Shown here piece by piece: positions 1-64,000 of a DNA stretch of 64,000 bases. The first letter of the stretch is position 1; each line of letters starts with the position of its first letter. A model generated the notes under the pieces. It saw only the letters and a program-made list of their open reading frames with translations, was not told where the DNA came from and ran no database searches. The translations under genes and the position numbers were made by a program. This DNA is from a virus. Lineage: Duplodnaviria > Caudoviricetes. The DNA lies in IMG/VR virus record IMGVR_UViG_3300028886_000066, positions 40,674-104,673 of that record; one strand, given 5' to 3'.

Positions 1-657
1 ACTGGAGTAGAACTCGGCGATAGTGTCAAAAGTATTGATAGAGCGGATGAGGCGTCGGAACGTCTCGTCGCTGACTTTCTTTCCCATTGACACGGCATCT
101 TCGGTCTTGGACATTCCCTTTTTCTCGTCCTGATTGAACGCGGCGAAGATTTCCGTAGTGTACGGATATTCATCGTCGGCGACAAGGCAGATGCGCGGAT
201 GAGAGAATGACTTGACTTGCTCTTCGGTGAATCCGTACTTGTTGGGAAATTCTTGCAGGTAGCTAATGTACGCCTTGTCGGTGTCGTAGCGTGCTGCAAT
301 TATTCCCGCCATTGTACGTCCGTTACCAGAGAGGACGATTCCGTCCTTTGAGACGATTGGCGGTATTGTGAGAGCCTGCTCGTCGTAGTTGTCGGCTATT
401 GAGCGCGTGACGGTCTGAGCGAACGTGTCGCGCTCGTAGTCTCGGTCGTTTACTGTCTGCCCGTTGGAATCGGTTGGGAATCCATCGGACTTGCAGAACG
501 AGTCGAACGGATCGTGACTCGGAGTCACTGCGCCCGATTCAGCCAGCAGGTAGCGTCCCTTGACTTTCAGTCCTGACGGCGTAGCGATTTTGTCGGCGTA
601 GCCGTAGAGTTTCCGTGCATCGTCGAAGCGTTTGCGGATGAGTTGTAAGTTTTCCAT
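1..657 (-). CDS. ddrB-like ParB-superfamily domain protein, runs off the window edge
   Basis: Not in ORF track; hand translation from ATG 657 is open to base 1: MENLQLIRKR...TPSHDPF...NDRDY...PPIVSKDGIVLSGNGRTMA; preceded by the array leader. Confidence 0.75.
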   Translation of the reverse strand, partial: MENLQLIRKRFDDARKLYGYADKIATPSGLKVKGRYLLAESGAVTPSHDPFDSFCKSDGFPTDSNGQTVNDRDYERDTFAQTVTRSIADNYDEQALTIPPIVSKDGIVLSGNGRTMAGIIAARYDTDKAYISYLQEFPNKYGFTEEQVKSFSHPRICLVADDEYPYTTEIFAAFNQDEKKGMSKTEDAVSMGKKVSDETFRRLIRSINTFDTIAEFYSS

Positions 658-723
658 AATCTTGAGTTTTAGTGATACATAAATTGTACGCACAGGTTGT
701 TTTCGCAGCCCATGCGCTTTGTG

Positions 724-906
724 TCAGTCTTCAGTGAAGGCATTTGCTTTCTTGAATACTTCGTAGACTCTGTTCTTTGCCTCGGCAATAGCCTCGCAAG
801 CATCTGCATCGGAAACGAGTTTTGTAGCGTCGTTGTAACGCTCCATTTCGTGCAGGAGTGCAGTCACGATGATGTCGATTTCCTGCTTGTTGAATGTCTC
901 TTTCAT
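724..906 (-). CDS. hypothetical protein (60 aa)
   Basis: ORF with a variant array leader. Confidence 0.75.
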   Translation of the reverse strand: MKETFNKQEIDIIVTALLHEMERYNDATKLVSDADACEAIAEAKNRVYEVFKKANAFTED

Positions 907-946
907 AATTCGTACTTAAATTGAGTTAAACTTTAGGTGAATTGTT

Positions 947-976
947 TTTGTAGTTGCAAAAATATTCCTACTTTTG
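947..976 (+). promoter_or_regulatory. Bacteroidetes promoter antisense to the early arm, overlapping a minus-strand -7 element
   Basis: TTTG 947-950, 18-nt spacer, TACTTTTG 969-976; TATTTTTG on the minus strand within the same TTGCAAAA..TTTTGCAA palindrome. Confidence 0.55.
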
Positions 977-1020
977 CAACCGAAAACCATGTGGGAGGTG
1001 TGCAAGACCTCCCTTTGGAC

Positions 1021-1086
1021 TTACCGAAGCGAAACGGCCAACGTAACGCTGACGTGCCAAATTCTAATCGAAATGCTGAATCTCAT
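1021..1086 (-). CDS. 21-aa peptide MRFSISIRIWHVSVTLAVSLR, candidate type I toxin
   Basis: Hand-translated; enclosed by 10-bp inverted repeat (983-992 / 1091-1100) and followed by GGGAGGT/ACCTCCC hairpin. Confidence 0.5.
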   Translation of the reverse strand: MRFSISIRIWHVSVTLAVSLR

Positions 1087-1161
1087 AGAAACATGGTTTT
1101 TTATCCCTACACTTTACTATCTGGCTTTCGGGACTGCCAACCCGCTACACGTAACAGGATT

Positions 1162-1497
1162 TCATTCTGAGCGAACGAGACGTCTGACCTCGTCGTAGAT
1201 TCGCAGCATATTGTCGATGGAGAGGAAGCAAGAACTGCCCCAGTACTCATCGTTGAACTGCGTGACGTAGAACTGGCTACCATTTCGGCTGTCCATGTAG
1301 GCAATACGGTCGGCAAGGATTGTCTCGCTTGTCTCGTTCTTGAAGTTGTGGAGAATCAGCGTATGACGAAACACGACATCCTGCCCGACTTCTGCTCCAA
1401 GCTGTTTCAGCAGCTCGATTGTCGATGTGGTTATTGACTCGCGGCACTCGGCTACGGCGTTGTTCACTCGCTTGTTTGTCTTAGTCTTGATTTTCAT
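1162..1497 (-). CDS. hypothetical protein (111 aa)
   Basis: ORF with array leader. Confidence 0.8.
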   Translation of the reverse strand: MKIKTKTNKRVNNAVAECRESITTSTIELLKQLGAEVGQDVVFRHTLILHNFKNETSETILADRIAYMDSRNGSQFYVTQFNDEYWGSSCFLSIDNMLRIYDEVRRLVRSE

Positions 1498-1564
1498 AAT
1501 TGTTGAGTTTTAATTGGTTAGACATAAATTCGTGAGCCGCCCCGCGATTGGGCGTTTGCGGCTC

Positions 1565-1855
1565 TTAGAGAGACTTGTACTCTTCGTACTTTGTCTTCAT
1601 ACCAACAGGAGCGTAGACGTTCAGGGCGTAGTCTACAAGTGCTTCCTGCAAGTCCAAGTCAAGTTCAACAAAGAAATAGTTCATTACCGCATGACTTCCG
1701 TAATCGTCGTAGATTTGGTTAAACTTCCCTCTTAGATGGTTTTTGAGGTAGTTTTTTCCAGTCTTCTCGCAGATGTAGTTGATAAACTCTTCTGGATTCG
1801 GGTAGTTGTAGCCGAATTTCACAAAGATGTGAACAAGTAGCATTTCTTTTCTCAT
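1565..1855 (-). CDS. hypothetical protein (96 aa)
   Basis: ORF; short leader containing the CGTACT motif. Confidence 0.8.
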   Translation of the reverse strand: MRKEMLLVHIFVKFGYNYPNPEEFINYICEKTGKNYLKNHLRGKFNQIYDDYGSHAVMNYFFVELDLDLQEALVDYALNVYAPVGMKTKYEEYKSL

Positions 1856-1870
1856 AATCGTACTTTTGTT

Positions 1871-2029
1871 TTAGAGTTCAACTTCCTGTTCGATGTCCAT
1901 AAGATAGCCCTCTTTTCCGCAATTCGGGAAAGCACAAGTGCCGTAATCGACGTACATTTCCGTCATGCAGCTGTTGCAGATGACGTGGTCTGGGCAGAAG
2001 TAGTTCACGTTGGAAAAATCTTTAATCAT
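1871..2029 (-). CDS. small Cys-rich, Zn-ribbon-like protein (52 aa)
   Basis: Below ORF-track cutoff; MIKDFSNVNYFCPDHVICNSCMTEMYVDYGTCAFPNCGKEGYLMDIEQEVEL; array leader. Confidence 0.7.
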   Translation of the reverse strand: MIKDFSNVNYFCPDHVICNSCMTEMYVDYGTCAFPNCGKEGYLMDIEQEVEL

Positions 2030-2104
2030 AATTGTTTGAGTTTTAAATTGTTAGACATAAAATTCGTACTCGGCAGGCAACTTTCGTGTCTGCCAAGCAG
2101 GGAG

Positions 2105-2353
2105 TTACGCTTCGATTTCGTCAAGCGTCAGTTCGATGGAATACTTTTCGAGCGCTTCAAACATCCATTTCTTACGGCGGTACTGTAACTCTGCCCAAGA
2201 CTCGCGGTAGTCTTCATCTTTGTCGAGACGGTTGGCTTCGCGACGAGCAATCAGATACTCGTTGATGTCGTTCAGGACTTCAGCCGTTTCCTCGAAGTCG
2301 AAGTCACGGCACATCATCTCGTTCAGGAGTTCGATAAGTGTCTGTTGTTTCAT
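2105..2353 (-). CDS. hypothetical protein (82 aa)
   Basis: ORF; ATGA overlap with the upstream gene. Confidence 0.75.
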   Translation of the reverse strand: MKQQTLIELLNEMMCRDFDFEETAEVLNDINEYLIARREANRLDKDEDYRESWAELQYRRKKWMFEALEKYSIELTLDEIEA

Positions 2354-2631
2354 TCTTCCTCAAAGTTTAGGTAGAGATTCTGTCTTGCCATGTCGCAGTA
2401 ATCAATGGAGCCAATCGGCTCGCACAATTCCCAATCCATTTCCTCGTCGGTATGAAATTCTGGATTGCGACCTGAATAGATGCAGTTCACGTTTGAGCAG
2501 TTGAAAGCGGAAAGTGAGCCGTCGCTGGTGTCGTAGACAAATTCGATGCCCTTGTTTCTGGCTTCGCAGAGGACTGCGTTAAGTTTCTTCAAAACTTCGA
2601 GATGTTCGGTAGTTAATGCTTTTTGTTTCAT
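2350..2631 (-). CDS. hypothetical protein (93 aa)
   Basis: ORF; start placed at the leader-defined ATG. Confidence 0.8.
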   Translation of the reverse strand: MKQKALTTEHLEVLKKLNAVLCEARNKGIEFVYDTSDGSLSAFNCSNVNCIYSGRNPEFHTDEEMDWELCEPIGSIDYCDMARQNLYLNFEEE

Positions 2632-2786
2632 AATCATTTGAGTTTTTAAGGGTTAGACAATAAAAAGTGACGGCAATGAGTTTTTCGCTCAAAGCCGACT
2701 GCAAGTTTAGCATCACAAAGTCCACACCTGAAATGAGGTGGATAGCGTGGGAGCTGGCAAAGCTGATTGCCTGCGCCCTGAAGAGT

Positions 2787-3017
2787 TTAGATGTTTGCTG
2801 TGCAGAAGAAATCGTCGTTCACAAAACAAACGCCCTCGTAGTTCCTGAAAATCACGCAGTCAGGAACAATTTCGTCGGCGTTTGCTAAATCGAAATAGGA
2901 CGGCTCGTTGTAGTCCACGTCTAAGACTTCTGCAAACGTTCCCTCATCGGCGAGCTGTTCGAGATAGTTACATTTCAGCTCAGTCAGTTGTTCTCTTGTT
3001 AATTCTGTTACGTCCAT
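2787..3017 (-). CDS. acidic hypothetical protein (76 aa)
   Basis: ORF; about 18 D/E vs 3 K/R by hand count. Confidence 0.8.
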   Translation of the reverse strand: MDVTELTREQLTELKCNYLEQLADEGTFAEVLDVDYNEPSYFDLANADEIVPDCVIFRNYEGVCFVNDDFFCTANI

Positions 3018-3020
3018 AAT

Positions 3021-3227
3021 TCATTTCAGATTAAGTTCACATTTGATTCCTAATTTCATACAGAGAAGTTCGTACTCGGCAAAGTACTTGTGGTCACGCA
3101 GGATTCCCTCTTCGATTTCATGTCTGAGAGTTTTTTCTGCCCGTTTGATTGCATCGACGTTGTGGTTGTTCTGCCAGAAGTCCCACAGATATTCGCCGAT
3201 TGCGATTCTGATTTTGTCTAAGGTCAT
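3021..3227 (-). CDS. hypothetical protein (68 aa)
   Basis: Start reset to leader-defined ATG 3227 (MTLDKIR). Confidence 0.75.
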   Translation of the reverse strand: MTLDKIRIAIGEYLWDFWQNNHNVDAIKRAEKTLRHEIEEGILRDHKYFAEYELLCMKLGIKCELNLK

Positions 3228-3278
3228 AATCGTTTGAGTTTTAAGGTGAAACAATAAGTGCAATCGGTAACGTTTCCG

Positions 3279-3503
3279 CTACCGAAAGCGTTTAGAACTG
3301 GACTTGCGACACGAACCATTCTTCGCGGAATCCGTACTTTGCGGCGACTTGATTCCCTGTGCGTTGAACATTGCGAATGTCTCGGCGGTGTAGTCGTAGT
3401 CATCATCACAGAGGAAGACGAGGCGGGAATGTGAAAAACCATCGAAATCGATGGGTTTAAAGCCGTACTTCTTGCAGGTTTTCAAGAGCTGCTTCGAGTA
3501 TTT
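3279..3503 (-). pseudogene. internal fragment of a ddrB-ParB-like paralog
   Basis: KYGFKPIDFDGFSHSRLVFLCDDDYDYTAETFAMFN aligns with KYGFTEEQVKSFSHPRICLVADDEYPYTTEIFAAFN of the 1-657 protein; the leader ATG at 3528 reads ATG AAA TAG. Confidence 0.65.
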
Positions 3504-3540
3504 TTAGGCAGTTCAACTACTATTTCATAGTCTCTGAGTT

Positions 3541-3774
3541 TTAATTGTTGATTAAATTCTTGATTTCTTCTTGTGTTTCGGTGACGCGGATTTCCTTATA
3601 TTGGACTCCGTTGGTGTATTCGACTAAGGCGTAGGGATAGCCCCAATACTTCGCTTCGGATTCGTTTACATTCTCGAAACGGACGATGCAATCAGAGTTG
3701 AATGTCACCTTTGCGGTTTTCATCTCCTCTGTTGCGCCACTTGTAATAACTGTAAGGTCGATAAATTTTGCCAT
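3541..3774 (-). CDS. hypothetical protein (77 aa)
   Basis: ORF with degenerate leader. Confidence 0.75.
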   Translation of the reverse strand: MAKFIDLTVITSGATEEMKTAKVTFNSDCIVRFENVNESEAKYWGYPYALVEYTNGVQYKEIRVTETQEEIKNLINN

Positions 3775-3786
3775 AATCTTTGCGTT

Positions 3787-4017
3787 TTAATATTCAACTT
3801 TGATTCCACAACTTTTGATGATATTCTCCTGTGCTTTGTGTACGAAAGCAGGAGCGAAATAGCCATCAGTCCACATTATCAGTTCTCCGTGCATACCACG
3901 CTGATAACCGATGTAATGTGTTTCAATAGCACCCGTGCTAAGCCCATGACTTTTTAGCACGTCAATAACTTTCTGTACGCACCCAGGGCGCGTTTCGAGA
4001 TAATACAATTTGTTCAT
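3787..4017 (-). CDS. hypothetical protein (76 aa)
   Basis: Start reset to ATG 4017 (MNKLYYL). Confidence 0.7.
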   Translation of the reverse strand: MNKLYYLETRPGCVQKVIDVLKSHGLSTGAIETHYIGYQRGMHGELIMWTDGYFAPAFVHKAQENIIKSCGIKVEY

Positions 4018-4072
4018 AATCTTAATGTTTTGAAATGTATAGTAAGCCACGCCGAAACTAATCCGTGTGACT

Positions 4073-4216
4073 TTAGTGGGGTAAAGTAACGTAAAGTGGC
4101 CAGACAATCAGATTACGCTCGTTCTTTACGTCTTTAACGTAATACGTTCCGTTGTAGCAGTGTTCGCAAGTCGAAATTCGTCTTGCAATACAATCTTTGC
4201 AGCATTTGTACTTCAT
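4073..4216 (-). CDS. small Cys-rich protein (47 aa)
   Basis: MKYKCCKDC...CEHC; ATGA overlap with 4213-4458. Confidence 0.55.
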   Translation of the reverse strand: MKYKCCKDCIARRISTCEHCYNGTYYVKDVKNERNLIVWPLYVTLPH

Positions 4217-4458
4217 AGTGCAGAAAATTCCGTTGAAACATCTTTCCAGTCCGTAAACACCTTTGACACTTTGTCCCAATACTCTGTGCCGTTGTGTTTC
4301 CCCAGAGAAACCTCAATCGTGAAGAGGTGCATCGTCTTGAAATTTCCGTCATCGTAGATACGATAGGATTTTCCGTCCTTACCAGTCTTTCGCTCAATCT
4401 CTCTCGGAGCAAGCAGATAAGCCATTCTCTCAGCTTCGTTCTTGAAATTCTTTTTCAT
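4213..4458 (-). CDS. hypothetical protein (81 aa)
   Basis: ORF with array leader. Confidence 0.8.
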   Translation of the reverse strand: MKKNFKNEAERMAYLLAPREIERKTGKDGKSYRIYDDGNFKTMHLFTIEVSLGKHNGTEYWDKVSKVFTDWKDVSTEFSAL

Positions 4459-4524
4459 AATCTTTTGAGTTTAGTGAAACAATAAATTTGTACCTTTGCG
4501 GAAAACCGATTCCGCAAAAGTAGT

Positions 4525-4683
4525 TCAGGAGATTCTTTCGAGACGTTTGTTTGCGCCTATCCAGTGATGCAGGACGGATGACGGCGATAAGTCTGCACTG
4601 TCGAACTCGTAGGTTTTCACTTCGTCGGTGTGGTCGTGGTTTTTCGCGGACATGGGATTGTAGGTGAGTCTGTATTTGGACAT
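4525..4683 (-). CDS. hypothetical protein (52 aa)
   Basis: Hand-translated MSKYRLTYNP...KRLERIS; fills the gap between neighbouring genes. Confidence 0.6.
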   Translation of the reverse strand: MSKYRLTYNPMSAKNHDHTDEVKTYEFDSADLSPSSVLHHWIGANKRLERIS

Positions 4684-4687
4684 GGCC

Positions 4688-4900
4688 TTAGATATTTACG
4701 AAGTAGAGCCACGAATTAATCAGCGAAATCTCGTCATCGTTGACTTTTTCAGAAAGTTCATCCAGAGTGAGGATGTCTGCCTCGTCATATCCGAAATTGG
4801 ATGCAATGTTAGCGAGGTCGTACTTCTCTCTGTCGCTCATCTTTACCAACTCGTCACGATTGTAAGAGTCGGCGGAAAATAATAATGCGTAAGTTTTCAT
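4688..4900 (-). CDS. hypothetical protein (70 aa)
   Basis: ORF with array leader. Confidence 0.8.
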   Translation of the reverse strand: MKTYALLFSADSYNRDELVKMSDREKYDLANIASNFGYDEADILTLDELSEKVNDDEISLINSWLYFVNI

Positions 4901-4970
4901 AATTCTTTGAGTTTAATAAGTGAAACATAAATTTGTAGAGTAGGGGAAACTAATCCCCAGACTCCGACGG

Positions 4971-5240
4971 CTACATCTTTTCGGGATTCCAGATGTCATC
5001 CTTTGTAGCCCATTTCTCAATCTTCTCGCCACAAACCATTGCGTGAACAAGGAAAAGAAGATTGCGCGTACTTGTAGAACTGCATTTCATCATGCAGAGT
5101 CCGACACCTCGTCTCAGGAAATACCAGAAATCAGGCTCATTTTCAGTTCCGCAATTATTGACGGTTGCGGTAATGAACACGTTTTTCTTTGCAGCGCACT
5201 TGATAGCGTTTGAAACCAAATTGTCAATACAATACTTCAT
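4971..5240 (-). CDS. hypothetical protein (89 aa)
   Basis: ORF with array leader. Confidence 0.75.
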   Translation of the reverse strand: MKYCIDNLVSNAIKCAAKKNVFITATVNNCGTENEPDFWYFLRRGVGLCMMKCSSTSTRNLLFLVHAMVCGEKIEKWATKDDIWNPEKM

Positions 5241-5297
5241 AATCTTTAGAGTTTAGTGAAACATTTGCGATGTTTGGGACATTTCTGCCCCAAACTT

Positions 5298-5531
5298 CTA
5301 CGCAGCAATCTTTTCGCGCACCTTAGCGACTTTCTCAGGTGTATCGAACCAGCACCGACCGTCAATGCAGTAATACTGCAAATCATCTTGTGGAACGTGA
5401 TAGACTTCAATCACTTTCTCGTCAGTTACTTTCTCGGCAAACTGCTTAACTTCTTCTTCTGTCAAATCGTAGGTGTAAACAAGGCAGTTGTCGCCATTCT
5501 CGAAATTCACGAATAAATTCTTTACTTCCAT
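5298..5531 (-). CDS. hypothetical protein (77 aa)
   Basis: Start reset to leader-defined ATG 5531 (MEVKNLF). Confidence 0.8.
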   Translation of the reverse strand: MEVKNLFVNFENGDNCLVYTYDLTEEEVKQFAEKVTDEKVIEVYHVPQDDLQYYCIDGRCWFDTPEKVAKVREKIAA

Positions 5532-5598
5532 AATCTTTGAGTTTTTAAGTGAGACATAAAATTCGTACTTCGCAGGACATTCCAGCCCTGCAAAGCGG

Positions 5599-5937
5599 TT
5601 AGATACAAAAGTCCGATTCATACCCGCCTTTGTTGTCAGGCCACATCGGATAATTTGTAAGGATGAATCCAAGATGATAGAACGGGAACTTGAACTTTGC
5701 CACATTTGAGCCATCATCAAGCAATCCCAAAAGCGGCTTGACCATTTCCGTAGCCTTTTCGTCAATGTACTTTTCAGAATACCACCATGCCAGAGGCTCG
5801 TTTGCAAACATTGCACGCATTATATTCTTGATTGATTCTTTTATCTCATCAAGATTGTCACTGCTGGAAATGTTCAGAGAATGAGACTCTTGCGTGTGAC
5901 AAGTGGTCAGGTACAGATAAAATGCTTTCTTTTCCAT
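5599..5937 (-). CDS. hypothetical protein (112 aa)
   Basis: ORF with array leader. Confidence 0.8.
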   Translation of the reverse strand: MEKKAFYLYLTTCHTQESHSLNISSSDNLDEIKESIKNIMRAMFANEPLAWWYSEKYIDEKATEMVKPLLGLLDDGSNVAKFKFPFYHLGFILTNYPMWPDNKGGYESDFCI

Positions 5938-6003
5938 AATTTTTGAGTTTTAAAGTGAATACTAATTTTGTACTTCGCAGGAAAATTGATTCCTGCAAAG
6001 TGT

Positions 6004-6204
6004 TTACTTTCCGTAATTTGGATTCGGCACTCGCGTTTCAGTTATCCGCACTCTTGCACCTGCCTCACGATAGCCAGCAACGTCACGGCGAACGTCGGAA
6101 TACTTTTCTTCTGGCTTAAAGTAAGAACATTCGATTTCCCATCCGTAGCCGTAGTTTGTCCAGATATTCCATCCGTACAGATACTTGTTTTCTTTCTTTT
6201 TCAT
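6004..6204 (-). CDS. hypothetical protein (66 aa, NYGYGWE motif)
   Basis: ORF with array leader. Confidence 0.8.
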   Translation of the reverse strand: MKKKENKYLYGWNIWTNYGYGWEIECSYFKPEEKYSDVRRDVAGYREAGARVRITETRVPNPNYGK

Positions 6205-6268
6205 AATTCATAAAGTTTTAAAAGTGAAACATAAGCGACTCAGGGAAGAATTAACCTCCCCGAATCTT

Positions 6269-6670
6269 TCAATGAAGAGTCAAGCCTAAAAGTTCGTATG
6301 TCGTCATACCCATTTCGCGGATAGGCTCTGCGAGAATGGCATGATTCAGATGAGGACATTTTGTTGAGCCGATTTTTTCATCCTCTGCAATGAACTTTCC
6401 GACTTTGAGAAGAACCCATCTCTGATTTGTTTCGGGATAGACTCTTTTCATCGTGCAGAGCAATTCCGTAACGTCAACATAAACATCGAATTTAGAATAC
6501 TCGTAAGCCAGATAAGTCTCACGGTCAACTTGTTTGCCGATTTCTTTTTCGTACTCGTCAAAAAGAGCTTGATGTTTCTTCCAGCTGATTTTCCCGTTTT
6601 TGTCAAGAATACTTTTGCTGAAAATCTCGCCTTCCAGACTCTTGATTGTTGAATAATCATACTTTGCCAT
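6269..6670 (-). CDS. hypothetical protein (133 aa)
   Basis: ORF with array leader. Confidence 0.8.
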   Translation of the reverse strand: MAKYDYSTIKSLEGEIFSKSILDKNGKISWKKHQALFDEYEKEIGKQVDRETYLAYEYSKFDVYVDVTELLCTMKRVYPETNQRWVLLKVGKFIAEDEKIGSTKCPHLNHAILAEPIREMGMTTYELLGLTLH

Positions 6671-6732
6671 AATTCAATGAGTTTTAAGTGAAACAATAGA
6701 ATCAGTGGGCTAAACTGATAGCCCAGAGATTT

Positions 6733-6993
6733 TTAGAACCATCCAAGAAATCCCAAATAACGTGTGGACTTCCTTTTCTGACTTGCGTTTACTTTCGGGT
6801 TGATTGCGCCGTGAGTGTAGCCGTAAGTTTCTTTGCGGTAGATTGCATCCATTACAGCATAGACTTCTTTGTAGTCTTCAACTTTGCTTAGGTCGATTGC
6901 GTTACGCTTGAATAATTTGTTCAGATTGCACTCAACCGTTTCCCAAGAGACAAACTGCTCTTTGCACATCTCCAAAAATTTCTCTTTTTCCAT
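6733..6993 (-). CDS. hypothetical protein (86 aa)
   Basis: ORF with array leader. Confidence 0.8.
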   Translation of the reverse strand: MEKEKFLEMCKEQFVSWETVECNLNKLFKRNAIDLSKVEDYKEVYAVMDAIYRKETYGYTHGAINPKVNASQKRKSTRYLGFLGWF

Positions 6994-7060
6994 AATTCAA
7001 TGAGTTTAGATTGTTAGACAAATTTTGAACAATCGGGCAAAACTAATCGCCCGAAAGTTT

Positions 7061-7402
7061 TCAGCCGAAACGGTTCAGGTCGTAGGAAACAGAAACGAGA
7101 CATTTGTTCAAATCTGTTACTACTTCCTCGAACTCGAATGTCTTCTTGACAAATTGCTGGTCGTACTTCATGATGATTTCCTTTGCAAGCGCAAAACTCT
7201 CTCTCTCGATATTCCCGTCTCTATGTCCAGAGTAAAGAGTGAATTTCTCATGCCAGATGTCTCCGTTGTTTGAAAGGAAAGTTTTCTCATCCCTTTCTGC
7301 AATACAAATCACACCATAGAAACCGTGAAAGAAGAAATAGTTCTTTCCAGTGAAGAGAATGTTGACTTCTCCACCAAATAATTCTGATTTAAAAAATTCC
7401 AT
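7061..7402 (-). CDS. hypothetical protein (113 aa)
   Basis: ORF with array leader. Confidence 0.8.
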   Translation of the reverse strand: MEFFKSELFGGEVNILFTGKNYFFFHGFYGVICIAERDEKTFLSNNGDIWHEKFTLYSGHRDGNIERESFALAKEIIMKYDQQFVKKTFEFEEVVTDLNKCLVSVSYDLNRFG

Positions 7403-7475
7403 AATTCATAAAGTTTTAAAGATTAAACATAAATTAGCCACCAGAGCGAAAATTAATCCGCTCCGATGAAAAGAT

Positions 7476-7775
7476 TCAGATGATTTCTTTCTTTATCATT
7501 TCAGCCAAAGCCAAAAGCGTAAAGCCAGCGTTTCCGTCGTAGGCCAAATCCTTGCGGCAGACGACATTGTGATAGAAAGCGTTTTCGAAAACATCTTCAT
7601 TGCAACTCAGGCTTGCGCCGACGGCGGTACGGTACGGGTCAATCATGTAAGCGATGAGGTTTGCGCGTTTTCCTAAGATTCGGATGACTTCCTGTGTACG
7701 ATTGCGGACGATTTCGATTGCATCATCAATCTGCTTGTCGGTGTAAAGGCGACGCTTTTCGATTTTCTTTTTCAT
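7476..7775 (-). CDS. hypothetical protein (99 aa)
   Basis: Start reset to leader-defined ATG 7775 (MKKKIEK). Confidence 0.8.
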   Translation of the reverse strand: MKKKIEKRRLYTDKQIDDAIEIVRNRTQEVIRILGKRANLIAYMIDPYRTAVGASLSCNEDVFENAFYHNVVCRKDLAYDGNAGFTLLALAEMIKKEII

Positions 7776-7853
7776 AATTCTGTGAGTTTTTAAAGTGAAA
7801 CATAAATCGTAGGCACGCCAACTTCTCAGCCAGCGCACCCGAAACATTATCCA

Positions 7854-8057
7854 TTATGAAACTACAATTCCAAACATTTCAATTCTCCGATTGATTTCCG
7901 CTTTTGCTTCTTTCAGAGTATCAGTAATCATCGGAATCATATAACCACAGGAATAGATTTCGTACTGCTTTGCAGGAATCCATTTCGTACCGTCAAATTC
8001 AACTACTCTTTTTCGCTGAATTTCATAACCTTTGTAGGTGTAAGTCTTTGTAATCAT
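7854..8057 (-). CDS. hypothetical protein (67 aa)
   Basis: ORF with array leader. Confidence 0.8.
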   Translation of the reverse strand: MITKTYTYKGYEIQRKRVVEFDGTKWIPAKQYEIYSCGYMIPMITDTLKEAKAEINRRIEMFGIVVS

Positions 8058-8125
8058 AATCTTTTGAGTTTTAAGTGAATAATTCGCTCCCCGAAAATAT
8101 TTCTCGTACTTTCGGGAAAATTGTG

Positions 8126-8575
8126 TTACGCAGCTTCTTTTTCCTGTTCGCGCTCGTATTCAAGTTCGGAAATCCACTCGCCGAAATTGTAAGTGAGTCC
8201 CCAAGTTCCGAAAGCACGGAAAAACCAATCAAACGCCCACGTCTGGAACTTCTTCAAATCTTCGTCGGAAATAGTTTCGTCGTCAATGCTTTTTATCACA
8301 TCGTCAAACGTTCCCCACGGCTGAATCTCAGAACCGATAAACTCAGGACAATATTCCCAGTCTTCACGAATATTGCAGAAATTCCCGCACATCTTCGTAT
8401 CTTTTCTGTGAACGTACTTTTTCATCGACTCCAAAGTTTCAAACGCGGAGTTGGCAGCGTAATCTTCGGTTTCGGATTCCCAAGAACCGTAATCCATTCC
8501 GTAATTTTCGATTGTCTCCTTGAAGAGATTCAGGAACGTTTCGTAAACGTCATCGTAATTCAAAAAATCTTTCAT
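8126..8575 (-). CDS. highly acidic, aromatic-rich hypothetical protein (149 aa)
   Basis: ORF with array leader; about 35 D/E vs 14 K/R by hand count. Confidence 0.85.
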   Translation of the reverse strand: MKDFLNYDDVYETFLNLFKETIENYGMDYGSWESETEDYAANSAFETLESMKKYVHRKDTKMCGNFCNIREDWEYCPEFIGSEIQPWGTFDDVIKSIDDETISDEDLKKFQTWAFDWFFRAFGTWGLTYNFGEWISELEYEREQEKEAA

Positions 8576-8646
8576 AATGGTTGAGTTTTTAAAAGTGAAT
8601 AAATAATTATCGTACTTTGGCGCAGGACTGACCGCGCCAAAATAAA

Positions 8647-8976
8647 TCAGGATACTTCGATAATTTCGTCAATGCGTCCGCAAACAACATGACGCAGTGC
8701 AGTTTTATCAAAAGCATAATACTCAAACCAACTTCCGTATTGGTTAATAATGTACCTTTTCAGGAAATCTTTGAAACCAAATAGCCAACCTTGCAGCGGA
8801 ATAGAATGCTTTGAAAAGGTGTTGTGAAAAACTTTTTCGGAAATCCAGTTCTTTTCTTCGCGTGAAAGTTTCTCGCCATTCATGCACTTTTGTTTGAGTT
8901 GATAAACTTTGCTTTCTTTCAATTCTTCGAGCGCAGGAACTTCCCACGTTACGAACTTGTAAGCCATTTCTTTCAT
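8647..8976 (-). CDS. hypothetical protein (109 aa)
   Basis: ORF with array leader; resembles a small conserved protein of Bacteroidales mobile elements (recalled, not searched). Confidence 0.8.
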   Translation of the reverse strand: MKEMAYKFVTWEVPALEELKESKVYQLKQKCMNGEKLSREEKNWISEKVFHNTFSKHSIPLQGWLFGFKDFLKRYIINQYGSWFEYYAFDKTALRHVVCGRIDEIIEVS

Positions 8977-9042
8977 AATTATTTTGAGTTTTAGGGGTTA
9001 ATTTTCGTACTTCCCGCGAAATCTCTCTCACGGGAAATAAAT

Positions 9043-9189
9043 TCAGCGCAAAGACGGATAACGTTTCATGATACGCTCGCACTCCCTGGATAAAGTCAGA
9101 TACAACATAGAACTTTTTTCAAGATTCGCCATGATGTTACGATTCGCGTTCAACGAATTGCTCGCAACCAATTTGTCTAATTTGCTCAT
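9043..9189 (-). CDS. hypothetical protein (48 aa)
   Basis: Hand-translated MSKLDKLVAS...RYPSLR. Confidence 0.6.
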   Translation of the reverse strand: MSKLDKLVASNSLNANRNIMANLEKSSMLYLTLSRECERIMKRYPSLR

Positions 9190-9192
9190 AAC

Positions 9193-9411
9193 TCACGCAA
9201 CTTTTGATTTCATAAGTTTGTCGTACAAAGTTTCTGGAGTATCTTTTTCCTCCCAGAACATTTCAAGACAGGCGCAAATCTCATTCTTCGTAGCGTTTGG
9301 GAAAACATCACGAACAACTTCCGACATCTTTTTCGTACTCTCAGGATTAACCCAAGCAAGAAGAGGATCATCAAAAATCCTCTCCAGTTCCTTTCTTAAT
9401 TCTTCTTTCAT
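9193..9411 (-). CDS. hypothetical protein (72 aa)
   Basis: ORF with array leader. Confidence 0.8.
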   Translation of the reverse strand: MKEELRKELERIFDDPLLAWVNPESTKKMSEVVRDVFPNATKNEICACLEMFWEEKDTPETLYDKLMKSKVA

Positions 9412-9475
9412 AATTATAAGAGTTTTAAGTGAATAAAAAATCGTACTATCGGTAAGATTTACCCTACCGATAATT

Positions 9476-9616
9476 TTAGAAACACAAACCTATATTCTGC
9501 TGAGAATTGAAAAACTTTTCAGCTTTCTCAAGCATTTTCGTACTACCACAACCGAAATTGTAATACAGTCGATAAACTCTTTCGAGCTGTTCGGAAATCT
9601 GTTTGAACGTTTTCAT
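9476..9616 (-). CDS. hypothetical protein (46 aa)
   Basis: Start reset to ATG 9616 (MKTFKQISEQL). Confidence 0.65.
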   Translation of the reverse strand: MKTFKQISEQLERVYRLYYNFGCGSTKMLEKAEKFFNSQQNIGLCF

Positions 9617-9678
9617 AATTTTCTCCTTTCTGAAATAAAATTCGTACTTCGTGCCAGCTCTCACCAGCACAAAGCAAA

Positions 9679-10122
9679 TTACCAGACTTTTATCGGCTTT
9701 CTTTTCGGATTCATCAACGCGCCACCTTTCAAGAAAGAATTGCAGGCGCGTTTCAGAGATTTCCCAGAATAGAATTGCCAAAGCTGACCGTCAATTTCAT
9801 CGCCGTTTTCATTTATCGGCATGAAATCGGAATTGTAACGGCCATCGGGTGAAACCTGAGTTTCATAATGCTCAAATTCATTTTTCCCGTCGTAATTCTC
9901 GTAGCCGATTGTTCCGACATAAAGTTTTCTTTCAGTGTCGAAAACTTCAGCGGTGAAATACGGATGACCAAAAGACAAATCTGAAAAATCGACATAAAAT
10001 TTCGGATTCGGATTTTCTTTTGTCGCTCTCATCGTCGTCCCGTGACTTTCGTCTTTAATGTACGGGCAAAACTGCAAACCGAGATTCGCAGAAGTCTTTT
10101 CGCAAAATTCTTTGAAGTTCAT
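9679..10122 (-). CDS. hypothetical protein (147 aa)
   Basis: ORF with array leader. Confidence 0.85.
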   Translation of the reverse strand: MNFKEFCEKTSANLGLQFCPYIKDESHGTTMRATKENPNPKFYVDFSDLSFGHPYFTAEVFDTERKLYVGTIGYENYDGKNEFEHYETQVSPDGRYNSDFMPINENGDEIDGQLWQFYSGKSLKRACNSFLKGGALMNPKRKPIKVW

Positions 10123-10194
10123 AATCTTTGAGTTTTAATTGTGAATAATTATCGTACTTCCAAAATATTTTTCGTACTTTGGAAGTGAAAAGTA

Positions 10195-10290
10195 CTATCC
10201 GAAAAACAGGATAACAAAGTAAGTCAGGACAAGCCAGCAGATGCAGCAGATGAAACCGCCACAGAAATCTAAAATCTCTTTTCTATTCAT
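10195..10290 (-). CDS. 31-aa single-TM membrane peptide
   Basis: Hand-translated MNRKEILDFCGGFICCICWLVLTYFVILFFG. Confidence 0.6.
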   Translation of the reverse strand: MNRKEILDFCGGFICCICWLVLTYFVILFFG

Positions 10291-10358
10291 AATTTTCGTA
10301 CTTTGAAATAATTATCGTACTCTGGAAGTAATTTTCGTACTCCCAGAATTTTCGTACT
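10291..10358. repeat. four tandem AATTWTCGTACT boxes
   Basis: CGTAC cores at 10297, 10316, 10336 and 10353. Confidence 0.85.
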
Positions 10359-10567
10359 TACTGATACGCTGCAATCAATTTCCAATCGTTACGGTTTTTC
10401 ACGTAAACCTGAATCAGAAAAGCGTTCACGTCGCGTTTCGCTTCTGCAAAAATCTTGCGGGCGTGTACCTGAGCATCGGCGTGACACTCAAACATTTCAC
10501 GATGAAAATTAAAACCAGCGGTCAGATTCGTGTTCTGAAAATGAATCTCGAACAAATAACTTTTCAT
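10358..10567 (-). CDS. hypothetical protein (69 aa)
   Basis: Start reset to leader-defined ATG 10567. Confidence 0.75.
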   Translation of the reverse strand: MKSYLFEIHFQNTNLTAGFNFHREMFECHADAQVHARKIFAEAKRDVNAFLIQVYVKNRNDWKLIAAYQ

Positions 10568-10613
10568 AATCTTTTGAGTTTTTAAGTAAGACAATTAGCT
10601 TTCGCCACCTGAA

Positions 10614-10919
10614 TTAACAGGCAGCGAAATAAAGTTTTCGGTAAGTCTTGAAATCAATTCCGTTTTCTTTCAGGAACTCACAACTCCACCGAAATTCTTT
10701 CATAAGAGATTGCAAACGCTCGAAGTCGCAAAGGAAATCATAAAACTTTTGAAAATCCCTGGACTTTTCAATTCCTAAATTCTGAATCATTGAAAATTCA
10801 GCTTCCAAGTCACGCGAAAGAATAATCAAATATCTTTGTTCGCGCGAATAGTTCTTCACGAAATATTGTGCGGCCTGACTCCGCTGGGAATCAAGCCGTT
10901 TTCTATCTTCTGACATCAT
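10614..10919 (-). CDS. hypothetical protein (101 aa)
   Basis: ORF coupled to the upstream small gene. Confidence 0.75.
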   Translation of the reverse strand: MMSEDRKRLDSQRSQAAQYFVKNYSREQRYLIILSRDLEAEFSMIQNLGIEKSRDFQKFYDFLCDFERLQSLMKEFRWSCEFLKENGIDFKTYRKLYFAAC

Positions 10920-11044
10920 AACGCAAGAGTTTTGATTGTTTCAATACTTTTTGCGCCGCAAATTGCGCACATCATAACGTCACCGAACTTTGCGGAAATC
11001 TTTTCAGAAAGTTCCGCGAGCTTGTAAATTAAATCGTCGTTCAT
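10916..11044 (-). CDS. hypothetical protein (42 aa)
   Basis: Hand-translated MNDDLIYKLAEL...KTLAL; array leader. Confidence 0.6.
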   Translation of the reverse strand: MNDDLIYKLAELSEKISAKFGDVMMCAICGAKSIETIKTLAL

Positions 11045-11074
11045 AATCTTTTGAGTTTTATTGAGTGAATAAAT

Positions 11075-11347
11075 TTAATCTCTCTCAAAGTGCTTTGTTG
11101 CAACAAATTCCGTAATTGCAGAAATCGGATAAACGAATTTTATTCCGTCATCATTCCGAGAAAAATTGCGCCCGACCGCAATCTGTGTGCGGACGATTGA
11201 ATAAACCTTTTCCAAATCAGAATCTAAAATGGAATTGTGCCACTCGATTTCAATCTGGAAATCATTTACTTTCTTGATTGATACTCTGTAAAGAGTTACA
11301 TTCCCGTCGATAGTGTCGATGGAAATACGATAAACTTTTGTTTTCAT
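11075..11347 (-). CDS. hypothetical protein (90 aa), first gene of the array
   Basis: ORF with A-rich initiation region. Confidence 0.75.
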   Translation of the reverse strand: MKTKVYRISIDTIDGNVTLYRVSIKKVNDFQIEIEWHNSILDSDLEKVYSIVRTQIAVGRNFSRNDDGIKFVYPISAITEFVATKHFERD

Positions 11348-11659
11348 AATTGATAATGTTTAAAATTTATTGAGCTTTAATACGGAATCGAACCGCCGAG
11401 AAATTTCTAAAAGAAATCTTCAAACCAGAATAAAACAAAAAGGAAATGACAAAACGGAAATCTTTTAACCCGTCACTTTGTTTTTCAAAATCTTTTCGGA
11501 AAACTTCCGCTTTGTCACTCCAAAAAATCTTTTCACGTTTCAACAAAAATGCAAACGCCAAAAAGATTTGCAACGAAAACTCAATTATGAATTTTTCTTT
11601 TGCCGTTTTTCGTCGCTTTTTTCGTTTTCCGCAAATATCACTTTTTAGAATCGGTTGCA

Positions 11660-12420
11660 AATAAAACGCCGACGGGATCACCCGCCGACGAAACACCACC
11701 GCCACCGTCACCCGCCGCCCTGATATGGGCAGGAGTGAGGAACGGCAGCAGGGCAGCAGGGCAGACCACCCGCCACAAAGGGCAGGCAGGCCACCGCCGC
11801 CGCCGCCCTGATATGGGCAGGAGCAACACGACGAAACACGGCCGCCGGGAACATCATGCAGGGCAGGGAAACCGCCGACACCCGGACACCTAAACCCGCC
11901 GACCCACGCCGACAAGCCCCCAAGACACCGACCCCACCACCGCACAAAAGGCAGCGGGGCAGGCCGAGGAACAACCCGACGCAACCGACGGAGGAACCAG
12001 GGCAGCAGGAACACCACCCACACACAACGCCCCCAGCGTTTTAGTACACTCCCAGTTACAACCGACAAGACAACCGCCCGCCCTGATAGCAACCAGGAGG
12101 AACGGAAACAAGCCCCAGGGCACCCAACAACCCGCCGCCACAAAGGGCAGCAGGGCAGCAGGGCAGGCAAGCCAACGCCAACCAGCAACACCGCCACAAG
12201 GGCAGCGCACACGATCAGCAAGCCCGCCACCAATCGACAACCAGGAACACCACCGCAGGAACCACGCAACCACGCCGGGCAATTTTCCGCCAACACCACC
12301 GAAACAAAGGGCAGGGAGGGCAGAACACACCCAACGCGAACACGCAGCCAAAGGACACCCAAAGGGCACCCACAAGGGCAGCACCAACGCCGAAAGGGCA
12401 GGGAGGGCAGGAGCAACCGG
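11660..12420. repeat. T-depleted, low-complexity non-coding region with direct repeats
   Basis: Plus strand almost lacks T; 24-bp direct repeat CCGCCGCCCTGATATGGGCAGGAG at 11712-11735 and 11800-11823; recurrent CCACAA(A)GGGCAG and GCAGGGCA. Confidence 0.8.
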
Positions 12421-12618
12421 GCAGGCTAAGCCCCGGAAACTCCCTACTTTAAGCAGGATAAGCAGTTACGGAAAGCCCGTCTAAACCGTAACAGTCGATC
12501 GTCAAAAAGTAACTTTTGCGCCCTGATGAGGAAACGAACCCCAACCGCCTAAAGGCAGGCCACCAGGCCAGAGCAGGAGGCAGGCAGCAGGAACACCGCC
12601 CACCCTGATAGGGTGCAA

Positions 12619-13698
12619 TTACATCTGCAATAATTTATCAATAGTAGAGGCCACCGAGTAAGCCCGTGAACGCTCTTTTAACGCGCTCTTAATAGTCCGC
12701 GCAATCTTCGCAGGGCAGTTATCAGTATCAAGGACGGTAACACCACCTAACGACAAGATAAGATCATTTGCGCCGTTAATACGTGCAACCGCTTTCTCTA
12801 AGTTGGCGCGTAGTTGTTTGCGCTCTTTATGGTCAGAAGTTGAGCTATAGTTATAATCCCGCCTCACGTCTGAAAGTACACGATCCATATCGTAACCCAG
12901 ACGCTTCGCAAGCCTAACGGCGAGGCCGATATATGTCGTATAATCAAAGCGATCAGAAGAACGAGCCGCCGACAAACGGCGATTAAATTCCGACACTTCA
13001 CGAAGCGATAACAGGGCAGCGACAACGGCAGAAGCAGAAGCCCCAGCCGCGACTGGTACACTATCGACGAAGTCAGAAAGAACAGAGTTAGAACGAACAA
13101 CCGACACCGACAAGCGCCAAGAATAGTTATTTAAGCCGTTTTCCCTGATATGGGCAACCACGGCAGCGAACGACATACCAACCAACGAAACAAACTCCTT
13201 AAGATAGGAACGACGAATAACAACCAACACACGCCCAACGGTACAAGCAGGTGCCGACAAATCTAAACCCGCTTTTTTGGCAGCCCCAGCAACGGCGGCA
13301 TTTATCATTTCGTCCGACCAGTCGGGGAACGTAGCCCGAAGGGCGTTTTCTGTTTTCTCTTTTTCCGACCACTCAGGAGCCGCAAAGTTACTAACAATGT
13401 CGGCAGACAATTCACGAACACCACGCGACAACTTAAAGCCCTCAAAACGCAAGGAACTTTCTAATTTTGCCCGCATATCGAGACGTGCAGCACGACGAGA
13501 AGAAGCCGAAGAAGAACCGACACCGACAACAGGAGCAGAGTTAACAGAGCCAGAAGCCGCCGAGCCAACACCCGACCCAGCAGGAGCCGACACCGACACA
13601 CCATTTACAACCATCTGCAAATCCTTTGCAGATACTTTTTCACTCTTGCGAGATCCGCGAGTTTTGCGGGACATCTCTTTTTTGTTTGTTGTAGCCAT
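12619..13698 (-). CDS. hypothetical protein (359 aa), basic, A/S/V/R-rich
   Basis: Long ORF with AT-rich initiation region; no family recognised. Confidence 0.75.
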   Translation of the reverse strand: MATTNKKEMSRKTRGSRKSEKVSAKDLQMVVNGVSVSAPAGSGVGSAASGSVNSAPVVGVGSSSASSRRAARLDMRAKLESSLRFEGFKLSRGVRELSADIVSNFAAPEWSEKEKTENALRATFPDWSDEMINAAVAGAAKKAGLDLSAPACTVGRVLVVIRRSYLKEFVSLVGMSFAAVVAHIRENGLNNYSWRLSVSVVRSNSVLSDFVDSVPVAAGASASAVVAALLSLREVSEFNRRLSAARSSDRFDYTTYIGLAVRLAKRLGYDMDRVLSDVRRDYNYSSTSDHKERKQLRANLEKAVARINGANDLILSLGGVTVLDTDNCPAKIARTIKSALKERSRAYSVASTIDKLLQM

Positions 13699-13745
13699 AA
13701 TAAATAATGATTAAATGATTAATAACTGATTTACTTATTTATATC

Positions 13746-13946
13746 TTAATACCTTTCGAAAGTATTTATATAACTGATAGAATCCACAAGAGGAGCAACA
13801 ACCAACAACGCCCAACCGATAAGGGCTAAATTTGTCCCCGCTAATGTAAGAGGAGTAAACAGACCAGCCGCGATAGCGACACCCAGAAAGGAAACACCAC
13901 CCAACAGCAGGGAAGCAACCAAAAACGATAAATCATACTTTTTCAT
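13746..13946 (-). CDS. small two-TM membrane protein (66 aa)
   Basis: Two hydrophobic segments; directly downstream of a leftward promoter. Confidence 0.75.
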   Translation of the reverse strand: MKKYDLSFLVASLLLGGVSFLGVAIAAGLFTPLTLAGTNLALIGWALLVVAPLVDSISYINTFERY

Positions 13947-13985
13947 ATTCTTGAAATTTTTAGTGAATAAACCAATTTAACGCTG

Positions 13986-14237
13986 CAAAGTTACATAATA
14001 ATAAGGTACGATATTTCCCGAAGATAGACAAAAAGAATATAAAGTAACAACTAACAACCACAAAACAAAATAACAACAACAACAAAAAGAAAGTAAAGAA
14101 ATTTGATAACAAAATAAGAGTATTTGGGGTGGAGAAAGGAGGAGACAAAAGCCTTATTTTCAGGTATTTACGTCAATTTTCGAGGTGCAAAAGTAACATT
14201 ATATATAATAAAGTAATAAATCTTTTTTGCAAAAGTA
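13986..14237 (-). promoter_or_regulatory. three leftward Bacteroidetes -7 promoter elements
   Basis: Minus-strand TAACTTTG (13986-13993), TACTTTTG (14188-14195) and TACTTTTG (14230-14237). Confidence 0.6.
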
Positions 14238-14400
14238 GGGGGTAACCCCCCGATGCACAAAAGCCGCGGGCATACTGACCCCTTCTCGGAATTTTTTAAT
14301 TTTTCAAATTTCATTCCGTTAAGATTTTGACTTAACGTTTTTAACATTCTTAAAGTTTTGAAGAAAAGTTAGTGCATAATGTCGAAAAAATGGTGTAGTG

Positions 14401-14432
14401 TTTGGAGAATGGTTTAAAATGGGGTAATTTTG
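14401..14432 (+). promoter_or_regulatory. rightward Bacteroidetes promoter
   Basis: TTTG 14401-14404, 20-nt spacer, TAATTTTG 14425-14432. Confidence 0.7.
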
Positions 14433-14520
14433 CGGCAATAGTGTAGTATATGTAGGATAATACTTCATATATAGATGGATTTAAGTATTTGATAAATATA
14501 ATATTATAAGGGTTTACATA

Positions 14521-15990
14521 ATGGTCATGTTATCAGAAAATAATGTACTTAACTCACGTATTATCAGTGACTTACGTGAGTGTATAGATACTACACAGTT
14601 AATGCGTGCTTATCAGCATCCTCGGAAGAATGGCCGTTTATATGGTTATTGTGACGTATTGCGTAGTGCTTGTGGCAAGTGTTTTTACTGGCGTGATGGA
14701 GTTGTTTACGTGTTTGACGGCAGGGTATGGGTACCGTTTAGTCCCGATGTATTGAAGTATTTGGTTCGCGATGTTTTTGTTGATGTTGCCGGTATTGGTT
14801 CTGAAGTTGTGAAGAGTGACTGGGTAGACAGTGAGCGGAAGTTATGGGGTTATGCTTTGGATGGTATTATGAGTCATGTATTGGAGTACAATGTGTCGCT
14901 GGTAGGTTTCAGCAATGGTGTATGGGATTTCAGTGACATGAGTAATCCTGTTCGTCATAGTTTCAGTGAGCGTATGCCTATTACGTCGTTGTTAGGTTAC
15001 AAGTACGACCCGTCTGCTGTTTGTCCTGTGTGGTTGAATTTTCTGAAGATGATGTTACCGAGCCAGCGTGACGTTGATATGTTGCAGAAGTTCATGTCGT
15101 TAGGGTGCTGTAATCGCGGTTCTCTTGGCCAGAAGGTTGAGGAGAGTTTATGGTTGATAGGTGATGGTGCTAATGGCAAGACGACGATACAGAATGTCAT
15201 TCGGATGTTGTATGGTGAGCAGAATGTATCATCCATCAGTTTTGATGCTTTGTTGGATAGGTTTGTTGATTCTCGTTTTCGTGCCATTGGAGCCATGGAG
15301 GGCAAGTTGTTTAATATGTGTCAGGAGATAAGTGGTACTGATATTGAGAAAGGCAGTGATGTGTTCAAGAGTGTTGTGAGTGGTGAAGAGCAGTCTATAC
15401 GCAGTTTGGGTAAGGACATTCGTACCACGAAGGCCATTCCTTATCTTATTTTCTCAATGAACCAGATGCCTTCCAACAAGCGTATGGACAATGCCTTCCG
15501 TCGTCGTATTGTTGCGATAAATTTCCATTCGAGTGTCAAGCGTGAGGACATGGACAGGGGTTTGCTGATAAAACTGGCTGGTGAGTTGAGTGGTATCAGG
15601 AACTGGGTTATTGAGGGTTGGTTCAAGCTGGTCCGTGACGGTTACTCTATAAAGCCCGTGAAGTCTGGTGACAAGATGAGTTCTGAAGAGATTGAGTGGT
15701 GCATCATGAACGGTCAGACCGTTGATGTGTGGTTGGATCAGTGGGCGTTCATCTACCCATCCCGCCATGTCGGGCATGACGATGAGGTTTGTCTTGAGAT
15801 TCGTGGTATTGACTTGTATAATGACTATAAGTCGTATTGCGAGAATCTCATTCATTGTGAAGAGGATAATCTGAAGGTGTTTGGTACGAACCTTCACGAC
15901 CGTCTTAACTTCGAGAGACATCGTAAGGCTCAGGGAGTGTTCTATCGTGTCTATTGTGACAAAGATAATAAGTTTAACGTTAAACAGTGA
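14521..15990 (+). CDS. D5/P4-family SF3 DNA helicase (primase C-terminal-type module)
   Basis: D5_N-like VGFSNGVWD..YDPSAVCPVW; Walker A GDGANGKTT; motif C FSMN; arginine finger AFRRR. Confidence 0.85.
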   Translation: MVMLSENNVLNSRIISDLRECIDTTQLMRAYQHPRKNGRLYGYCDVLRSACGKCFYWRDGVVYVFDGRVWVPFSPDVLKYLVRDVFVDVAGIGSEVVKSDWVDSERKLWGYALDGIMSHVLEYNVSLVGFSNGVWDFSDMSNPVRHSFSERMPITSLLGYKYDPSAVCPVWLNFLKMMLPSQRDVDMLQKFMSLGCCNRGSLGQKVEESLWLIGDGANGKTTIQNVIRMLYGEQNVSSISFDALLDRFVDSRFRAIGAMEGKLFNMCQEISGTDIEKGSDVFKSVVSGEEQSIRSLGKDIRTTKAIPYLIFSMNQMPSNKRMDNAFRRRIVAINFHSSVKREDMDRGLLIKLAGELSGIRNWVIEGWFKLVRDGYSIKPVKSGDKMSSEEIEWCIMNGQTVDVWLDQWAFIYPSRHVGHDDEVCLEIRGIDLYNDYKSYCENLIHCEEDNLKVFGTNLHDRLNFERHRKAQGVFYRVYCDKDNKFNVKQ

Positions 15991-16451
15991 ATGTTATGGA
16001 AGAGAAGAAGCGTGTGCGTCCTACGTGGGCGCAGGTGAGGGAGTTGGAGTCTTTGGTTGGCAGTCTTCGTGAGGAGCTGCGTCTGAGTCAGCGTGAGTTG
16101 TCGCTAAGTAGCAAAGGTCATGATGCCTTGGTTGAGGAGTCCGCTGCGATGAGTGCTGAGATTGTCGAACTCCGCAGGAAGCTGGATGAGCAGATGGAGG
16201 GGACGAGCCGACTTGTGAAGGACTGCGATGACTGGCGGGAGAAGTACCGCGTATTGTCAGAGAAGTGCGCTGGTCTTGGCGACATTGAGACCCACTGCAA
16301 GTCTTTGGAAGATTCCAACGTGGCTTTGAACAAAGAGCTTGACAAGTACCGTGAGAGTAATGTAGGGCTTGGCAAGAAGTGCGCCGAGCTGAGTGACGAA
16401 ATCGAAAGAATGAAGTCCCGTGGATTCTGGGCGCGTGTGTTTAATAAGTAG
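15987..16451 (+). CDS. coiled-coil protein with C-terminal RGFWARVF motif
   Basis: Heptad-rich ORF. Confidence 0.75.
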   Translation: MNVMEEKKRVRPTWAQVRELESLVGSLREELRLSQRELSLSSKGHDALVEESAAMSAEIVELRRKLDEQMEGTSRLVKDCDDWREKYRVLSEKCAGLGDIETHCKSLEDSNVALNKELDKYRESNVGLGKKCAELSDEIERMKSRGFWARVFNK

Positions 16452-16455
16452 TGCC

Positions 16456-16683
16456 ATGGAGTCAGGAGACAAGGAGATACTGGCTAAGATTCTCGCCCGC
16501 CCCATTGGTGAGGCTGTCTCTCAGTGGGCTAAGAAGAATGATGTGGATTCCCCTGTCGAGGTCTATGCGGAGCTGAGTACTCCGACGCTGTACCTTGACG
16601 AGAACGGTGTCGCTCACAACGGTAATCTTGTGACTGTGAACGTCACGCTTTCCGATGAGGATGACGATGATGATGAGTTTTAA
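16456..16683 (+). CDS. hypothetical protein with acidic tail
   Basis: ORF; start reset to ATG 16456. Confidence 0.65.
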   Translation: MESGDKEILAKILARPIGEAVSQWAKKNDVDSPVEVYAELSTPTLYLDENGVAHNGNLVTVNVTLSDEDDDDDEF

Positions 16684-16702
16684 CTTTTAATATTATTGTA
16701 TT

Positions 16703-16933
16703 ATGGCTATTATCCAAGAGAAGAGAAATGATGCGCCGCGTCCTGAGACGAGAGAAACGGACTATGGTGCTCAGTATGTGACTGCTGGTACGGAGACTCC
16801 TATTGCTCCTGCCGCTGAAGAGAGTGTCGGGTCTGCTGAGGAGGTTATCACTGCCTCTGAGGTGGAGAGTGTTGTACCTGCCGCCCCTGCTTCGCCGAAG
16901 AAGAAGGGTGGTCGTAAGAAGTCTCGCCGATGA
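16703..16933 (+). CDS. hypothetical, probably disordered protein
   Basis: ORF with basic C-terminus. Confidence 0.7.
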   Translation: MAIIQEKRNDAPRPETRETDYGAQYVTAGTETPIAPAAEESVGSAEEVITASEVESVVPAAPASPKKKGGRKKSRR

Positions 16934-17085
16934 GTGCTGACGAGATGGAGAGCAGGGTGCTGTTGCTTGAGGAGAAGGTTGATGCCGTTCTTGATGTCCT
17001 TGACTGTCTCCTGAAGAAGGTGTACGGCCCTGAGTTTATGAGTAAGGTGGATAAACTTGCGGCTTATGGCAAAGAAAATGATTAG
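16930..17085 (+). CDS. hypothetical protein (51 aa)
   Basis: Hand-translated MSADEMESRVLLLEEKV...; ATGA overlap. Confidence 0.55.
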   Translation: MSADEMESRVLLLEEKVDAVLDVLDCLLKKVYGPEFMSKVDKLAAYGKEND

Positions 17086-17689
17086 TGAGGGTAGCTTGCC
17101 TACTATTCCCTACGGAAAGGCCGTTCGTGTGGGTAACTATAAGTTGTGGCGTGGCAAGTATGTGCTGTCTGGCAAGGAGAAGGCGAGTATCGACTGCATC
17201 CATGTGAGCAGTCTTGACGGTACGTGGATGACGCGCGTTCCTGCTACGTCTGGTATGTTCACGACCATCTGCAACGGCTATGCTACTACTGAAGATGACC
17301 TCCGCGCTAAGTTCCTTGGCACGATATTCTCCGATATGTATGACATTTGCAACCGTTCATCAGAGGCTCTTCACGATGCGTTCCATTTCCTGCTGGAGAT
17401 GATGCAGTTCCCGTATCTTCTCCTGTCAGAGAAGGAGATGAGCCGTCGGATGAAGAGTACGATGCAGGCGGCTGGCATCGGCAAGGAACAGCAGAAGGAG
17501 CATATTGCGAAGATGGTGGAGTACCGTCGCGGTCTCTACGAGCTGATAGAGCGCAAGAAGGATGCTTTCCTTGAGGCTTACGAGCGTCAGCTTGCGGAAG
17601 CCCGTGACAAGGAGTCTGAGAGCCTTGATGCGCTGCGCCATGACGAGATAGCGGAGCAGGCTGTTGACATACTGAATGAAACGGAATAG
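17066..17689 (+). CDS. hypothetical protein (207 aa)
   Basis: ORF; start reset to ATG 17066. Confidence 0.8.
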   Translation: MAKKMISEGSLPTIPYGKAVRVGNYKLWRGKYVLSGKEKASIDCIHVSSLDGTWMTRVPATSGMFTTICNGYATTEDDLRAKFLGTIFSDMYDICNRSSEALHDAFHFLLEMMQFPYLLLSEKEMSRRMKSTMQAAGIGKEQQKEHIAKMVEYRRGLYELIERKKDAFLEAYERQLAEARDKESESLDALRHDEIAEQAVDILNETE

Positions 17690-17718
17690 TATTCTGTGTT
17701 CTTGGTGGATGGATAAAT

Positions 17719-17749
17719 AAGAAGGCGAGGATTAAACCCCCGCCTTCTT
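17719..17749. terminator. bidirectional terminator between convergent genes
   Basis: AAGAAGGCG..CGCCTTCTT stem. Confidence 0.6.
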
Positions 17750-18316
17750 CTTTGCTCTCTCAATCATCGGTGCTGCGTTCCGAATGATGCCGTCCATCTC
17801 AACAGGTCTTATCTCCCGCTGCCCCTTCTCGCTCACCCATTCGTTATAGGCGTAGAACAGCGGGCATTGGTTGCACTTCACGGGGAAGTAGAATCTGAAC
17901 GAGTCCATCGCCTCGTTGGTGGCGGCGTCGTTCTTTCGGGTGAGGTCTGCGTATTTCATGAACATCTCGCCCCGCTCCTTTGAGCCTTCAGGCATCTTCT
18001 TGGCGATTTTCAGTATCTCCTTTGCCGTCATCTCATTGTCGATTAGCTCGATGTCTGCTGTGTCGCCTGAGAACTCAAGGATGTTGGCGTTGCTGAGCCT
18101 GCGTTTCTCGCACAGTTCCTTGAATGCCATGCTTGACGTTGTCTTCCTCTTGTTCGCGAGCTGTAGCTGCTGTCCGAGTCCTGCGTATTCCGGGAAGGCG
18201 ATTGTGAATGCGTCGTTCTCCGTGTAGCCGATGGATAGCAGGTCTGCCATGACCAGCTCGCCGACGCTTGCGCCGAGCTTTTTTGCTTCTAATTTCTTGT
18301 TTGTTGATAGTTCCAT
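17732..18316 (-). CDS. hypothetical protein, possibly small terminase subunit
   Basis: Last gene of the packaging operon; helical; TerS assignment is positional only. Confidence 0.45.
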   Translation of the reverse strand: MELSTNKKLEAKKLGASVGELVMADLLSIGYTENDAFTIAFPEYAGLGQQLQLANKRKTTSSMAFKELCEKRRLSNANILEFSGDTADIELIDNEMTAKEILKIAKKMPEGSKERGEMFMKYADLTRKNDAATNEAMDSFRFYFPVKCNQCPLFYAYNEWVSEKGQREIRPVEMDGIIRNAAPMIERAKKKAGV

Positions 18317-18327
18317 GATTTGTTATA

Positions 18328-19194
18328 TTAACTGTTTAATGATTTCTCGAATACAGGAACAGCATAGCAGCAGCAGTGTCCGTGGAACTGCGGGAATGAG
18401 CCTACGTCATCTATCGTGTGCCATCCTACGTGAGAGTCGCAAAGAGTGCATGGGTATGTACTTCCTCTGTTTACAATATATCCTGCCGCTCCTCTTTCTT
18501 TGAAGTTAAGGATCTGGTTTTTCATCCAAGCCATCTGCAGTGTAATCTCTGCAAAGCGTAGTATGTTATTTGCCTCGCTGTTTGAACTGCCTACATTTCC
18601 ATGCTTAACACCTTTGTCGCGCAGGTATTTTGCCTGCATCATAACCGACCGTCTAAATGCCGCTCTTACCTCTGGCATGAGATAGACAGCGTGGAGATTT
18701 GACTTCACTTTTGTAATGGCTTGTCCGATGTTGACGTTAGCCAGCTTTAGTGATGCGACCATCGCCTCAATATCTCGCATGAACATTCTCAACCTCGACT
18801 CCAATGTTTGTTTCAGATTATTGTTTCCGCCCCCCAGTGCAAGAATCCAAGGAAGCAGTACTCCCCTTCTCTTTTCGCTTTTGGTGCATCGCGTGGCGTA
18901 ATCGAGCGTAAGGCTAAGGATTTCATCTTCAAGGTCGTTTAGTACATCTGCTATCTCGCCAAACATCTGTTCGTTGTATTTCTGTGATATACTGAATGTC
19001 TTAGGGTCGATGTTGTACCGATAGCAGATCCTTGTAATCTTCTCTGCTGCATCTTTAAGCAGCGCATCTATGAGCGCAGAAAGCCCGTGTGCCGCTGACT
19101 CTCTGCGCCCGATGTAGTTTTGTGCTGACTGAATATCCTTGTCGGTAATCGGCTCGTAAATATCCATCAACTGTAAATCAATGCTTTCCGCCAT
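18328..19194 (-). CDS. head morphogenesis protein (Mu gpF / SPP1 gp7-like)
   Basis: C-terminal PCTLCD...PQFHGHCCC motif; downstream of portal. Confidence 0.8.
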   Translation of the reverse strand: MAESIDLQLMDIYEPITDKDIQSAQNYIGRRESAAHGLSALIDALLKDAAEKITRICYRYNIDPKTFSISQKYNEQMFGEIADVLNDLEDEILSLTLDYATRCTKSEKRRGVLLPWILALGGGNNNLKQTLESRLRMFMRDIEAMVASLKLANVNIGQAITKVKSNLHAVYLMPEVRAAFRRSVMMQAKYLRDKGVKHGNVGSSNSEANNILRFAEITLQMAWMKNQILNFKERGAAGYIVNRGSTYPCTLCDSHVGWHTIDDVGSFPQFHGHCCCYAVPVFEKSLNS

Positions 19195-19198
19195 AATT

Positions 19199-20272
19199 CT
19201 AATCTTTTGCGTATTTCCAAATATAGCCAAAGGCCGAGTGGCTTCTTCCTGCGAGGTTATTCCCTATACAAGTGGTAGTCCCTTGTCCAAGTTTTTTTAT
19301 AGCATCGTTTATTGACTCGTATTTAGATACGAATTTGCCATCCAACGTGTATTGTTCAATGCTTCTTTTAATTTTATTTTTAAAAGGCTTCGGGTCTGGA
19401 CTCCCTTCGTAACTCCACAAATAACCGTATGCAGATTTCAGTTTGCCGTTACAACAATTCACAATATCACTGGCTCTATTCTCATTGTTGAGAAATATAG
19501 CAGCAAGCTTAACACTGTCAAATGTTTGTACGTATTCTCCGTTTTTCAGAAATTGACGCACTCTTTTAGATGCGCGTTTTGAAATATCAGGTCTTTCTCC
19601 TTTCTTGCCTTTAGGAATGTATTCGTTATCTTTTTCTTCTACAATAAATATTTTGTCTTTTATAATTTTGACACCTTGGCGTGTTTTAGTGCGAGAAAAA
19701 AGATGTCTTTCGAAACAATTATCTCTTGCTGCTTCAGATACACTTTTATATTTCTTTAATTCCTCCCCCTTCTCGTTGACAAGAATAACGAATTTCTGAT
19801 GACTTTTCTTTGTTTCGCTCAAATTATCAAAAACCACACCGTTTTTCTGATAACGCAAGGATATTTCTGAAGCGTTGTACGGTTCAGAGGTAAGAGGTTT
19901 TTTCTTCCTCCTTTCTATTAGTGTTCCGTAAGTGTTATTGTACGAATAAGAACACCATTCAAGATTAGAAACGTTCGGGTTTAATTTATTCTCATCTTTG
20001 TGGTTGACGCATGGCAGATTATTAGGATTTGGAATAAACGCTTGCGCAACTAAAACATGGACGCCCTTTGTAATACAAAAACCGTTCTCTTGGACAAGCC
20101 TAACGGTTAAATAACCATCACGCGAAACGCCTGGTTTGATTATTTTCTGTCCATATATTAGTTTTCTGCCATTCACATCTATGGTCGTGCGTTTTAGTCG
20201 CATGACAACACCATTCTCGTTGATTTTGTAAATACCTTCAAAACCTAAAACATCCCTCCATTCTTCTTTCAT
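19199..20272 (-). CDS. free-standing NUMOD4-HNH homing endonuclease with NUMOD1-like repeats
   Basis: EEWRDVLGFEG; VHVLVAQAFIPNP..VNHKDENKLN..VSNLEWC; low GC; own -7 element TACATTTG at 20317-20324. Confidence 0.9.
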   Translation of the reverse strand: MKEEWRDVLGFEGIYKINENGVVMRLKRTTIDVNGRKLIYGQKIIKPGVSRDGYLTVRLVQENGFCITKGVHVLVAQAFIPNPNNLPCVNHKDENKLNPNVSNLEWCSYSYNNTYGTLIERRKKKPLTSEPYNASEISLRYQKNGVVFDNLSETKKSHQKFVILVNEKGEELKKYKSVSEAARDNCFERHLFSRTKTRQGVKIIKDKIFIVEEKDNEYIPKGKKGERPDISKRASKRVRQFLKNGEYVQTFDSVKLAAIFLNNENRASDIVNCCNGKLKSAYGYLWSYEGSPDPKPFKNKIKRSIEQYTLDGKFVSKYESINDAIKKLGQGTTTCIGNNLAGRSHSAFGYIWKYAKD

Positions 20273-20380
20273 TGTTGTAAGATTTAGCCAGAATGAGTTA
20301 GTCCCCATTCTGGCTACAAATGTACGATTTTTTTCTGAATTAACCAAACTTGCAATATGATTATTAAAGAAAATTAAGAA

Positions 20381-22138
20381 CTAATTTTGAAGATTCCACT
20401 TCTCCCAATTATTTTCGCCTTCTCTATTGCCCCACTTGTCAGTATTAACAGTTCGTGGCCTTCCTGCGCCTCTACCTGTCGCGACGCTTCCTTTCTTGCG
20501 AGAGACCTTGCGGGCTTGTTTTTCCTTTCCCTCTTCAATCTTGGCTTGGTTGGCTGCAATCTCAGTCTGTTGTTCCACCTGAATATCGGACAGTTCTTCT
20601 TGCATCTCAACGTTTGCGTCGTTCTGGATTTCCAGTTTCTTTTCCTGCAGGAGAAGTTCGCGCATTTGTTCGTCATGCTTCTCGTTGTCAAGCCTTGCCT
20701 TCTCTGTTGCCGTACTGTACGGATTGCGCTCGCTTGCAGTCTCCTTGGACAAGAACCCGTTTTGTACGCCAAGAGCCAAATTCTGGCACAACTCGCTTTC
20801 GTTGATGGGAATGAACGGGATGCACCAATGACTCATGCCGAGATTTACGAAACTAAGTCTTGTTTCTTTTTCGACACCTGCCCCATAAAGAAAGATTGCG
20901 ACAATATCGTCTATCACTTCGTCGAACTCCTGCGACTCATTCAGTGCTTTGTTGTAAGAGTCTGAGTACAAGAGCTTGATAGCTGCGGCAGGGGTGTCAC
21001 CAGACTTTAGTTCGGGAGCCTTAACGACCATCGACATCTCGTAGATTTTCTTCTTTAGTTCGTCGAGCTGAGACTTGTAGGCACCTGAGGCATCTTGTCT
21101 CTGCAGGAACTCTGCCTTTCCCTCGGAAGGAATGAGGAATATCTTCGCGGCGTATGTCATGTCACCCATCGCCAACTGCTCGATATTGCGGCCATTGCCC
21201 TTTGTCAGCGCGAGGATGGGTAGTCCGAATGCTGAATTACTCTGGGCGAGTCTGCTGAAGGCAAGTTCAAAATGCTCGATAGCCTCTTGGCTGTTAGACC
21301 AACAAGGGCCGCTGTCCTTTCTCATGTAAGCAACTGGTATGCGGTCAAATCCGTGCGGCGACTTTTCTTCAAGAGTATAACCTGAGCACTTAAAACCTCC
21401 AATAGTGAATTCTTCTTTCTTTTCTTCTTTGTTGGCATCACCTTCTGACGGAGCGGCATCGACAAGGCGATAGTAATATCTCTCATCCCATACGTCGATG
21501 TAATTATGTGAATCGCCGTCATCTCCAAAATTGACATACTTACGTGCAAATATTTTCAGTTTTCCTGTTTTTCTGTCATGGTGAGGGTACAACTCATCGC
21601 CTTTTAGGAAAGACAATACTTTCCAAAGAAAAACGCCATTATCCATGATGCCGATAAAAGCAGCATCTCCTGTTGCCAGTGTCGACTTTGCCACCTCGTA
21701 CCATGCACGTTCCATTGACTTTTCAACCCAAGTAGCCTTGAACTTGTAAAAGATTTCCCTGTCGGAGTCGTTTTCGGTTCTGTTAGACAGGTCGAACTGA
21801 ATGTCATTTCCGGTCAGTCGGACGAGCCTGTCTTCAAGTATCTCCTGTTGGAAAGCAAAGGCATGGCGTTCCCACTCAGTCTGATAGTAGAGTCCGTCAT
21901 CTTCGTTTTCCATCCAATTCTGATAGATGTTCTTATCGTTGATGGCATGAGAGTTGGGGTCGAGTTCTCTGATAAAATCAGCCTGCGTTACGACCTCGTA
22001 TTTGACGGCGTCATTCATGACAGGAGTTTCCCCCGTCTCTTCTCTTAGTACGCTTTCCCTTTTGCCTACATCTGCTTTGATTCGTTAACACGGCTTTTTG
22101 GTAAGCAGTTCCCGATGTTTAACTTGATTTGTTGTCAT
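20381..22138 (-). CDS. portal protein (SPP1 gp6-like); N-terminus interrupted by an in-frame TAA at 22085-22087
   Basis: Downstream of TerL; portal-sized helical protein with HGFDRIPV motif; in-frame upstream ATG 22138 has an A-rich leader. Confidence 0.8.
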
Positions 22139-22192
22139 TGCTGTGAAGTTTAATTGTTAATATTTATCTGAACGTGTGGGCCTCACAGCAGT

Positions 22193-24913
22193 TCAGCTGA
22201 AAGAAAATGTTCTTATACTTTTCACATGTTTGCGGAGGAACTCGGGCACTTCCGTGTCGGACTCTTTGACATCGAATATCTCGAACATGCAGAGTGCTTC
22301 GATGAAGTCTGGAGAGTGACCGACAAGCGAACGTCTCTTCATGGTGTCTTTCGGTATGAGGCACCACCCTTTGTCCACCTTGCTCATGTCCTGTCTGATA
22401 GCCTTGCGCTCTCTTTGTAGGATGAACTGCAGGTCGTTGGTGGCTCGTCCAGACTTGAACTGCCTTTTGAGCAGTGTCGGTTCGATGCTCCATTCTCCCT
22501 GCTGTGTGTGTTGTGCGAACTTGTATGCGCACTGCGACTTCATGCAGTCGTAGAGGTTTCTGTCTTCTCGTGCCACCGCTTCCTGGTTGTTGAACGGCAC
22601 TGCATTAGGGAAAGCGCCCTTGAATATCTGCCCGATTCCTTGCAGGTCATACACGAAGTTCTGTTCAAGGACTCCCCATTCGCGCAGCTTAGCCTTTATC
22701 AACGGTACGGTATTGTATGGGTCTACACGGCAGACGTACAAGTCCTGTACGTGATTCCCGATTTTAAGCCATGTCACGCAGTTATCGCCTCCGTCACCAG
22801 CGACGTCGCACGATGCTCTGCGCACATGGTCACCCATCATGGCGGCATTACTAAAGCATTTCTCCAAGTGGTACGGCTGTATGAGGTCATCGCCGACGGC
22901 TATGGCATCCCAGTTACCTTCCCACTCCTTTGCGCGTTCCTCTGGCGATTTGTTCAGTATTGAGGCGATGTAGTTAGGGTCGTTCATCAGCAGTGCCTTG
23001 TTCTCCATTATGCTGGCCTTGATGAACACTGCTGATTTGACTGCAAAGGACATCTTGTCGTAACCGAAGTCCTGTAGTTTCGGGTCCCATGAAGCGTCAA
23101 TCTCCTCTTTTGCCTGCTCGTAGACCTCTTCGGGTGTGTTTCCCCATACTATGTTGTCCACGGAATCGCCTGTGATGAAGAAATAGCGTACCACACCGTT
23201 ACGCCAAGGTATAGGTAGTCCGTGACGTTCAGGGTGTTTCTCTCCATCGGGATAGACGGTATCCTTGTCGGCTATCCACCAGTCGACGAACTTCCTGAGC
23301 CAAGACAGCGGGTCTGGGTTACACGTTCCGAGGATGCGTGAGCGTATGCCCACCGTGTTACGGTTGCTGCCCATGAGTATCTTCACGAACTCAAAGGGGA
23401 TTTGCGGCAGCTCGTCTATCCCGATATACGGGTACTGCTGTCCTCTGTACTTGTCCTCGAACTCTTTCAGTGTCATGTCGAAATGGTCGAATGACATCTT
23501 CGCTCCAGTGTAGAAGTTCCATGTCATATCGTCTTTCGACTTGTTGTATCGCCCAAGGTTAGCGAACCATCGGCTGCTCTCGTTCTCGATGTTGACGAAA
23601 TCGTCCTTGTTCTTACGGAAGAGAACACTGTGAGAGTGTTTCTTCGTTATGTCGTATGCCCCCTCCATCAGCATGAGGGCAGTGTTGTGGTTTATGGTGT
23701 AGGCGTCAGTCAGGTACAGGTGTTCATTACCTGATATGGTGATACATCTGCATTTCTGCTTTGGCTTATCCTTCGACACCCACATGACTTTCTTTGTGAG
23801 ACATCCGTCAAGCTCTTTGATACTCTTCGGTATCGGTGCTATAATCTTCGCTCTGTTTCTTCGGCAAACGCTTTCCCAAAGCTTCTTTGCGTCAGGAGCC
23901 TTGATGGAGACGCGGTAGTAACCTATCTTATCCGGGTCGGTAGTGTTCTCAACGACCATGACAAAGCACCCTAACGAGCGTATCATCTGGGCCAGTTGCT
24001 CTGCCAGTCTCTTGTTGGGGAACTCTACGTAAGGGCACATGCTTTTTGAGTAGCCGTTACGGAATAAGACCCCCTTGACAAAGTTCAGCCTTGTCTCAAT
24101 GGATGCGTATTGATATTCGTGTGGTATGTAGGCCGGAGAACCATTTTTGGCAGCTGTGACAGCCATTCTTGCCTCATTTTTGATTCCGACCACGCGGTAA
24201 TTGCCGTTGATGTCTCTCTTGGAGAAGTATCCTTCACGATAGAATGGATAGCCATAGAACCTGTTCCGAATAGGTACTCCTCTTACGCTCAAGTCCCATG
24301 TACCCTTTCCAACGATATATCCGAGAAGGAGCGGATGTATCGGCATTATTCCGGGGACTTTGTATTCTTCATGTTCCACTTCTCCGCATAGAGGGAACTC
24401 GATGTAGTCGTATTGTCCGCGTTTGAGCGAGTATGGCGGTCTTTCGTCCATGCGGTAGATGTCGAAAATGTCTCTTGCCTCCCAAACCATGAAAGGCTCG
24501 TCTGGGTGTGAACGGGCGTAGAACCTGTGATTGTCCATGCACTTCACGGTCGTACCGTCATCGAAATGCAGAGTATAGATAGTCTGCTCACCATGTTCGA
24601 AGATTTCCGTAACTTCCTGAATACCTTCGTAGGGTGTGCATACAGGGTCTCCTACTTGCAGTTCCCCCATTTTTCTGAATCCCGTCGGTGTTGCCACCAT
24701 CGTACTGTAGGGATTCGCTTTCCCTCCACCTCGGTTTCCTCCGTAAATAATCAGGTCTGCATCGCTGTGAAGTCCGTCTTCCTGTGCACCCTTGTTTGGT
24801 ATGAAAACCTTTGAATACTTGTTGTTTCCCTCTTCCCGTCGCAGTTCCTCTACGAACTCTGAGGTGCGGATGGGTCTGCCATCCCGCATGTTAAGTCCAC
24901 TAAATTCTTGCAT
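22193..24913 (-). CDS. terL: terminase large subunit containing an intein
   Basis: YGGNRGGGK|T Walker A; IGIDE Walker B; TCNP; RNase H-like nuclease motifs SCDVA..D and SPDFIEA. Confidence 0.92.
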   Translation of the reverse strand: MQEFSGLNMRDGRPIRTSEFVEELRREEGNNKYSKVFIPNKGAQEDGLHSDADLIIYGGNRGGGKANPYSTMVATPTGFRKMGELQVGDPVCTPYEGIQEVTEIFEHGEQTIYTLHFDDGTTVKCMDNHRFYARSHPDEPFMVWEARDIFDIYRMDERPPYSLKRGQYDYIEFPLCGEVEHEEYKVPGIMPIHPLLLGYIVGKGTWDLSVRGVPIRNRFYGYPFYREGYFSKRDINGNYRVVGIKNEARMAVTAAKNGSPAYIPHEYQYASIETRLNFVKGVLFRNGYSKSMCPYVEFPNKRLAEQLAQMIRSLGCFVMVVENTTDPDKIGYYRVSIKAPDAKKLWESVCRRNRAKIIAPIPKSIKELDGCLTKKVMWVSKDKPKQKCRCITISGNEHLYLTDAYTINHNTALMLMEGAYDITKKHSHSVLFRKNKDDFVNIENESSRWFANLGRYNKSKDDMTWNFYTGAKMSFDHFDMTLKEFEDKYRGQQYPYIGIDELPQIPFEFVKILMGSNRNTVGIRSRILGTCNPDPLSWLRKFVDWWIADKDTVYPDGEKHPERHGLPIPWRNGVVRYFFITGDSVDNIVWGNTPEEVYEQAKEEIDASWDPKLQDFGYDKMSFAVKSAVFIKASIMENKALLMNDPNYIASILNKSPEERAKEWEGNWDAIAVGDDLIQPYHLEKCFSNAAMMGDHVRRASCDVAGDGGDNCVTWLKIGNHVQDLYVCRVDPYNTVPLIKAKLREWGVLEQNFVYDLQGIGQIFKGAFPNAVPFNNQEAVAREDRNLYDCMKSQCAYKFAQHTQQGEWSIEPTLLKRQFKSGRATNDLQFILQRERKAIRQDMSKVDKGWCLIPKDTMKRRSLVGHSPDFIEALCMFEIFDVKESDTEVPEFLRKHVKSIRTFSFS
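23684..24718 (-). mobile_element. 345-aa Ala1 (class 3-like) intein with degenerate LAGLIDADG domain
   Basis: Starts ANPYSTMVATPTG right after the P-loop Lys; ends CRCITI..HLYLTDAYTINHN followed by Thr. Confidence 0.88.
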
Positions 24914-24940
24914 AGTAACAATTCTTTTGTTTACATGTGA

Positions 24941-25040
24941 CAAAAGTATTGATAAATAGCTCTCTTGCAATGTGTTTTCAAATAATTCTTCATTTTTTTC
25001 TTTAAACATATTGTATGAAAACCTCAATTATATACATTTG
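24941..25040. promoter_or_regulatory. divergent promoters for the packaging and head operons
   Basis: Minus-strand TACTTTTG 24941-24948; plus-strand TACATTTG 25033-25040. Confidence 0.6.
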
Positions 25041-25100
25041 TAGCAGAAAATGGCACACGGAGTGCCGTTACCAACACAAAAACTAAACTTTTTAGGAATT

Positions 25101-25904
25101 ATGGAGAAAAATCTTCTCATTGAAAATTTGAAGACTAAGGCTGGAATCGACAACCTTAGCGACAGGACGTTAGACGAGGTGGCAACGGTCTTGCAGCCCA
25201 TGTTTGCCGATGACGAGAAAATTACCGACGAGAGTTGGAATCTTCCGATTCAGATGCTCAAATCGATGAGCGGCCAGCTTCGCCACGAAGTTGCCGATGG
25301 CATCAGCAAAGGCAAGGCGCAGTGGGAGAACGAGCAGAAGACGTCGCAGCAGAAGTCAATCGACGATGCCGTGGCTGCTTTCAAGGCTCAGTGGGAGAAA
25401 GACCATCCGTCCGACACGCCTCCCGCAGATGAAGGCAAGACTGACATTGCTGCACTTGTTGCAGAGCAGGTCAAGGCTCAGATGGCTGGGCTGACTGGCG
25501 AGAACAGCGAGTTTGCCAAGCTCAGTAAGCAGTTCAGCGACTACTTGAAGTTGCAGGCCGAGAAAGACAAGGCCGCAGCCGAGGCAGACGTCCGTTCGCA
25601 AATCAAGGATTTCCTTATCGGTCGCGGCGTGGAGGAAGATGACTACGCGCTTGAGATCATGCTGGAGAAGCTGGTTATCGGCGATAAGCCCGATGTGGTC
25701 GCTTTGAAGGCAAAGGCAGAGAAAGACTATGAGGCTATCTACAAGCGGATGCACAAGGGCGAAAATGCCCAGCCGTTCGCTGGTGGTGGCGGCAGTGCAA
25801 ATACTACAGTATATGGCTATGACGCTTGGGAAAAGAATCTTGATGCCATTGCTGCAGGTCAAGCCGCAGCCGCAGCCGAACTTGAAAAGCAGATATTCAA
25901 ATGA
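25101..25904 (+). CDS. probable capsid scaffolding protein
   Basis: Charged coiled-coil protein heading the head operon. Confidence 0.65.
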   Translation: MEKNLLIENLKTKAGIDNLSDRTLDEVATVLQPMFADDEKITDESWNLPIQMLKSMSGQLRHEVADGISKGKAQWENEQKTSQQKSIDDAVAAFKAQWEKDHPSDTPPADEGKTDIAALVAEQVKAQMAGLTGENSEFAKLSKQFSDYLKLQAEKDKAAAEADVRSQIKDFLIGRGVEEDDYALEIMLEKLVIGDKPDVVALKAKAEKDYEAIYKRMHKGENAQPFAGGGGSANTTVYGYDAWEKNLDAIAAGQAAAAAELEKQIFK

Positions 25905-25989
25905 GGAATTTATCTGACTGCTGAAGGACTGCAGTATGAAAGACGCGATTTAAAAATAAAAGTATTAACACACAAAAACAAAAAAGGAC

Positions 25990-26616
25990 ATGATTAAAGG
26001 TTATGACCAGACGGTAAAGGCCAGCGGCAAGATGGGCGGTGCGCTCGTCGTGTTCGAGGGTCATCCGTCACTGCTTGTCGGTGGTTTCGACTTTAATATG
26101 GCCGACCTTCCTGATGCAAAGGACGTGCTGCCCTGCGGCACTTACCTGAACTGCGACGATGTTACGCGCATCGCTACTCCCGTCATCACTGCGAAGGTAA
26201 AGGCTATTGACGGTACGAAGGTCACCGTTGAAGACCTTGGTTTCGGTAGTACTCCCTTCAAGGTCGGTGCTACTGTAGCCGAGTTGGGCGACAATCTTGC
26301 AAATGCCGCCACGTACTACGCAACCGTTTCCTCCAAGGAGGGCAACGTGCTTACTCTTAGTGGAGCCGTAACAGGTCTTGCCGTCGGTGACATCCTCGTT
26401 GAGGTTGACGCTACGGACAAGAAGGTGAAGGCTATACCCAATGCCATTCTGCCCTACGACAGATGGTATGATGCTGACGCCATCGCCGTCCGCTGTGACG
26501 GTATGTGGGCTAACGACCGTCCCATTTTGGAGCGTCGCATGCCCGCCTGCAATGATGCCATCAAGACGGCTCTCGTCAATGCTGGCTGTCAGTTCAAGTG
26601 GTCGAACCGTAAGTAA
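25990..26616 (+). CDS. head decoration / cement protein
   Basis: Beta-rich; lies between scaffold and capsid (lambda D-E arrangement). Confidence 0.65.
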   Translation: MIKGYDQTVKASGKMGGALVVFEGHPSLLVGGFDFNMADLPDAKDVLPCGTYLNCDDVTRIATPVITAKVKAIDGTKVTVEDLGFGSTPFKVGATVAELGDNLANAATYYATVSSKEGNVLTLSGAVTGLAVGDILVEVDATDKKVKAIPNAILPYDRWYDADAIAVRCDGMWANDRPILERRMPACNDAIKTALVNAGCQFKWSNRK

Positions 26617-26632
26617 AGAAAGGAGTTAGATT

Positions 26633-27832
26633 ATGGCAACTACAAGAGCAATATCAGCCTACAACGATTACGACTATCGTAAGTACATGGATAATGCCAC
26701 TTTCCGTAAGATCCTGGATAAGGCTAACGACAAATACAACAAGCCAGGACTCGGTTGGCGTATGCTTGGCGACTGGGACCAGCCCAGCGACAGTAAGATT
26801 TGGTCGCAGGGTCATCGTACCGTTCCCATCATGGCTCGCGCCTCGCTGCTCTCAGCCCACGGACTGAAGCCGATGCGTAACACCTCTGGTTGGAAGTTCT
26901 ACACTGGCTCGACACCGAAGTTCGGTCACGGCTATACCTTCGACGAGGATGACATGTTCCTGCTCCGCGACGTGCGTAACAATACTGGCCGCGACATGCA
27001 GGACTTGATTTACGACTCGCTGTTCGTAAACGCCCAGCAGATTATCGGCGGTATTCATAACGAGCTGTCTCACATGACCTTCGAGCTTGCCTCTACGGGC
27101 GGCATTAACGAGGCCAGTGTTGACGGTGTGAAGTATCAGTTCGCATTCGACTTTGAGGCTAACCAGTATCAGGAGGTTTCTCCCGCTTGGTTCACCGAGT
27201 CCGTTGACGGTACTATCACTGCCGAAGAGACAGGCGTGAACATCATCAAGGACATCCTCGACTTGCAGCGCATGCTCACCGTCAGCCAGAACCGTGACGT
27301 GAATGCTTGGCTTGTGAATATTGATACGCTGTATCAGATTCTCGACCATCCTTCGGTACTGAAGTCATACCTTGCCAACAAGGATATTCAGACAGGCAAC
27401 CAGGCTGCTTATATCGCAACGCGCACTGAACTGGTTCAGTTCCTCTACAACCGCGGTGTATGGCCTATCATCCCTGTTGACTTCAAGTCGGTACATGAGG
27501 AAGACGGTAAGCCTGTGGCCGATGCTCCCGCCTTTGACCCGCGCTACATGATTGCGTTCAACCGCAACGAGCGCATGTTCTCCATCAAGAACACCAATTC
27601 GATTTGGAAGGATCGTCAGGCATACGGCGGTATCTCTCAGAGCACTATATACTCGTTCATCGAGGGACGCATTGCCGCACTGAGCACTTGGTATGAGAAC
27701 CCGATTCACAACACCGTCGAGTTTGAGTTGTACGCAGGCCCCGTGTTCAATAATATGCGCAACTGGGCTCGCGTGAAGGTCATCGGTGTGGCGAGTTCTT
27801 CGAGTTCATCTGCAAGTTCTTCGAGCGAGTAA
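26633..27832 (+). CDS. major capsid protein (lambda gpE-like) with Ser-rich C-terminal tail
   Basis: Size, position and PKFGHGY...IHNELSHM..LASTG pattern; ends VASSSSSSASSSSE. Confidence 0.8.
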   Translation: MATTRAISAYNDYDYRKYMDNATFRKILDKANDKYNKPGLGWRMLGDWDQPSDSKIWSQGHRTVPIMARASLLSAHGLKPMRNTSGWKFYTGSTPKFGHGYTFDEDDMFLLRDVRNNTGRDMQDLIYDSLFVNAQQIIGGIHNELSHMTFELASTGGINEASVDGVKYQFAFDFEANQYQEVSPAWFTESVDGTITAEETGVNIIKDILDLQRMLTVSQNRDVNAWLVNIDTLYQILDHPSVLKSYLANKDIQTGNQAAYIATRTELVQFLYNRGVWPIIPVDFKSVHEEDGKPVADAPAFDPRYMIAFNRNERMFSIKNTNSIWKDRQAYGGISQSTIYSFIEGRIAALSTWYENPIHNTVEFELYAGPVFNNMRNWARVKVIGVASSSSSSASSSSE

Positions 27833-27851
27833 ACTCTAATCACTTGGAATC

Positions 27852-28256
27852 ATGGCTACATGCACTCACTCCAACGGTATGCTGACCATCAGGAAGTACT
27901 TAGGTGGCAAAGTCAGGAATATTAGGATTCCTGACGATGCCATTCTGTCGATATGTGCCGATGCAGGCGTAGACCCCGACACTCTATATGCTAAGGCGAC
28001 TCAGCGTCAGCGAGACCTGTCGCTTGCGTGGCTCTATGTATGGGTGGCAGGCAGTCCGACGCAGACGGGCGGTTGGACTGAGGAGAGTGCCGACTGGAGG
28101 AGTACTGACGGTGGTGAGCGTATGTCTGCTAGCGTACTCAAACAATACCTTGCTATGGCCAACAAAATCTTCGAGGAATACGACCTGCCTTGTGTGGGTG
28201 AGGAGTCTTGGGGATTTGTTGGCCGTGGCATCCGTAATCCGAGGAGATACTGCTGA
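27852..28256 (+). CDS. head-tail adaptor
   Basis: Position after capsid; size. Confidence 0.6.
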   Translation: MATCTHSNGMLTIRKYLGGKVRNIRIPDDAILSICADAGVDPDTLYAKATQRQRDLSLAWLYVWVAGSPTQTGGWTEESADWRSTDGGERMSASVLKQYLAMANKIFEEYDLPCVGEESWGFVGRGIRNPRRYC

Positions 28257-28603
28257 TGTTAGAGAGACCTGATAACCCGCGCTTCCCTCACAGCTGCCGC
28301 ATTACCCGTGCTGTAGATGAAGACCCGATGGTCGATGAGAGCGAAAGCAATCTCATCTATGAGGGAAAGTGTCGAGCCTACGAGAAGAACACCACTTCGG
28401 ACAAGGGAGACGTCCTGAACTCCTTCAGGGGTCTGGCTTTGCCTATAGACAGGGAGGGATGGATTCGGTATGGTAAGGTTCCACGCGAGGGCGATGAGGT
28501 TGTTGTTGATAGAGGTGGTTACACGGAACGCGGACGTGTGGTTGACGTCAATCCCGCGAATTTCGGAGGAACACATTTGATTTGGAAATATGGCAGGCAC
28601 TAA
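28256..28603 (+). CDS. head closure / stopper protein
   Basis: Position; beta-rich, 115 aa. Confidence 0.6.
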   Translation: MLERPDNPRFPHSCRITRAVDEDPMVDESESNLIYEGKCRAYEKNTTSDKGDVLNSFRGLALPIDREGWIRYGKVPREGDEVVVDRGGYTERGRVVDVNPANFGGTHLIWKYGRH

Positions 28604-29195
28604 TAAGACAATCGTAGAGAAGGCTTTCAGGGATTTTGAGAAGCGTATGGATCAGCAGGTATTCGGTCAACTCGACAAATACTGCAGGGACATCCTTCGC
28701 AAGGCCGTGTGGGAGCGTCAGCATTTCACTGGCGGTCACAACTTCACGGGAAACCTTGTCAACTCGATTGTTGTCTGCATGTTCCGCAAGTCAACGGGCA
28801 AGAAGTACAAGTACTTTGCCTATGACACCATCAAGCTTCCGATACGGCGTGAGCTGTCGGCATTGACATCCCGTGGCAAACGAAGGAAAAACAGGATTAT
28901 ATTCCACCCAGGCAGCAGGTATGGAAGTCAGGACTGGTCGGGAGAGTGGTCAACGCTCAAGCCCGATAATCTCATTCCTACGGATGAGAGCTGGGGTCAG
29001 AACGATGCGGTTCAGTTCGCGAGTATCTGGTATCCGACAAATACAAACATCGACTTTACGATTTGCGTGGCCTATGCTTCAGAGTATGCGTCCTTCGTCG
29101 AACACGAACGCCACACGACAGGTTACATTAATACGCTTGACTATGCCGAGCGTATGGCTGTTGAGTATTACGGATTGAAACCCGCAACAAGATAA
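28590..29195 (+). CDS. HK97 gp10-like neck / tail completion protein
   Basis: TGNLVNSI and YASFVE motifs. Confidence 0.7.
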   Translation: MAGTNKTIVEKAFRDFEKRMDQQVFGQLDKYCRDILRKAVWERQHFTGGHNFTGNLVNSIVVCMFRKSTGKKYKYFAYDTIKLPIRRELSALTSRGKRRKNRIIFHPGSRYGSQDWSGEWSTLKPDNLIPTDESWGQNDAVQFASIWYPTNTNIDFTICVAYASEYASFVEHERHTTGYINTLDYAERMAVEYYGLKPATR

Positions 29196-29199
29196 GGTA

Positions 29200-29613
29200 A
29201 TGGCAGAGAAGACAACCATAGCAAAGATGTACGATGACCTCGTCAACGCCTTGGATGGCATTGTCGAGCGCAAGTTTATCTTCACAGGGGGCAGGCCAGA
29301 CATCAAGGATGCCGACTTGGAGACGATGCCGAAGTATATCGTCGTTGAACTCCCAGTCGCTATTGATGATATGGTGTTTGGAAATCACAAGTTCCACCTG
29401 ACTACCACTGGAGTCTTCTACCTTATCTCGAAGTCAAAGAAAAACAGGACGTTCAACGTCAATACTCTTTCCGACTTCATTGAGGAGGTGACGGACTTGT
29501 TCCCCATCAGCGGGACTCACTTCGCAGCCGTAAATCCTGTCGTGCTGATGCGTGGTATGGATGAGTTTGGGTATCAGCTGGTAACAATCACATTTGATTT
29601 ACATTCTAAATAA
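29200..29613 (+). CDS. tail terminator protein
   Basis: Position before the tail tube gene; size. Confidence 0.6.
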   Translation: MAEKTTIAKMYDDLVNALDGIVERKFIFTGGRPDIKDADLETMPKYIVVELPVAIDDMVFGNHKFHLTTTGVFYLISKSKKNRTFNVNTLSDFIEEVTDLFPISGTHFAAVNPVVLMRGMDEFGYQLVTITFDLHSK

Positions 29614-29640
29614 TTTAATAACTATAAAAACAGTACGATT

Positions 29641-30207
29641 ATGGCAAATATTTTAGCAAGCGAAACCAATAAATTTGTTGGTATCAGCGCACTAAAGGTT
29701 GTGAAAGGCGGTTTTGCTGCCGGGTTCACACTAGGCGGAAATAGCCTCGTAGAGGTTCCTGTTGCTGAGGACGGTGGCTTCACCTATACTGGTGGCGAGC
29801 CTTCCATCGAGCACTACAAGATTCACGGTCTGTCTGCCGACTGGACGAGCCGCACGACTCCGGGCGAGACGCAGATTAACCTCTTCATTCCGAGTATCAC
29901 CAGCACTCTGCTGACCTTGTTCGGATTCTCTGTGACTACCGCAGACTCTGCAAGCGGAATCTCTGCCAATGCAAGCGGTTTTACGTTCCAGGAGAGCGCA
30001 CTGGCCGTTACTCTCGGTATCGTTGCCTTCAACGACGAGGGTACCAAGGCGTTCGCCATCAAAGCAGCCAAGCTCTCGGCTACCATCGTATTCGACGAGG
30101 CCAACAGTGCAAAGCCTATCGGCATTAGTCTGACAGGTTTTACCTCTGCTGGTGAGGACGCCGATGCTATGGGTATCTTCGAGATCAGCGGTTCTTCGAG
30201 CGAATAA
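29641..30207 (+). CDS. major tail tube protein ending in SGSSSE
   Basis: Beta-rich 188 aa in the canonical position, followed by a terminator. Confidence 0.75.
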   Translation: MANILASETNKFVGISALKVVKGGFAAGFTLGGNSLVEVPVAEDGGFTYTGGEPSIEHYKIHGLSADWTSRTTPGETQINLFIPSITSTLLTLFGFSVTTADSASGISANASGFTFQESALAVTLGIVAFNDEGTKAFAIKAAKLSATIVFDEANSAKPIGISLTGFTSAGEDADAMGIFEISGSSSE

Positions 30208-30228
30208 CTCAATCCATTCTAAACGATG

Positions 30229-30268
30229 AGCGGTGGCGGTGAGGTTATAGTCACCGTTGCCGCTTTTT
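30229..30268 (+). terminator. rho-independent terminator
   Basis: AGCGGTGGCGGTGA/TCACCGTTGCCGCT stem followed by a T run. Confidence 0.8.
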
Positions 30269-30298
30269 GTTTGGGAAGGATTTTTAATTTTGTGAGGA

Positions 30299-32539
30299 AT
30301 GGATATTGACTACGTTGTCCCTATGGTTTTCGATGATGATGAGCAGTGGCGAAAAGATTATGTCACGGCGCATCATGTGCTGCGTTATGGCGGCGGTAAT
30401 GTGAGGTATCGGTCGTGGGGAAATGAGGAACTTTTGATTAGGTGTATCAGAAAATTCATGCCCTTCGTGCGTACCATATATATTATATTGGCGCGGGAGA
30501 GTCAGAAGAAGGCGTGGATGGATGGTGAACATTTCGGAGAAGCGAAAGGCACGGTGAGGGTTGTTTATCATCGTGAGTTTGTGCCTGAGAAGTATTTGCC
30601 TTGTTTCAATAGCTGTACGTTGGAGATGTTCGTACCGTTTATTGAGGGGTTGTCGGAACACTTCATTTATGGGAATGATGATATGTTCCCCGTGTCTCCG
30701 TTGAAAGAGACGGACTTTTTCGTCAATGGATTGCCCGTGCAGCATCTTAGTGAGAAGGCTTTCCCTGATAATCCGAGCATATTCCATAAGAAATGCAAGA
30801 ACCAGCAGAAGATGATTGCCTCTTCTCTGGGCATAGAGATTGGTGACACCCACTTACATAACGGGCATAATCTCGCACCTATGCTCAGGAGTTCATGTCT
30901 GGAGGTAAGGGAGATATTTGATAAGGAAATAACTGACGGTATAACTCCGTACCGTTCAGAGACGAGTTATAACCAATATCTTTATGTGTTGTGGCAGCAT
31001 TTTACGGGAAGATATGTTGACGGCAGGGCGAAGAGTACCTACGTTTCGGTAAAAGAACCAGTCTCGCGTATCAGAGAGGTTATATGTAAATCAAAAGGGG
31101 TTGTTTGTGTGAATGACAATGAGCGTGCTGGCGACATAAGTGAACACGCCGCGCTTGTAAGAAGAATCCTTAACGAGAAATTGATGAGTAAGAAAGAATC
31201 TGATTATAGAATATGGGTCACGTACCACCGTGACGAGTTGGTATCTCAGTATGGCTTATTGGATGATGACCACCATAAGTTGTTTGCCAGCCACAAAGAT
31301 ATTGAAGGTAAGAACATCAATCATCTGAATCCTGTATATTCAGAGATGGTGACGATGTGGTATGTGTGGAAGAATAATATCAAGAGTGAATATATTGGCT
31401 TTGAACATTACCGACGCCACTTGAATATCCGCAGGATGCCGCGAAAAGGCGAATGTCAGGTGTTCAGGGCGATCAACTTCGGCAAACAGACGATTTACGA
31501 GCAGTATGCAAAATGTCACAATGTGAAGGATATTGACGTGATGCTTGGCATACTTGGGGGAAGGTTTGGTAAGTCTAATCCGTATGCAAGACATATCACA
31601 GAAGACAGTGTTCTGATTGCCAACTGCACGTTCCTGATGAAATGGACTGATTTCAAGAAGTTGTGCGAGTTCATGTTTCCACTGTTGGAAGATTTCGCTG
31701 TTTTGTCAGGAATCAGGAACAACTCTTTAGAGGAATGGAATAATAAAGCTCAAAAGGATTTTGGTAATAATAGGACGGCATACCAGATGCGCGTAGTGTC
31801 TTTTTTGGCCGAGCGACTTATTTCCGCGTGGATAAATACGCATATGAAGTGGTGGAATGGTATTGATGTCGCTATCGTTCACTACAACACCCCTGAACTG
31901 ACAGATGCGGCCATACGCTCTTTGAATAAGTTTACGCCGGGATGTCGGGTGACTATCTTTGACAATAGCAACGAAAAACCTTTTGTCAACAGCTACAAGA
32001 ATGTCTCTGTCATCGACAATACAAAAGGGCAGATAATCGACTTCGAAGAAATACTGAGCCATTATCCTGACAAGGAACTTAGCGAAAGAAACAAGAGTGA
32101 TTTTGGTAGTGCCAAACACTGCAAAAGTGTTGACATATTGATGGACTACATACCTGACGGTTTTCTACTGATGGATTCTGACGTTCTTGTCACGAATGAT
32201 GTTCGTAAGTTAGTACGTTATGACGTAGCCGTGTCAGGCATGGAGCATACGAAGGACGGCGTTACGCTGTTTCAGCCTTTTCTCTGTTGGATTAATGTGC
32301 CGATGCTCCGTGTGAATGACATTCGCTATTTTAACGGCGACAAGATGTGGGCTTTGAGCCGTATATTCCCGAATAACAGATATGACACAGGTGCGTGGTT
32401 GTTTGAGGAAGTACGGAACAAGAACCTTGAATGGCTTGCGGTCGATATTTGGCGGTTTATCATTCACTTCGGTCATGGTAGCTGGCGAGATAAGAACGGC
32501 AGGGCATGGTTAGAGGAACACAAGGATTTGTATGAGTAA
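30299..32539 (+). CDS. three-domain glycosylation enzyme: Stealth phosphotransferase + DUF4422-type GT + GT2/GT-A domain
   Basis: Stealth CR1 DIDYVVPMV, CR2 LPCFNS..LSEHFIYGNDDMF..DFF, CR4 CVND; DUF4422 LNPVYSEM..WKN..YIGFEHYRR and FLAERL; GT-A VAIVHYN..IFDNS..LMDSD. Confidence 0.85.
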   Translation: MDIDYVVPMVFDDDEQWRKDYVTAHHVLRYGGGNVRYRSWGNEELLIRCIRKFMPFVRTIYIILARESQKKAWMDGEHFGEAKGTVRVVYHREFVPEKYLPCFNSCTLEMFVPFIEGLSEHFIYGNDDMFPVSPLKETDFFVNGLPVQHLSEKAFPDNPSIFHKKCKNQQKMIASSLGIEIGDTHLHNGHNLAPMLRSSCLEVREIFDKEITDGITPYRSETSYNQYLYVLWQHFTGRYVDGRAKSTYVSVKEPVSRIREVICKSKGVVCVNDNERAGDISEHAALVRRILNEKLMSKKESDYRIWVTYHRDELVSQYGLLDDDHHKLFASHKDIEGKNINHLNPVYSEMVTMWYVWKNNIKSEYIGFEHYRRHLNIRRMPRKGECQVFRAINFGKQTIYEQYAKCHNVKDIDVMLGILGGRFGKSNPYARHITEDSVLIANCTFLMKWTDFKKLCEFMFPLLEDFAVLSGIRNNSLEEWNNKAQKDFGNNRTAYQMRVVSFLAERLISAWINTHMKWWNGIDVAIVHYNTPELTDAAIRSLNKFTPGCRVTIFDNSNEKPFVNSYKNVSVIDNTKGQIIDFEEILSHYPDKELSERNKSDFGSAKHCKSVDILMDYIPDGFLLMDSDVLVTNDVRKLVRYDVAVSGMEHTKDGVTLFQPFLCWINVPMLRVNDIRYFNGDKMWALSRIFPNNRYDTGAWLFEEVRNKNLEWLAVDIWRFIIHFGHGSWRDKNGRAWLEEHKDLYE

Positions 32540-32559
32540 CAAAAAAAAAGTTGGATAGA

Positions 32560-33099
32560 ATGGAAAAAGAACCTAAGATTGAGCAGCCGTCCATTGAAGC
32601 ACAGAGGACGTATGCCAGCATGAGAGACAATGACGCGACTATTGTTCCCGTGTTAGGAACAAAGAAGAAATACAAGATTCGTTGGCTGAAGAAGGGGCAG
32701 ATAAACAAATTGTCCCGACTTCTGATACGTAAGTCCGGAACAGATGAAAAAGACGGTGCAAACGACTCACCTCTTGATGCTATTCGTGAGGATTCAAAGC
32801 TAACGTGCAAGGCCGCAGCTATTTATATCCTTGACGGCTATTGGAAACTGAAGTTCCGCTACTGGTTCCTGTGGCGGTGGTTCTACTATATTAGGCAGTA
32901 CGATGACGTACAACTTCAGGCTATACTTACGGAGGGTCAAAAAAAAACTCCGCTCACGCCGTTCTTGATAGCTACCATGTTACTGACAGAGGCAAGGGTT
33001 TCGCTAATGAATATGAGGACGGAAGAAGCCGAGCGTATCCTTCTCGCACAGCCTTCGGCGCAGCAGCAGGAGACGGAAAAGCCCGCCAATGGCTCCTGA
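32560..33099 (+). CDS. tail assembly chaperone (gpG-like)
   Basis: Position in the tail region; A9 slippery run at 32939-32947. Confidence 0.6.
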   Translation: MEKEPKIEQPSIEAQRTYASMRDNDATIVPVLGTKKKYKIRWLKKGQINKLSRLLIRKSGTDEKDGANDSPLDAIREDSKLTCKAAAIYILDGYWKLKFRYWFLWRWFYYIRQYDDVQLQAILTEGQKKTPLTPFLIATMLLTEARVSLMNMRTEEAERILLAQPSAQQQETEKPANGS

Positions 33100-33404
33100 T
33101 GCCGAGGTACTTCCTGTTCGGCTTCATTGAAGTTCCTATGTGGGACTATTATTGGGGGCTGACGGCTGCACAGGTAGAGCTACTGACAATCGACCAGCCT
33201 ATTGTCGTGTATAAGGCCGACAAGGATAATGACAAGCCATGGAAGAAAGGCACTGTATCTGAGGGGTATGCCAACAAGCAGTACCAGAAGTGGCTTGAGA
33301 AGAAGAAGAAGCGAGAGGCAGAGGGTAAAGACCTCGATTTCAGGACTGGCAGGAAAGTAGACTTCGGTCATTTCATTGCCACTGGAGAGAAGAAAGAGAT
33401 TTAA
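33099..33404 (+). CDS. tail assembly chaperone C-terminal part (gpT-like)
   Basis: -1 frame relative to the upstream gene; YYWGLT motif. Confidence 0.55.
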   Translation: MPRYFLFGFIEVPMWDYYWGLTAAQVELLTIDQPIVVYKADKDNDKPWKKGTVSEGYANKQYQKWLEKKKKREAEGKDLDFRTGRKVDFGHFIATGEKKEI

Positions 33405-33420
33405 GCATCACATTTTTATT

Positions 33421-33480
33421 AAAGTCCACACCGAGAAGAGCGATGGTATAGCCGCCCGTTCTTCCCAGTGTGGGCTTTTG
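33421..33480. terminator. long stem-loop, probable terminator
   Basis: AAAGTCCACAC..GTGTGGGCTTTT inverted repeat with inner stem. Confidence 0.55.
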
Positions 33481-33527
33481 CCTTCCTGTGATGCGGGTGC
33501 ATTGTTGAACATATAAATAATGTGTCT

Positions 33528-33755
33528 ATGAAGGCAGTAGAATTATTGAAAATCTTTAGAGAACCGTTAAATTTGATGTCAAAGAATGGCATCTTACTTG
33601 AAGACTACAAGTATGTTGAGGCTTACGAGCATTTTCTGCAGATGCGAATGTATGGCGTGAAGTACCGTGCTGCAATAGCTATTCTTGCAAAAGAATGGAA
33701 TGTCGGAGAGCGCACGTTGCAGCGGGCTTTTAATAGGCTGTCCCAGGAGTGTTAA
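33528..33755 (+). CDS. small HTH DNA-binding protein
   Basis: LAKEWNVGERTLQRAFNRL helix-turn-helix. Confidence 0.7.
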   Translation: MKAVELLKIFREPLNLMSKNGILLEDYKYVEAYEHFLQMRMYGVKYRAAIAILAKEWNVGERTLQRAFNRLSQEC

Positions 33756-33817
33756 ATGCCGTCTTCTTGTGACTGCTGAAACGTGTCTGTATGCTTGCTG
33801 CTCGTTGGGTTAATGAC

Positions 33818-33825
33818 TAACTTTG
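33818..33825 (+). promoter_or_regulatory. -7 promoter element of the accessory module
   Basis: TAACTTTG followed by a TTGTCA/TGACAA hairpin. Confidence 0.55.
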
Positions 33826-33887
33826 CCATTGTCAAAGCGCGATGACAAAGAAATAATAGTATTAACCTAAAAATGCAGTATTTCGAT

Positions 33888-34820
33888 ATGGCAGAAATTT
33901 ATAGTGTACCCGACAATTCGGGATCTACTCCACAGTTTACAATCCCTATCGGTGGACTTGGTAATGGTGGTATGTTCGGCAATGGCTTTAACTCCATCGC
34001 TGATTTGTTCGGACTGGCAATCATAGCCTCAATGTTCGGTTGGGGTAACGGTAACGGCTTCGGCGGTGGCTGGGGCGGTGGCAATGGTGCTGCTGGTTTC
34101 CTTAGTAACCAACTCAATAACGATTCAGGTCGTGAGCTTATCATGCAGGCAGTGACCAATCAGGGCGAGGCTTCACGTACAGCGATTCAGTCACTTGCGA
34201 CCGCATTAGGGCAGGATTTCACCCTTGTCAATCAAGGCGTACAGACCGTACAGAATGCACTCAGCAACCTTGCCTTGCAGCAGGCCGTGAGCGTACCTCA
34301 GATTATCAACTCCATACAGAGTGGTGATGCAAGTCTTGCAAGTGCCTTCCAGAAGTGTTGCTGCGACCAACAGCTCGCTACTTGTCAGCAGACAAATACA
34401 TTACAGAATGCTATCAACGGTGTAGGCAACCAAGTACAAGCAAAGGCTGCTGCCGACCAGTTGGCTATATGTCAGCAGACTTACGCTCTGACTGACAACA
34501 TGAATCGCAACTTCCTTGCTATTGACAACAAGCTTGATGCTATGGAGTCAAATCGCAAAGACCGCGAGATTACCGCTTTGACGGCAGAAGTCGCATCGTT
34601 GAAGTCTCAGAACTTCACCACAGGTGTTGTTCAGCAGGCTGTTGCTCCTATTCTTGGTCAGCTTGCTGGCATCCAGAATCAGGTTGATGACATCAAGAAC
34701 AAGATGCCAAATACCATCGCAGTAACATATCCAAATGTTACCGCCGTAAACAACACTCCATATATGGGTGGTTGGAATGGTTTTTATGGTAACGGGTTCG
34801 GCAACCAGATTGTGTTTTAA
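33888..34820 (+). CDS. Gly-rich hydrophobic / coiled-coil protein with CCC motif, uncharacterised
   Basis: Hydrophobic segment flanked by GNG repeats; Q/N-rich heptads; KCCCD. Confidence 0.85.
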   Translation: MAEIYSVPDNSGSTPQFTIPIGGLGNGGMFGNGFNSIADLFGLAIIASMFGWGNGNGFGGGWGGGNGAAGFLSNQLNNDSGRELIMQAVTNQGEASRTAIQSLATALGQDFTLVNQGVQTVQNALSNLALQQAVSVPQIINSIQSGDASLASAFQKCCCDQQLATCQQTNTLQNAINGVGNQVQAKAAADQLAICQQTYALTDNMNRNFLAIDNKLDAMESNRKDREITALTAEVASLKSQNFTTGVVQQAVAPILGQLAGIQNQVDDIKNKMPNTIAVTYPNVTAVNNTPYMGGWNGFYGNGFGNQIVF

Positions 34821-34847
34821 CGATTAAGTGGATAGGAGGTATATAGC

Positions 34848-35180
34848 ATGTGTTTCAATAATGTAACAACAAATGCGGGAGGAATACCACTACTCGTTTC
34901 AACCGCAACCACTATTGGTACTGAGACTATCGACATTGCAATGGGCTTCCGCAGGATTCAGCCTCTTGGCTATTTTACTCTCCGTATTTCGGATGTAATA
35001 CCTGCCGATGCCACAACGACACTACCTGTTACTTTGACACTAAATGGCACTACACGTCAGTTGACACTCCCCAACGGAGAAAACGTCACTGCCGCAGAAT
35101 TGCTGAACGTAAGTACAATTTTGGTGTGGAATGACAGATTCAACGGCTCGCTGATGTTAATGTCTCGTACCGTAGTGTAA
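34848..35180 (+). CDS. small beta-rich protein
   Basis: Thr-rich ORF in the same operon. Confidence 0.75.
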   Translation: MCFNNVTTNAGGIPLLVSTATTIGTETIDIAMGFRRIQPLGYFTLRISDVIPADATTTLPVTLTLNGTTRQLTLPNGENVTAAELLNVSTILVWNDRFNGSLMLMSRTVV

Positions 35181-35212
35181 TACGCCCAAGCGTCTGGCAA
35201 GCGTTCTTTGAC

Positions 35213-35845
35213 TTACTGATTGACAAGAGATTTTTCGTAGTCGGATAGGTACATCCAACGTCTTTTTCTTACAGGTCTGCCTGTGTGTTTGATTGAGTCT
35301 ATTATAGACGAACGTCCAAACCCATCCTTTCCTGCATCAGACATAGACTTATAATGCGTTACTGTTCCGTCTTTCGATATACATACCACTGGCTTCCATA
35401 GGGTAGTCATTTGCTTCCCTAAATGTGATTCAGATTGCCGCTTTCTTGCAATTTGGTTCATGTTGTTTTCGGAGTGTGTACACCATCTGAGGTTAGACAC
35501 AACGTTGTTCAGTCCATTTCCATCTATATGGTCAATTTCTGTCCTGTTGTTTGGATTTGGTATAAATGCAAAAGCAACAATTCTATGAACAAGAAATCGC
35601 TTCCGCTTGTTAAACTCGCTCAAATACAGCATATAATATCTCTGTTTGCGACGTTTGATAACGGTTGGTTTAAGTAGTTTGGGGTATGTTACGGCAGTGT
35701 TATGACCATCAGACCTTGGTCTTGATGTAAACTTTCTAACCATCCTGCCAAAAGATGAAACCATGTAAGATTCCTCGTACCCAACTACATCTCGCCACTC
35801 TTCTCCTTCGAGTCTTATAGACTCAATAAATTCTTTGTTTGTCAT
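35213..35845 (-). CDS. second free-standing NUMOD4-HNH homing endonuclease
   Basis: EEWRDVVGYE; VHRIVAFAFIPNP..IDHIDGNGLNN..NLRWC; own -7 element TACCTTTG at 35943-35950. Confidence 0.9.
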   Translation of the reverse strand: MTNKEFIESIRLEGEEWRDVVGYEESYMVSSFGRMVRKFTSRPRSDGHNTAVTYPKLLKPTVIKRRKQRYYMLYLSEFNKRKRFLVHRIVAFAFIPNPNNRTEIDHIDGNGLNNVVSNLRWCTHSENNMNQIARKRQSESHLGKQMTTLWKPVVCISKDGTVTHYKSMSDAGKDGFGRSSIIDSIKHTGRPVRKRRWMYLSDYEKSLVNQ

Positions 35846-35991
35846 TTTTCTTTCTGAGTTAAATAACTTCTGAGATTTTAAAAAAGGGAAGAGCCTCAGA
35901 AATACTCTTGTCAGTCGGTGGCCAAACCAACCTATCCCGATGCAAAGGTACAAATAAATTAGTGAATAAACAAAATTTAAAGTAAAAAACA

Positions 35992-36534
35992 ATGGATTTC
36001 AATGCCTTGGGAGCGGGTCAGCCGTTCTACGTTTTACAGAAAAGTGAGAAGCCTGTTTTACAGGTAGGTGTGGTAAAGTCAAAGAGCGAGCCCAAATCGC
36101 CCTATCAGACGAACCAGCCTGCGATATTCAATGGTCTTGCCTCAATGCAGGTCCAGAACCTCGTAGTCGATATGGTGGTTACGCTCAACGGTGCTGACGT
36201 GCCTTTCAGCAACCTTCCAATGAATGCCGAGACGTCATCATACAACAATGGACAGACGTTTGTCAGTTGCAGCCGTGAGGCGATGCTTCAAGGCGTGGAC
36301 TCGATGATACAGGCGTCAAGGAAGGCTCTTGAGCAGGTAGGTTATCACGAGTCCGTCCTTTCTGAAGGTGAGAAGATGCTTGAAACGCTTAATCCCCGCT
36401 ACGCCGAGGAGAAGCAGCGTGACCGTAGTATCAAGTCCTTGGAGGAGCGTCAGGCGGCTACCGACAGCAAGCTCGACAAGATTCTCTCGCGTCTCGACGA
36501 GTTCTTTGCGCCATCCAAGAAACAGAATCCTTAA
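35992..36534 (+). CDS. hypothetical protein (180 aa) with C-terminal coiled coil
   Basis: ORF in the accessory module. Confidence 0.8.
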   Translation: MDFNALGAGQPFYVLQKSEKPVLQVGVVKSKSEPKSPYQTNQPAIFNGLASMQVQNLVVDMVVTLNGADVPFSNLPMNAETSSYNNGQTFVSCSREAMLQGVDSMIQASRKALEQVGYHESVLSEGEKMLETLNPRYAEEKQRDRSIKSLEERQAATDSKLDKILSRLDEFFAPSKKQNP

Positions 36535-36547
36535 ACAAGTTACGATT

Positions 36548-36784
36548 ATGGGAAGACATTTTATCATTGTAGACGATAAGCACACTGATGACGGCTATCG
36601 TCGTGAGGAAATGTACCGTCGCATGAATGGTGGCTATCGCAATGACGGTTACCGTATGCACGAAGGCAGCAAGGAGAAGGAGTACGACGAGGGCTACCGC
36701 ACAGGTTATGAGCATGGCTATAAAGACCATGAGCAGGATGAGAACTGGCGTCGTATGCGCGACTCTCGCGGACGGTATATGTAG
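36548..36784 (+). CDS. small R/D/E/Y-rich protein ending RDSRGRYM
   Basis: Start reset to ATG 36548. Confidence 0.75.
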   Translation: MGRHFIIVDDKHTDDGYRREEMYRRMNGGYRNDGYRMHEGSKEKEYDEGYRTGYEHGYKDHEQDENWRRMRDSRGRYM

Positions 36785-36845
36785 TTAATAATGGGGTGGG
36801 TGTTTAGTTACGCCCATCCCTATATTGTATAAAAGACGGATAAAT

Positions 36846-37244
36846 ATGAAACAGTATATTTCAGAAGACAGGGCTATCTATGAAGACCTGTATAAAGGCC
36901 AGTTCAGCAGGAAGCTGGCTCAGTGGGCAATCTCTAATATGGAGGTGGAAGACCCTACTAATGGTGACATGAAGAAGATAACGCCTCGCTCGGCAGATGA
37001 TGTCGCGGAAATTCTCTCTGCCAATAAGGTGAAGTTGCCAGACAGTATGTTCTATACGGCATGGTACTTGTTCAATATGGCCATCGCCGACTATCAGAAG
37101 ACGTGCAAGACGGATGAGCAACGTGCAACGTTTGTGGAAGAGACACTGCTTGACCCTGACGGTTGTCCTGAGAACACCCTTGACTGCTTTGTGACCAAGA
37201 TGGGGAATGCTGGAATACCTATATTCTGGGAGAGATTCGTTTAG
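36846..37244 (+). CDS. hypothetical protein (132 aa)
   Basis: Start reset to ATG 36846. Confidence 0.8.
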   Translation: MKQYISEDRAIYEDLYKGQFSRKLAQWAISNMEVEDPTNGDMKKITPRSADDVAEILSANKVKLPDSMFYTAWYLFNMAIADYQKTCKTDEQRATFVEETLLDPDGCPENTLDCFVTKMGNAGIPIFWERFV

Positions 37245-37247
37245 CCT

Positions 37248-37655
37248 ATGGTAACGACTGGTTTTTGGATTGGTGACAGAGATTGGTGGATAATGGCATC
37301 TTTGGGTGTGTCTGACACAGAAGACCTGAATGATGTGTATGAGGCTTTGTTGTCCGTCGGTTGTCCTGACTATAAGGCGCGAGAGGTGTGTATGACGCTC
37401 TCTCAGCCGAACAATGGTTATACTTTGACGGACTACGAGGGTAAGTACTCTCTGATGTTTGTCAGCTGGGCAACATCACCAGAGCAGATGTACGACTCCA
37501 TCGACCATGAGAAGCAGCACGTCATTGCCCATATCAGCAAGTACTATGACATAGACCCGAAGAGCGAGGAGGCTGCGTATCTTGCTGGTGAGCTTGGGCG
37601 ATTGCTTTTCCCCGCTGCATCGTATGTAGTCTGCCCGTTATGTCACGGTATATGA
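37248..37655 (+). CDS. HExxH zincin-like protein
   Basis: DHEKQHV..EEAAY. Confidence 0.65.
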   Translation: MVTTGFWIGDRDWWIMASLGVSDTEDLNDVYEALLSVGCPDYKAREVCMTLSQPNNGYTLTDYEGKYSLMFVSWATSPEQMYDSIDHEKQHVIAHISKYYDIDPKSEEAAYLAGELGRLLFPAASYVVCPLCHGI

Positions 37656-37864
37656 AGACTGGCTTATACCCTCTGAGCGACAGCGTCAACCTTCTCGTAT
37701 TGAAGGGAGTGAACCTGTTGTCGCTTGATGATGTAGACTCATGGCTATATGCTATCGGCATGAATGCCAGTGAGCGTAGTGAGGCGTGTTGTCAGTTGAT
37801 TTCAGATGGTCATTTTGATGTGTGCAACATCGAATATCGTGTCCATGTGAAGTGTTTGGCGTAG
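37652..37864 (+). CDS. hypothetical protein (70 aa)
   Basis: ATGA overlap with the upstream gene. Confidence 0.5.
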   Translation: MKTGLYPLSDSVNLLVLKGVNLLSLDDVDSWLYAIGMNASERSEACCQLISDGHFDVCNIEYRVHVKCLA

Positions 37865-38015
37865 TTAGGTTCTCTTTAATTGGAAGTGGGGTGGCATTCG
37901 TGTCACCCTTTGTTTTGCAATGTGTTTGCAAATATAATTGCTTGTTTTGCAGGTTGTTCGAGGAAATAGTTAAAGTTTTAATTATTTTTGCCGTACAACA
38001 CAAAAATTACGAGAT

Positions 38016-41000
38016 ATGGCAAATACATTGATGTTCGAGGTCGGTGTAAAAGAGGCTGGCAACCAACTCTCCGATTTGGAAAAAAGATTAAAAGAACTTG
38101 TCGCAAAGTACGGCACGATGAAGATAGCTGTTGAGATAGGCAATCTTGACACGTTTATCAATGCACTAAAAACTATAGGCAACGGTGAACAGTTAAAGCC
38201 GCTATTAGACCGCATTCAAACTTTACAGAACCGATTGGGTGCGCTTGGAGACAAAGGCCAATACTTTGATATGCTAAGAGGTAACGCCGCCGCCGCCGCT
38301 AAGGAGGTTGAGAAAGCGGAAAAGTATCTTGTTGCAATGCAGAAGACTGGTAACACAGGCTTTATAGCAAGTGCTAAAGATAGTTTGCAAAGGGCGCAGG
38401 TAGAGGCTACAAGAGCAAACGAAATGCTTGCTTCTGCTACAGAGCGTTTTGCTAAGGAGGAAGAGCGAGTTGCCCGCGAAACGAACAACACAAAAGCACG
38501 GATAGATGCACTTGGTACAAGTGTCACGGAATTACATGCAAAGCTTGGAAGCGGCATAAACATTAACTTTGATACGAGTAAATTCAGTGCTTGGGCGTCA
38601 GAAGTTCAAGGCGTATCGTTAGCTGTAAAGGAACTGGTAGAGCAGCTGAAGAATATTACACCATTAGATGGATTAAAGACCATAACCACATCGGCACAAA
38701 GTGCAACAAATGCGTTGAAATATACGACAGAAGAAATTGAAAGACAGAAGAATACAGTAGAGAAATACGAAGCACTTCTTGCGTCTCGCACGAGATGGGT
38801 AACAAATCAAAGGGAAGCTTTATCATCGGCTTATTATGGACTGAATATTGACGGCCCCAAGCGTCTGCTCGATATTGAAAAAGAACGTGCTCAAGTTCTT
38901 GACCAAATCAAGAAGAAAGAAAAAGATTTGTCCGATGAAAGACAGGCATACTTAAAAGGTAGGCTTTCTGGTATATCTGCTCCAGAAAAGGCAGTTCTTC
39001 GGTCTATGGAGAAAGCCTACCAATTCACTGTGAAGATGAATGCTGAAGCTCAGTCGTTTAAAGCCAATATTGGGAAAGACGCTATATATTCTCTGAGAAG
39101 TGAATTACAAAACTTGAATGTATCGAATCTTTCTTCCACAATGCACGAAGTTAAAGATTATATATCATATTTAAAGGAAGAATTAAAAAGACTTGGAAGC
39201 AATTCATCCATTGACACAAGTGGATTACAGACTTTAATACAGAAAGCAGAAGAAGCCTATCAAGCTTATAAAAAAATAACCAATGAGCATAATAAAGCTT
39301 TGGGAAAATATGCGGAAGCATCAGGTCACCCGTCTTTTGGTTATATGGGAGCTGTTTCCGGTCATAACCAGTTGATGGGGTTATACGCAAAAAATGAATC
39401 TCTAAGCGAAGAATCAAGAAGCCTCAAGTATCATCTTGACAAAGAAACAGAGTCATTGGAAGCACAGGCGAAAGCATCTCAAAATCTTGCTCAAGCAAAA
39501 CAAAAGCTTAATGAGATGCAGGCACAAAATGCTCAGTCTGCAGAGAAAGTGGCTCAAGCCACCCAACAACTCAATCAAGCAGAGCAAAAGATTGCTGAGA
39601 CGCAACAAAAGGGAGCGCAACAGGGAAATCTCTTTGACCCTCAAAAGTTTACGAGCCTACAGGAAGCTATAGACAAGATTATTTCAGAGATTAACAGGCT
39701 AAAAGAGGCGTTCTCTGGTATCGGTAAGATAGAAGGCTTGTCGCAGATGACGACCGACATCAATGGTCTGATGCACAATGTCAACAATCTGAAAGATGTG
39801 TTGTCAACGCTTAGTTCTGCTGTTAAGATTGACCAGAGTTCTCCGCTCATCAAGAAACTGACTGCTGATGCCGAAGCCGCAGAGAAGAAGATACAGGAGT
39901 TAACGGAGAAGCTGAATGCCATGTCAGCGGCTCAGAACAAGGTCGCCGAGAGTGTTGCCAAGTCTGGTAAGAGCGAGACGCAGGTCACTGACTCTCAAAC
40001 GGCAATGTTCAACAGGTACAGGAAGCTGATGGCCGACATCCATAATATCAAGCGCGAAATCGTTGATATTCAGCGTAGTGACGGTGGTGGTGGTGCTCTT
40101 GGTGCGCAGTTGGGCCAGTATTTCTCTGCATTGAACAGGGTACGCAATGAGATAGCAAAGATAACATCTGCACCCAGCCTTGCTGAAGCCATATCGCGCG
40201 GTATGAGTTCTGAGATGCTGAGTAAGCTCAGTTCGTCTCTTGCGGCCATCAAGTCTGAGTTCAAGGAAGTTATAAGCGGTGCAAAGGCTTTCAACAAAGA
40301 GTTTGATAAAGGTAGTGCTCAGTCAGAGGCGCGTATCAGAAAACTTGGTATGGCTTTCAATGAGCTAAAGAACTACATGAAGAAGAATGGTGGTTCTGAG
40401 GAGATGCGGAAGTTGCAGTCGGAGATTCAGGTTGCCATTCAGAAGATGCGTCAGCTGATGAACGCAGGCGACTATAGTGGTGCTATCCGTGTCTTTGAGC
40501 GCATGAATAGCACTATTAGGCAAACATCTCAGGCCATTAAAGAGTATGAACGTTCCGTCCTTGGCGCAGCTGCATCAAATTCACACTTATCCGCTTCCGA
40601 ACAACAGTTAGCCAACAGTATTAAACATAGTACTGATTCTATGAGGAGTCAGTCACAAGTTTTAGGAGACCTAAAAACGTTGGCGACGCAATATCTCGGT
40701 GTTTGGGGCGCACAAGGATTCCTTCGTAATGTTATAGAAATTGGTGGTCAGTTGGAACAACAGCGTCTCTCTATTGGTGCCATTCTCGGAGATATGGCGG
40801 CGGGTCAGCATTTGTTTGACCAAATCAAGGAACTTGCCCTTACCTCCCCATTTGGCGTAATGGAGCTTGATAAAGACACTAAGCAGTTGTCAGCATACGG
40901 ATTCAAGCAGAGCGAGTTGTTTGATATGACAAAACGTCTCGCCGACATATCTGCTGGTGCAGGAACAGAGGTGTCACGCCTTGCGCTTGCATTGGGACAC

Positions 41001-44000
41001 GTTCGTTCTGAAGGAGCTTTGACTGGATATACGCTGCGCCAGTTCGCCATGAACAACATTCCTATGCTACAGAAACTGTCAGAGCGACTGACGAAACTTG
41101 AAGGACAGATTGTTTCTACAGCAGAAATCCGCAAGAGGGTTTCCAAAAAGGAGATAGGGTACGAAGATGTTATAGCAGTTATCAAAGACCTGACCAATGA
41201 AGGTGGTATGTTCTTCAATATGCAGGAGACAATGGCTGATGCTGTCAATGCAAAGTTCAAGAACCTAAAAGACTCAATGGACATCATGTACGGCGAAATG
41301 GCCGAAGGAGGTATAGGCAGTGCGCTGAAATGGGTCGCCGAAACATTGATGAGTCTTACGAGGAATTGGGAGAAAACCGCGAGGGTAATAGGTTATGGTA
41401 CTGCCGCATTTGTCGCTTATCGACTTGCTATCACTTCTGCGAATACACAGCTCCTTACCTACGGAAGCACACTTGGTGCAACGTCAAAAACTCTTAATGC
41501 GAAGGCTATCGCGCTTGGCGTCAACACTGCTGCTGTAAAGAGGCTTACTGCAGACGAGGTCGATGAGTTGGTCACTCTGAAACTTGTCACCCGCGAACAG
41601 TTGCTCAATGCCGTTGCCACAAAAAAACTGACAGTTGACCAAGCTGAACTTGCTGCTGCGACGTTTAACGTTACTCGGGCCGAATTGACATCCATTGCAA
41701 GCAAAGGAAAACTTGGTATTGCGTCTGCTGGGCTTAGCCTTCGTCTCAAGGGTCTCGCACTTTCTTTGCGTGGAGTAGGCACAGCGTTAAAGACTATGCT
41801 CCTGAATCCGGTCGGTATAGCACTCATGGCTATCACAGCAGGCTTTGAGGTGTTTATGAGATGGAAACAGAAAAATTCGGAGATAGAAGAGAGTATAGAG
41901 CGGCTTGGGCAGAAAGGCTCAGAGGGTTACAAGAATATTGCAGCCACCATGGAGAAATACTCAGGCAAGGACGGCAAGATGAGTGAGTCTGAATATTCGA
42001 CTGCTATTAGCGATATTATAGACACGCTGAAAAACTATGCGCCCAATATACATAACATACAAGAAGAGGCTCAGTCTATCGACAATCTCGCTGAGCGTTA
42101 CATGTATCTACGTGATGAGCTTGAATCAACAAGGAACGCCTACGCAGACCTTGAACGGACGAAGGCTTTTGCAAGTAATGCAAATGAAGCAACTGGAAAT
42201 ATCCTTAATGACACCTTTACAGAGAATGTCGAAGAATATATAGGTAAAGTCCAAGATTTGGATAAAGCAGAACAAGAGCTGTTACAGCATCGTGTGACTT
42301 TAGACAAGACTATCGGCGAATTGGAAAGGAAGACTGCATTTAAGCGTCGGATGGATTCCAACGGCAACGCCTTGCCATTGATTGAGCAGTTAAAGTATAT
42401 AAAAAACACGGACTGGAATAAGGCGTTTTCTCCTATGCTGTACAGCAATTCGTCTGGCGCAGCGGAAGCTTTTAGTGATTTCGGTGTTGCGATAAAGAAT
42501 ATGAGCGACACCATGCACAACGAAGTACTGCCTGACTTGCAGAATTTCGCTAATCGTCTCGATAATCAATATTCGGGTGTGTTTGGCAAAAACTGGAAGG
42601 AAAACGCGGATAATATAAAGACCGCGTGGATGGCCGTTGTGTCTGAAATTGATAAAGTTCCTGGTATGACGGATAGTGTCAAGCGTGAACTGCTTGAAAA
42701 GATATTCAATGAGACGTGGAAAATGAATATTGACTTCAGTACGGGGGAGGTAACTGAAAGCCTGACTGGATGGCGTAAGGAGATGCAGGACTGGCTTGAT
42801 GAGAATGGGCTTAAATTCAGAATTGGCTTTAATGACTCCCGCGAGGATATATACAAAAAGGCCAAGGCTGCTCAGGAGGCGGCTCAGACTGAAATGAATA
42901 ATGCGGGAAAGGTGCTTATAAGTATAGGTTTCAAACTCGATAATCTACCTAAAGAATTACCGAGTCCGTTACAAACACCTTGGAACCAAAAGAATCTTGA
43001 AGATTATGCCGAGCAGAAAGTTATTGATGATACGTGGGAAAAGTTCCAGAAGCATTTCGGAGCAGATTGGCAGACAAAGCAAGACAAGACAAACGCAAAG
43101 AAAAATAATGGGCGCAACGACGACAAGGAAGCAAAGCGTCTGCGTGAGGTTGTGAAGTTATATAAGGACGCTTTTGATTGGTATAATAAATACGAGAAAC
43201 AAGTTGGCAAGGGCAGTGCGCTATCAAAAGTACAAGAACAATTCAAGCCCTTGTTTGACCAGTTTAGTGACCAGTTTAAACAGACTCTTTCTCTCGACTC
43301 TATTCCGCTTTACAAGGAGAATTTAGAGTCGTTACTTGCTGAGGCTGAGAAGCTGTATCAAGACCCGAAGCATAAGAACTCGTATATGGTCGAGGCCATT
43401 AAACAGATTCGCGATGCTATCAATAATGTTGACTTTGAAGAGTTAGGGAATAAGCAGGAAGAGTTCCTGAGCAAGACACAAATACAGCTTGACAATCTTA
43501 CGAGGTCGTGGGAGACGTTCAATTCCGTGCGTGACGCAACGGGTAACATTGAGTTGGCCGTACAGCTAAGTGGCGCAGGCTATCAGGCGGGGACAAATAT
43601 CAATCTTGCCGATGCTCTCCGCAAGAAGATAGAGGGCGACTTTGCCGCTGCAGGTGCGATTGCTATACCGTTTGACATCAACTTCTCAGACGAAGAGATA
43701 TTCAACCGTATTTCCGCTGCGATGCCCGAAAAGACGCAAGAGCAGATTAAGGGCATTGTCGAGGAGTACAAGAAATGGCGTGACTTGCAGCGCGACGTGG
43801 TAAAGACCGATATTCAGAACTTTGGCAAACTACTTGGCTCCATTGTCGATTACAAGAGCGAAATACAAAAGCTCAACGATGAGTATAACAAGCAAAAAGA
43901 AATGCTTGATGCTCTATATGCTTTGGGCATGATAGACAAAAATGCCTATGACAAGGCTATGGGCATTATCGCAACGAGCAAAGACGATGCGATTTGGCAA

Positions 44001-45728
44001 AAGTCTGCTACATATATCGACCTTATGAATCATTCGCTCGCAATGACTAAGCCAGAGATTGATGCAGCAGCCAGGGCACAGGAAGAAAACTTGAATGCGA
44101 GACTGACAGCTGGAACTATAAAAGCAGAAGATTTCTATCAAGAAATAGTTAAACTCCGCAAGATAACAACCGAATGGAATACCGAGGGTTTCCTTGGTAG
44201 TAAAGGGGCGTTTGGTTCTTTTGTCAGCGGCGGGAATCAAGGATTGATGGACTACTATGACAGGAGGAGAAATAGGGCATGGCGTGACTATTCTAACGCT
44301 GACGTAAAAGATAGTCCAGAAGCACAGGAGAAACTTATAGAAGCGCAACATTACGACAAGTTGTATCAGTCTCTTGCCAAGTTGACTGACAGTGCAGAAG
44401 ACGTTGTCAATGCGTTCCAGACGCTGCAGGGTGGTGTAGACCTTCTTGGGAATCTTTTTGACTCTTTAGGAATGGGCAGTGCTGCAACTGCCATGAGTGA
44501 CGCGGGTGGTCTGTTGAGCGGGGCACTGGGAGGGGCATCGTCATTAAGTGCGCTTGGCCCTTATGGTATGGCGGCTGGTGCTGCACTTGGTCTTGCTACC
44601 AGTATTGCCGAGTTAAATGACAAGGGAATACAGCGAGAGATTGAAGCATTACAGGATAACGTTGAAGCTCTCGAAGCCAATACCAACTCCATCCGTGCAG
44701 CCCGCGAACGTACTTTGGGATATGATGCTGGAGTGCTGAGACGTGCGATGTCTGGACTTTACGAGGACACGACGAAGAATATTAATTTCTTCGGGAAAGA
44801 CCTTACTGTAACCTCTGCAGCTAAAAAAACTATGCAGGAGTACTACAATGCGGGTACAAATAAAACTGGCTACGCAGCAGAACTTGAAAACCTTAAAGAG
44901 ATGCGCGAAAACTATCTGGAGATGTATGACAAGGAAAACAGCAAGAAGAAAACATCGAATAGTGCCCTTGAAGAATACAAGCAGAAGATGGCCGAGCTTG
45001 ACGAGCAGATAATGTACTTTGTTGAAGACCTCGCCAATGAGTTGTGGGGTATTGACTTCAAGGCTTGGGCAAGTCAAATCAGCGACGCTTTGTGGACTGC
45101 CTTTGAAAACGGTGAGAGTGCCCTTGATGCCTTCCATGATGCCGCAAAAGACATCATTTCAGATGTTGCCAAGCGGATGATGAACATACATCTTATTGAA
45201 CCTGTGTTCCAGCAGTTGGAAGAGCGGCTATTTGGGAAGATGGAGAATGGCAAGCGTGTGGGCGGTGCGGCATACAACTACGACACAGGGGAGTTTAATG
45301 AGAAGGAGACACTGAAAATTCTTGGAGAGGCTTTCGGAGAAAATGGAGAGTTCGCAAAGGTTATCAGTGCTGCCGAGGACTTCTATAACATGGCAAAGAC
45401 GGTCACTGGATTTGACTTTGGGGAAGACAGCACTGGTAGCCGCTCATCATCTGCAATCAGCAAGACTATAACCGAGGAACAATCGAACCTACTGATAGCA
45501 CTTGTAAATACTATCAGAGCTGACGTGTCTGTCAACCGGACGATGATAGCACAGTACTTCCCGCTGTACTATCAGGCGCTTACGAGCGGTAACGAGACTC
45601 TTGGCTCTATAGCGATGAACACCCGTGCCATTATGGAGAGCAATGCAACGATAGCTCAGAGGGTTTCCAACCTTGATGACAGTATCAATGGACTGAAAAA
45701 CAAGGTGTGGCGTTTGCCTGTGTCGTAG
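38016..45728 (+). CDS. tail tape measure protein (2570 aa)
   Basis: Very long helical ORF; tape-measure domain QLEQQRLSIGAILGD..ELALTSPF; -7 element TATTTTTG at 37983-37990. Confidence 0.9.
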   Translation: MANTLMFEVGVKEAGNQLSDLEKRLKELVAKYGTMKIAVEIGNLDTFINALKTIGNGEQLKPLLDRIQTLQNRLGALGDKGQYFDMLRGNAAAAAKEVEKAEKYLVAMQKTGNTGFIASAKDSLQRAQVEATRANEMLASATERFAKEEERVARETNNTKARIDALGTSVTELHAKLGSGININFDTSKFSAWASEVQGVSLAVKELVEQLKNITPLDGLKTITTSAQSATNALKYTTEEIERQKNTVEKYEALLASRTRWVTNQREALSSAYYGLNIDGPKRLLDIEKERAQVLDQIKKKEKDLSDERQAYLKGRLSGISAPEKAVLRSMEKAYQFTVKMNAEAQSFKANIGKDAIYSLRSELQNLNVSNLSSTMHEVKDYISYLKEELKRLGSNSSIDTSGLQTLIQKAEEAYQAYKKITNEHNKALGKYAEASGHPSFGYMGAVSGHNQLMGLYAKNESLSEESRSLKYHLDKETESLEAQAKASQNLAQAKQKLNEMQAQNAQSAEKVAQATQQLNQAEQKIAETQQKGAQQGNLFDPQKFTSLQEAIDKIISEINRLKEAFSGIGKIEGLSQMTTDINGLMHNVNNLKDVLSTLSSAVKIDQSSPLIKKLTADAEAAEKKIQELTEKLNAMSAAQNKVAESVAKSGKSETQVTDSQTAMFNRYRKLMADIHNIKREIVDIQRSDGGGGALGAQLGQYFSALNRVRNEIAKITSAPSLAEAISRGMSSEMLSKLSSSLAAIKSEFKEVISGAKAFNKEFDKGSAQSEARIRKLGMAFNELKNYMKKNGGSEEMRKLQSEIQVAIQKMRQLMNAGDYSGAIRVFERMNSTIRQTSQAIKEYERSVLGAAASNSHLSASEQQLANSIKHSTDSMRSQSQVLGDLKTLATQYLGVWGAQGFLRNVIEIGGQLEQQRLSIGAILGDMAAGQHLFDQIKELALTSPFGVMELDKDTKQLSAYGFKQSELFDMTKRLADISAGAGTEVSRLALALGHVRSEGALTGYTLRQFAMNNIPMLQKLSERLTKLEGQIVSTAEIRKRVSKKEIGYEDVIAVIKDLTNEGGMFFNMQETMADAVNAKFKNLKDSMDIMYGEMAEGGIGSALKWVAETLMSLTRNWEKTARVIGYGTAAFVAYRLAITSANTQLLTYGSTLGATSKTLNAKAIALGVNTAAVKRLTADEVDELVTLKLVTREQLLNAVATKKLTVDQAELAAATFNVTRAELTSIASKGKLGIASAGLSLRLKGLALSLRGVGTALKTMLLNPVGIALMAITAGFEVFMRWKQKNSEIEESIERLGQKGSEGYKNIAATMEKYSGKDGKMSESEYSTAISDIIDTLKNYAPNIHNIQEEAQSIDNLAERYMYLRDELESTRNAYADLERTKAFASNANEATGNILNDTFTENVEEYIGKVQDLDKAEQELLQHRVTLDKTIGELERKTAFKRRMDSNGNALPLIEQLKYIKNTDWNKAFSPMLYSNSSGAAEAFSDFGVAIKNMSDTMHNEVLPDLQNFANRLDNQYSGVFGKNWKENADNIKTAWMAVVSEIDKVPGMTDSVKRELLEKIFNETWKMNIDFSTGEVTESLTGWRKEMQDWLDENGLKFRIGFNDSREDIYKKAKAAQEAAQTEMNNAGKVLISIGFKLDNLPKELPSPLQTPWNQKNLEDYAEQKVIDDTWEKFQKHFGADWQTKQDKTNAKKNNGRNDDKEAKRLREVVKLYKDAFDWYNKYEKQVGKGSALSKVQEQFKPLFDQFSDQFKQTLSLDSIPLYKENLESLLAEAEKLYQDPKHKNSYMVEAIKQIRDAINNVDFEELGNKQEEFLSKTQIQLDNLTRSWETFNSVRDATGNIELAVQLSGAGYQAGTNINLADALRKKIEGDFAAAGAIAIPFDINFSDEEIFNRISAAMPEKTQEQIKGIVEEYKKWRDLQRDVVKTDIQNFGKLLGSIVDYKSEIQKLNDEYNKQKEMLDALYALGMIDKNAYDKAMGIIATSKDDAIWQKSATYIDLMNHSLAMTKPEIDAAARAQEENLNARLTAGTIKAEDFYQEIVKLRKITTEWNTEGFLGSKGAFGSFVSGGNQGLMDYYDRRRNRAWRDYSNADVKDSPEAQEKLIEAQHYDKLYQSLAKLTDSAEDVVNAFQTLQGGVDLLGNLFDSLGMGSAATAMSDAGGLLSGALGGASSLSALGPYGMAAGAALGLATSIAELNDKGIQREIEALQDNVEALEANTNSIRAARERTLGYDAGVLRRAMSGLYEDTTKNINFFGKDLTVTSAAKKTMQEYYNAGTNKTGYAAELENLKEMRENYLEMYDKENSKKKTSNSALEEYKQKMAELDEQIMYFVEDLANELWGIDFKAWASQISDALWTAFENGESALDAFHDAAKDIISDVAKRMMNIHLIEPVFQQLEERLFGKMENGKRVGGAAYNYDTGEFNEKETLKILGEAFGENGEFAKVISAAEDFYNMAKTVTGFDFGEDSTGSRSSSAISKTITEEQSNLLIALVNTIRADVSVNRTMIAQYFPLYYQALTSGNETLGSIAMNTRAIMESNATIAQRVSNLDDSINGLKNKVWRLPVS

Positions 45729-45755
45729 TCACATTACTCATCTAAAGTAACGAGA

Positions 45756-45790
45756 AAGGCGGCTGTTCATCACGAATTGCCGCCTTCTTT
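45756..45790. terminator. bidirectional terminator
   Basis: AAGGCGGC/GCCGCCTT stem between convergent genes. Confidence 0.65.
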
Positions 45791-45829
45791 GAAACACATT
45801 ACCAAATAACTAAGCCAAAGAAGTTGTAT

Positions 45830-46384
45830 TCAATCGAGATAATGGAACTCATCCTTCACGGTCACGACGCCCTCTTTTTTGAGCGAGCAATCTTGTGAGT
45901 GGCGTATAACGGTTACCTTGCTTACAAGATCCGTCTTTATGTTTGCCGACGCCTTGTCGAATAAGTGTATCAATGCGTATGCGCCGTATTTCACGTCAAC
46001 GGTAACATGGGAATCATCGCGCACCCACACGTTGCACATGTGCGGACGGAATGTATATCGTATAGTGGCGTTACTCTTTCCGAGAAGGACGTACTCGCGG
46101 ATGTATATCAGTCTGCGGTCGTCTCCGCGTATGGGGTACGAGCGCGTGTCGTCGACAAGTATTCCGTGGTGACGGAGAAAATCTTGCGAAAAATGATGCT
46201 TGATAAAGTCCTTGCTGGGCCACTTGTGCTTGATGCAGAAATCCAAGCCGCGTTTATACATATCGACAAGATGGTCTCTATCGGTATTATCCTCCCATTC
46301 GGAGTACCATTTGTCGCACAAGCCGATACGCCTTGCATCCTCCCTGAGTTTTACGCTGAGTTCTTTTTCCGTCATTTTATCCAT
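45830..46384 (-). CDS. hypothetical protein with beta-repeat C-terminus, antisense within the tail region
   Basis: ORF with own minus-strand TATTTTTG (46399-46406). Confidence 0.8.
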   Translation of the reverse strand: MDKMTEKELSVKLREDARRIGLCDKWYSEWEDNTDRDHLVDMYKRGLDFCIKHKWPSKDFIKHHFSQDFLRHHGILVDDTRSYPIRGDDRRLIYIREYVLLGKSNATIRYTFRPHMCNVWVRDDSHVTVDVKYGAYALIHLFDKASANIKTDLVSKVTVIRHSQDCSLKKEGVVTVKDEFHYLD

Positions 46385-46547
46385 GTTCTAAATCGTTGCA
46401 AAAATAATTATTTCCAATGACTTGCGCAATATGTTTTAAGAAAAAGTTGAAGAAAGCTACAAAAGTTTGTTGAATACGTGGCGGTTTGCGTTATTTTTGT
46501 AGCGAAATTATCGTGGCATAGCCACAATAAGCGTAACACAAAAGGAT

Positions 46548-47042
46548 ATGGATTACAAGAAACTTCTCATCCAACAGCAGACGGTGTCTGGCTCTACGTA
46601 CACCAATGTAGGCGTTGCAGTTGACACGCAGACAGCGTTTAATGTTGTCTGTCAGGAATTTCCGTTCAAGTACTTGCCAGAGATAAAAGATTTGGCGAGC
46701 GAAGATTGGACTGACGAGGACGGCGAAGACGTCTTTATGCCCACTGAAGGCTTAAAATTCAAAGCTTATGACTTGGATGCTACATTCCTGTATGTTGGCA
46801 CACAAGAGAGTATGGCAAATGATTTGAGCCAATTTATCAATTTCCTTTACGGGAGAAATCAGTATGGTTCGCCTTGGCTTGCTGTCTATGACGAGTACAC
46901 GAAAACTGGCAGACGAGGTATTTACGTGAAAGAGGTCGGTAATGAGCTGATAGCATACGACAGCGCGAATGTAGAAGTGATAGGACAGTTTAAGGTTAAA
47001 TTCCGTGTGACTGACCCGATAACAAATGTGGTACTTAGTTGA
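46548..47042 (+). CDS. distal tail (Dit)-like protein
   Basis: First plus-strand gene after the tape measure; ends VKFRVTDP; -7 element at 46492-46499. Confidence 0.7.
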   Translation: MDYKKLLIQQQTVSGSTYTNVGVAVDTQTAFNVVCQEFPFKYLPEIKDLASEDWTDEDGEDVFMPTEGLKFKAYDLDATFLYVGTQESMANDLSQFINFLYGRNQYGSPWLAVYDEYTKTGRRGIYVKEVGNELIAYDSANVEVIGQFKVKFRVTDPITNVVLS

Positions 47043-47050
47043 TAAATGAT

Positions 47051-50000
47051 ATGAGCAAGAAGGTAGACATAAAGCGTGGCAGTACGGTTGTTGCCGTCGG
47101 CGAGGGGCTGGAGTACCACGGCGAGTGGATGCAGCACGGGTATGTGACGGTGACGGTGAAGTCGGCGGTGAAGATTGACTTCCAAGTCGGCGACTACGTG
47201 GAGTACCGTGGTGAGCGGTTCTACCTGTGGAGCGACGAGAACTTGAAGAAGCAGGCGCGGAGCGGCAGTCACGGTGAGGCGTTCGTGTATGAGAACCTGA
47301 AGCTGATGGACGCTACGGCGGCACTGGAGCAGGTGTCGATGCACGACTTCGTGCTGGGCGGCTCTGGGAATGCGGAGTCGTATTCGTCGCTGGGACGGTT
47401 TTCGTTCTTCGGCGGGTCGGTGGATGACCTCGCGGACAGGATTCAGGCGAACTTACTGAGGCAGGTGCCTGCTATCGGCGGGACGGAGTTTGCGTTTCGG
47501 GTGTTTACGCCGAGCCTTTCGAGGACGTTGCAGCGACTTGGCGGCGGTGACGATAGTAGCGACGGTGGTGATAGTAGCGATGCTGACGCATCGGACACGG
47601 TGACTGATGACTGGGAGGCGTATTATGACGGGGATGAGGCAACGGGGAAAAGCGATGTGACGGTTGGCATCAGCGATGAGACGCTGTGGGGTGCGCTGGC
47701 ACGTTGCTATAATGACTTTGAGCTGCCGTTCTATGTTCATGGTACGGATATTGTCATCGGCGGCAAGGCGGTGGAGGTCGGGCAGATGTTTGCGTATGGC
47801 AAGGGTAACGGCTTGAAGGATATTGAGCGGATGGCCGACCAGGAGCAGCGGATAGTGACGCGGCTGTTTGCGTATGGAAGTACGGAGAACATGCCGCTGA
47901 ACTACTACGGAAACGTGTTCAAGACGGCCTACGTGACGGGCACTGCGGACATTTACAACAGTAGCTACTACTTCCTGAAAACGGGCATCCTGTTCGAGGC
48001 GGTGAAGGACGCGCTGGGATGGAGCGCTGAGGCATGGCGGCAGGTCGTGATGATAGGCAACTACGCAAAGGTGCCCATTACGGTCAGCATATCGACGGCC
48101 TTAGACCCCAACAACGGTTATAGCGACAGCGGGGCGTATATATGCGCCTATGAAGAGAGCGAGCACACCTACCTTGCGCTGCTGACGACGCAGGCGGTGA
48201 CGAGCCATGTAACGGCACAGACGAAGGTGTATATATTGGAGGGAGCTGACTTGAACAAATGGCCTTCATCGCTGACAGAGACGGCGGCGGGTTATGCTGC
48301 CGGTATGGCGATACAGAATCTGATGTTGCCCGGATTCCCGACGCAGACGCTTGCGGACTGGGTTTCGCATCGGCATGAGTATATGGCTGACGATGGGAAG
48401 AAAAATGCTTGGCTGGCGCGGAAGGTGAACTATGATTTTTCCGAAGATGCGAAGAATCCTTGGATTCAGTCGAAGGCTGGCGTGGCGAAGTACGGCGTGA
48501 GAGAAGGGGAGGTTTACTTTGACGGTTCGAACGACCGCGACGAGATTAAACCGACGATTGAGAACACGTCGTATGGGTACGCGAAGGGCGTTACTGGTAT
48601 CAGCGATAACGGATGGGTGACGGAAGGCGGTAACTTCAAGCTGGCGGTGTATGATGACCAGACGAAGTTCTGGGACGCTGTTTTCAAGACGCGCACGGGT
48701 GACAAGATGCCGATAACGATGACATCGGGCTATCACAACGGACGGGAGTTCGAGGTGAGCAAGGTGACGTATAACGAGGGGAGTGATTTTGCGGTGCTTG
48801 AGATTGCGCGTGTGAAGGACGAGCGTGAGCGTTTTGTGCCGAACACCGAGGAATTGATTGCCTTGGACGATACGTTTATCGCGACGGGGATTCAGTTGCC
48901 CGACACCTATATAGCCGAGGCTTCGGAGGTGCTGTTTGATGCGGCACTGGATGCGCTGGACGAGGCTGACCATGCTACCTATACGCACACGCCACACATC
49001 GATGAGATTTTCATGGCGAGGGAGCGGGATGAAGCGGCGGCTAACGAAACGGTGAGCCTGCATGACACGATAAGGCCGGGTATGGTACTGGAGTGGCAGG
49101 ACGTGGAGCTTGGCAACGTTAGTTCGGTAATTGACTCGCTGACGATTAAGGACGACGGCAATAACGGCATCCCGACGTATGAGGTAGTGCTGAGGAACGA
49201 GAAGGAGAAGACCTTGGCGCAGATGATTGGCGCGGAGATTAAGAAGAGCAGTAGCGGCGGCAGTGGACGTGGGGAGAAGCCCACGGCACCGTCAGCGGCG
49301 AGCATTATTGAGGCGGCAAGCGGTGCGTTCCTGAGCAAGACGGAAGATGATACGGCGCAGGGGACTATCACGTTTGCTGCGGGTGTGGCTTTCGGGGACG
49401 GGAGTACTGGCATAGACGATAACGGCGACGCCACCTTGCATGACGTGACGGCAAGCGGCGACCTTGAAGTTACGGGGGATGCGGAAGTCGGGGGCGACCT
49501 TGATGTGACAGGCACGACCAACGGAACTGACGCGATATTCGAGAATTTGACGGTGACGAAGGCGGCGCACTTCTTCAAGCTGATTATCGACGAGGTGAAG
49601 GCGACGCAGGGACAGGTGATTATCACGGCGGCGAACGCGAAGCTGGATAAGGTGGTGGAAGTGACTGGCGGTTGGAAGTGCTACTTCCGTTCTTCGGACG
49701 CTGACGGTAACGAGATAAGCAACACCTTTGCCGCGAATGACCTTGTGCTGTGTCAGACGTTTAACGCGAAGAAAGGCGTAAGCGAACAAGTTGACAACAG
49801 ATTCTACTGGCGCAAGTGTACGGCTGTTGGCTCTGAATCCCAAACTGTAGACGGGCAGGCGGTTGATTACCATTATATTGTCCTTTCTTCGTCGGTCGAG
49901 GATAGTAATTCTAACGCAGACCCGCAGGCAGGCGACGAAGTGGTACAGCTTGGAAATGACACGGACACCACCCGTCGAGCTGCTATCATCATTTCTGCAT

Positions 50001-53000
50001 ATAACAACACGTATTTAGATCCTGAGATAGCCGCTCCGTCTATTGTTCAGTATGACGGCATCGATAAGTTTAGCCTTTCAGGGTTCAGGAAGAATGTCAT
50101 TTCGAAGAATCTGAATAGTTTCACGGGAACGTTCTATGTCAGTGGAAACACGACCGTGACGGACTTGATAGAAGAGATTGAGCTTACTCCTGGGCCGCAA
50201 GGTGAGAAGGGAGATAAGGGTGATAAAGGTGATAAAGGTGATGACGGCGACGATGGCTCGACGATACGCAGTGTACAAGTGTTCAAGTTGTGTGCCAACC
50301 AGCCAGTAACGCCGACTGGCAGCGACGTGCCTCCGACTGGATGGAGTCTGTCGCCAACAGAACTTACGGACTTTTACGACGGTACTGGTGTTCACGCAGG
50401 ATGGAGAGAAGTAAGCGGTAATCAACAGAATAGTATCTTTAAGAAGGAACGTTACTGGTTCACGACCAATGATGCCAATCAGGTGCTTACGATAGAGTTG
50501 ATGGCTTCGTCGGAAAATACCTATGACTATATTCAGGTCGGTGCGCTCGATACGTCTGTAGATTCCCGTCCCAGCCGTGTTGCCGAAAGGAGTGCAACAG
50601 GTACTTATGGAACAGTTACTACAGTAGAGATAACCGTTGCCACTGTTGGAACTCACTTTGTCGATATAGTCTATACGAAAGACGGTTCACAGTACAGCGG
50701 CGAGGACAAGGGTTGGTATCGTGCCACCCTTGGCGGTGTTGTCATGAACACGCAATATGAGTGGACTTCATTCGCCACCATTGTTGACGGAGAGCTTTCT
50801 GGAACATGGAGCACCCCATACCGTTGGAGCCCGATAGACGGAACGAATGGTAAGGATGCCCACGACGCGAACCCGAATATCTTGCTACGGACGGTGTTTG
50901 AGAGCGGTTTGGATGCCGTGAAGGAGGCTTGGACGGCACCAGAGAATGGAGGCTGGGACAATATCAACATACCTGCCTCGCCGATGATAGGCGGTAGGAA
51001 TTGCGTTGAGATTGATGCAAGCGAGGCTGGTTCATACGTTGACCTTAGACAGAACGTGGTAGCAAGATTACAGCCAAGCACATGGTACACGCTATCGTTT
51101 TACTGCTATGCCGACGGTCTTTTCCATACCTATATCTATTCGGGCGACGGCAGCCACCCGAGCGTAGACACAAGCGCAGGCTGCTATGTTGACGGCGTTT
51201 TCAATAGCAGCATAGGTACTGACGGTGCTCATCAATGGGCGGCAGAAGCAGACGGGGCACGGCATACGTTCACGTTCAAGACGGCAAGCAGCTTCACTAC
51301 CAACAGTGCGGAGATAATCTTCCGTGCGCTGACGGGCGTAACCTTGGACGTTTGTATGCCTAAGTTGGAAACGGGCAAGGATGCTACGCCGTATATGCCC
51401 AACGAGCAGGACTTGCAGGGCAAGAACGGACAACAAGGTCAGAATGGTACCGACGCCGAGTTTTACAAGTTAGTTCCCCTGAACGAGGCCGCAGTTGTGA
51501 CCATCAACGGCACGTTGGGCGTGGTGGCTCAGTATAACATTGCGCACATCGTTGGTTCGACGAGCGAACTGATTACACCGGATGACGACGGCTATCATAT
51601 ACAGATTATCCCCAATGTATCGACGGGCGTTTCCATTAGCTACACGTATGACAGCATTCTTAAAATCGTGGAGTACAAAAATACACAGTACATGACGAAC
51701 TGGCACACGGCGGCAGCAAACGCAAGGCCGTCGTACTTCACGGTGAAGTTAGTGGACGGGAATAATACGCCCGTCAGCGGTGAAGAGAGGCAGATTGCCG
51801 TGACGTTCGCCGTGGATGCTTCGTTTGCCATCAACAGCAAGACGGGCGAGATAGAGCTGAAGGCGCAAGGGAATGCCGACAACATTGCCAAGATTGAAAT
51901 GACGGTGGGGCAGCAAAGCATTGTCAATATGGAGTACGTAACCATTGACTATAGCTACTCTGACAGTCAGGATGCGAAAAGTACGGCATGGGAAAAGGGT
52001 TATTGGAATAACTATGGCAACTATGTGAGTGCTGACAATTGTATCTGTTCAGCACAGAACCCATACTTCATCGGGGAAACTAATGGTTTCGTCGTTAACG
52101 GATATCATGCCGCGTTCGCTATTTTAGAGATTGACAACACTGGTGTTACGCCGAAGCAGTATGTTTTAAGATACACCGTTCCTCAGAACTACACTGTCAA
52201 GGCGTATATCATGTCGTATGTCTATAAGAACAATTCTTGGGCGCGCGACAAACGAGTATCGGAAGTCAACGGCAACGGCGGCATGGTTATTATTACACCA
52301 ACAACGGGAAAGATACGCTTCAAGGTATTTTTTGAGGCTACAGGAAAGGATATTGGCGCAAACGCTACGGCCATCTCCGAAGCCTTGTCAGAGTTACAGC
52401 CACACTTCGGTTCGATAACGCTCAGCAATTCGCTGATTCAGCAGACTGGTGCACAAATACGTTTCCGTGTCGAAGAATGCGGTATCGACATTACCAACAA
52501 GAAGATACTTGCCAAGACCGACAACTTCGAGATTCAGAACATAAGCGGACAGAAGACGTTCGGCATCGACGATGACGGAAACCTTGAAACACTTGGGAAT
52601 GCGAGTATCGGTGGAACTGTTAGGGCTAAGAACTTTTTCAGGAGTCTTGCCGTAGTGTCAGAATATAGCAGCAGTTTACAGCCGAGAATCGTTGTCATCG
52701 ACATCAATGGCAATCAGAATAAATGGGTGTACTTCAAGAACAACGTGGTATCTGGCGGTGTAACGATATTCGCCCAGCATAGTTACCATACTTTTGAAGA
52801 GATTGCCGAAATTGACCCTGACTATTCCGTAGATGATGAGGCGGGCGATTGTGTGGTATGCACATACGACGCAGAAGAGGTATTTGTCACTTACAATGCA
52901 AATGGAAATCCAAACGAACAGCGAGTAGTTCTTCCGAGGAGCTGCGACTTTGTAGGAAAGGTCGTAACGGTACGAAACGTAATCGGAGCAGCCGTGGTCA

Positions 53001-53176
53001 ATGCATTTTCCGTAAAGGTCATGGCTTGTGATGACAAAATGCCAAATACTTACCTTACGATGAACAACTACACGATAGTGTCAGGCTCAAATAACACATA
53101 CAAGTCTATAAGCAGCGGAAAGAACGGAGTGTTCTATGCTACGGCAGACAGGTGGGAATTTTTAGGCGAATTTTAA
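47051..53176 (+). CDS. baseplate hub / tail tip protein fused to fibre-like domains
   Basis: FAYGKGNGL..IVTRLFAYGSTENMP hub motif; collagen-like GEKGDKGDKGDKG; carbohydrate-binding-like segment. Confidence 0.8.
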   Translation: MSKKVDIKRGSTVVAVGEGLEYHGEWMQHGYVTVTVKSAVKIDFQVGDYVEYRGERFYLWSDENLKKQARSGSHGEAFVYENLKLMDATAALEQVSMHDFVLGGSGNAESYSSLGRFSFFGGSVDDLADRIQANLLRQVPAIGGTEFAFRVFTPSLSRTLQRLGGGDDSSDGGDSSDADASDTVTDDWEAYYDGDEATGKSDVTVGISDETLWGALARCYNDFELPFYVHGTDIVIGGKAVEVGQMFAYGKGNGLKDIERMADQEQRIVTRLFAYGSTENMPLNYYGNVFKTAYVTGTADIYNSSYYFLKTGILFEAVKDALGWSAEAWRQVVMIGNYAKVPITVSISTALDPNNGYSDSGAYICAYEESEHTYLALLTTQAVTSHVTAQTKVYILEGADLNKWPSSLTETAAGYAAGMAIQNLMLPGFPTQTLADWVSHRHEYMADDGKKNAWLARKVNYDFSEDAKNPWIQSKAGVAKYGVREGEVYFDGSNDRDEIKPTIENTSYGYAKGVTGISDNGWVTEGGNFKLAVYDDQTKFWDAVFKTRTGDKMPITMTSGYHNGREFEVSKVTYNEGSDFAVLEIARVKDERERFVPNTEELIALDDTFIATGIQLPDTYIAEASEVLFDAALDALDEADHATYTHTPHIDEIFMARERDEAAANETVSLHDTIRPGMVLEWQDVELGNVSSVIDSLTIKDDGNNGIPTYEVVLRNEKEKTLAQMIGAEIKKSSSGGSGRGEKPTAPSAASIIEAASGAFLSKTEDDTAQGTITFAAGVAFGDGSTGIDDNGDATLHDVTASGDLEVTGDAEVGGDLDVTGTTNGTDAIFENLTVTKAAHFFKLIIDEVKATQGQVIITAANAKLDKVVEVTGGWKCYFRSSDADGNEISNTFAANDLVLCQTFNAKKGVSEQVDNRFYWRKCTAVGSESQTVDGQAVDYHYIVLSSSVEDSNSNADPQAGDEVVQLGNDTDTTRRAAIIISAYNNTYLDPEIAAPSIVQYDGIDKFSLSGFRKNVISKNLNSFTGTFYVSGNTTVTDLIEEIELTPGPQGEKGDKGDKGDKGDDGDDGSTIRSVQVFKLCANQPVTPTGSDVPPTGWSLSPTELTDFYDGTGVHAGWREVSGNQQNSIFKKERYWFTTNDANQVLTIELMASSENTYDYIQVGALDTSVDSRPSRVAERSATGTYGTVTTVEITVATVGTHFVDIVYTKDGSQYSGEDKGWYRATLGGVVMNTQYEWTSFATIVDGELSGTWSTPYRWSPIDGTNGKDAHDANPNILLRTVFESGLDAVKEAWTAPENGGWDNINIPASPMIGGRNCVEIDASEAGSYVDLRQNVVARLQPSTWYTLSFYCYADGLFHTYIYSGDGSHPSVDTSAGCYVDGVFNSSIGTDGAHQWAAEADGARHTFTFKTASSFTTNSAEIIFRALTGVTLDVCMPKLETGKDATPYMPNEQDLQGKNGQQGQNGTDAEFYKLVPLNEAAVVTINGTLGVVAQYNIAHIVGSTSELITPDDDGYHIQIIPNVSTGVSISYTYDSILKIVEYKNTQYMTNWHTAAANARPSYFTVKLVDGNNTPVSGEERQIAVTFAVDASFAINSKTGEIELKAQGNADNIAKIEMTVGQQSIVNMEYVTIDYSYSDSQDAKSTAWEKGYWNNYGNYVSADNCICSAQNPYFIGETNGFVVNGYHAAFAILEIDNTGVTPKQYVLRYTVPQNYTVKAYIMSYVYKNNSWARDKRVSEVNGNGGMVIITPTTGKIRFKVFFEATGKDIGANATAISEALSELQPHFGSITLSNSLIQQTGAQIRFRVEECGIDITNKKILAKTDNFEIQNISGQKTFGIDDDGNLETLGNASIGGTVRAKNFFRSLAVVSEYSSSLQPRIVVIDINGNQNKWVYFKNNVVSGGVTIFAQHSYHTFEEIAEIDPDYSVDDEAGDCVVCTYDAEEVFVTYNANGNPNEQRVVLPRSCDFVGKVVTVRNVIGAAVVNAFSVKVMACDDKMPNTYLTMNNYTIVSGSNNTYKSISSGKNGVFYATADRWEFLGEF

Positions 53177-53192
53177 ACAAAACAAGTAAGAT

Positions 53193-54296
53193 ATGGGATG
53201 CGAAAGGTATAATAACTACGGTCACGGCGAACTACTGAGCTGGGTAGAGGGAAACGACGTTTTCCTGAAGGCGAGGGTGTATGAGAAGGTGGTGACGGAG
53301 CAGGATTCCTCTTCTTCGGAGGGGGATGAACCTGCGGGAAATGCCGCAGGAACGGTTGAAGAGCGGGCGGTGGACTTGACGGCGTTCGATGACGTTGAGG
53401 TGGAACTGGTGAAGTCATTTGGAACACGGACGGACATCGAGACGGCGATTGACCAGACGGAAGATAACTGCCTTGTGGTGCACTGTCCGCATACGTTGGA
53501 GAGCGGCGAGTATGCGCTGGAGATTCGGCTGATGAAGGACGGACTGCAAGCGCGTTCGTTCGACGTTCAGTTCACCGTGGTTCAGACGGACTGTAAGGCA
53601 CAGACGACGTTCGAGGTGATTGACGGGTGTCGGTCGGCTTCGCTGAGGGTGACGTTACAGGTCGTCAGCCAGGCATTGGTACGCGGCAAGTCGGCGTATG
53701 AGCTTTGGAAGGAGCTGCCGGGGAATGAGGACAAGGGATTGCAGGATTTCATCGACGAGGTGCTGGACTTGAATACGATTGCAACAAGGGCGGCGACTGC
53801 TGCCGAGACGGCTGAGCAGGCGGCAGTCAACGCGAACGAGAAGGCAGCACTTGCTAACGAGAAAGCGGGGCTGGCGAATGAGAAGGCGGCTTTGGCTGAC
53901 GAGAAGGCTGGACTTGCCGAAGAAAAGGCAGGGCTGGCGAATGAGAAAGCCGCATTGGCAGCAGAGAAAGCAGGCTTGGCAAACGAGAAAGCCGGGTTGG
54001 CGGCATCGGCTGCGGTGCTGGCCAACGAGAAGGCAGCACTTGCGAATGAAAAAGCGGGGCTGGCTGAACAGAAGGCTACAGAGGCTGGGAACGTGAACGC
54101 TTCGCTATCAGGAACGATACTGACGGTGACGAACAAATACGGAGAGTCGGAGAGCGTCGACGTGAAAGACCAGATGATGCTCTTTGAGGTGGATGACGAT
54201 ATGCAGCTATCGGTGACGAAGGCTGACGACTCGACGGTGGTGTTCGGACTGGAGAACGGCTACCTGACGGTGGACGATACAGACAACGGTAATTAA
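53193..54296 (+). CDS. upper-baseplate / fibre adaptor-like protein with A(G/A)LANEK heptad repeats
   Basis: GKSAYELW motif; 21-nt tandem repeats at about 53830-54080; internal DSSSSE. Confidence 0.7.
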   Translation: MGCERYNNYGHGELLSWVEGNDVFLKARVYEKVVTEQDSSSSEGDEPAGNAAGTVEERAVDLTAFDDVEVELVKSFGTRTDIETAIDQTEDNCLVVHCPHTLESGEYALEIRLMKDGLQARSFDVQFTVVQTDCKAQTTFEVIDGCRSASLRVTLQVVSQALVRGKSAYELWKELPGNEDKGLQDFIDEVLDLNTIATRAATAAETAEQAAVNANEKAALANEKAGLANEKAALADEKAGLAEEKAGLANEKAALAAEKAGLANEKAGLAASAAVLANEKAALANEKAGLAEQKATEAGNVNASLSGTILTVTNKYGESESVDVKDQMMLFEVDDDMQLSVTKADDSTVVFGLENGYLTVDDTDNGN

Positions 54297-54310
54297 AAAC
54301 GATAGATATT

Positions 54311-54781
54311 ATGGGTAGAACGAAAACGATTATTGGTAAGGTCGGGCTGACACCGAAAGGGGCCTATCAGGCAGGGACGGTGTACGACAAGCTGGACGTG
54401 GTGACGCTGAACGGCGTGATGTACGTGTCGTTGGTGGCGGCGAACAGTAGTCTGCCGACGGATGCGTCGAAATGGATGCCGCAGAGTTGCAGGGAGGAAA
54501 TCATCGACTACGACACAGAGACAGCGGAGATTCCTTCGGATGCACTGAACCGCTGGGGCGAGGTGACGGAACTGACGATCACACTGGCACAGGGTGACAA
54601 CACGAAGGTGGAAGAGTATCGGCTGGAGTTTACGGTGAGCGGCGACAGCTTTGCGTTCCATTGCGAGGGCATCAGATGGATGAATGACGAGGAGCCAGAC
54701 TGGAAAGACGGTTATACTTATCAAGTTAGCATTCTTAACGGCCTTGCTGTATATGGAGAGTGGGAGGCTCTTAATGTATGA
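54311..54781 (+). CDS. tail-associated protein
   Basis: KGAYQAGTVYDKLDVV carbohydrate-binding-like N-terminus. Confidence 0.7.
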   Translation: MGRTKTIIGKVGLTPKGAYQAGTVYDKLDVVTLNGVMYVSLVAANSSLPTDASKWMPQSCREEIIDYDTETAEIPSDALNRWGEVTELTITLAQGDNTKVEEYRLEFTVSGDSFAFHCEGIRWMNDEEPDWKDGYTYQVSILNGLAVYGEWEALNV

Positions 54782-54882
54782 GTGAGTTTAGACGGAGATT
54801 GCTGATGATGGCGCAGGCTATCGGGAAGTATTTTGACGGATGGTTTCGCTCGGACGGGTGGTTTCGCTCGGACGGGTGGTAG
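54778..54882 (+). CDS. 34-aa mini-protein MSEFRRRLLMMAQAIGKYFDGWFRSDGWFRSDGW
   Basis: Hand-translated; ATGA overlap; 18-nt tandem repeat. Confidence 0.6.
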   Translation: MSEFRRRLLMMAQAIGKYFDGWFRSDGWFRSDGW

Positions 54883-54939
54883 CGCTTGGAAGTGAAGAGT
54901 GAAGAGTTAAGAGTTAAGAAATAATTAAAAGACAAGGAT

Positions 54940-57900
54940 ATGGCAAAAAGGATTATCATTAAGAACCCGCAAGGGTTTTCCTTCGGGTCGGACTGGGGCG
55001 GCGTGAACAACACGGGTGCAACAGTGAATATCTACGGCACGGACATTCCCGACGGTGCGGAATGGGCCGTTGAGAAGGGCGCCGTGGAAGAGGTGGTGAA
55101 GCAGGCTACCAACGGTCGCGTTGGCTGCATCCGCATTGTAGAGAGTCAGGGCGGCATCGGTAACACGCTGCTGGGCTTCAAGGACAAAGCGGACTGGTTG
55201 ACATGGAACGCATTGTCGGCGGCTGACAAGTGGGGAACTGTGGGACAGGCTCTCATTGTGACACAACAGTCGATGCCGTTTGAGTCGAGCGACACGCGCT
55301 CGGTGCGGCTGACACTACAGTCCACACCAGCAGCTACGCAGGCCACGACGGACGTAACGCTGGGAATCAAGGGTATCTCCACGATTACCTACGGCACGTC
55401 GGGCGAGACGGAACCCGTGGCCGAGGACTTGGAGATACAGATAGAGACAAGAACCTCACAAAACGGACAGTGGGTGACAAGACCATCTGTTATAGTGCAG
55501 AGTAACCAGCAGACGTTTACGGAGGTGAGCCTGAAGACGTATCTGTCGGCAGGATATAACCAAGTGAGGGTACGTGCCGTGGGCGACAACGGCGGCAGCC
55601 CTGTGACCAGTATCTGGACGACACTGACACTGAACGTGGTGGCTCTGTCGCTGATTTCGGCTACCCCCGTAGCCATTCCAGTGACGGGTGATGAACTGGA
55701 ACTGAGGTACTACATCGGCGGTGCTGCTGACAAGACGTTGAGACTACAGTTCGGACACTATGTGAACTCGGTGTTTGTAGCTGACTATAGCTATGAGACG
55801 GACTCGGCCTGCGTGGTTCCCATCGGGCAGGAGGTGTTTGCATCCGTGCCCAAGGTAGTGAGCCTGACACCTACGAGCCTGTCACTGACGAACATTCTGA
55901 CAGAGGGTAGCCATGTGGTAAGGGCTATGCTGTATGTCAGTGAGGACGTGAAAACGGACTGGGTAGAGACGGAGTACATGGCTATTCCTGCTGGTTCTCA
56001 AGCAGGCACGGTGGTGGTGGTGAATCAGATAGGGAAGGGACTGGAGAACTATTCGGATGTTACCTTTTTTAGGTGGGCTGCCTCAGAGGCTGGACAGGTG
56101 GTGTTCCGTCTTACCAATGCGGGTGACACCGTGGAATATGCAAGATGGGAGCAGACGGCAGTGGCAGGTGAGGAGCAGGCACTGAGCACTCAGCTTGGTA
56201 TCGAGAGCGAGCAGGCTGAGATTACGGCCTACATGAGGATTGAGGACTCAGAGGGTAACGAACTGCATGATGCGGTTTATTTTACCATCAACAATAACCA
56301 GGACTTTGCTCCTGTAAGCGGCCCCGTCTTCGTACTCCAGCCCAGCACACGCAGCAACAGTGAGGCGAACCCACGGACGATCATCAATGCTGCCACGGGA
56401 CAGGTGGTGGCCTCCGAGGGTTGGGATTCATTGGATATGGTGAACGACGGCTACAAGGATGGCGCACTGATTGTTCCAGCAGGCAGTGAGTTGCGTATCA
56501 GCTTCAACGCACTGGCCACCCTACAGAATGACGAAGGAGCGGAGAACGGACTGACGGAGAAGAACGTGACCATCGAGATTGACATGGAGGAATCGAACAT
56601 CACCGACGATGAAGCCCCTGTCATCAAACTGGGCAGCTACATGAACACCGTGAATGACCACGACATCTACGGACTGGAAGTGAGGCCTACTGAGGTGGCC
56701 CTGATGACCAAGAACAAGCGCGTAAGGGAAGACCAGAACGCACAGTGGGCTGAGGATAGAAGGACGAGGATTACCGCGAATATTGTGTATGGTCTTAATC
56801 CTGACAATGACCCCGCAGGCCCCCGTCTGAACTATGCCCGCATCTTTGTGAACGACACCATTGAGCGCGAGTTTAACTACAGCTCTAATGACTCGTTTAT
56901 CAAGGACACCGATGCCAAACTGGTGATTGGTGGCACGGGGGCTGACACCCGTATCTATGACATTAGGGTATATACCAAGGCACTCTCTACCTCTGACGTA
57001 CAGCGCGATCATCGCGCAGGACTCGCCACGACACAACAGAAGATGGAGTGGATGCAGAAGAACGACATCATCGGGCAGTCGGGAGAGATAGACTTTGAGA
57101 AGGCCAAGAACGCGGGATATAACGTGTTAGGACACACGGGACACCTGCCCAAGTATGGTGATGAGAACTCTGGCGAGACGAAGGGACAGGTGAGCCTGCT
57201 GATACATATTGACGGCGACGCTGCCCATTCGGGCATACTGACTGCTCTTGACAGCAAGGGACAGGGCACTACGGCCATGACCTACCGCGACTGGAACCAG
57301 CAGTACAAAATCACAGATAACACGGTATTCACTGCTGAAGACGGAACTATCAGCGAGGCAGGAGCAGGATATATCCTTGAAACGGGACAGGCTGCTGCCA
57401 AGAAGCTGGTGGGCAAGATGAACTTCGCTTCGTCGATGCAAGGACATAAGATGGGCTTGACACGCGCCTATGACGAGCTGTTCAAGCAGATGGTGGCAGA
57501 CGGTTACCTGTCAGAGCCGAGCCAGTTTGCAATCTGGAGGAACGCAGGGAACGTCGGCGAGCCACGACTGACGGTATATGAAAAGCCGTTCCTGTTTTTC
57601 CACCGTGAGACGGAGAACGACCCATGGACGTTCTGCTACCTGATGACCTTCGGCGCGGGAAAGGGTGACAAGCCCACTTTGGGTTTTGACAAGACCCTGA
57701 CACCCCACATGATGATGGTTGAAGGTGCCGACAATGACCGCCAGCTGGCACTCTTTGCCTGCCCGTGGGACGACGATGTAACTTATAATGCCGAAAAAGA
57801 AGCATGGTACATCGGCAACGTCAAGCAGATCAACTTCGGCTTTGGCAAGACGAGCAAGGCCAGCGGCGAGGAGGTACCCTCAGACAGTGACGCCCTGACG

Positions 57901-60900
57901 GCACTGAAGAACTTCTTCAACTTCGTCTATTTCCACACGAGGAACATCCAGTGCTACGACAGCACGGAGAGCCACCTGCAGGCTGGCAGTCCCTACGCCA
58001 TCACCGAGAACGGATATGGCCAGCCGTCAACAAATATGCTCTACTGGGTATCGCAGGCTGACGGGGTGACAGGCTCGGCGAAGTACGACCTCTTCCGCTA
58101 TGACTCACTCAGAGGTGAGTGGCGGGCAGCAGGACTGAACGGAGCCACGCTGAACATGAGGACGCAATATGAGACGTTTGCAGCGGAACTGAGTCGCAGT
58201 ACCGATACATGGACGGGGCTTGCTCCTGCGGCCATCACTGCCAGTGCCAAGGCTATGAGGACGGCACACTTTGCCGCCAATGCCGAGGACTATATGCACG
58301 TAGACGACGGGCTGTTCCATCAGTCATTTGACCTCTTCTTCGCAGGAACTGACAACCGCGCAAAAAATACTTACTACTACGTTGATCCCGTGACGCTGAA
58401 GGTACGCTGGATGCAGGATGACCTCGACACCGTACTGAAGACCAACAACGTGGGTCAGCAGCGAAAGCCCTACTACGTGGAGATTCATGATAAGAACCAA
58501 TACGGAGAGTACTACTGGCAGGGCGAGGCCAGCGGCCTGTACAACCTGTTAGAGGAAGCCTTCAGTGACCGTCTGACAGCCACCATGAGGCACATGATGG
58601 AATCTATGGCCAAGATTCAGGGCTCGGCTATCAATTATCTCGTCTCGCGCGTATTACAGGCACAGGACTACTTCCCCGCTACGGCCTACAACGAAATGGC
58701 AAGACTGGTGTATGAGCGTGCCTCGATAGCACAGTCAACTGGTGAGTACGTGAACAACTCCGCACAGGCCATCACGCAGAGCAATGGTACACAGCGCTGG
58801 TCAGAATACCAGTGGCTTGTTGACCGCGTGATGTATATAAGCTCATGGTGTGAGTTTGGCGAGTTTGCGTCAGGAACGAACGCCGCAGGAGCACTAACGT
58901 GGAGAGGGCAGACAGGTACCTATGCCTTTACGCTGACACCCGCCAAGTGGCTCTATCCGCGAGTGGTACACGGCAGCAGCACAAAGGAGGCCAGCAACAC
59001 GGCCTACAGGGTGAGGGTGCAGAAGGGGCAGGCGTTTGCCTATAAGGCTTTCCAGAACGACGGTGATACTACTATCAGCATCCGTGGTATTGACTACTAC
59101 TCAGAAATCGGAGATATGAATGTCCCGCTGAGTGCCAGCCAGCAGACCACCTTTGACTTCGCAGGCAAGCGACTGAAGAAGGTGCATGTGAACGTAAATG
59201 GCACGGACACCAACCTCTTTGTGACGCAGCGAATCACCGTATCGGCCACTAACATTACGGAGTTTGTGGTTCGCGGTGTTGACACGCTGACAGGTGAGCT
59301 GGATTTGAGGCAGTGTGTAAGGCTGCAGAAGATAGACCTGCGCGGTGATACGATGGCCTCAGTGCGGCTGCCACAGACACGGACACTGACGGAGCTGCAC
59401 CTGCCCGCCACACTGGAGAGTCTGAACCTGACGGGCATGACGGCGCTGGAGACCTTCTCGCTGGCGGGTGCGGCTAACATCATAACCGCCGTGATACCGG
59501 GCGAGGCTCCGGCCAGCAAGAGCATCGCCACACAGCTCTACACGGAGCAGCAGACGACGAGGAAGCTGACAAGCCTGACCATGGAGAACGTGGAATGGAC
59601 GAACATCCCCACGCCGATGCTGATGTGGCTCGCCGACACGCAGACGATAGTACTGACGGGCAGCATCGCCATTGACAACCAGCCGACACTGACACTGCCG
59701 CAGGTGATAGGGCTGACGGGCAAGTTCGGTGACATCACCGACGAGGACAACAGCCTGTATATTGACTACACGACGGTACCCATCCAGAACTTCGGTATTG
59801 CCGGGCAGAAGTACTTCACCGCGACGGGACAGACGCAGTGGGAGGCCATCGTAGAGACGGGTAACGACATCGACTTCGTGGACGGCAAGCCTGCCATGGA
59901 GTGGAAGTTCGTCACTACGGACGGAAGCACGGAAACGGAGGTGGACGCCATCAGCGGTGTTATTGAACTGACGGACACCACGGAGGGTAAGGCTACCATC
60001 CTGAGCCTGAACGAGGCAGGCGACGAGACCCGCTACACCTTGCAGGCAACGCTGACACGGAGCAACGGCGACACCATCGTGAGACGGTGGAAGATTGGTC
60101 TGTATGACCGCACACCTAAGCGCGGCGACATCGCCTTTGCCGACGGTACCTTTGACGACGAGTTCCACTTCGGCAAGAGCTTTGTGGGATATGCCGTGAG
60201 GGTGACGGCCATCACAGGCGGCTACACGGTGGACGTGATGGCCAAGGACGAGGTGGGAAGCTGGGCTTGGGGCCCCTATCCCAATGACGACACCAACGGA
60301 CTAAAGAGCCTATACTCAGCCATCAGGGCGGCCAGCAACAACGTTACGCTCGATTCGTTCAATACCATTGGCTCGGGAACGTCGGACTACGACTCCGCGA
60401 ACAAGACCAAGAACATGGTTGACAGGGCCAAAGCCGTAGTGAACGGATGGGTGAAGGCCATGTGGGACAGCGTTGACTTGTCGGCTCCCGCCTTCGACGC
60501 GGAAGACACCTACGCCGTAGGCGAGACGGTGACGTATGAGGATGCGGTGTATATGTGCAAGACGGCTGTCAGCGAGGCAGGCGCATGGGACAGCAGCAAG
60601 TGGTCGGCGGTCACGGCGAGCAACCTTGCGCTCATGACATGGGCGAAGGGCTTGGCGGCTAACGGCACGCTTCCCGGGAATCGCACGGAGCTGGCTGACA
60701 TGATGAGCGCCTTCGTAGCACTGGAGGCAGCTCTCGGAGCCAGCAATACGGGACGTTTCCGTCAGGCGTTCTTCCATGCGGCATACGAGTGCCACCTGTA
60801 CGAGCCTACGGTGAATACGGGCGAGACGCTTGACAACCAGTACGCCAAAACAAAATGGGTACTGCCCGCCTGCGGTATGCTGAACCTGATATATCTGATG

Positions 60901-61209
60901 TTCCACGCCAGCCGCAATAAAACGAACAATGCACTGCCCTCCACGGCGTATGCCAACGAGGATAATACCGTGACGGATGCTAACTATCCGCTACAGGCCA
61001 ATATCATGGCGAGGTACGACGCGATAGGGCAGAACCCGCAGACGCTCAATATGGGCAGCAACAGCGGCTACTGGAGTTGTTCAGAGAACAGTGCCACCGG
61101 CGCCTGGAACGTGGTTTTCAGCATTGGTGGCGTCGGCACCGGCAACGGCAAGAACACCAGTTATGTTTGTAGGGCTGTCACTGCGTTCTACTATGCGCAC
61201 AGCGCATGA
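54940..61209 (+). CDS. DGR target: 2089-aa tail / receptor-binding protein (LamG-like, CotH-kinase-like, LRR-like, C-terminal C-type lectin fold)
   Basis: IYDIRVYTKALS (LamG-like); GQGTT..Y, DNRAKN, DDLDT (CotH-like); LRR-like repeats; WVLPA..YWSCSE..AW..CRAV C-terminus carrying the VR. Confidence 0.85.
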   Translation: MAKRIIIKNPQGFSFGSDWGGVNNTGATVNIYGTDIPDGAEWAVEKGAVEEVVKQATNGRVGCIRIVESQGGIGNTLLGFKDKADWLTWNALSAADKWGTVGQALIVTQQSMPFESSDTRSVRLTLQSTPAATQATTDVTLGIKGISTITYGTSGETEPVAEDLEIQIETRTSQNGQWVTRPSVIVQSNQQTFTEVSLKTYLSAGYNQVRVRAVGDNGGSPVTSIWTTLTLNVVALSLISATPVAIPVTGDELELRYYIGGAADKTLRLQFGHYVNSVFVADYSYETDSACVVPIGQEVFASVPKVVSLTPTSLSLTNILTEGSHVVRAMLYVSEDVKTDWVETEYMAIPAGSQAGTVVVVNQIGKGLENYSDVTFFRWAASEAGQVVFRLTNAGDTVEYARWEQTAVAGEEQALSTQLGIESEQAEITAYMRIEDSEGNELHDAVYFTINNNQDFAPVSGPVFVLQPSTRSNSEANPRTIINAATGQVVASEGWDSLDMVNDGYKDGALIVPAGSELRISFNALATLQNDEGAENGLTEKNVTIEIDMEESNITDDEAPVIKLGSYMNTVNDHDIYGLEVRPTEVALMTKNKRVREDQNAQWAEDRRTRITANIVYGLNPDNDPAGPRLNYARIFVNDTIEREFNYSSNDSFIKDTDAKLVIGGTGADTRIYDIRVYTKALSTSDVQRDHRAGLATTQQKMEWMQKNDIIGQSGEIDFEKAKNAGYNVLGHTGHLPKYGDENSGETKGQVSLLIHIDGDAAHSGILTALDSKGQGTTAMTYRDWNQQYKITDNTVFTAEDGTISEAGAGYILETGQAAAKKLVGKMNFASSMQGHKMGLTRAYDELFKQMVADGYLSEPSQFAIWRNAGNVGEPRLTVYEKPFLFFHRETENDPWTFCYLMTFGAGKGDKPTLGFDKTLTPHMMMVEGADNDRQLALFACPWDDDVTYNAEKEAWYIGNVKQINFGFGKTSKASGEEVPSDSDALTALKNFFNFVYFHTRNIQCYDSTESHLQAGSPYAITENGYGQPSTNMLYWVSQADGVTGSAKYDLFRYDSLRGEWRAAGLNGATLNMRTQYETFAAELSRSTDTWTGLAPAAITASAKAMRTAHFAANAEDYMHVDDGLFHQSFDLFFAGTDNRAKNTYYYVDPVTLKVRWMQDDLDTVLKTNNVGQQRKPYYVEIHDKNQYGEYYWQGEASGLYNLLEEAFSDRLTATMRHMMESMAKIQGSAINYLVSRVLQAQDYFPATAYNEMARLVYERASIAQSTGEYVNNSAQAITQSNGTQRWSEYQWLVDRVMYISSWCEFGEFASGTNAAGALTWRGQTGTYAFTLTPAKWLYPRVVHGSSTKEASNTAYRVRVQKGQAFAYKAFQNDGDTTISIRGIDYYSEIGDMNVPLSASQQTTFDFAGKRLKKVHVNVNGTDTNLFVTQRITVSATNITEFVVRGVDTLTGELDLRQCVRLQKIDLRGDTMASVRLPQTRTLTELHLPATLESLNLTGMTALETFSLAGAANIITAVIPGEAPASKSIATQLYTEQQTTRKLTSLTMENVEWTNIPTPMLMWLADTQTIVLTGSIAIDNQPTLTLPQVIGLTGKFGDITDEDNSLYIDYTTVPIQNFGIAGQKYFTATGQTQWEAIVETGNDIDFVDGKPAMEWKFVTTDGSTETEVDAISGVIELTDTTEGKATILSLNEAGDETRYTLQATLTRSNGDTIVRRWKIGLYDRTPKRGDIAFADGTFDDEFHFGKSFVGYAVRVTAITGGYTVDVMAKDEVGSWAWGPYPNDDTNGLKSLYSAIRAASNNVTLDSFNTIGSGTSDYDSANKTKNMVDRAKAVVNGWVKAMWDSVDLSAPAFDAEDTYAVGETVTYEDAVYMCKTAVSEAGAWDSSKWSAVTASNLALMTWAKGLAANGTLPGNRTELADMMSAFVALEAALGASNTGRFRQAFFHAAYECHLYEPTVNTGETLDNQYAKTKWVLPACGMLNLIYLMFHASRNKTNNALPSTAYANEDNTVTDANYPLQANIMARYDAIGQNPQTLNMGSNSGYWSCSENSATGAWNVVFSIGGVGTGNGKNTSYVCRAVTAFYYAHSA
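61061..61185 (+). repeat. DGR variable repeat (VR)
   Basis: 125-nt ungapped match to TR; 19 mismatches, all opposite TR adenines. Confidence 0.97.
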
Positions 61210-61222
61210 CTTTTTGCTTAAT

Positions 61223-61246
61223 GGTAGCGGCCTTAAAGCCGCTACC
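61223..61246 (+). promoter_or_regulatory. DGR cis-acting hairpin downstream of VR/IMH
   Basis: Perfect 9-bp stem GGTAGCGGC-CTTAAA-GCCGCTACC. Confidence 0.8.
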
Positions 61247-61392
61247 CTAAACAGAGGTAAGGAGATGAGTAGTAAGTAATAGAAAATGATGAACGAAAAA
61301 CAGGAAAAGGAAACCAAGAATGACGGTGAGCGGTACGGGACTTGCTCGAACAACGTCACCATCATCACAGAGAAAGGAGAACTAAAGGCAAT

Positions 61393-61833
61393 ATGGAACA
61401 GAGCACAGACAGGGTAGTCATCCCGAAAGAGACGGTGGAACAGAGCGAGGAGAAGAAACGCAGACACAGGACACTGCGCCAGATGCCCATCTACAGGGAC
61501 ATGGCCAACCTGAAGTATCTCGTCGTGATGCTCTACCAGAGAGTCCCGAAGAAGCTGACGCGGTATATTGACAGCATACTGTTGACGGTGTGCGAGTCAA
61601 AGAAATGTGTCGGAATGGCGCACGTCACGAGGAACGCCGCCGAGCGCATGGCCTATCTCGACATGGCCCGCGTCATGGTGGAGGACGTGCAGGATGACAT
61701 CACGATCGTCAAGCGCATGAACCTGATAGACAAAGATACAGAGGCAGACATGAAGCGGCTGGCAAAGAGCGTCGTCGCACAGGCAATAGCACTGCGCGAT
61801 TATACCTATGGCCAGGGTGTTCATAAGGAATGA
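61393..61833 (+). CDS. avd: DGR accessory variability determinant (Avd-like helical bundle)
   Basis: Basic, all-helical 146-aa protein between target gene and TR/RT. Confidence 0.8.
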   Translation: MEQSTDRVVIPKETVEQSEEKKRRHRTLRQMPIYRDMANLKYLVVMLYQRVPKKLTRYIDSILLTVCESKKCVGMAHVTRNAAERMAYLDMARVMVEDVQDDITIVKRMNLIDKDTEADMKRLAKSVVAQAIALRDYTYGQGVHKE

Positions 61834-61842
61834 TAAGTTGCG

Positions 61843-63267
61843 ATGAACAGAGTGTCATATAATCCGTTGAACGGGCGGCTCACTGCGGGACGTGGAGTCC
61901 TTGTCAGTTACGAAGGTGCAGAGCCGCGTCAAGACAGCAACTACTGGAGTTGTTCAGAGAACAATGCCAACAACGCCTGGAACGTGAATTTCAGCAATGG
62001 TAACGTCAACAACAACAACAACAAGAACAACAGTTATGTTTGTAGGGCTGTCACTGCGACCAGCGATTATGACGCCGTGCCTGCCGACTTCATTGCTTCT
62101 GTATGGGAGGCTTACGACGACTGTCTGCGCGGCAAGCGGCGCTCGGCACAGGCGACTGAATACATGGCGACGGCTGGCAGGGATATCCCGGAGCTGGCAC
62201 GGGAACTGTGGACGATGACCTACAGGCCGGGCACCTCCACCTGCTTCCTCGTGAGCTACCCGAAGTGGCGCGAGGTGTTTGCGGCCAGCTTCCGCGACCG
62301 CATCGTACACCACTGGATATGCCTGCGCCTGAACCCGCTGTTCGAGGAGCGGTTCCGCAGTCAGGGTGACGTGTCGTTCAACTGTCGCAAGGGACTGGGT
62401 ACGGAGCGGGCGGTGGAGTACCTGGCGGACGGGATGAGAACGATCAGCGACAACTACCATAAGGATGCGTGGGTGTTCTGCGGCGACCTGGAGGGCTTCT
62501 TCATGTCGATAGACAAGGGACTGCTCTGGTATCTGCTGGAGCGGTTCACAAAGAGGCGTTACAAGGGTGATGACAAGGAGATACTGCTGCACGCCGTCCG
62601 TGCCGTGGTGATGCACCGCCCTGAGCGGGACTGCGTGCTGAACTCGCCCGCAAGGTGGTGGGAGGAGAACGTGCCGAGGAACAAGAGCCTGTTCACGTCG
62701 CCGACGGGCGAGCCGATAGGCAACCTGACGACGCAGCTGTTCGCCAACTTCCTGATGTCATTCTTCGTGAGCTACGTCCAGAGGCTATACACGGACAGGA
62801 ACTACCGCCTGGTGCAGTTCGTGGACGATTTCGCCATCGTCTGCGACGACAAGCGGTTCCTGCTGGAGAGCATCGGAAAGATAGACCGCTTCCTGCGCGA
62901 GAAGATGAAGCTGACCATGCACAAGGATAAGCGGCACCTGCAGAAGGTGAGTCACGGCGTACTGTTCGTGGGCACATACATCAAGCCGGGCAGAATGTAC
63001 CTGAGCGAGCGGACGGTAAAGCGGATGCAGATGCGGACAGAGGAGATAAGGAAAGTGCTGTCGGGCGAAGAGGTATCGCCGACGGCCATACAGAGTGCGG
63101 AATGCACCATCAACTCCTACCTCGGCTTCTGCCGCCGCCGGCAGACCTACGGCATAAGGCGCAAGGTGATTGACGCCATGGGCGAGGTGTTCTGGAAGTA
63201 CTTCTACATCAAGGGACACTACGATAGCATCAGAACAAGAAACAGATATAAATTAACTTTAAATTGA
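61843..63267 (+). CDS. DGR reverse transcriptase (true start may be GTG 62077)
   Basis: FRDRIVHH; FNCRKGLGT; DLEGFFMSID; GEPIGNLTTQLFAN; QFVDDF; FVG. Confidence 0.95.
   Translation: MNRVSYNPLNGRLTAGRGVLVSYEGAEPRQDSNYWSCSENNANNAWNVNFSNGNVNNNNNKNNSYVCRAVTATSDYDAVPADFIASVWEAYDDCLRGKRRSAQATEYMATAGRDIPELARELWTMTYRPGTSTCFLVSYPKWREVFAASFRDRIVHHWICLRLNPLFEERFRSQGDVSFNCRKGLGTERAVEYLADGMRTISDNYHKDAWVFCGDLEGFFMSIDKGLLWYLLERFTKRRYKGDDKEILLHAVRAVVMHRPERDCVLNSPARWWEENVPRNKSLFTSPTGEPIGNLTTQLFANFLMSFFVSYVQRLYTDRNYRLVQFVDDFAIVCDDKRFLLESIGKIDRFLREKMKLTMHKDKRHLQKVSHGVLFVGTYIKPGRMYLSERTVKRMQMRTEEIRKVLSGEEVSPTAIQSAECTINSYLGFCRRRQTYGIRRKVIDAMGEVFWKYFYIKGHYDSIRTRNRYKLTLN
61934..62058 (+). ncRNA. DGR template repeat (TR)
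   Basis: AAC-rich copy of VR. Confidence 0.95.
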
Positions 63268-63274
63268 ACAGAAT

Positions 63275-63826
63275 ATGAGACAGAGATTTGACGAGAGACC
63301 ACAAGAAAAGGCGGTGTCAGTGGGAGTGGGTGTGATGTACACGACCATCTGCTACAACATCGTGGAGTTAGAGGACGGCACTTGGGAGGCCGACGTAGTG
63401 ACCATTGAGACCACGGGCGGCGAGCCTACGGACGAGCAGGTGCTGGTGGCCATCAAACAGGACAGGCTGACAGCACTGGAGGCTTATGACGTTTCCGATG
63501 CCGTGAACGGGTTTATCATCAGGACTGAGCAGGGGGACGTTGAAGACTGGCTTGACACGAAGAAACGCGGGAATGCACAGAGGGCTATTGATGCTGCCAA
63601 GAAGACTGGTGTCGAGACACTGGAGTATGTGATAGCGGGTATTCCCATCAGCCTTAGTGTTGAGGATGCGGACATGAAACTGGCACAGATTGAGATGTAT
63701 GCCGTGCAGTGTACTGCGGTGACTGAAAGGCATAGGGTGGCGATAGAATCGCTGCCTTCGGAGAAAGCGGTGGAGGGGTATGACTTCACACAGGGGTATC
63801 CGAGTAAGTTAATTTTTCCGATTTAG
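63275..63826 (+). CDS. DUF4376-like tail fibre assembly protein
   Basis: IEMYAVQC..VTERH..YDFTQGYP C-terminal pattern. Confidence 0.65.
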   Translation: MRQRFDERPQEKAVSVGVGVMYTTICYNIVELEDGTWEADVVTIETTGGEPTDEQVLVAIKQDRLTALEAYDVSDAVNGFIIRTEQGDVEDWLDTKKRGNAQRAIDAAKKTGVETLEYVIAGIPISLSVEDADMKLAQIEMYAVQCTAVTERHRVAIESLPSEKAVEGYDFTQGYPSKLIFPI

Positions 63827-63831
63827 AAGTT

Positions 63832-64000
63832 ATGATAATACTGACGCTTGTTTCACTGGCCTTAGCCGTTAGCGGCATGATAGTTATGATGCGCGGCGGC
63901 GTTCCCGAATCGGTCAGCGGGTTAGTATATAACCTTTCCGAGAGGATGCAGTGGTGGTGGTCGGCGTGGCTGATCGCCGTCGCTGCGTCTGTGCTGGTTC
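63832..64000 (+). CDS. membrane protein, runs off the window edge
   Basis: Hand-translated MIILTLVSLALAVSGMIVMMRGGVPESVSGLVYNL... Confidence 0.65.
   Translation, partial: MIILTLVSLALAVSGMIVMMRGGVPESVSGLVYNLSERMQWWWSAWLIAVAASVLV

Follow-up and report, generated by a model that had tools for sequence, protein, structure and literature searches.

A one-way array of small genes

The window analysed here, a stretch of 64,000 nucleotides whose positions supply all coordinates below, belongs to phage Q, a temperate siphophage of a Bacteroidota host with a genome of 104,673 bp (~105 kb). Between 655 and 11347 it carries 36 ORFs on the minus strand, of 31-149 aa, plus a 566-aa ddrB-ParB-like gene that starts at 657 and continues past the window end. 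No two of the 36 ORFs fall into one similarity family, which bears out an earlier note that had described about 35 unrelated small genes; PHROG/Pfam matches comprise a PHROG of unknown function for 2/34 array ORFs and a Pfam DUF for 1/34, and the ORFs shared with relatives have a median dN/dS of 0.17. The host-takeover or anti-defence content that the note suggested is conjectural for such ORFans. A full copy of a composite intergenic unit, made up of a hairpin and a leader, precedes 22 of the ORFs, about six have short or partial forms, and the eight genes lacking a unit are each translationally coupled to the preceding gene. An Xer-like tyrosine recombinase (281 aa) is encoded downstream, at the end of the array, and the phage also encodes a Bacteroidota-type integrase, so that the absence of a visible integrase, as once supposed, does not hold. 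The features are the following:

655..11347, minus: whole array, 36 ORFs
11348..11690, minus: upstream AT-rich non-coding region, candidate site of the array promoter(s), conserved in the related phages G005 and L117
11042..11073, minus: unit 1, leader only, without hairpin, ATG 11044
10565..10625, minus: unit 2, hairpin (loop TTAATT) and leader, ATG 10567
10288..10358, minus: class-2 unit, four GTACGAWAATT boxes, one in the hairpin loop; short leader abutting ATG 10290; conserved in G005, G003, L117, G001, L128 and L129
10120..10186, minus: unit 3, ATG 10122, preceding a 147-aa cassette
9614..9676, minus: variant unit, hairpin and GTACGA box, Shine-Dalgarno-like leader AGAAAGGAG; ATG 9616 opens a 46-aa anchor gene retained in six phages
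9409..9474, minus: unit 4, ATG 9411
8974..9039, minus: unit 5, GNRA loop GAGA, ATG 8976
8573..8644, minus: unit 6, ATG 8575, two compensatory stem changes versus L117
8055..8118, minus: unit 7, ATG 8057
7773..7840, minus: unit 8, loop GAGA, ATG 7775
7400..7468, minus: unit 9, loop TTAATT, ATG 7402
6991..7059, minus: unit 10, loop TTAGTT, ATG 6993
6668..6731, minus: unit 11, loop TCAGTT, ATG 6670, unit-only match to G001
6202..6266, minus: unit 12, loop TTAATT, ATG 6204
5935..6001, minus: unit 13, loop TCAATT, ATG 5937
5529..5596, minus: unit 14, ATG 5531
5238..5304, minus: unit 15, loop GAAA, ATG 5240
4898..4965, minus: unit 16, loop TTAGTT, ATG 4900
4456..4522, minus: unit 17, loop TCGGTT, ATG 4458
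4015..4073, minus: partial unit, hairpin loop TTAGTT, degenerate leader, ATG 4017
3224..3541, minus: decayed cassette, leader, then ATG AAA TAG TAG, remaining frame frameshifted
3225..3291, minus: unit 18, ATG 3227
2629..2672, minus: unit 19, leader after about 115 nt of non-coding DNA, ATG 2631
2027..2099, minus: unit 20, loop GAAA, ATG 2029
1853..1870, minus: short form, 15-nt intergenic gap with AAGTACGATT, then ATG 1855
1495..1564, minus: unit 21, ATG 1497
907..1161, minus: non-coding gap with terminator-like hairpin and T-run, promoter, unit-like leader, ATG 906
655..717, minus: unit 22, ATG 657 of the ddrB-ParB-like gene

The motif AAACTYW-N2-7-ATTATG has 22 copies on the minus strand in the interval 655-11058, against 0.02 copies expected from shuffled sequence, and a single further copy in the rest of the window. 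An nhmmer profile built from the 22 units and searched against the whole 104,673-bp genome recovered 22/22 of them, each at E<=0.011, and no further unit at E<0.1; the units lie on a single strand, each ends in ATG, and all are confined to the 10.7-kb array. The structural genes lack the unit, as had been claimed, and a motif equally common before all host and phage genes, named beforehand as the outcome that would speak against the proposal, was not what this search returned. Three short forms, GTACGA(A/T)AATT-ATG, have their ATG at 10290, 1855 and 906, and about three partial forms at 4017, 3774 and 9616; only with these weaker forms included is the earlier count of 25-30 copies reached. Against the Rfam covariance models, window 1-14600 had no match at E<=1, and the whole genome had none that reached the gathering score. 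Weak unit-like leaders also stand before the recombinase gene downstream of the array and before a 66-aa gene at about 13946.

Start region, hairpin and transcription signals

In its final 14 nt, the unit matches an idealised start region of the Bacteroidia type, which lacks a Shine-Dalgarno sequence, with A at -3 in 22/22 units, at -6 in 18/22, at -12 in 21/22 and at -13 in 22/22, and a G content of 3.6% across positions -20 to -1. ATT-ATG and the A-rich block keep a fixed distance from the start codon in 22/22 units, and a Shine-Dalgarno-like core is present in 0/22, versus 18/83 other phage genes. This pattern of A at four positions, low G and no Shine-Dalgarno sequence is that of Bacteroidia initiation regions, and A at the same positions raises translation in Flavobacterium johnsoniae (PMC6847099). 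Any ORF placed between two units would thus receive a start site that works. This start-region model does not account for the conserved TGTTTCAC box (-20 to -30) or for the GTACGA box.

The hairpin has a dG of -11 to -19 kcal/mol in 21 units and behaves as expected of RNA: the sense strand folds more stably than the antisense in 74/81 units, with a mean gain of 4.6 kcal/mol versus 1.0 in ORF controls, and G-U pairs make up 15% of stem pairs. Stem sequences vary freely and covary beneath a constant loop, with compensatory stem changes between orthologous units of different phages. The loop is TYRRTT (UYRRUU in RNA) in about 42/89 units and GNRA in about 13/89; G002 has the GNRA class and L151 neither class.

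Signals for transcription are found around the units. In the 907..1161 gap, a canonical terminator-like hairpin with T-run (1013-993) is accompanied by a canonical Bacteroidota promoter, TTG ... TATTTTTG, which ends at 957 upstream of a unit-like leader. Two relatives, L117 and G003, and window position 13986 likewise show a canonical -7 box upstream of a unit-like hairpin or leader; in all these cases the leader falls in the 5' UTR. The 15-nt gap with the GTACGATT-ATG form leaves no room for a promoter. Upstream of the array, the AT-rich region 11348-11667 holds near-canonical -7 boxes only and no canonical one, and directly upstream of it lies a canonical terminator-like site (11690-11667). 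In the 22 leaders, the host -7 element TAHHTTTG (consensus from PMC6847099) is absent throughout, its sole canonical copy in any unit being in the 5' arm of the unit 17 hairpin. Since the leaders lack a -7 box, the hairpins fold much better as sense than as antisense RNA and the start region is present, we take the units for promoter-less RNA modules between cistrons. As for the expression role of the joint proposed in the earlier note, it is probably that of a translation or RNA module and not that of a promoter.

Exchange of cassettes among related phages

At least 10 related phage contigs carry mosaic arrays, not the fixed gene order with repeat-unrelated breakpoints that would have argued against exchange, and unit or ORF edges account for 73% of homology-block ends, versus 29% expected. 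Whole units are conserved between unrelated ORFs: for example, one and the same unit 8 stands before three unrelated ORFs in Q, G001 and G003, and unit 9 shares 88% identity with a G003 unit flanked on both sides by unrelated ORFs. The 147-aa cassette of unit 3 occupies another slot in the relative G005. L151 and L153, which are 98-99% identical, differ by a 114-aa cassette present in one and absent from the other, and the single L151 unit is chimeric, its left part corresponding to the upstream L153 unit and its right part to the downstream one, with the crossover within the shared TAACCAATA core. This is the one clean chimeric-unit indel found, and crossover points differ among events (leader core, stop codon, ATG). 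The unit consensus is lineage-specific, and both G002 and the L151 lineage shuffle genes although they lack GTACGA boxes. The mosaics, the block ends and the chimeric unit support the claim that the unit is a standard joint for gene gain, loss, replacement and movement. Breakpoints at gene borders are also expected from selection on random recombinants, which counts against reading them as the work of a recombination joint.

Explanations and significance

The explanation that we favor, with moderate confidence, is that the unit is a standard intercistronic module acting mainly at the RNA level, whose repetition makes it a recombination joint. The array, with its putative message starts, ends and processing sites, would probably be transcribed as long messages from a few promoters. 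Between cistrons, each unit would give a stable sense-strand hairpin directly after the stop codon, which may serve as a stabiliser of 3' or 5' ends, a processing signal, an attenuator or a structural insulator, and a G-poor, presumably unstructured leader of 25-37 nt ending in the start region, at whose 14 nt Bacteroidia ribosomes, with no Shine-Dalgarno pairing, would start. With more than 20 direct copies of a 30-80-bp unit adjoining and similar copies in co-infecting relatives, homologous recombination between units, by a presumed enzyme, could delete, insert, replace and move whole cassettes, and the Sak single-strand-annealing protein of the phage itself (L131:6416-7024, E=1e-42) would plausibly assist. 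It is conceivable, if rather doubtful, that single-gene messages arise when the long transcript is cut by a dedicated protein that recognises the conserved UYRRUU loop.

Such an arrangement has a precedent in the PeSL (promoter-early stem-loop) cassettes of T4-type phages (Arbiol et al. 2010, PMC2839356; Comeau et al. 2014, PMC4122927), which likewise are repeated intergenic composites of a stem-loop, a conserved expression signal and a start codon, are concentrated in a hyperplastic ORFan region (here 22 units in 10.7 kb), contain a stable stem-loop (here seen in dG and covariation) and harbor the junctions of indels or replacements between relatives, a deletion leaving a chimeric motif behind, as the Fig. 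3 model of those authors has it. If the units were true PeSL-type cassettes, the hairpin would be a terminator and the TATGTTTCAC box a non-canonical -7 promoter in each unit, used by the host RNA polymerase, perhaps with a phage factor, making each gene an autonomous, moron-like transcription unit. The order of stop, hairpin, conserved box, leader and ATG mirrors PeSLs (PMC2839356), TATGTTTC agrees with TAnnTTTG at 7/8 positions, its distance of 16-19 nt from the ATG makes a plausible short leader, and the region upstream of the array yielded no strong promoter; some hairpins have T-rich tails, and as 5-6/22 pass a loose hairpin-plus-T-run terminator scan, some termination, hence per-unit promoters, is conceivable. 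However, in PeSLs the promoter matches host sigma-70 perfectly and the terminator has been tested (PMC2839356, PMC4122927), whereas here the host -7 element is missing from 22/22 leaders, the conserved part is a Shine-Dalgarno-less start region, and most hairpins lack a U-tract, those of the L151 lineage having none at all. In the host element, G-5 is nearly invariant and G almost never occurs at -9 (PMC6847099); the unit box, reading TATGTTTC-AC, never has the former, and many units have a G at -9, where real promoters avoid it. The canonical promoters found elsewhere in this phage do not resemble the unit box (TTG-N-TAnnTTTG sites precede other genes or operons, and canonical terminators also occur), the leader lies downstream of the start site where the two meet, and a search of 68 other phage proteins gave neither a sigma factor nor an RNA polymerase. 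The phage itself also differs, being a temperate Bacteroidota siphophage and not a T4-like myovirus. True PeSL-type cassettes appear an unlikely description of these units.

Less probable still are two readings in which the unit is a binding site. The units could be arrays of sites for a regulator, either stoperator-like or a RegA-type translational repressor, that silences or times a gene class, recombination being a by-product. They are intergenic, in one orientation and high in copy number, the UYRRUU loop and its closing A-U pair are conserved beyond stability needs, the lineage-specific consensus suggests co-evolution with a phage factor, and a temperate phage must silence array genes in the lysogen. 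The stoperators of mycobacteriophage L5 are reportedly 13-bp repressor sites (Brown et al. 1997). The intergenic repeats of halovirus HF2 have been shown to be promoters (PMC8707807). Both comprise many oriented short intergenic copies controlling a phage gene class, but they lack the variable hairpin and start-region leader and have no tie to cassette exchange. Related phages have different loop classes, GNRA in G002 and neither class in L151, which means that no single binding factor can be general, and no candidate binding protein was identified; we regard regulator binding as improbable, and it can in any case coexist with the RNA-level module. The start-associated sequences (SAS/ESAS) of Cluster K mycobacteriophages (Pope et al. 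2011, PMC3203893) are also short, asymmetric and conserved right before the ATG, in one orientation in the non-structural genome part, and precede unrelated gene families, with an upstream inverted repeat in some. Unlike our units (0/22), SAS have an AGGAG Shine-Dalgarno core, and the sequences are unrelated; ESAS are conserved repeats without RNA-type covariation, proposed to be protein-binding DNA, whereas here the stems vary and covary, and the units have a documented role in gene shuffling.

It is very improbable that the hairpin/GTACGA element is the target of a cassette-capture machinery, an Xer-like recombinase with an FtsK-like motor, as a site-specific, independently evolved integron analogue. 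Integron arrays run in one direction; their ORFs are small, unrelated to one another and for the most part without promoters, and a structured element follows each stop. The array described here resembles them in these respects and in gene turnover. In Q, in the L157 lineage and in G001/L127, the array is followed by a tyrosine recombinase and an FtsK-like motor, and LoVEphage has a similar pair; GTACGA is 12-fold strand-biased in the array (25 versus 2) and also occurs as tandem 'empty' copies, and one chimeric ORF junction sits at a GTACGA. Yet GTACGA inside ORFs is mostly xxG-TAC-GAx, encoding Tyr-Asp/Glu, shuffling proceeds without the box in G002 and the L151 lineage, and there is no constant crossover point. 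The units have no attC core sites (core and inverse core), and these varying crossovers speak against attC, as do the G-U pairs on the sense strand, which are as in RNA and unlike the bottom-strand folding of attC. Nor is there an IntI-type integrase beside the array, the 281-aa recombinase scoring 25 bits against a cut-off of 265 for the integron integrase model TIGR02249 and matching best a generic Xer model (56 bits versus a 220-bit cut-off). The integron-like system that had been suggested is therefore not upheld, and the link is only an analogy of outcome, not of mechanism.

The accessory regions of phages contain many genes of unknown function, and their fast turnover is only partly understood. 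Together, these data carry the PeSL idea, in which repeated regulatory joints are hot spots of recombination, beyond T4-like coliphages to the large temperate siphophages of Bacteroidota, the dominant gut phylum, and suggest that such a joint may be something other than a promoter. For Bacteroides engineering, the unit is a candidate for a standard part, as a translation element or an insulator, and its copies flag a searchable class of fast-evolving phage genes. From the point of view of the phage, a portable hairpin followed by an adenine-patterned leader may make a captured ORF expressible where ribosomes ignore Shine-Dalgarno sequences.

Phage identity and the small-gene array

The window covers positions 40674-104673 of one virus record that is 104,673 bp long. 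This virus is a siphophage, with genes for a 2570-aa tape measure, a portal, a large terminase, and a major head protein, together with a reverse transcriptase of the diversity-generating-element type. It is temperate, with genes for an integrase of the Bacteroidota type, a repressor-like protein (S24), and the single-strand-annealing protein Sak. ORFs of 2,000 aa had suggested a crAss-like phage with virion-RNA-polymerase promoters, a reading discarded because these ORFs encode a tape measure and tail proteins and because the portal shares 40% identity with its counterpart in the Bacteroides phage LoVEphage and the relatives of LoVEphage. The N-terminal 862 aa of the tape measure gave no RNA polymerase match in Pfam, and a further 68 phage proteins yielded neither an RNA polymerase nor a sigma factor. 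Two features stand out at window 22193-25027 and 19199-20347: a large terminase ORF of 944 aa, whose PHROG terminase matches are limited to the second half and whose N-terminus has an additional DnaC-like/ATPase match, and a gene resembling HNH/NUMOD4 homing endonucleases that adjoins the portal gene.

The array comprises 36 minus-strand ORFs, from window 11347 to 657. The earlier note described small, mutually dissimilar genes, most of them behind a hairpin and leader, and this description holds: a loose leader-end pattern occurs 22 times in the array and once elsewhere in the window (0.02 expected from shuffles), and a profile built from the 22 units finds all 22 and nothing further in the whole genome. 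The feature is strongly non-random. The ORFs are unrelated to one another and nearly all are ORFans; because the median dN/dS of those common to relatives is 0.17 (41 pairs), the shared ORFs are real genes.

Parts of a typical unit, in order on the minus strand, and two further features
1. Stop codon
2. Hairpin of 12-14 pairs, dG -11 to -19 kcal/mol
3. GTAC(G/A)A box at the stem base, 3' side
4. AT-rich stretch
5. TGTTTCAC-like box
6. TTAAAACTCAAAGATT, then ATG
Window 7482-7400, minus strand: unit conserved between unrelated flanks, compared with the related phage contig G003
L108:14917-19331 (genome 36.9-41.3 kb), just beyond window base 1: genes into which the array leads

The leader, which is single-stranded, spans 25-37 nt. 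In the short form, present at three genes, GTACGA(A/T)AATT directly abuts the ATG, and eight genes without a unit are translationally coupled. GTACGA occurs 25 times on the sense and 2 times on the antisense strand of the window's array, with 10 copies inside array ORFs (mean 3.7 in codon shuffles). Between the gene for a 359-aa protein and the array lies a GC-rich tract of ~950 bp (window 11667-12617), with a minus strand nearly devoid of A and many CTGCCC/CCTGC repeats; it is 70-89% conserved in the related contigs G005 and L117, its called ORFs (the 'F0' family) look spurious, and candidate roles for the tract are origin, partition site, and regulatory region. The L151 lineage has ACAAAGTTTG-type iterons in its place. 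At its other end the array leads into genes for a 566-aa ddrB-ParB-like protein, a 414-aa FtsK motor without membrane domain, and a 281-aa Xer-like recombinase, the last with a weak unit-like leader. In the L157 lineage, too, the array is followed by the FtsK and recombinase pair, and LoVEphage has a similar pair.

RNA, translation, and promoter features of the units

When every intergenic stretch of 81 units from eight phages was folded on both strands, the hairpin not being selected beforehand, the sense RNA was the more stable in 74, with a mean sense-antisense difference of 4.6 kcal/mol in units versus 1.0 in ORF controls. G-U makes up 15% of stem pairs, and the loop is a TYRRTT hexaloop in ~42 of 89 units and a GNRA tetraloop in ~13. 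The eight pairs nearest the fixed hexaloop vary freely in sequence while keeping their pairing, a count that is partly circular since the hairpins were chosen by folding, and compensatory changes separate orthologous units of different phages. The hairpins thus behave as coding-strand RNA. They match no Rfam family; on that blank, and on the lack of a significant duplex with any non-coding region, a guide RNA or ribozyme that would act in trans by pairing with the unit was discarded.

Adenine precedes the ATG at -3 in 22/22 units, at -6 in 18/22, at -12 in 21/22, and at -13 in 22/22; G accounts for 3.6% of positions -20 to -1, and none of the 22 has a Shine-Dalgarno (SD)-like core. Adenine at these positions raises translation in Flavobacterium johnsoniae; the ribosomes of this species and of other Bacteroidia make no use of SD pairing (PMC6847099). 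A conserved upstream ORF from the first ATG of TTTATG was rejected on its variable frame and spacing and on the missing ATG in the related genome G001. AGGAG-type SD-like sequences, odd in a phage of an SD-blind lineage, precede 18 of 83 non-array genes, including that of the major head protein, and may mark a distinct class for translation; a variant unit at 9616 carries AGAAAGGAG.

A promoter of each unit's own, as in the promoter-early stem-loop (PeSL) cassettes of T4-type phages, was sought by comparison with the Bacteroidia -7 element TAHHTTTG, in which G at -5 is nearly invariant and G at -9 almost absent (PMC6847099). The unit box, TATGTTTC-AC, violates both rules, and no TAHHTTTG was found in the unit leaders, the sole copy lying within a hairpin arm. 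Canonical TTG-N-TAnnTTTG sites do precede other genes and operons of the same phage. Within the array, a non-coding gap of 255 nt (907-1161) holds a canonical terminator-like hairpin with a T-run and then a canonical promoter; the phage's stop-and-restart signal looks unlike the units. This gap has two hairpins, a terminator-like site at 1013-993, and a -7 box with its end at 957. A small RNA may be encoded there, with no Rfam match. At window 957, at window 13986, and in L117 and G003, a unit-like hairpin/leader is preceded by a canonical -7 box, so that the leader there belongs to the 5' UTR. Before the ATG at 1855, a 15-nt gap holding the GTACGATT form leaves no room for a promoter. Two other placements also failed: an antisense canonical promoter fits 2 units only, and the hairpin loop as a -33 element is at odds with a loop-to-box distance of ~12 to 19 nt. 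The units thus do not appear to be host promoters. On the other side, no promoter feeding the array was found, and the TGTTTCAC and GTACGA boxes are not accounted for by the adenine-rich start region. We regard a promoter in each unit as unlikely and lean toward the units acting as RNA modules rather than promoters; the array would then be read as a few long transcripts, with the units as intercistronic RNA modules.

Probable exchange of cassettes at the units

Relatives were gathered by a 21-base motif scan of IMG/VR, a protein-profile scan, and exact-protein look-ups. They include G001 and G002, which are complete at 108-110 kb and have 23 and 8 pattern matches, respectively, the fragments G003, G005, L117, and L127-L129, and a second lineage, L151-L157; G002 and G004 proved to be the same phage. 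The unit motif is absent from LoVEphage, a 17-nt motif scan of IMG/VR gave chance single matches only, and species-representative bacterial genomes gave lone leader-like matches and no arrays. Nothing was returned when the array was compared by Megablast with GenBank phages, when loci were searched with single proteins (the ParB-like protein; the primase), or when a protein atlas was queried with two cassette proteins; exact-protein look-up of this phage's cassettes yielded only the phage itself, in two runs of a single study. The exact leader core (ATGTTTCACTTAAAACTCAAAG/AATTATG) occurs as a single copy before isolated genes in contigs of Bacteroidales and Bacteroidia genomes (L144:4640-4691 and L147:2026-2070); these copies could be stray cassettes or prophage remnants. 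Of two Logan contigs of the same phage (L149 and L150, SRR9008756), one ends and the other starts at the unit that separates the 149-aa gene from the 67-aa gene (window ~8060-8125), a break that may be due to the repeat or to population variation at the joint.

The arrays keep anchor genes in the same order, the content between anchors differs, and some cassette families sit at different positions in different phages. The comparison of breakpoints among relatives proposed in the earlier note thus gave a gene order that is not fixed between anchors and block ends concentrated at intergenic DNA and ORF edges. Of 286 homology-block ends inside arrays, which are not independent events and whose borders selection for intact ORFs would also favor, 73% are intergenic or no more than 20 nt from the start or stop of an ORF versus 29% expected from length, and right-hand ends cluster just past the ATG of a non-homologous ORF. 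Three observations reach further than these ends. Whole units, including their own hairpin, are 80-88% identical between phages despite unrelated ORFs on both sides, and synonymous sites of common genes are near saturation in those same pairs. A 147-aa cassette with its own leader occupies slot 3 in the phage studied here and slot 1 in G005, with borders within the leader and at the stop codon. Some cassette blocks are replaced between the contigs L151 and L153, which are 98-99% identical across 9 kb, and L153 has a 114-aa cassette that L151 lacks; in its place L151 has a single unit whose left part matches the L153 unit before the gene and whose right part matches the one after it, the switch falling within the shared TAACCAATA core. 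Crossover positions vary from event to event, which favors homologous recombination on short repeats over a site-specific enzyme. The Sak protein is an obvious candidate helper, given what Rad52-like phage recombinases are known to do. We consider it very probable that the units mediate cassette exchange. A decayed cassette at window 3224-3541, which opens with a good leader and ATG AAA TAG TAG and in which two frameshifts break the remainder of a plausible ~95-aa frame, suggests that cassettes also die in place. L151 also carries seven tandem GTACGA repeats within an ORF (9195-9265); in a chimeric, frameshifted ORF, L153 homology begins exactly at the last GTACGA.

Among known systems, the integron-like character proposed in the earlier note does not stand, failing on integrase, site structure, and crossover precision. 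The SAS/ESAS elements of Cluster K mycobacteriophages are near in position and orientation but, unlike the units, hold an SD core and repeats that do not covary (PMC3203893). PeSL cassettes (PMC2839356, PMC4122927) are closest in behavior, and the chimeric unit of L151 is the signature their model predicts, but their defining promoter feature was not found in the units. A limited literature search returned no description of such units in Bacteroidota phages. On the sequence evidence, the units are read as PeSL-like shuffling joints, probably promoter-less RNA and translation modules adapted to an SD-blind host.

Follow-up and report, generated by a model that had tools for sequence, protein, structure and literature searches.

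The locus considered here lies within a window of 64,000 nucleotides, the whole stretch of DNA that was analyzed, from the 104,673-bp genome of an uncultured phage of rumen or gut type; all features described below are on the plus strand. The major capsid protein (MCP) gene (26633..27832, 399 aa), identified by a match to the major head protein family phrog_29 (2.6e-09), is preceded by portal, terminase, scaffold-like, and decoration-like genes. Its translation ends ...VKVIGVASSSSSSASSSSE*, and the C-terminal serine tail ASSSSSSASSSSE (27791..27829) contains ten serines encoded by a mixture of TCN and AGY codons, with two 14-nt near-repeats GC[G/A]AGTTCTTCGAG. The tail tube (major tail) protein gene (29641..30207, 188 aa) encodes a protein ending ...FEISGSSSE*, with the tail SGSSSE at 30187..30204. 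Among approximately 137 ORFs of the whole genome, only these two encode C-terminal serine tails, and in the window the motif GTTCTTCGAGCGA[G/A]TAA occurs solely at 27816-27832 and 30191-30207, at least two matches being found in 0 of 100 shuffled sequences. This restriction to two ORFs and the recurrence of the tails in relatives, described below, are more than chance would give.

All four sequence statements of the first-pass annotation, which include the two tails and two internal serine motifs, are correct for the window. The internal motifs are DSSSSE (53304..53321, in the EQDSSSSEGDE segment of a 367-aa protein) and DDSSDGGDSSD (GGGDDSSDGGDSSD, about 47549..47581, in a 2045-aa tail protein). 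Both are present as candidate sites, but their role as further tags is not borne out, the frequency of internal SSS runs in the ORFs of the whole genome being at chance level (approximately 13 seen versus approximately 8 expected at 6.4% serine). No homolog of the 367-aa protein was found in the records of five relatives.

The tail tube gene was assigned by its predicted fold and its position in the tail operon; profile searches with the 188-aa protein gave no family match. Its AF2 (AlphaFold) model (pLDDT 80.7), in which residues 186-188 are disordered (pLDDT below 50), was compared by VIA-align with siphophage major tail proteins, including those of JBD30 (Z 10.4, rmsd 4.7, 165 residues aligned), Chi (9.6), Bxb1 (9.5), and YSD1 (9.2); the best 50 entries are all tube or Hcp-like proteins, and the Z scores to siphophage tube proteins are 10.4-8.0. 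The gene is preceded by connector-type genes and followed by chaperone-like genes and then by genes for giant tail proteins. The label "tail tube", given at first on sequence grounds, is consistent with the predicted tube beta-sandwich fold, with Z up to 10.4, despite the missing family match.

The tube gene is followed by a terminator-like hairpin with a T-run (30228..30275; a 15-bp stem, then TTTGTTTGGG), which is also retained in L031, a relative without the downstream enzyme gene. The enzyme gene itself (30299-32539) has, 6 nt before its ATG, the box TAATTTTG (30285..30292), a candidate Bacteroidetes-type -7 promoter motif, TAnnTTTG. The 746-aa product consists of three domains. The first (residues 1 to approximately 295, 30299..31180) is a predicted Stealth hexose-1-phosphate transferase, in which Stealth_CR2 (PF11380) was found at residues 36-143 with 88.7 bits against the Pfam cut-off of 39.4 (E = 3.6e-25), and residues 2-273, covering the full domain, align to CpsY of M. 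tuberculosis (8j2n, 5.8e-17). The conserved CR1 (IDVVYTF-like) and CR4 (tetrapeptide C[LI]ND) motifs of the family (PMC10668966) are represented by IDYVVPMVF at residues 3-11 and by CVND at residues 270-273, opposite CLND of CpsY. Residues E109, N126, D128, and R219 align to E305, N322, D324, and R419 of CpsY, the catalytic or binding residues validated by mutation (PMC10668966), and these four are invariant in ten phage homologs with 38-72% identity. In the same homologs, the CR1 segment, the N126-D127-D128 triplet, and CVND are invariant or nearly so, with C270 invariant and N272 and D273 at least 90% conserved.

The second domain (residues 329-514, 31283..31843) belongs to the DUF4422/GT111-like family (PF14393, 2.3e-23; 83.7 bits versus the cut-off of 25) and matches WbbM's N-terminal domain (6u4b, chain residues 66-114, E = 1.6e-08). 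The fold of GT111 is that of a UDP-Galf transferase (PMC12269835); as no UDP-galactopyranose mutase, Glf, was found in the phage genome, such a donor would need to be supplied by the host. The third domain (residues 518-746, 31850..32539) has a GT-A Rossmann-like fold in its AF2 model (pLDDT 93.8), with 134 PDB matches by structure at E <= 0.001 and leading Foldseek neighbors that include LARGE1 (8e-07), LgtC (6e-06), WbbM (2.7e-05), GlyE (5.6e-05), and SpsA; glycogenin is also a neighbor. Its DxD motif, D626-x-D628 (D109-x-D111 in domain numbering), does not vary among 21 homologs. Since the Pfam Glyco_transf_8 score is below threshold (E = 0.095, 12.7 bits versus the cut-off of 24.3) and a profile search gave no PDB match, this domain is called GT8-like by fold only. 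It has 441 homologs, found in modular fusions and mostly on phage-size contigs.

The enzyme is a soluble Stealth domain fused to a WbbM-like pair of GT111 and GT8-like domains. It contains no hydrophobic segment (maximum KD19 1.23) and no membrane segment or export signal, and with its invariant catalytic residues it looks active and cytoplasmic. It is not simply a glycosyltransferase, as the first-pass annotation had it: the part that stays constant is the Stealth domain, a predicted sugar-1-phosphate transferase, and this alters the likely chemistry. A search of the phage collection with the 8-kb region returned no near match.

The capsid and tube tags are similar in DNA, with a 13-nt exact match, extended to 16 of 17 nt with the stop codon, that is unique in the window, and it had been proposed that one was copied from the other. 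According to this explanation, a single DNA segment would have passed between the two genes through gene conversion or illegitimate recombination; the three identical serine codons (probability approximately 0.005 per alignment, given SSS) and an 11-nt match of the same kind within the L013 genome agree with it. However, such identity is no commoner within than between genomes, the MCP-tube tag matches averaging 7.1 nt and 6.2 nt, respectively (permutation p = 0.15). The tube tag of the window is nearly as close to the MCP tags of other phages (12 nt in L012, and 10 nt), and that of L041 matches the MCP tag of L022 over 15 nt, which indicates that 10-15 nt is usual for low-complexity tails ending in AGC GAG TAA. 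The similarity beyond the stop codons, considered as a sign of copying, was rejected, since the two stretches involved, CTCTAA behind the stop codon of the MCP gene and CCATTCTAA behind that of the tube gene, belong to the intergenic sequence of the respective gene and are conserved in tagless orthologs. Copying is thus not supported, and we regard it as distinctly improbable.

The closest relative, L031, is 93.3% identical to the window in DNA over positions 20475-30241 (9.8 kb), with the alignment resuming at 32545. The enzyme gene is missing from it as a clean 2.3-kb indel, and neither tail is present: the MCP ends LYSHYGE in L031 and in its shorter counterpart L002 versus VIGVASSSSSSASSSSE in the window, the MCPs being 92% identical, and the tube protein ends FEIGS in L031 versus FEISGSSSE. 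Between the MCP tail and the enzyme gene lie 2.4 kb of DNA with four conserved genes. The four genes between MCP and tube retain 85-98% protein identity in L002; both tails differ by local replacement and not by a block swap.

A total of 55 MCP homologs were collected, and the survey covered 29 distinct homologs of known state; in 16 of them the tube gene is followed by a Stealth gene, and in 13 it is not. The tube tail is present in 12 of the 16 and in 1 of the 13 (Fisher p = 5e-4), the MCP tail in 10/16 and 1/13, respectively (p = 0.006), so that the co-occurrence with gene 30299-32539, raised as a check by the first-pass annotation, is indeed seen across relatives. In the records of two Stealth-negative relatives, 74% and 91% complete, no Stealth gene was found anywhere, the control with the phage's own genome being positive. 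The exceptions are L005 and L030, which have the enzyme and no MCP tail, L051, with a short MCP tail ESGSSSN, and L092, with a tube protein ending LASAS, the last two having no Stealth in the DNA examined. On the MCP tree, the combined tail and enzyme state requires at least three and up to five changes, and the linker that carries the MCP tag is of two kinds, VKV[IF]G.A-Sn-E and VKMYDPTP.-Sn-E, suggesting repeated acquisition. Judged from these sequence comparisons, the tails and the enzyme are gained and lost together.

The Stealth-domain search revealed further phage lineages, including those with lambda-E-type capsids, phages of 72-132 kb, and other gene orders, in which proteins of approximately 400 aa and 190 aa end in SSSSE, SSSGE, or SSSD. 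At least one tail-bearing gene was found in 24 of 31 Stealth-positive loci, and tail-bearing genes account for 36/558 genes there versus 3/262 in Stealth-negative loci (p = 4e-4). In phages with Stealth alone, namely L011 and L012 (both tails) and L029 and L030 (tube tail AASSSSSE), no GT111, GT92, GT2, or GT8-like domain was found in the available records; the completeness of these is 21-59%, which leaves room for further transferases beyond them. By this comparison, the domain whose presence follows the tails most closely is Stealth. It does not require them, since in the clade L077-L081 the tube gene is followed by a Stealth-only gene and neither the MCP nor the tube protein has a serine tail.

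One explanation of these data is that the tails are unmodified hydrophilic or acidic spacers, or sites of some other modification, and that the enzyme is a moron acting elsewhere, for example on the host surface polysaccharide, the co-occurrence then stemming from common descent and from linkage within one mosaic block. The gene indeed lies, like a moron, behind a terminator and with its own promoter-like box; Stealth exists without tails; phage glycosyltransferases commonly alter the host O-antigen; and in a test on phylogenetically independent pairs, the tube tail changed in the same way as the enzyme in three to four of five usable contrasts and in the opposite way in one (sign test p ~0.38, not significant). 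However, the distant MCP tail changes with the enzyme in the 93%-identical pair by local replacement, the pairing recurs with unrelated capsid types and in different gene orders, the tails are confined to the two most abundant surface proteins, and the enzyme lacks the membrane segment or export signal expected for action on envelope polymers. We consider this explanation very improbable.

Because the tails mostly co-occur with a predicted sugar-phosphate transferase gene beside the tube gene, the phage probably coats its particle with sugar, through a chemistry that phages have not yet been shown to use. Specifically, we infer that the soluble three-domain enzyme encoded by the phage modifies the serine tails of the MCP and tube, so that head and tail acquire a glycan coat, and we assign this reading a probability of roughly two-thirds. 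The modification would occur in the host cytoplasm during virion assembly. The Stealth domain would move hexose- or HexNAc-1-phosphate from a UDP-sugar onto serine hydroxyls, producing Ser-O-phospho-sugar (phosphoglycosylation), and the WbbM-like pair would then extend it, possibly as a repeating disaccharide. The presumed benefit is that the coat shields the particle or lets it adhere within the rumen or gut. Host enzymes may also be involved in tail modification.

The order of these steps could differ: the tails may be acceptor tags primed by ordinary serine O-glycosylation by the GT8-like domain, GT111, or a host enzyme, with Stealth only adding sugar-phosphate branches or poly(sugar-phosphate) to the glycan. 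For the GT8-like domain there are parallels in glycogenin and in GT8 enzymes of serine-rich-repeat adhesins, whose targets are proteins or the glycans on them. Characterized Stealth enzymes indeed act on glycan acceptors, CpsY on glucan (PMC10668966) and GNPTAB on mannose. The GT8-like domain is the constant module in its 441 modular homologs, and among its structural neighbors are glycogenin and GlyE from the pneumococcal serine-rich-repeat protein pathway. The tube protein ending LASAS in L092 is accompanied by GT92 and GT8-like domains, with no Stealth in the region examined, and the clade L077-L081 combines Stealth with tail-free proteins. On the other hand, strong tails occur with Stealth alone in the records examined of L011/L012 and L029/L030, MCP tails are absent from L063/L092 and L093, whose examined DNA encodes a GT8-like domain but no Stealth, and a clear poly-serine tail was found in no Stealth-negative relative. 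We therefore regard such priming as unlikely and prefer direct phosphoglycosylation by Stealth. That phages of Bacteroidales-type hosts and other lineages perform protein serine phosphoglycosylation, with fused polymerase-like modules extending the glycan, is a more tentative suggestion, to which we give somewhat less than even odds.

We know of no Stealth protein with a protein serine as acceptor, and, to our knowledge, experiments have demonstrated glycosylated virions for a few mycobacteriophages only, in which the modification weakens recognition by antibodies. If the pairing of tag and enzyme is functional, a glycan coat would be a common feature of the large siphophages that infect rumen and gut Bacteroidales. 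A phosphodiester-linked sugar on serine would be new chemistry for viruses of bacteria, the first bacterial-virus case of a serine phosphoglycosylation known only from protists, and the enzyme would be the first of the Stealth family to use a protein as acceptor. A C-terminal tag of 4-6 residues and one soluble enzyme would also form a portable pair for cytoplasmic glyco-engineering. Such findings would matter for how phages persist in mucus, digesta, and immune environments, as well as for the design of phage therapy and for protein engineering.

The closest known parallel is the glycosylation of mycobacteriophage virions, whose sites are reportedly C-terminal. As described in PMC11600133 and PMC11256854, which cite Freeman et al. 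2023 (Cell Host Microbe 31:1216), glycosyltransferases of mycobacteriophages (Che8, Rita, cluster O) modify capsid and tail tube proteins, so that the analogy drawn in the first-pass annotation is apt. In both cases soluble sugar transferases of the phage are paired with capsid and tube proteins, here with candidate acceptor regions; in mycobacteriophages the result is a glycan shield on the virion, as is proposed here. The mycobacteriophage enzymes, in the same sources, are tandem glycosyltransferases with an O-methyltransferase, and the hosts are Actinobacteria; this phage has Stealth, GT111, and GT8-like domains, an enzyme gene inside the tail operon, a linkage that is likely via phosphate, and Bacteroidales-type rumen or gut bacteria as hosts.

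The Stealth family includes the meningococcal capsule polymerases CsaB and CsxA. Compared with CpsY (8j2n) and GNPTAB (7s05/7s6n), the phage enzyme keeps the CR1-CR4 motifs and the four validated residues, but it is a minimal soluble domain of 290-300 aa, fused to two GT domains or alone after the tube gene, and its proposed acceptor is a protein serine tail instead of a glycan. The order of DUF4422/GT111 followed by the GT8-like domain is the same as in WbbM of Klebsiella pneumoniae O2a (6u4b), a galactan polymerase with GT111 UDP-Galf and GT8 UDP-Galp transferase domains (PMC12269835), the likeness being by sequence match for the N-terminal domain and by fold match for the structure. In contrast to WbbM, the phage enzyme has an extra N-terminal Stealth domain and a GT8 Pfam score below threshold, and the phage is without UDP-galactopyranose mutase.

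Serine-rich-repeat adhesins of Gram-positive bacteria, with GtfA/GtfB priming and GT8-type extension (for instance, GlyE, 5gvv), likewise have a serine-rich disordered acceptor, cytoplasmic soluble enzymes, and extenders of the GT8 fold, a combination proposed here. A domain search of the phage enzyme revealed no GT-B primer of the GtfA/B type, and the acceptor here is a C-terminal tag of 4-14 residues on virion proteins, compared with a repeat region of several hundred residues in the adhesins. Finally, protists attach sugar-1-phosphate to serine in serine-rich tracts, as in Ser-O-P-Man on Leishmania proteophosphoglycans. In Dictyostelium, serine-linked GlcNAc-1-phosphate (Ser-O-P-GlcNAc) is found in proteinase I, according to work cited in 10.1101/2025.09.30.679562. 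That modification belongs to the eukaryotic secretory pathway, unlike the phage system, for which we infer a like chemistry from the enzyme family alone.

By the CheckV estimate, the 104,673-bp genome record is complete, and the window takes up its right-hand 64 kb. The late region starts with an SPP1-type portal and includes the large terminase (22193-25027, minus strand, 944 aa), scaffold-like and decoration-like genes between the terminase and major capsid protein (MCP) genes, the MCP gene itself (26633-27832, phrog_29), four small connector-type genes, a gene for a 188-aa protein (29641-30207), the gene of a 746-aa enzyme (30299-32539), and downstream of it two chaperone-like genes followed by giant tail proteins. 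No family match was found for the 188-aa protein; its AlphaFold model (pLDDT 80.7) matches, among the matches listed, tail tube proteins only, the best being the siphophage major tail proteins of JBD30 (Z 10.4), Chi (9.6), Bxb1 (9.5), and YSD1 (9.2), which bears out the tail tube label of the first-pass annotation. In the phage collection, megablast with 25000-33000 gave no match; none of the MCP, tube protein, and enzyme had an NCBIfam hit, and a PDB profile search with the MCP yielded nothing useful. The Terminase_6N match of the large terminase begins only at residue 449, and TerL has 542 aa in the related phage L061 and 912-920 aa in others, which suggests that a large segment has been inserted or lies at the N terminus, perhaps as an intein. 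Located 3' of the chaperone-like genes, 33873-34820 encodes a protein of 315 aa, rich in Gly, Asn, and Gln, that has a Cys cluster and carries GNG repeats at either terminus; no family match was found for it.

The MCP ends in VASSSSSSASSSSE and the tube protein in SGSSSE, and these tails, read directly in the sequence, are as initially described. Among the 137 ORFs of a rough genome-wide gene prediction (6.4% Ser), only these two proteins have a C-terminal Ser tail, and the 17-mer GTTCTTCGAGCGA[G/A]TAA occurs at these two sites only. The internal motifs DSSSSE and DDSSDGGDSSD, proposed as extra modification sites, are both present, but internal SSS runs in the whole-genome ORFs are near the chance level (approximately 13 observed versus roughly 8 expected), and this role is not supported. 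No homolog of the 367-aa protein that carries DSSSSE turned up in the records of five relatives, in a search that had no positive control. The chaperone-like gene 32551-33099 has homologs in L047 (5330-5896), L051 (13675-14265), L070 (10878-11408), and L074 (7131-7664); C-terminal tails rich in Ser, Thr, and Gly are found in this family in Stealth-positive and Stealth-negative phages alike, for instance, SESSSS and SSSSSSSD in L070 and L074, respectively.

The closest comparison is provided by the relative L031, whose DNA is 93.3% identical to the window over 20475-30241 and from 32545 onwards. In L031, the enzyme gene is missing through a clean indel of 2.3 kb, located behind a terminator hairpin that is conserved, and the MCP and tube protein end in LYSHYGE and FEIGS, respectively. 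Since these three local differences lie 2.4 kb apart in near-identical DNA, hitch-hiking is hard to invoke. In the window, the interval 30228-30298 contains the terminator hairpin and then a TAATTTTG box 6 nt before the enzyme ATG; with the clean indel, the terminator, and a box of its own, the gene is moron-like in its behaviour. The scan of genome contigs identified one MCP homolog only, on a contig of an uncultured Porphyromonadaceae MAG, at a Stealth-negative, tagless locus. This contig is a weak host hint; together with the TAATTTTG box, it points to a Bacteroidales-type host. Most relatives presumably come from rumen metagenomes, judging by their IMG sample numbers.

Viral, metagenome, and genome collections supplied MCP homologs, for which the C-termini of the MCP and tube protein and the segment separating the tube gene from the chaperone genes were scored, giving 29 distinct MCP rows of known state, 16 with and 13 without a gene of the Stealth (hexose-1-phosphate transferase) family. 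A tube Ser tail is present in 12/16 of the former versus 1/13 of the latter (Fisher p = 5e-4), the sole exception being the borderline LASAS of L092; an MCP poly-Ser tail, in 10/16 versus 1/13 (p = 0.006), the exception being the short ESGSSSN of L051. In two Stealth-negative relatives (records 74% and 91% complete), the Stealth gene was found nowhere by a search that succeeds in the window's own genome. On the MCP tree, the state of tail plus enzyme requires at least three and up to five changes, and the MCP tags are attached via two different linkers. The predicted co-variation of the tails with 30299-32539 stands as a count, but in the strict phylogenetic sense it is not established, since the underpowered independent-pairs test has only five usable contrasts (for the tube tail, three to four concordant and one discordant; p ~0.38). 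Further, in the clade of L077-L081 and L085, the tube gene is followed by a Stealth-only gene (e.g., L079 7425-8324) and neither the MCP nor the tube protein has a Ser tail; in L005 and L030, the enzyme is accompanied by a tube tail but by no MCP tail.

Other lineages with the same pairing were reached by Stealth-domain search and by walking from homologs of the enzyme's third domain. These include phages with lambda-E-type capsids, for example L061, where the MCP ends in SASSSSEAPTSSSSGE and the tube protein in ASSSSSGE. At least one Ser-tailed gene is found in 24 of the 31 Stealth-positive loci, and such genes number 36/558 in Stealth-positive versus 3/262 in Stealth-negative loci. In phages of 72-132 kb, the Stealth fusion gene comes after a protein of 2445-3316 aa, and the Ser-tailed protein has 420-448 aa (L072 18860-20206, L075 16459-17733, L076 17758-19020, and L086 15853-17145); in L072 and L075 it carries a C-terminal Flg_new_2/InlB B-repeat domain and then an acidic Ser tail. 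The distant Stealth-positive phage L062 encodes a SAM synthetase, a PNP/MTA-nucleosidase-like protein, and LuxS beside its head genes (1528-4347), a methyl-cycle/AI-2 set in a phage.

The first-pass annotation held that the tag had been copied between the MCP and tube genes and took the similarity past the stop codons as a sign of it; comparison supports neither claim. The CTCTAA that immediately follows the MCP stop (27833-27841) and the CCATTCTAA a short way beyond the tube stop (30208-30224) are each kept, with and without tags, at the orthologous sites of L004-L047, hence the likeness past the stop reflects two orthologous intergenic motifs with TCTAA coincidentally in common. Both may be a signal common to late genes. 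In the eight genomes carrying both tags, the longest DNA word common to the MCP and tube tags averages 7.1 nt within and 6.2 nt between genomes (permutation p = 0.15), and matches across different genomes reach 12-15 nt. By this comparison, the tag was probably not copied between the two genes. Slippage, which would generate a homopolymer, is ruled out as the tail origin by the mixed TCN/AGY Ser codons, and selection therefore acts on the protein rather than on a slippery repeat.

The enzyme is, by sequence and structure prediction, a fusion in which a WbbM-like pair of GT111 and GT8-like domains follows a Stealth domain. Residues 1 to approximately 295 form a complete Stealth domain (CR2 3.6e-25), which aligns full-length to CpsY of M. 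tuberculosis (5.8e-17). Across ten phage homologs with identities as low as 38%, the CR1 motif IDYVVPMVF, the CR4 motif CVND, and the residues that correspond to CpsY E305, N322, D324, and R419 are invariant or nearly so. Residues 329-514 are DUF4422, with the GT111 fold as in the UDP-Galf transferase domain of WbbM, a protein that polymerises a Galf-Galp disaccharide (PMC12269835). Residues 518-746 had no match in Pfam-type, PDB profile, or NCBIfam searches; their model (pLDDT 93.8) is a GT-A domain nearest to the GT8 enzymes LARGE1, LgtC, WbbM, and GlyE, and its DxD is invariant. The 441 homologs of this third domain have shuffled architectures: it follows Stealth and GT111, GT111 with Stealth as a separate gene, GT92, or Stealth and GT92. 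No hydrophobic segment was found in the enzyme, ruling out signal or membrane targeting, and no UDP-galactopyranose mutase in the phage genome; thus the enzyme should be active in the cytoplasm and draw on nucleotide sugars of the host.

Strong tails also occur with Stealth alone, on both proteins in L011/L012, where the Stealth-only enzyme of L012 is encoded at 13882-14754, and as tube AASSSSSE in L029/L030; no GT111, GT92, GT2, or GT8-like domain was found in these records, which are 21-59% complete. Phages with GT92 and GT8-like domains and no Stealth in the DNA examined have no MCP tail and, on the tube, only LASAS. This distribution favours Stealth as the domain that would recognise the tag, and with it a Ser-O-phospho-sugar linkage. 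The preference is not a wide one, because of the tagless Stealth-only clade and because, to our knowledge, the known Stealth acceptors are glycans. We put the probability that the Ser tails are acceptor tags at roughly two in three; their phosphoglycosylation is plausible, though we advance it tentatively. In our literature search, no paper connected Stealth enzymes with phage particles, and none of relevance dealt with Stealth phosphoglycosylation or with glycosylated capsids of Bacteroid phages. The system predicted here from sequence comparison would be alike in its working to the virion glycosylation of mycobacteriophages, but the enzyme families and the host phylum differ, and so, probably, does the linkage.
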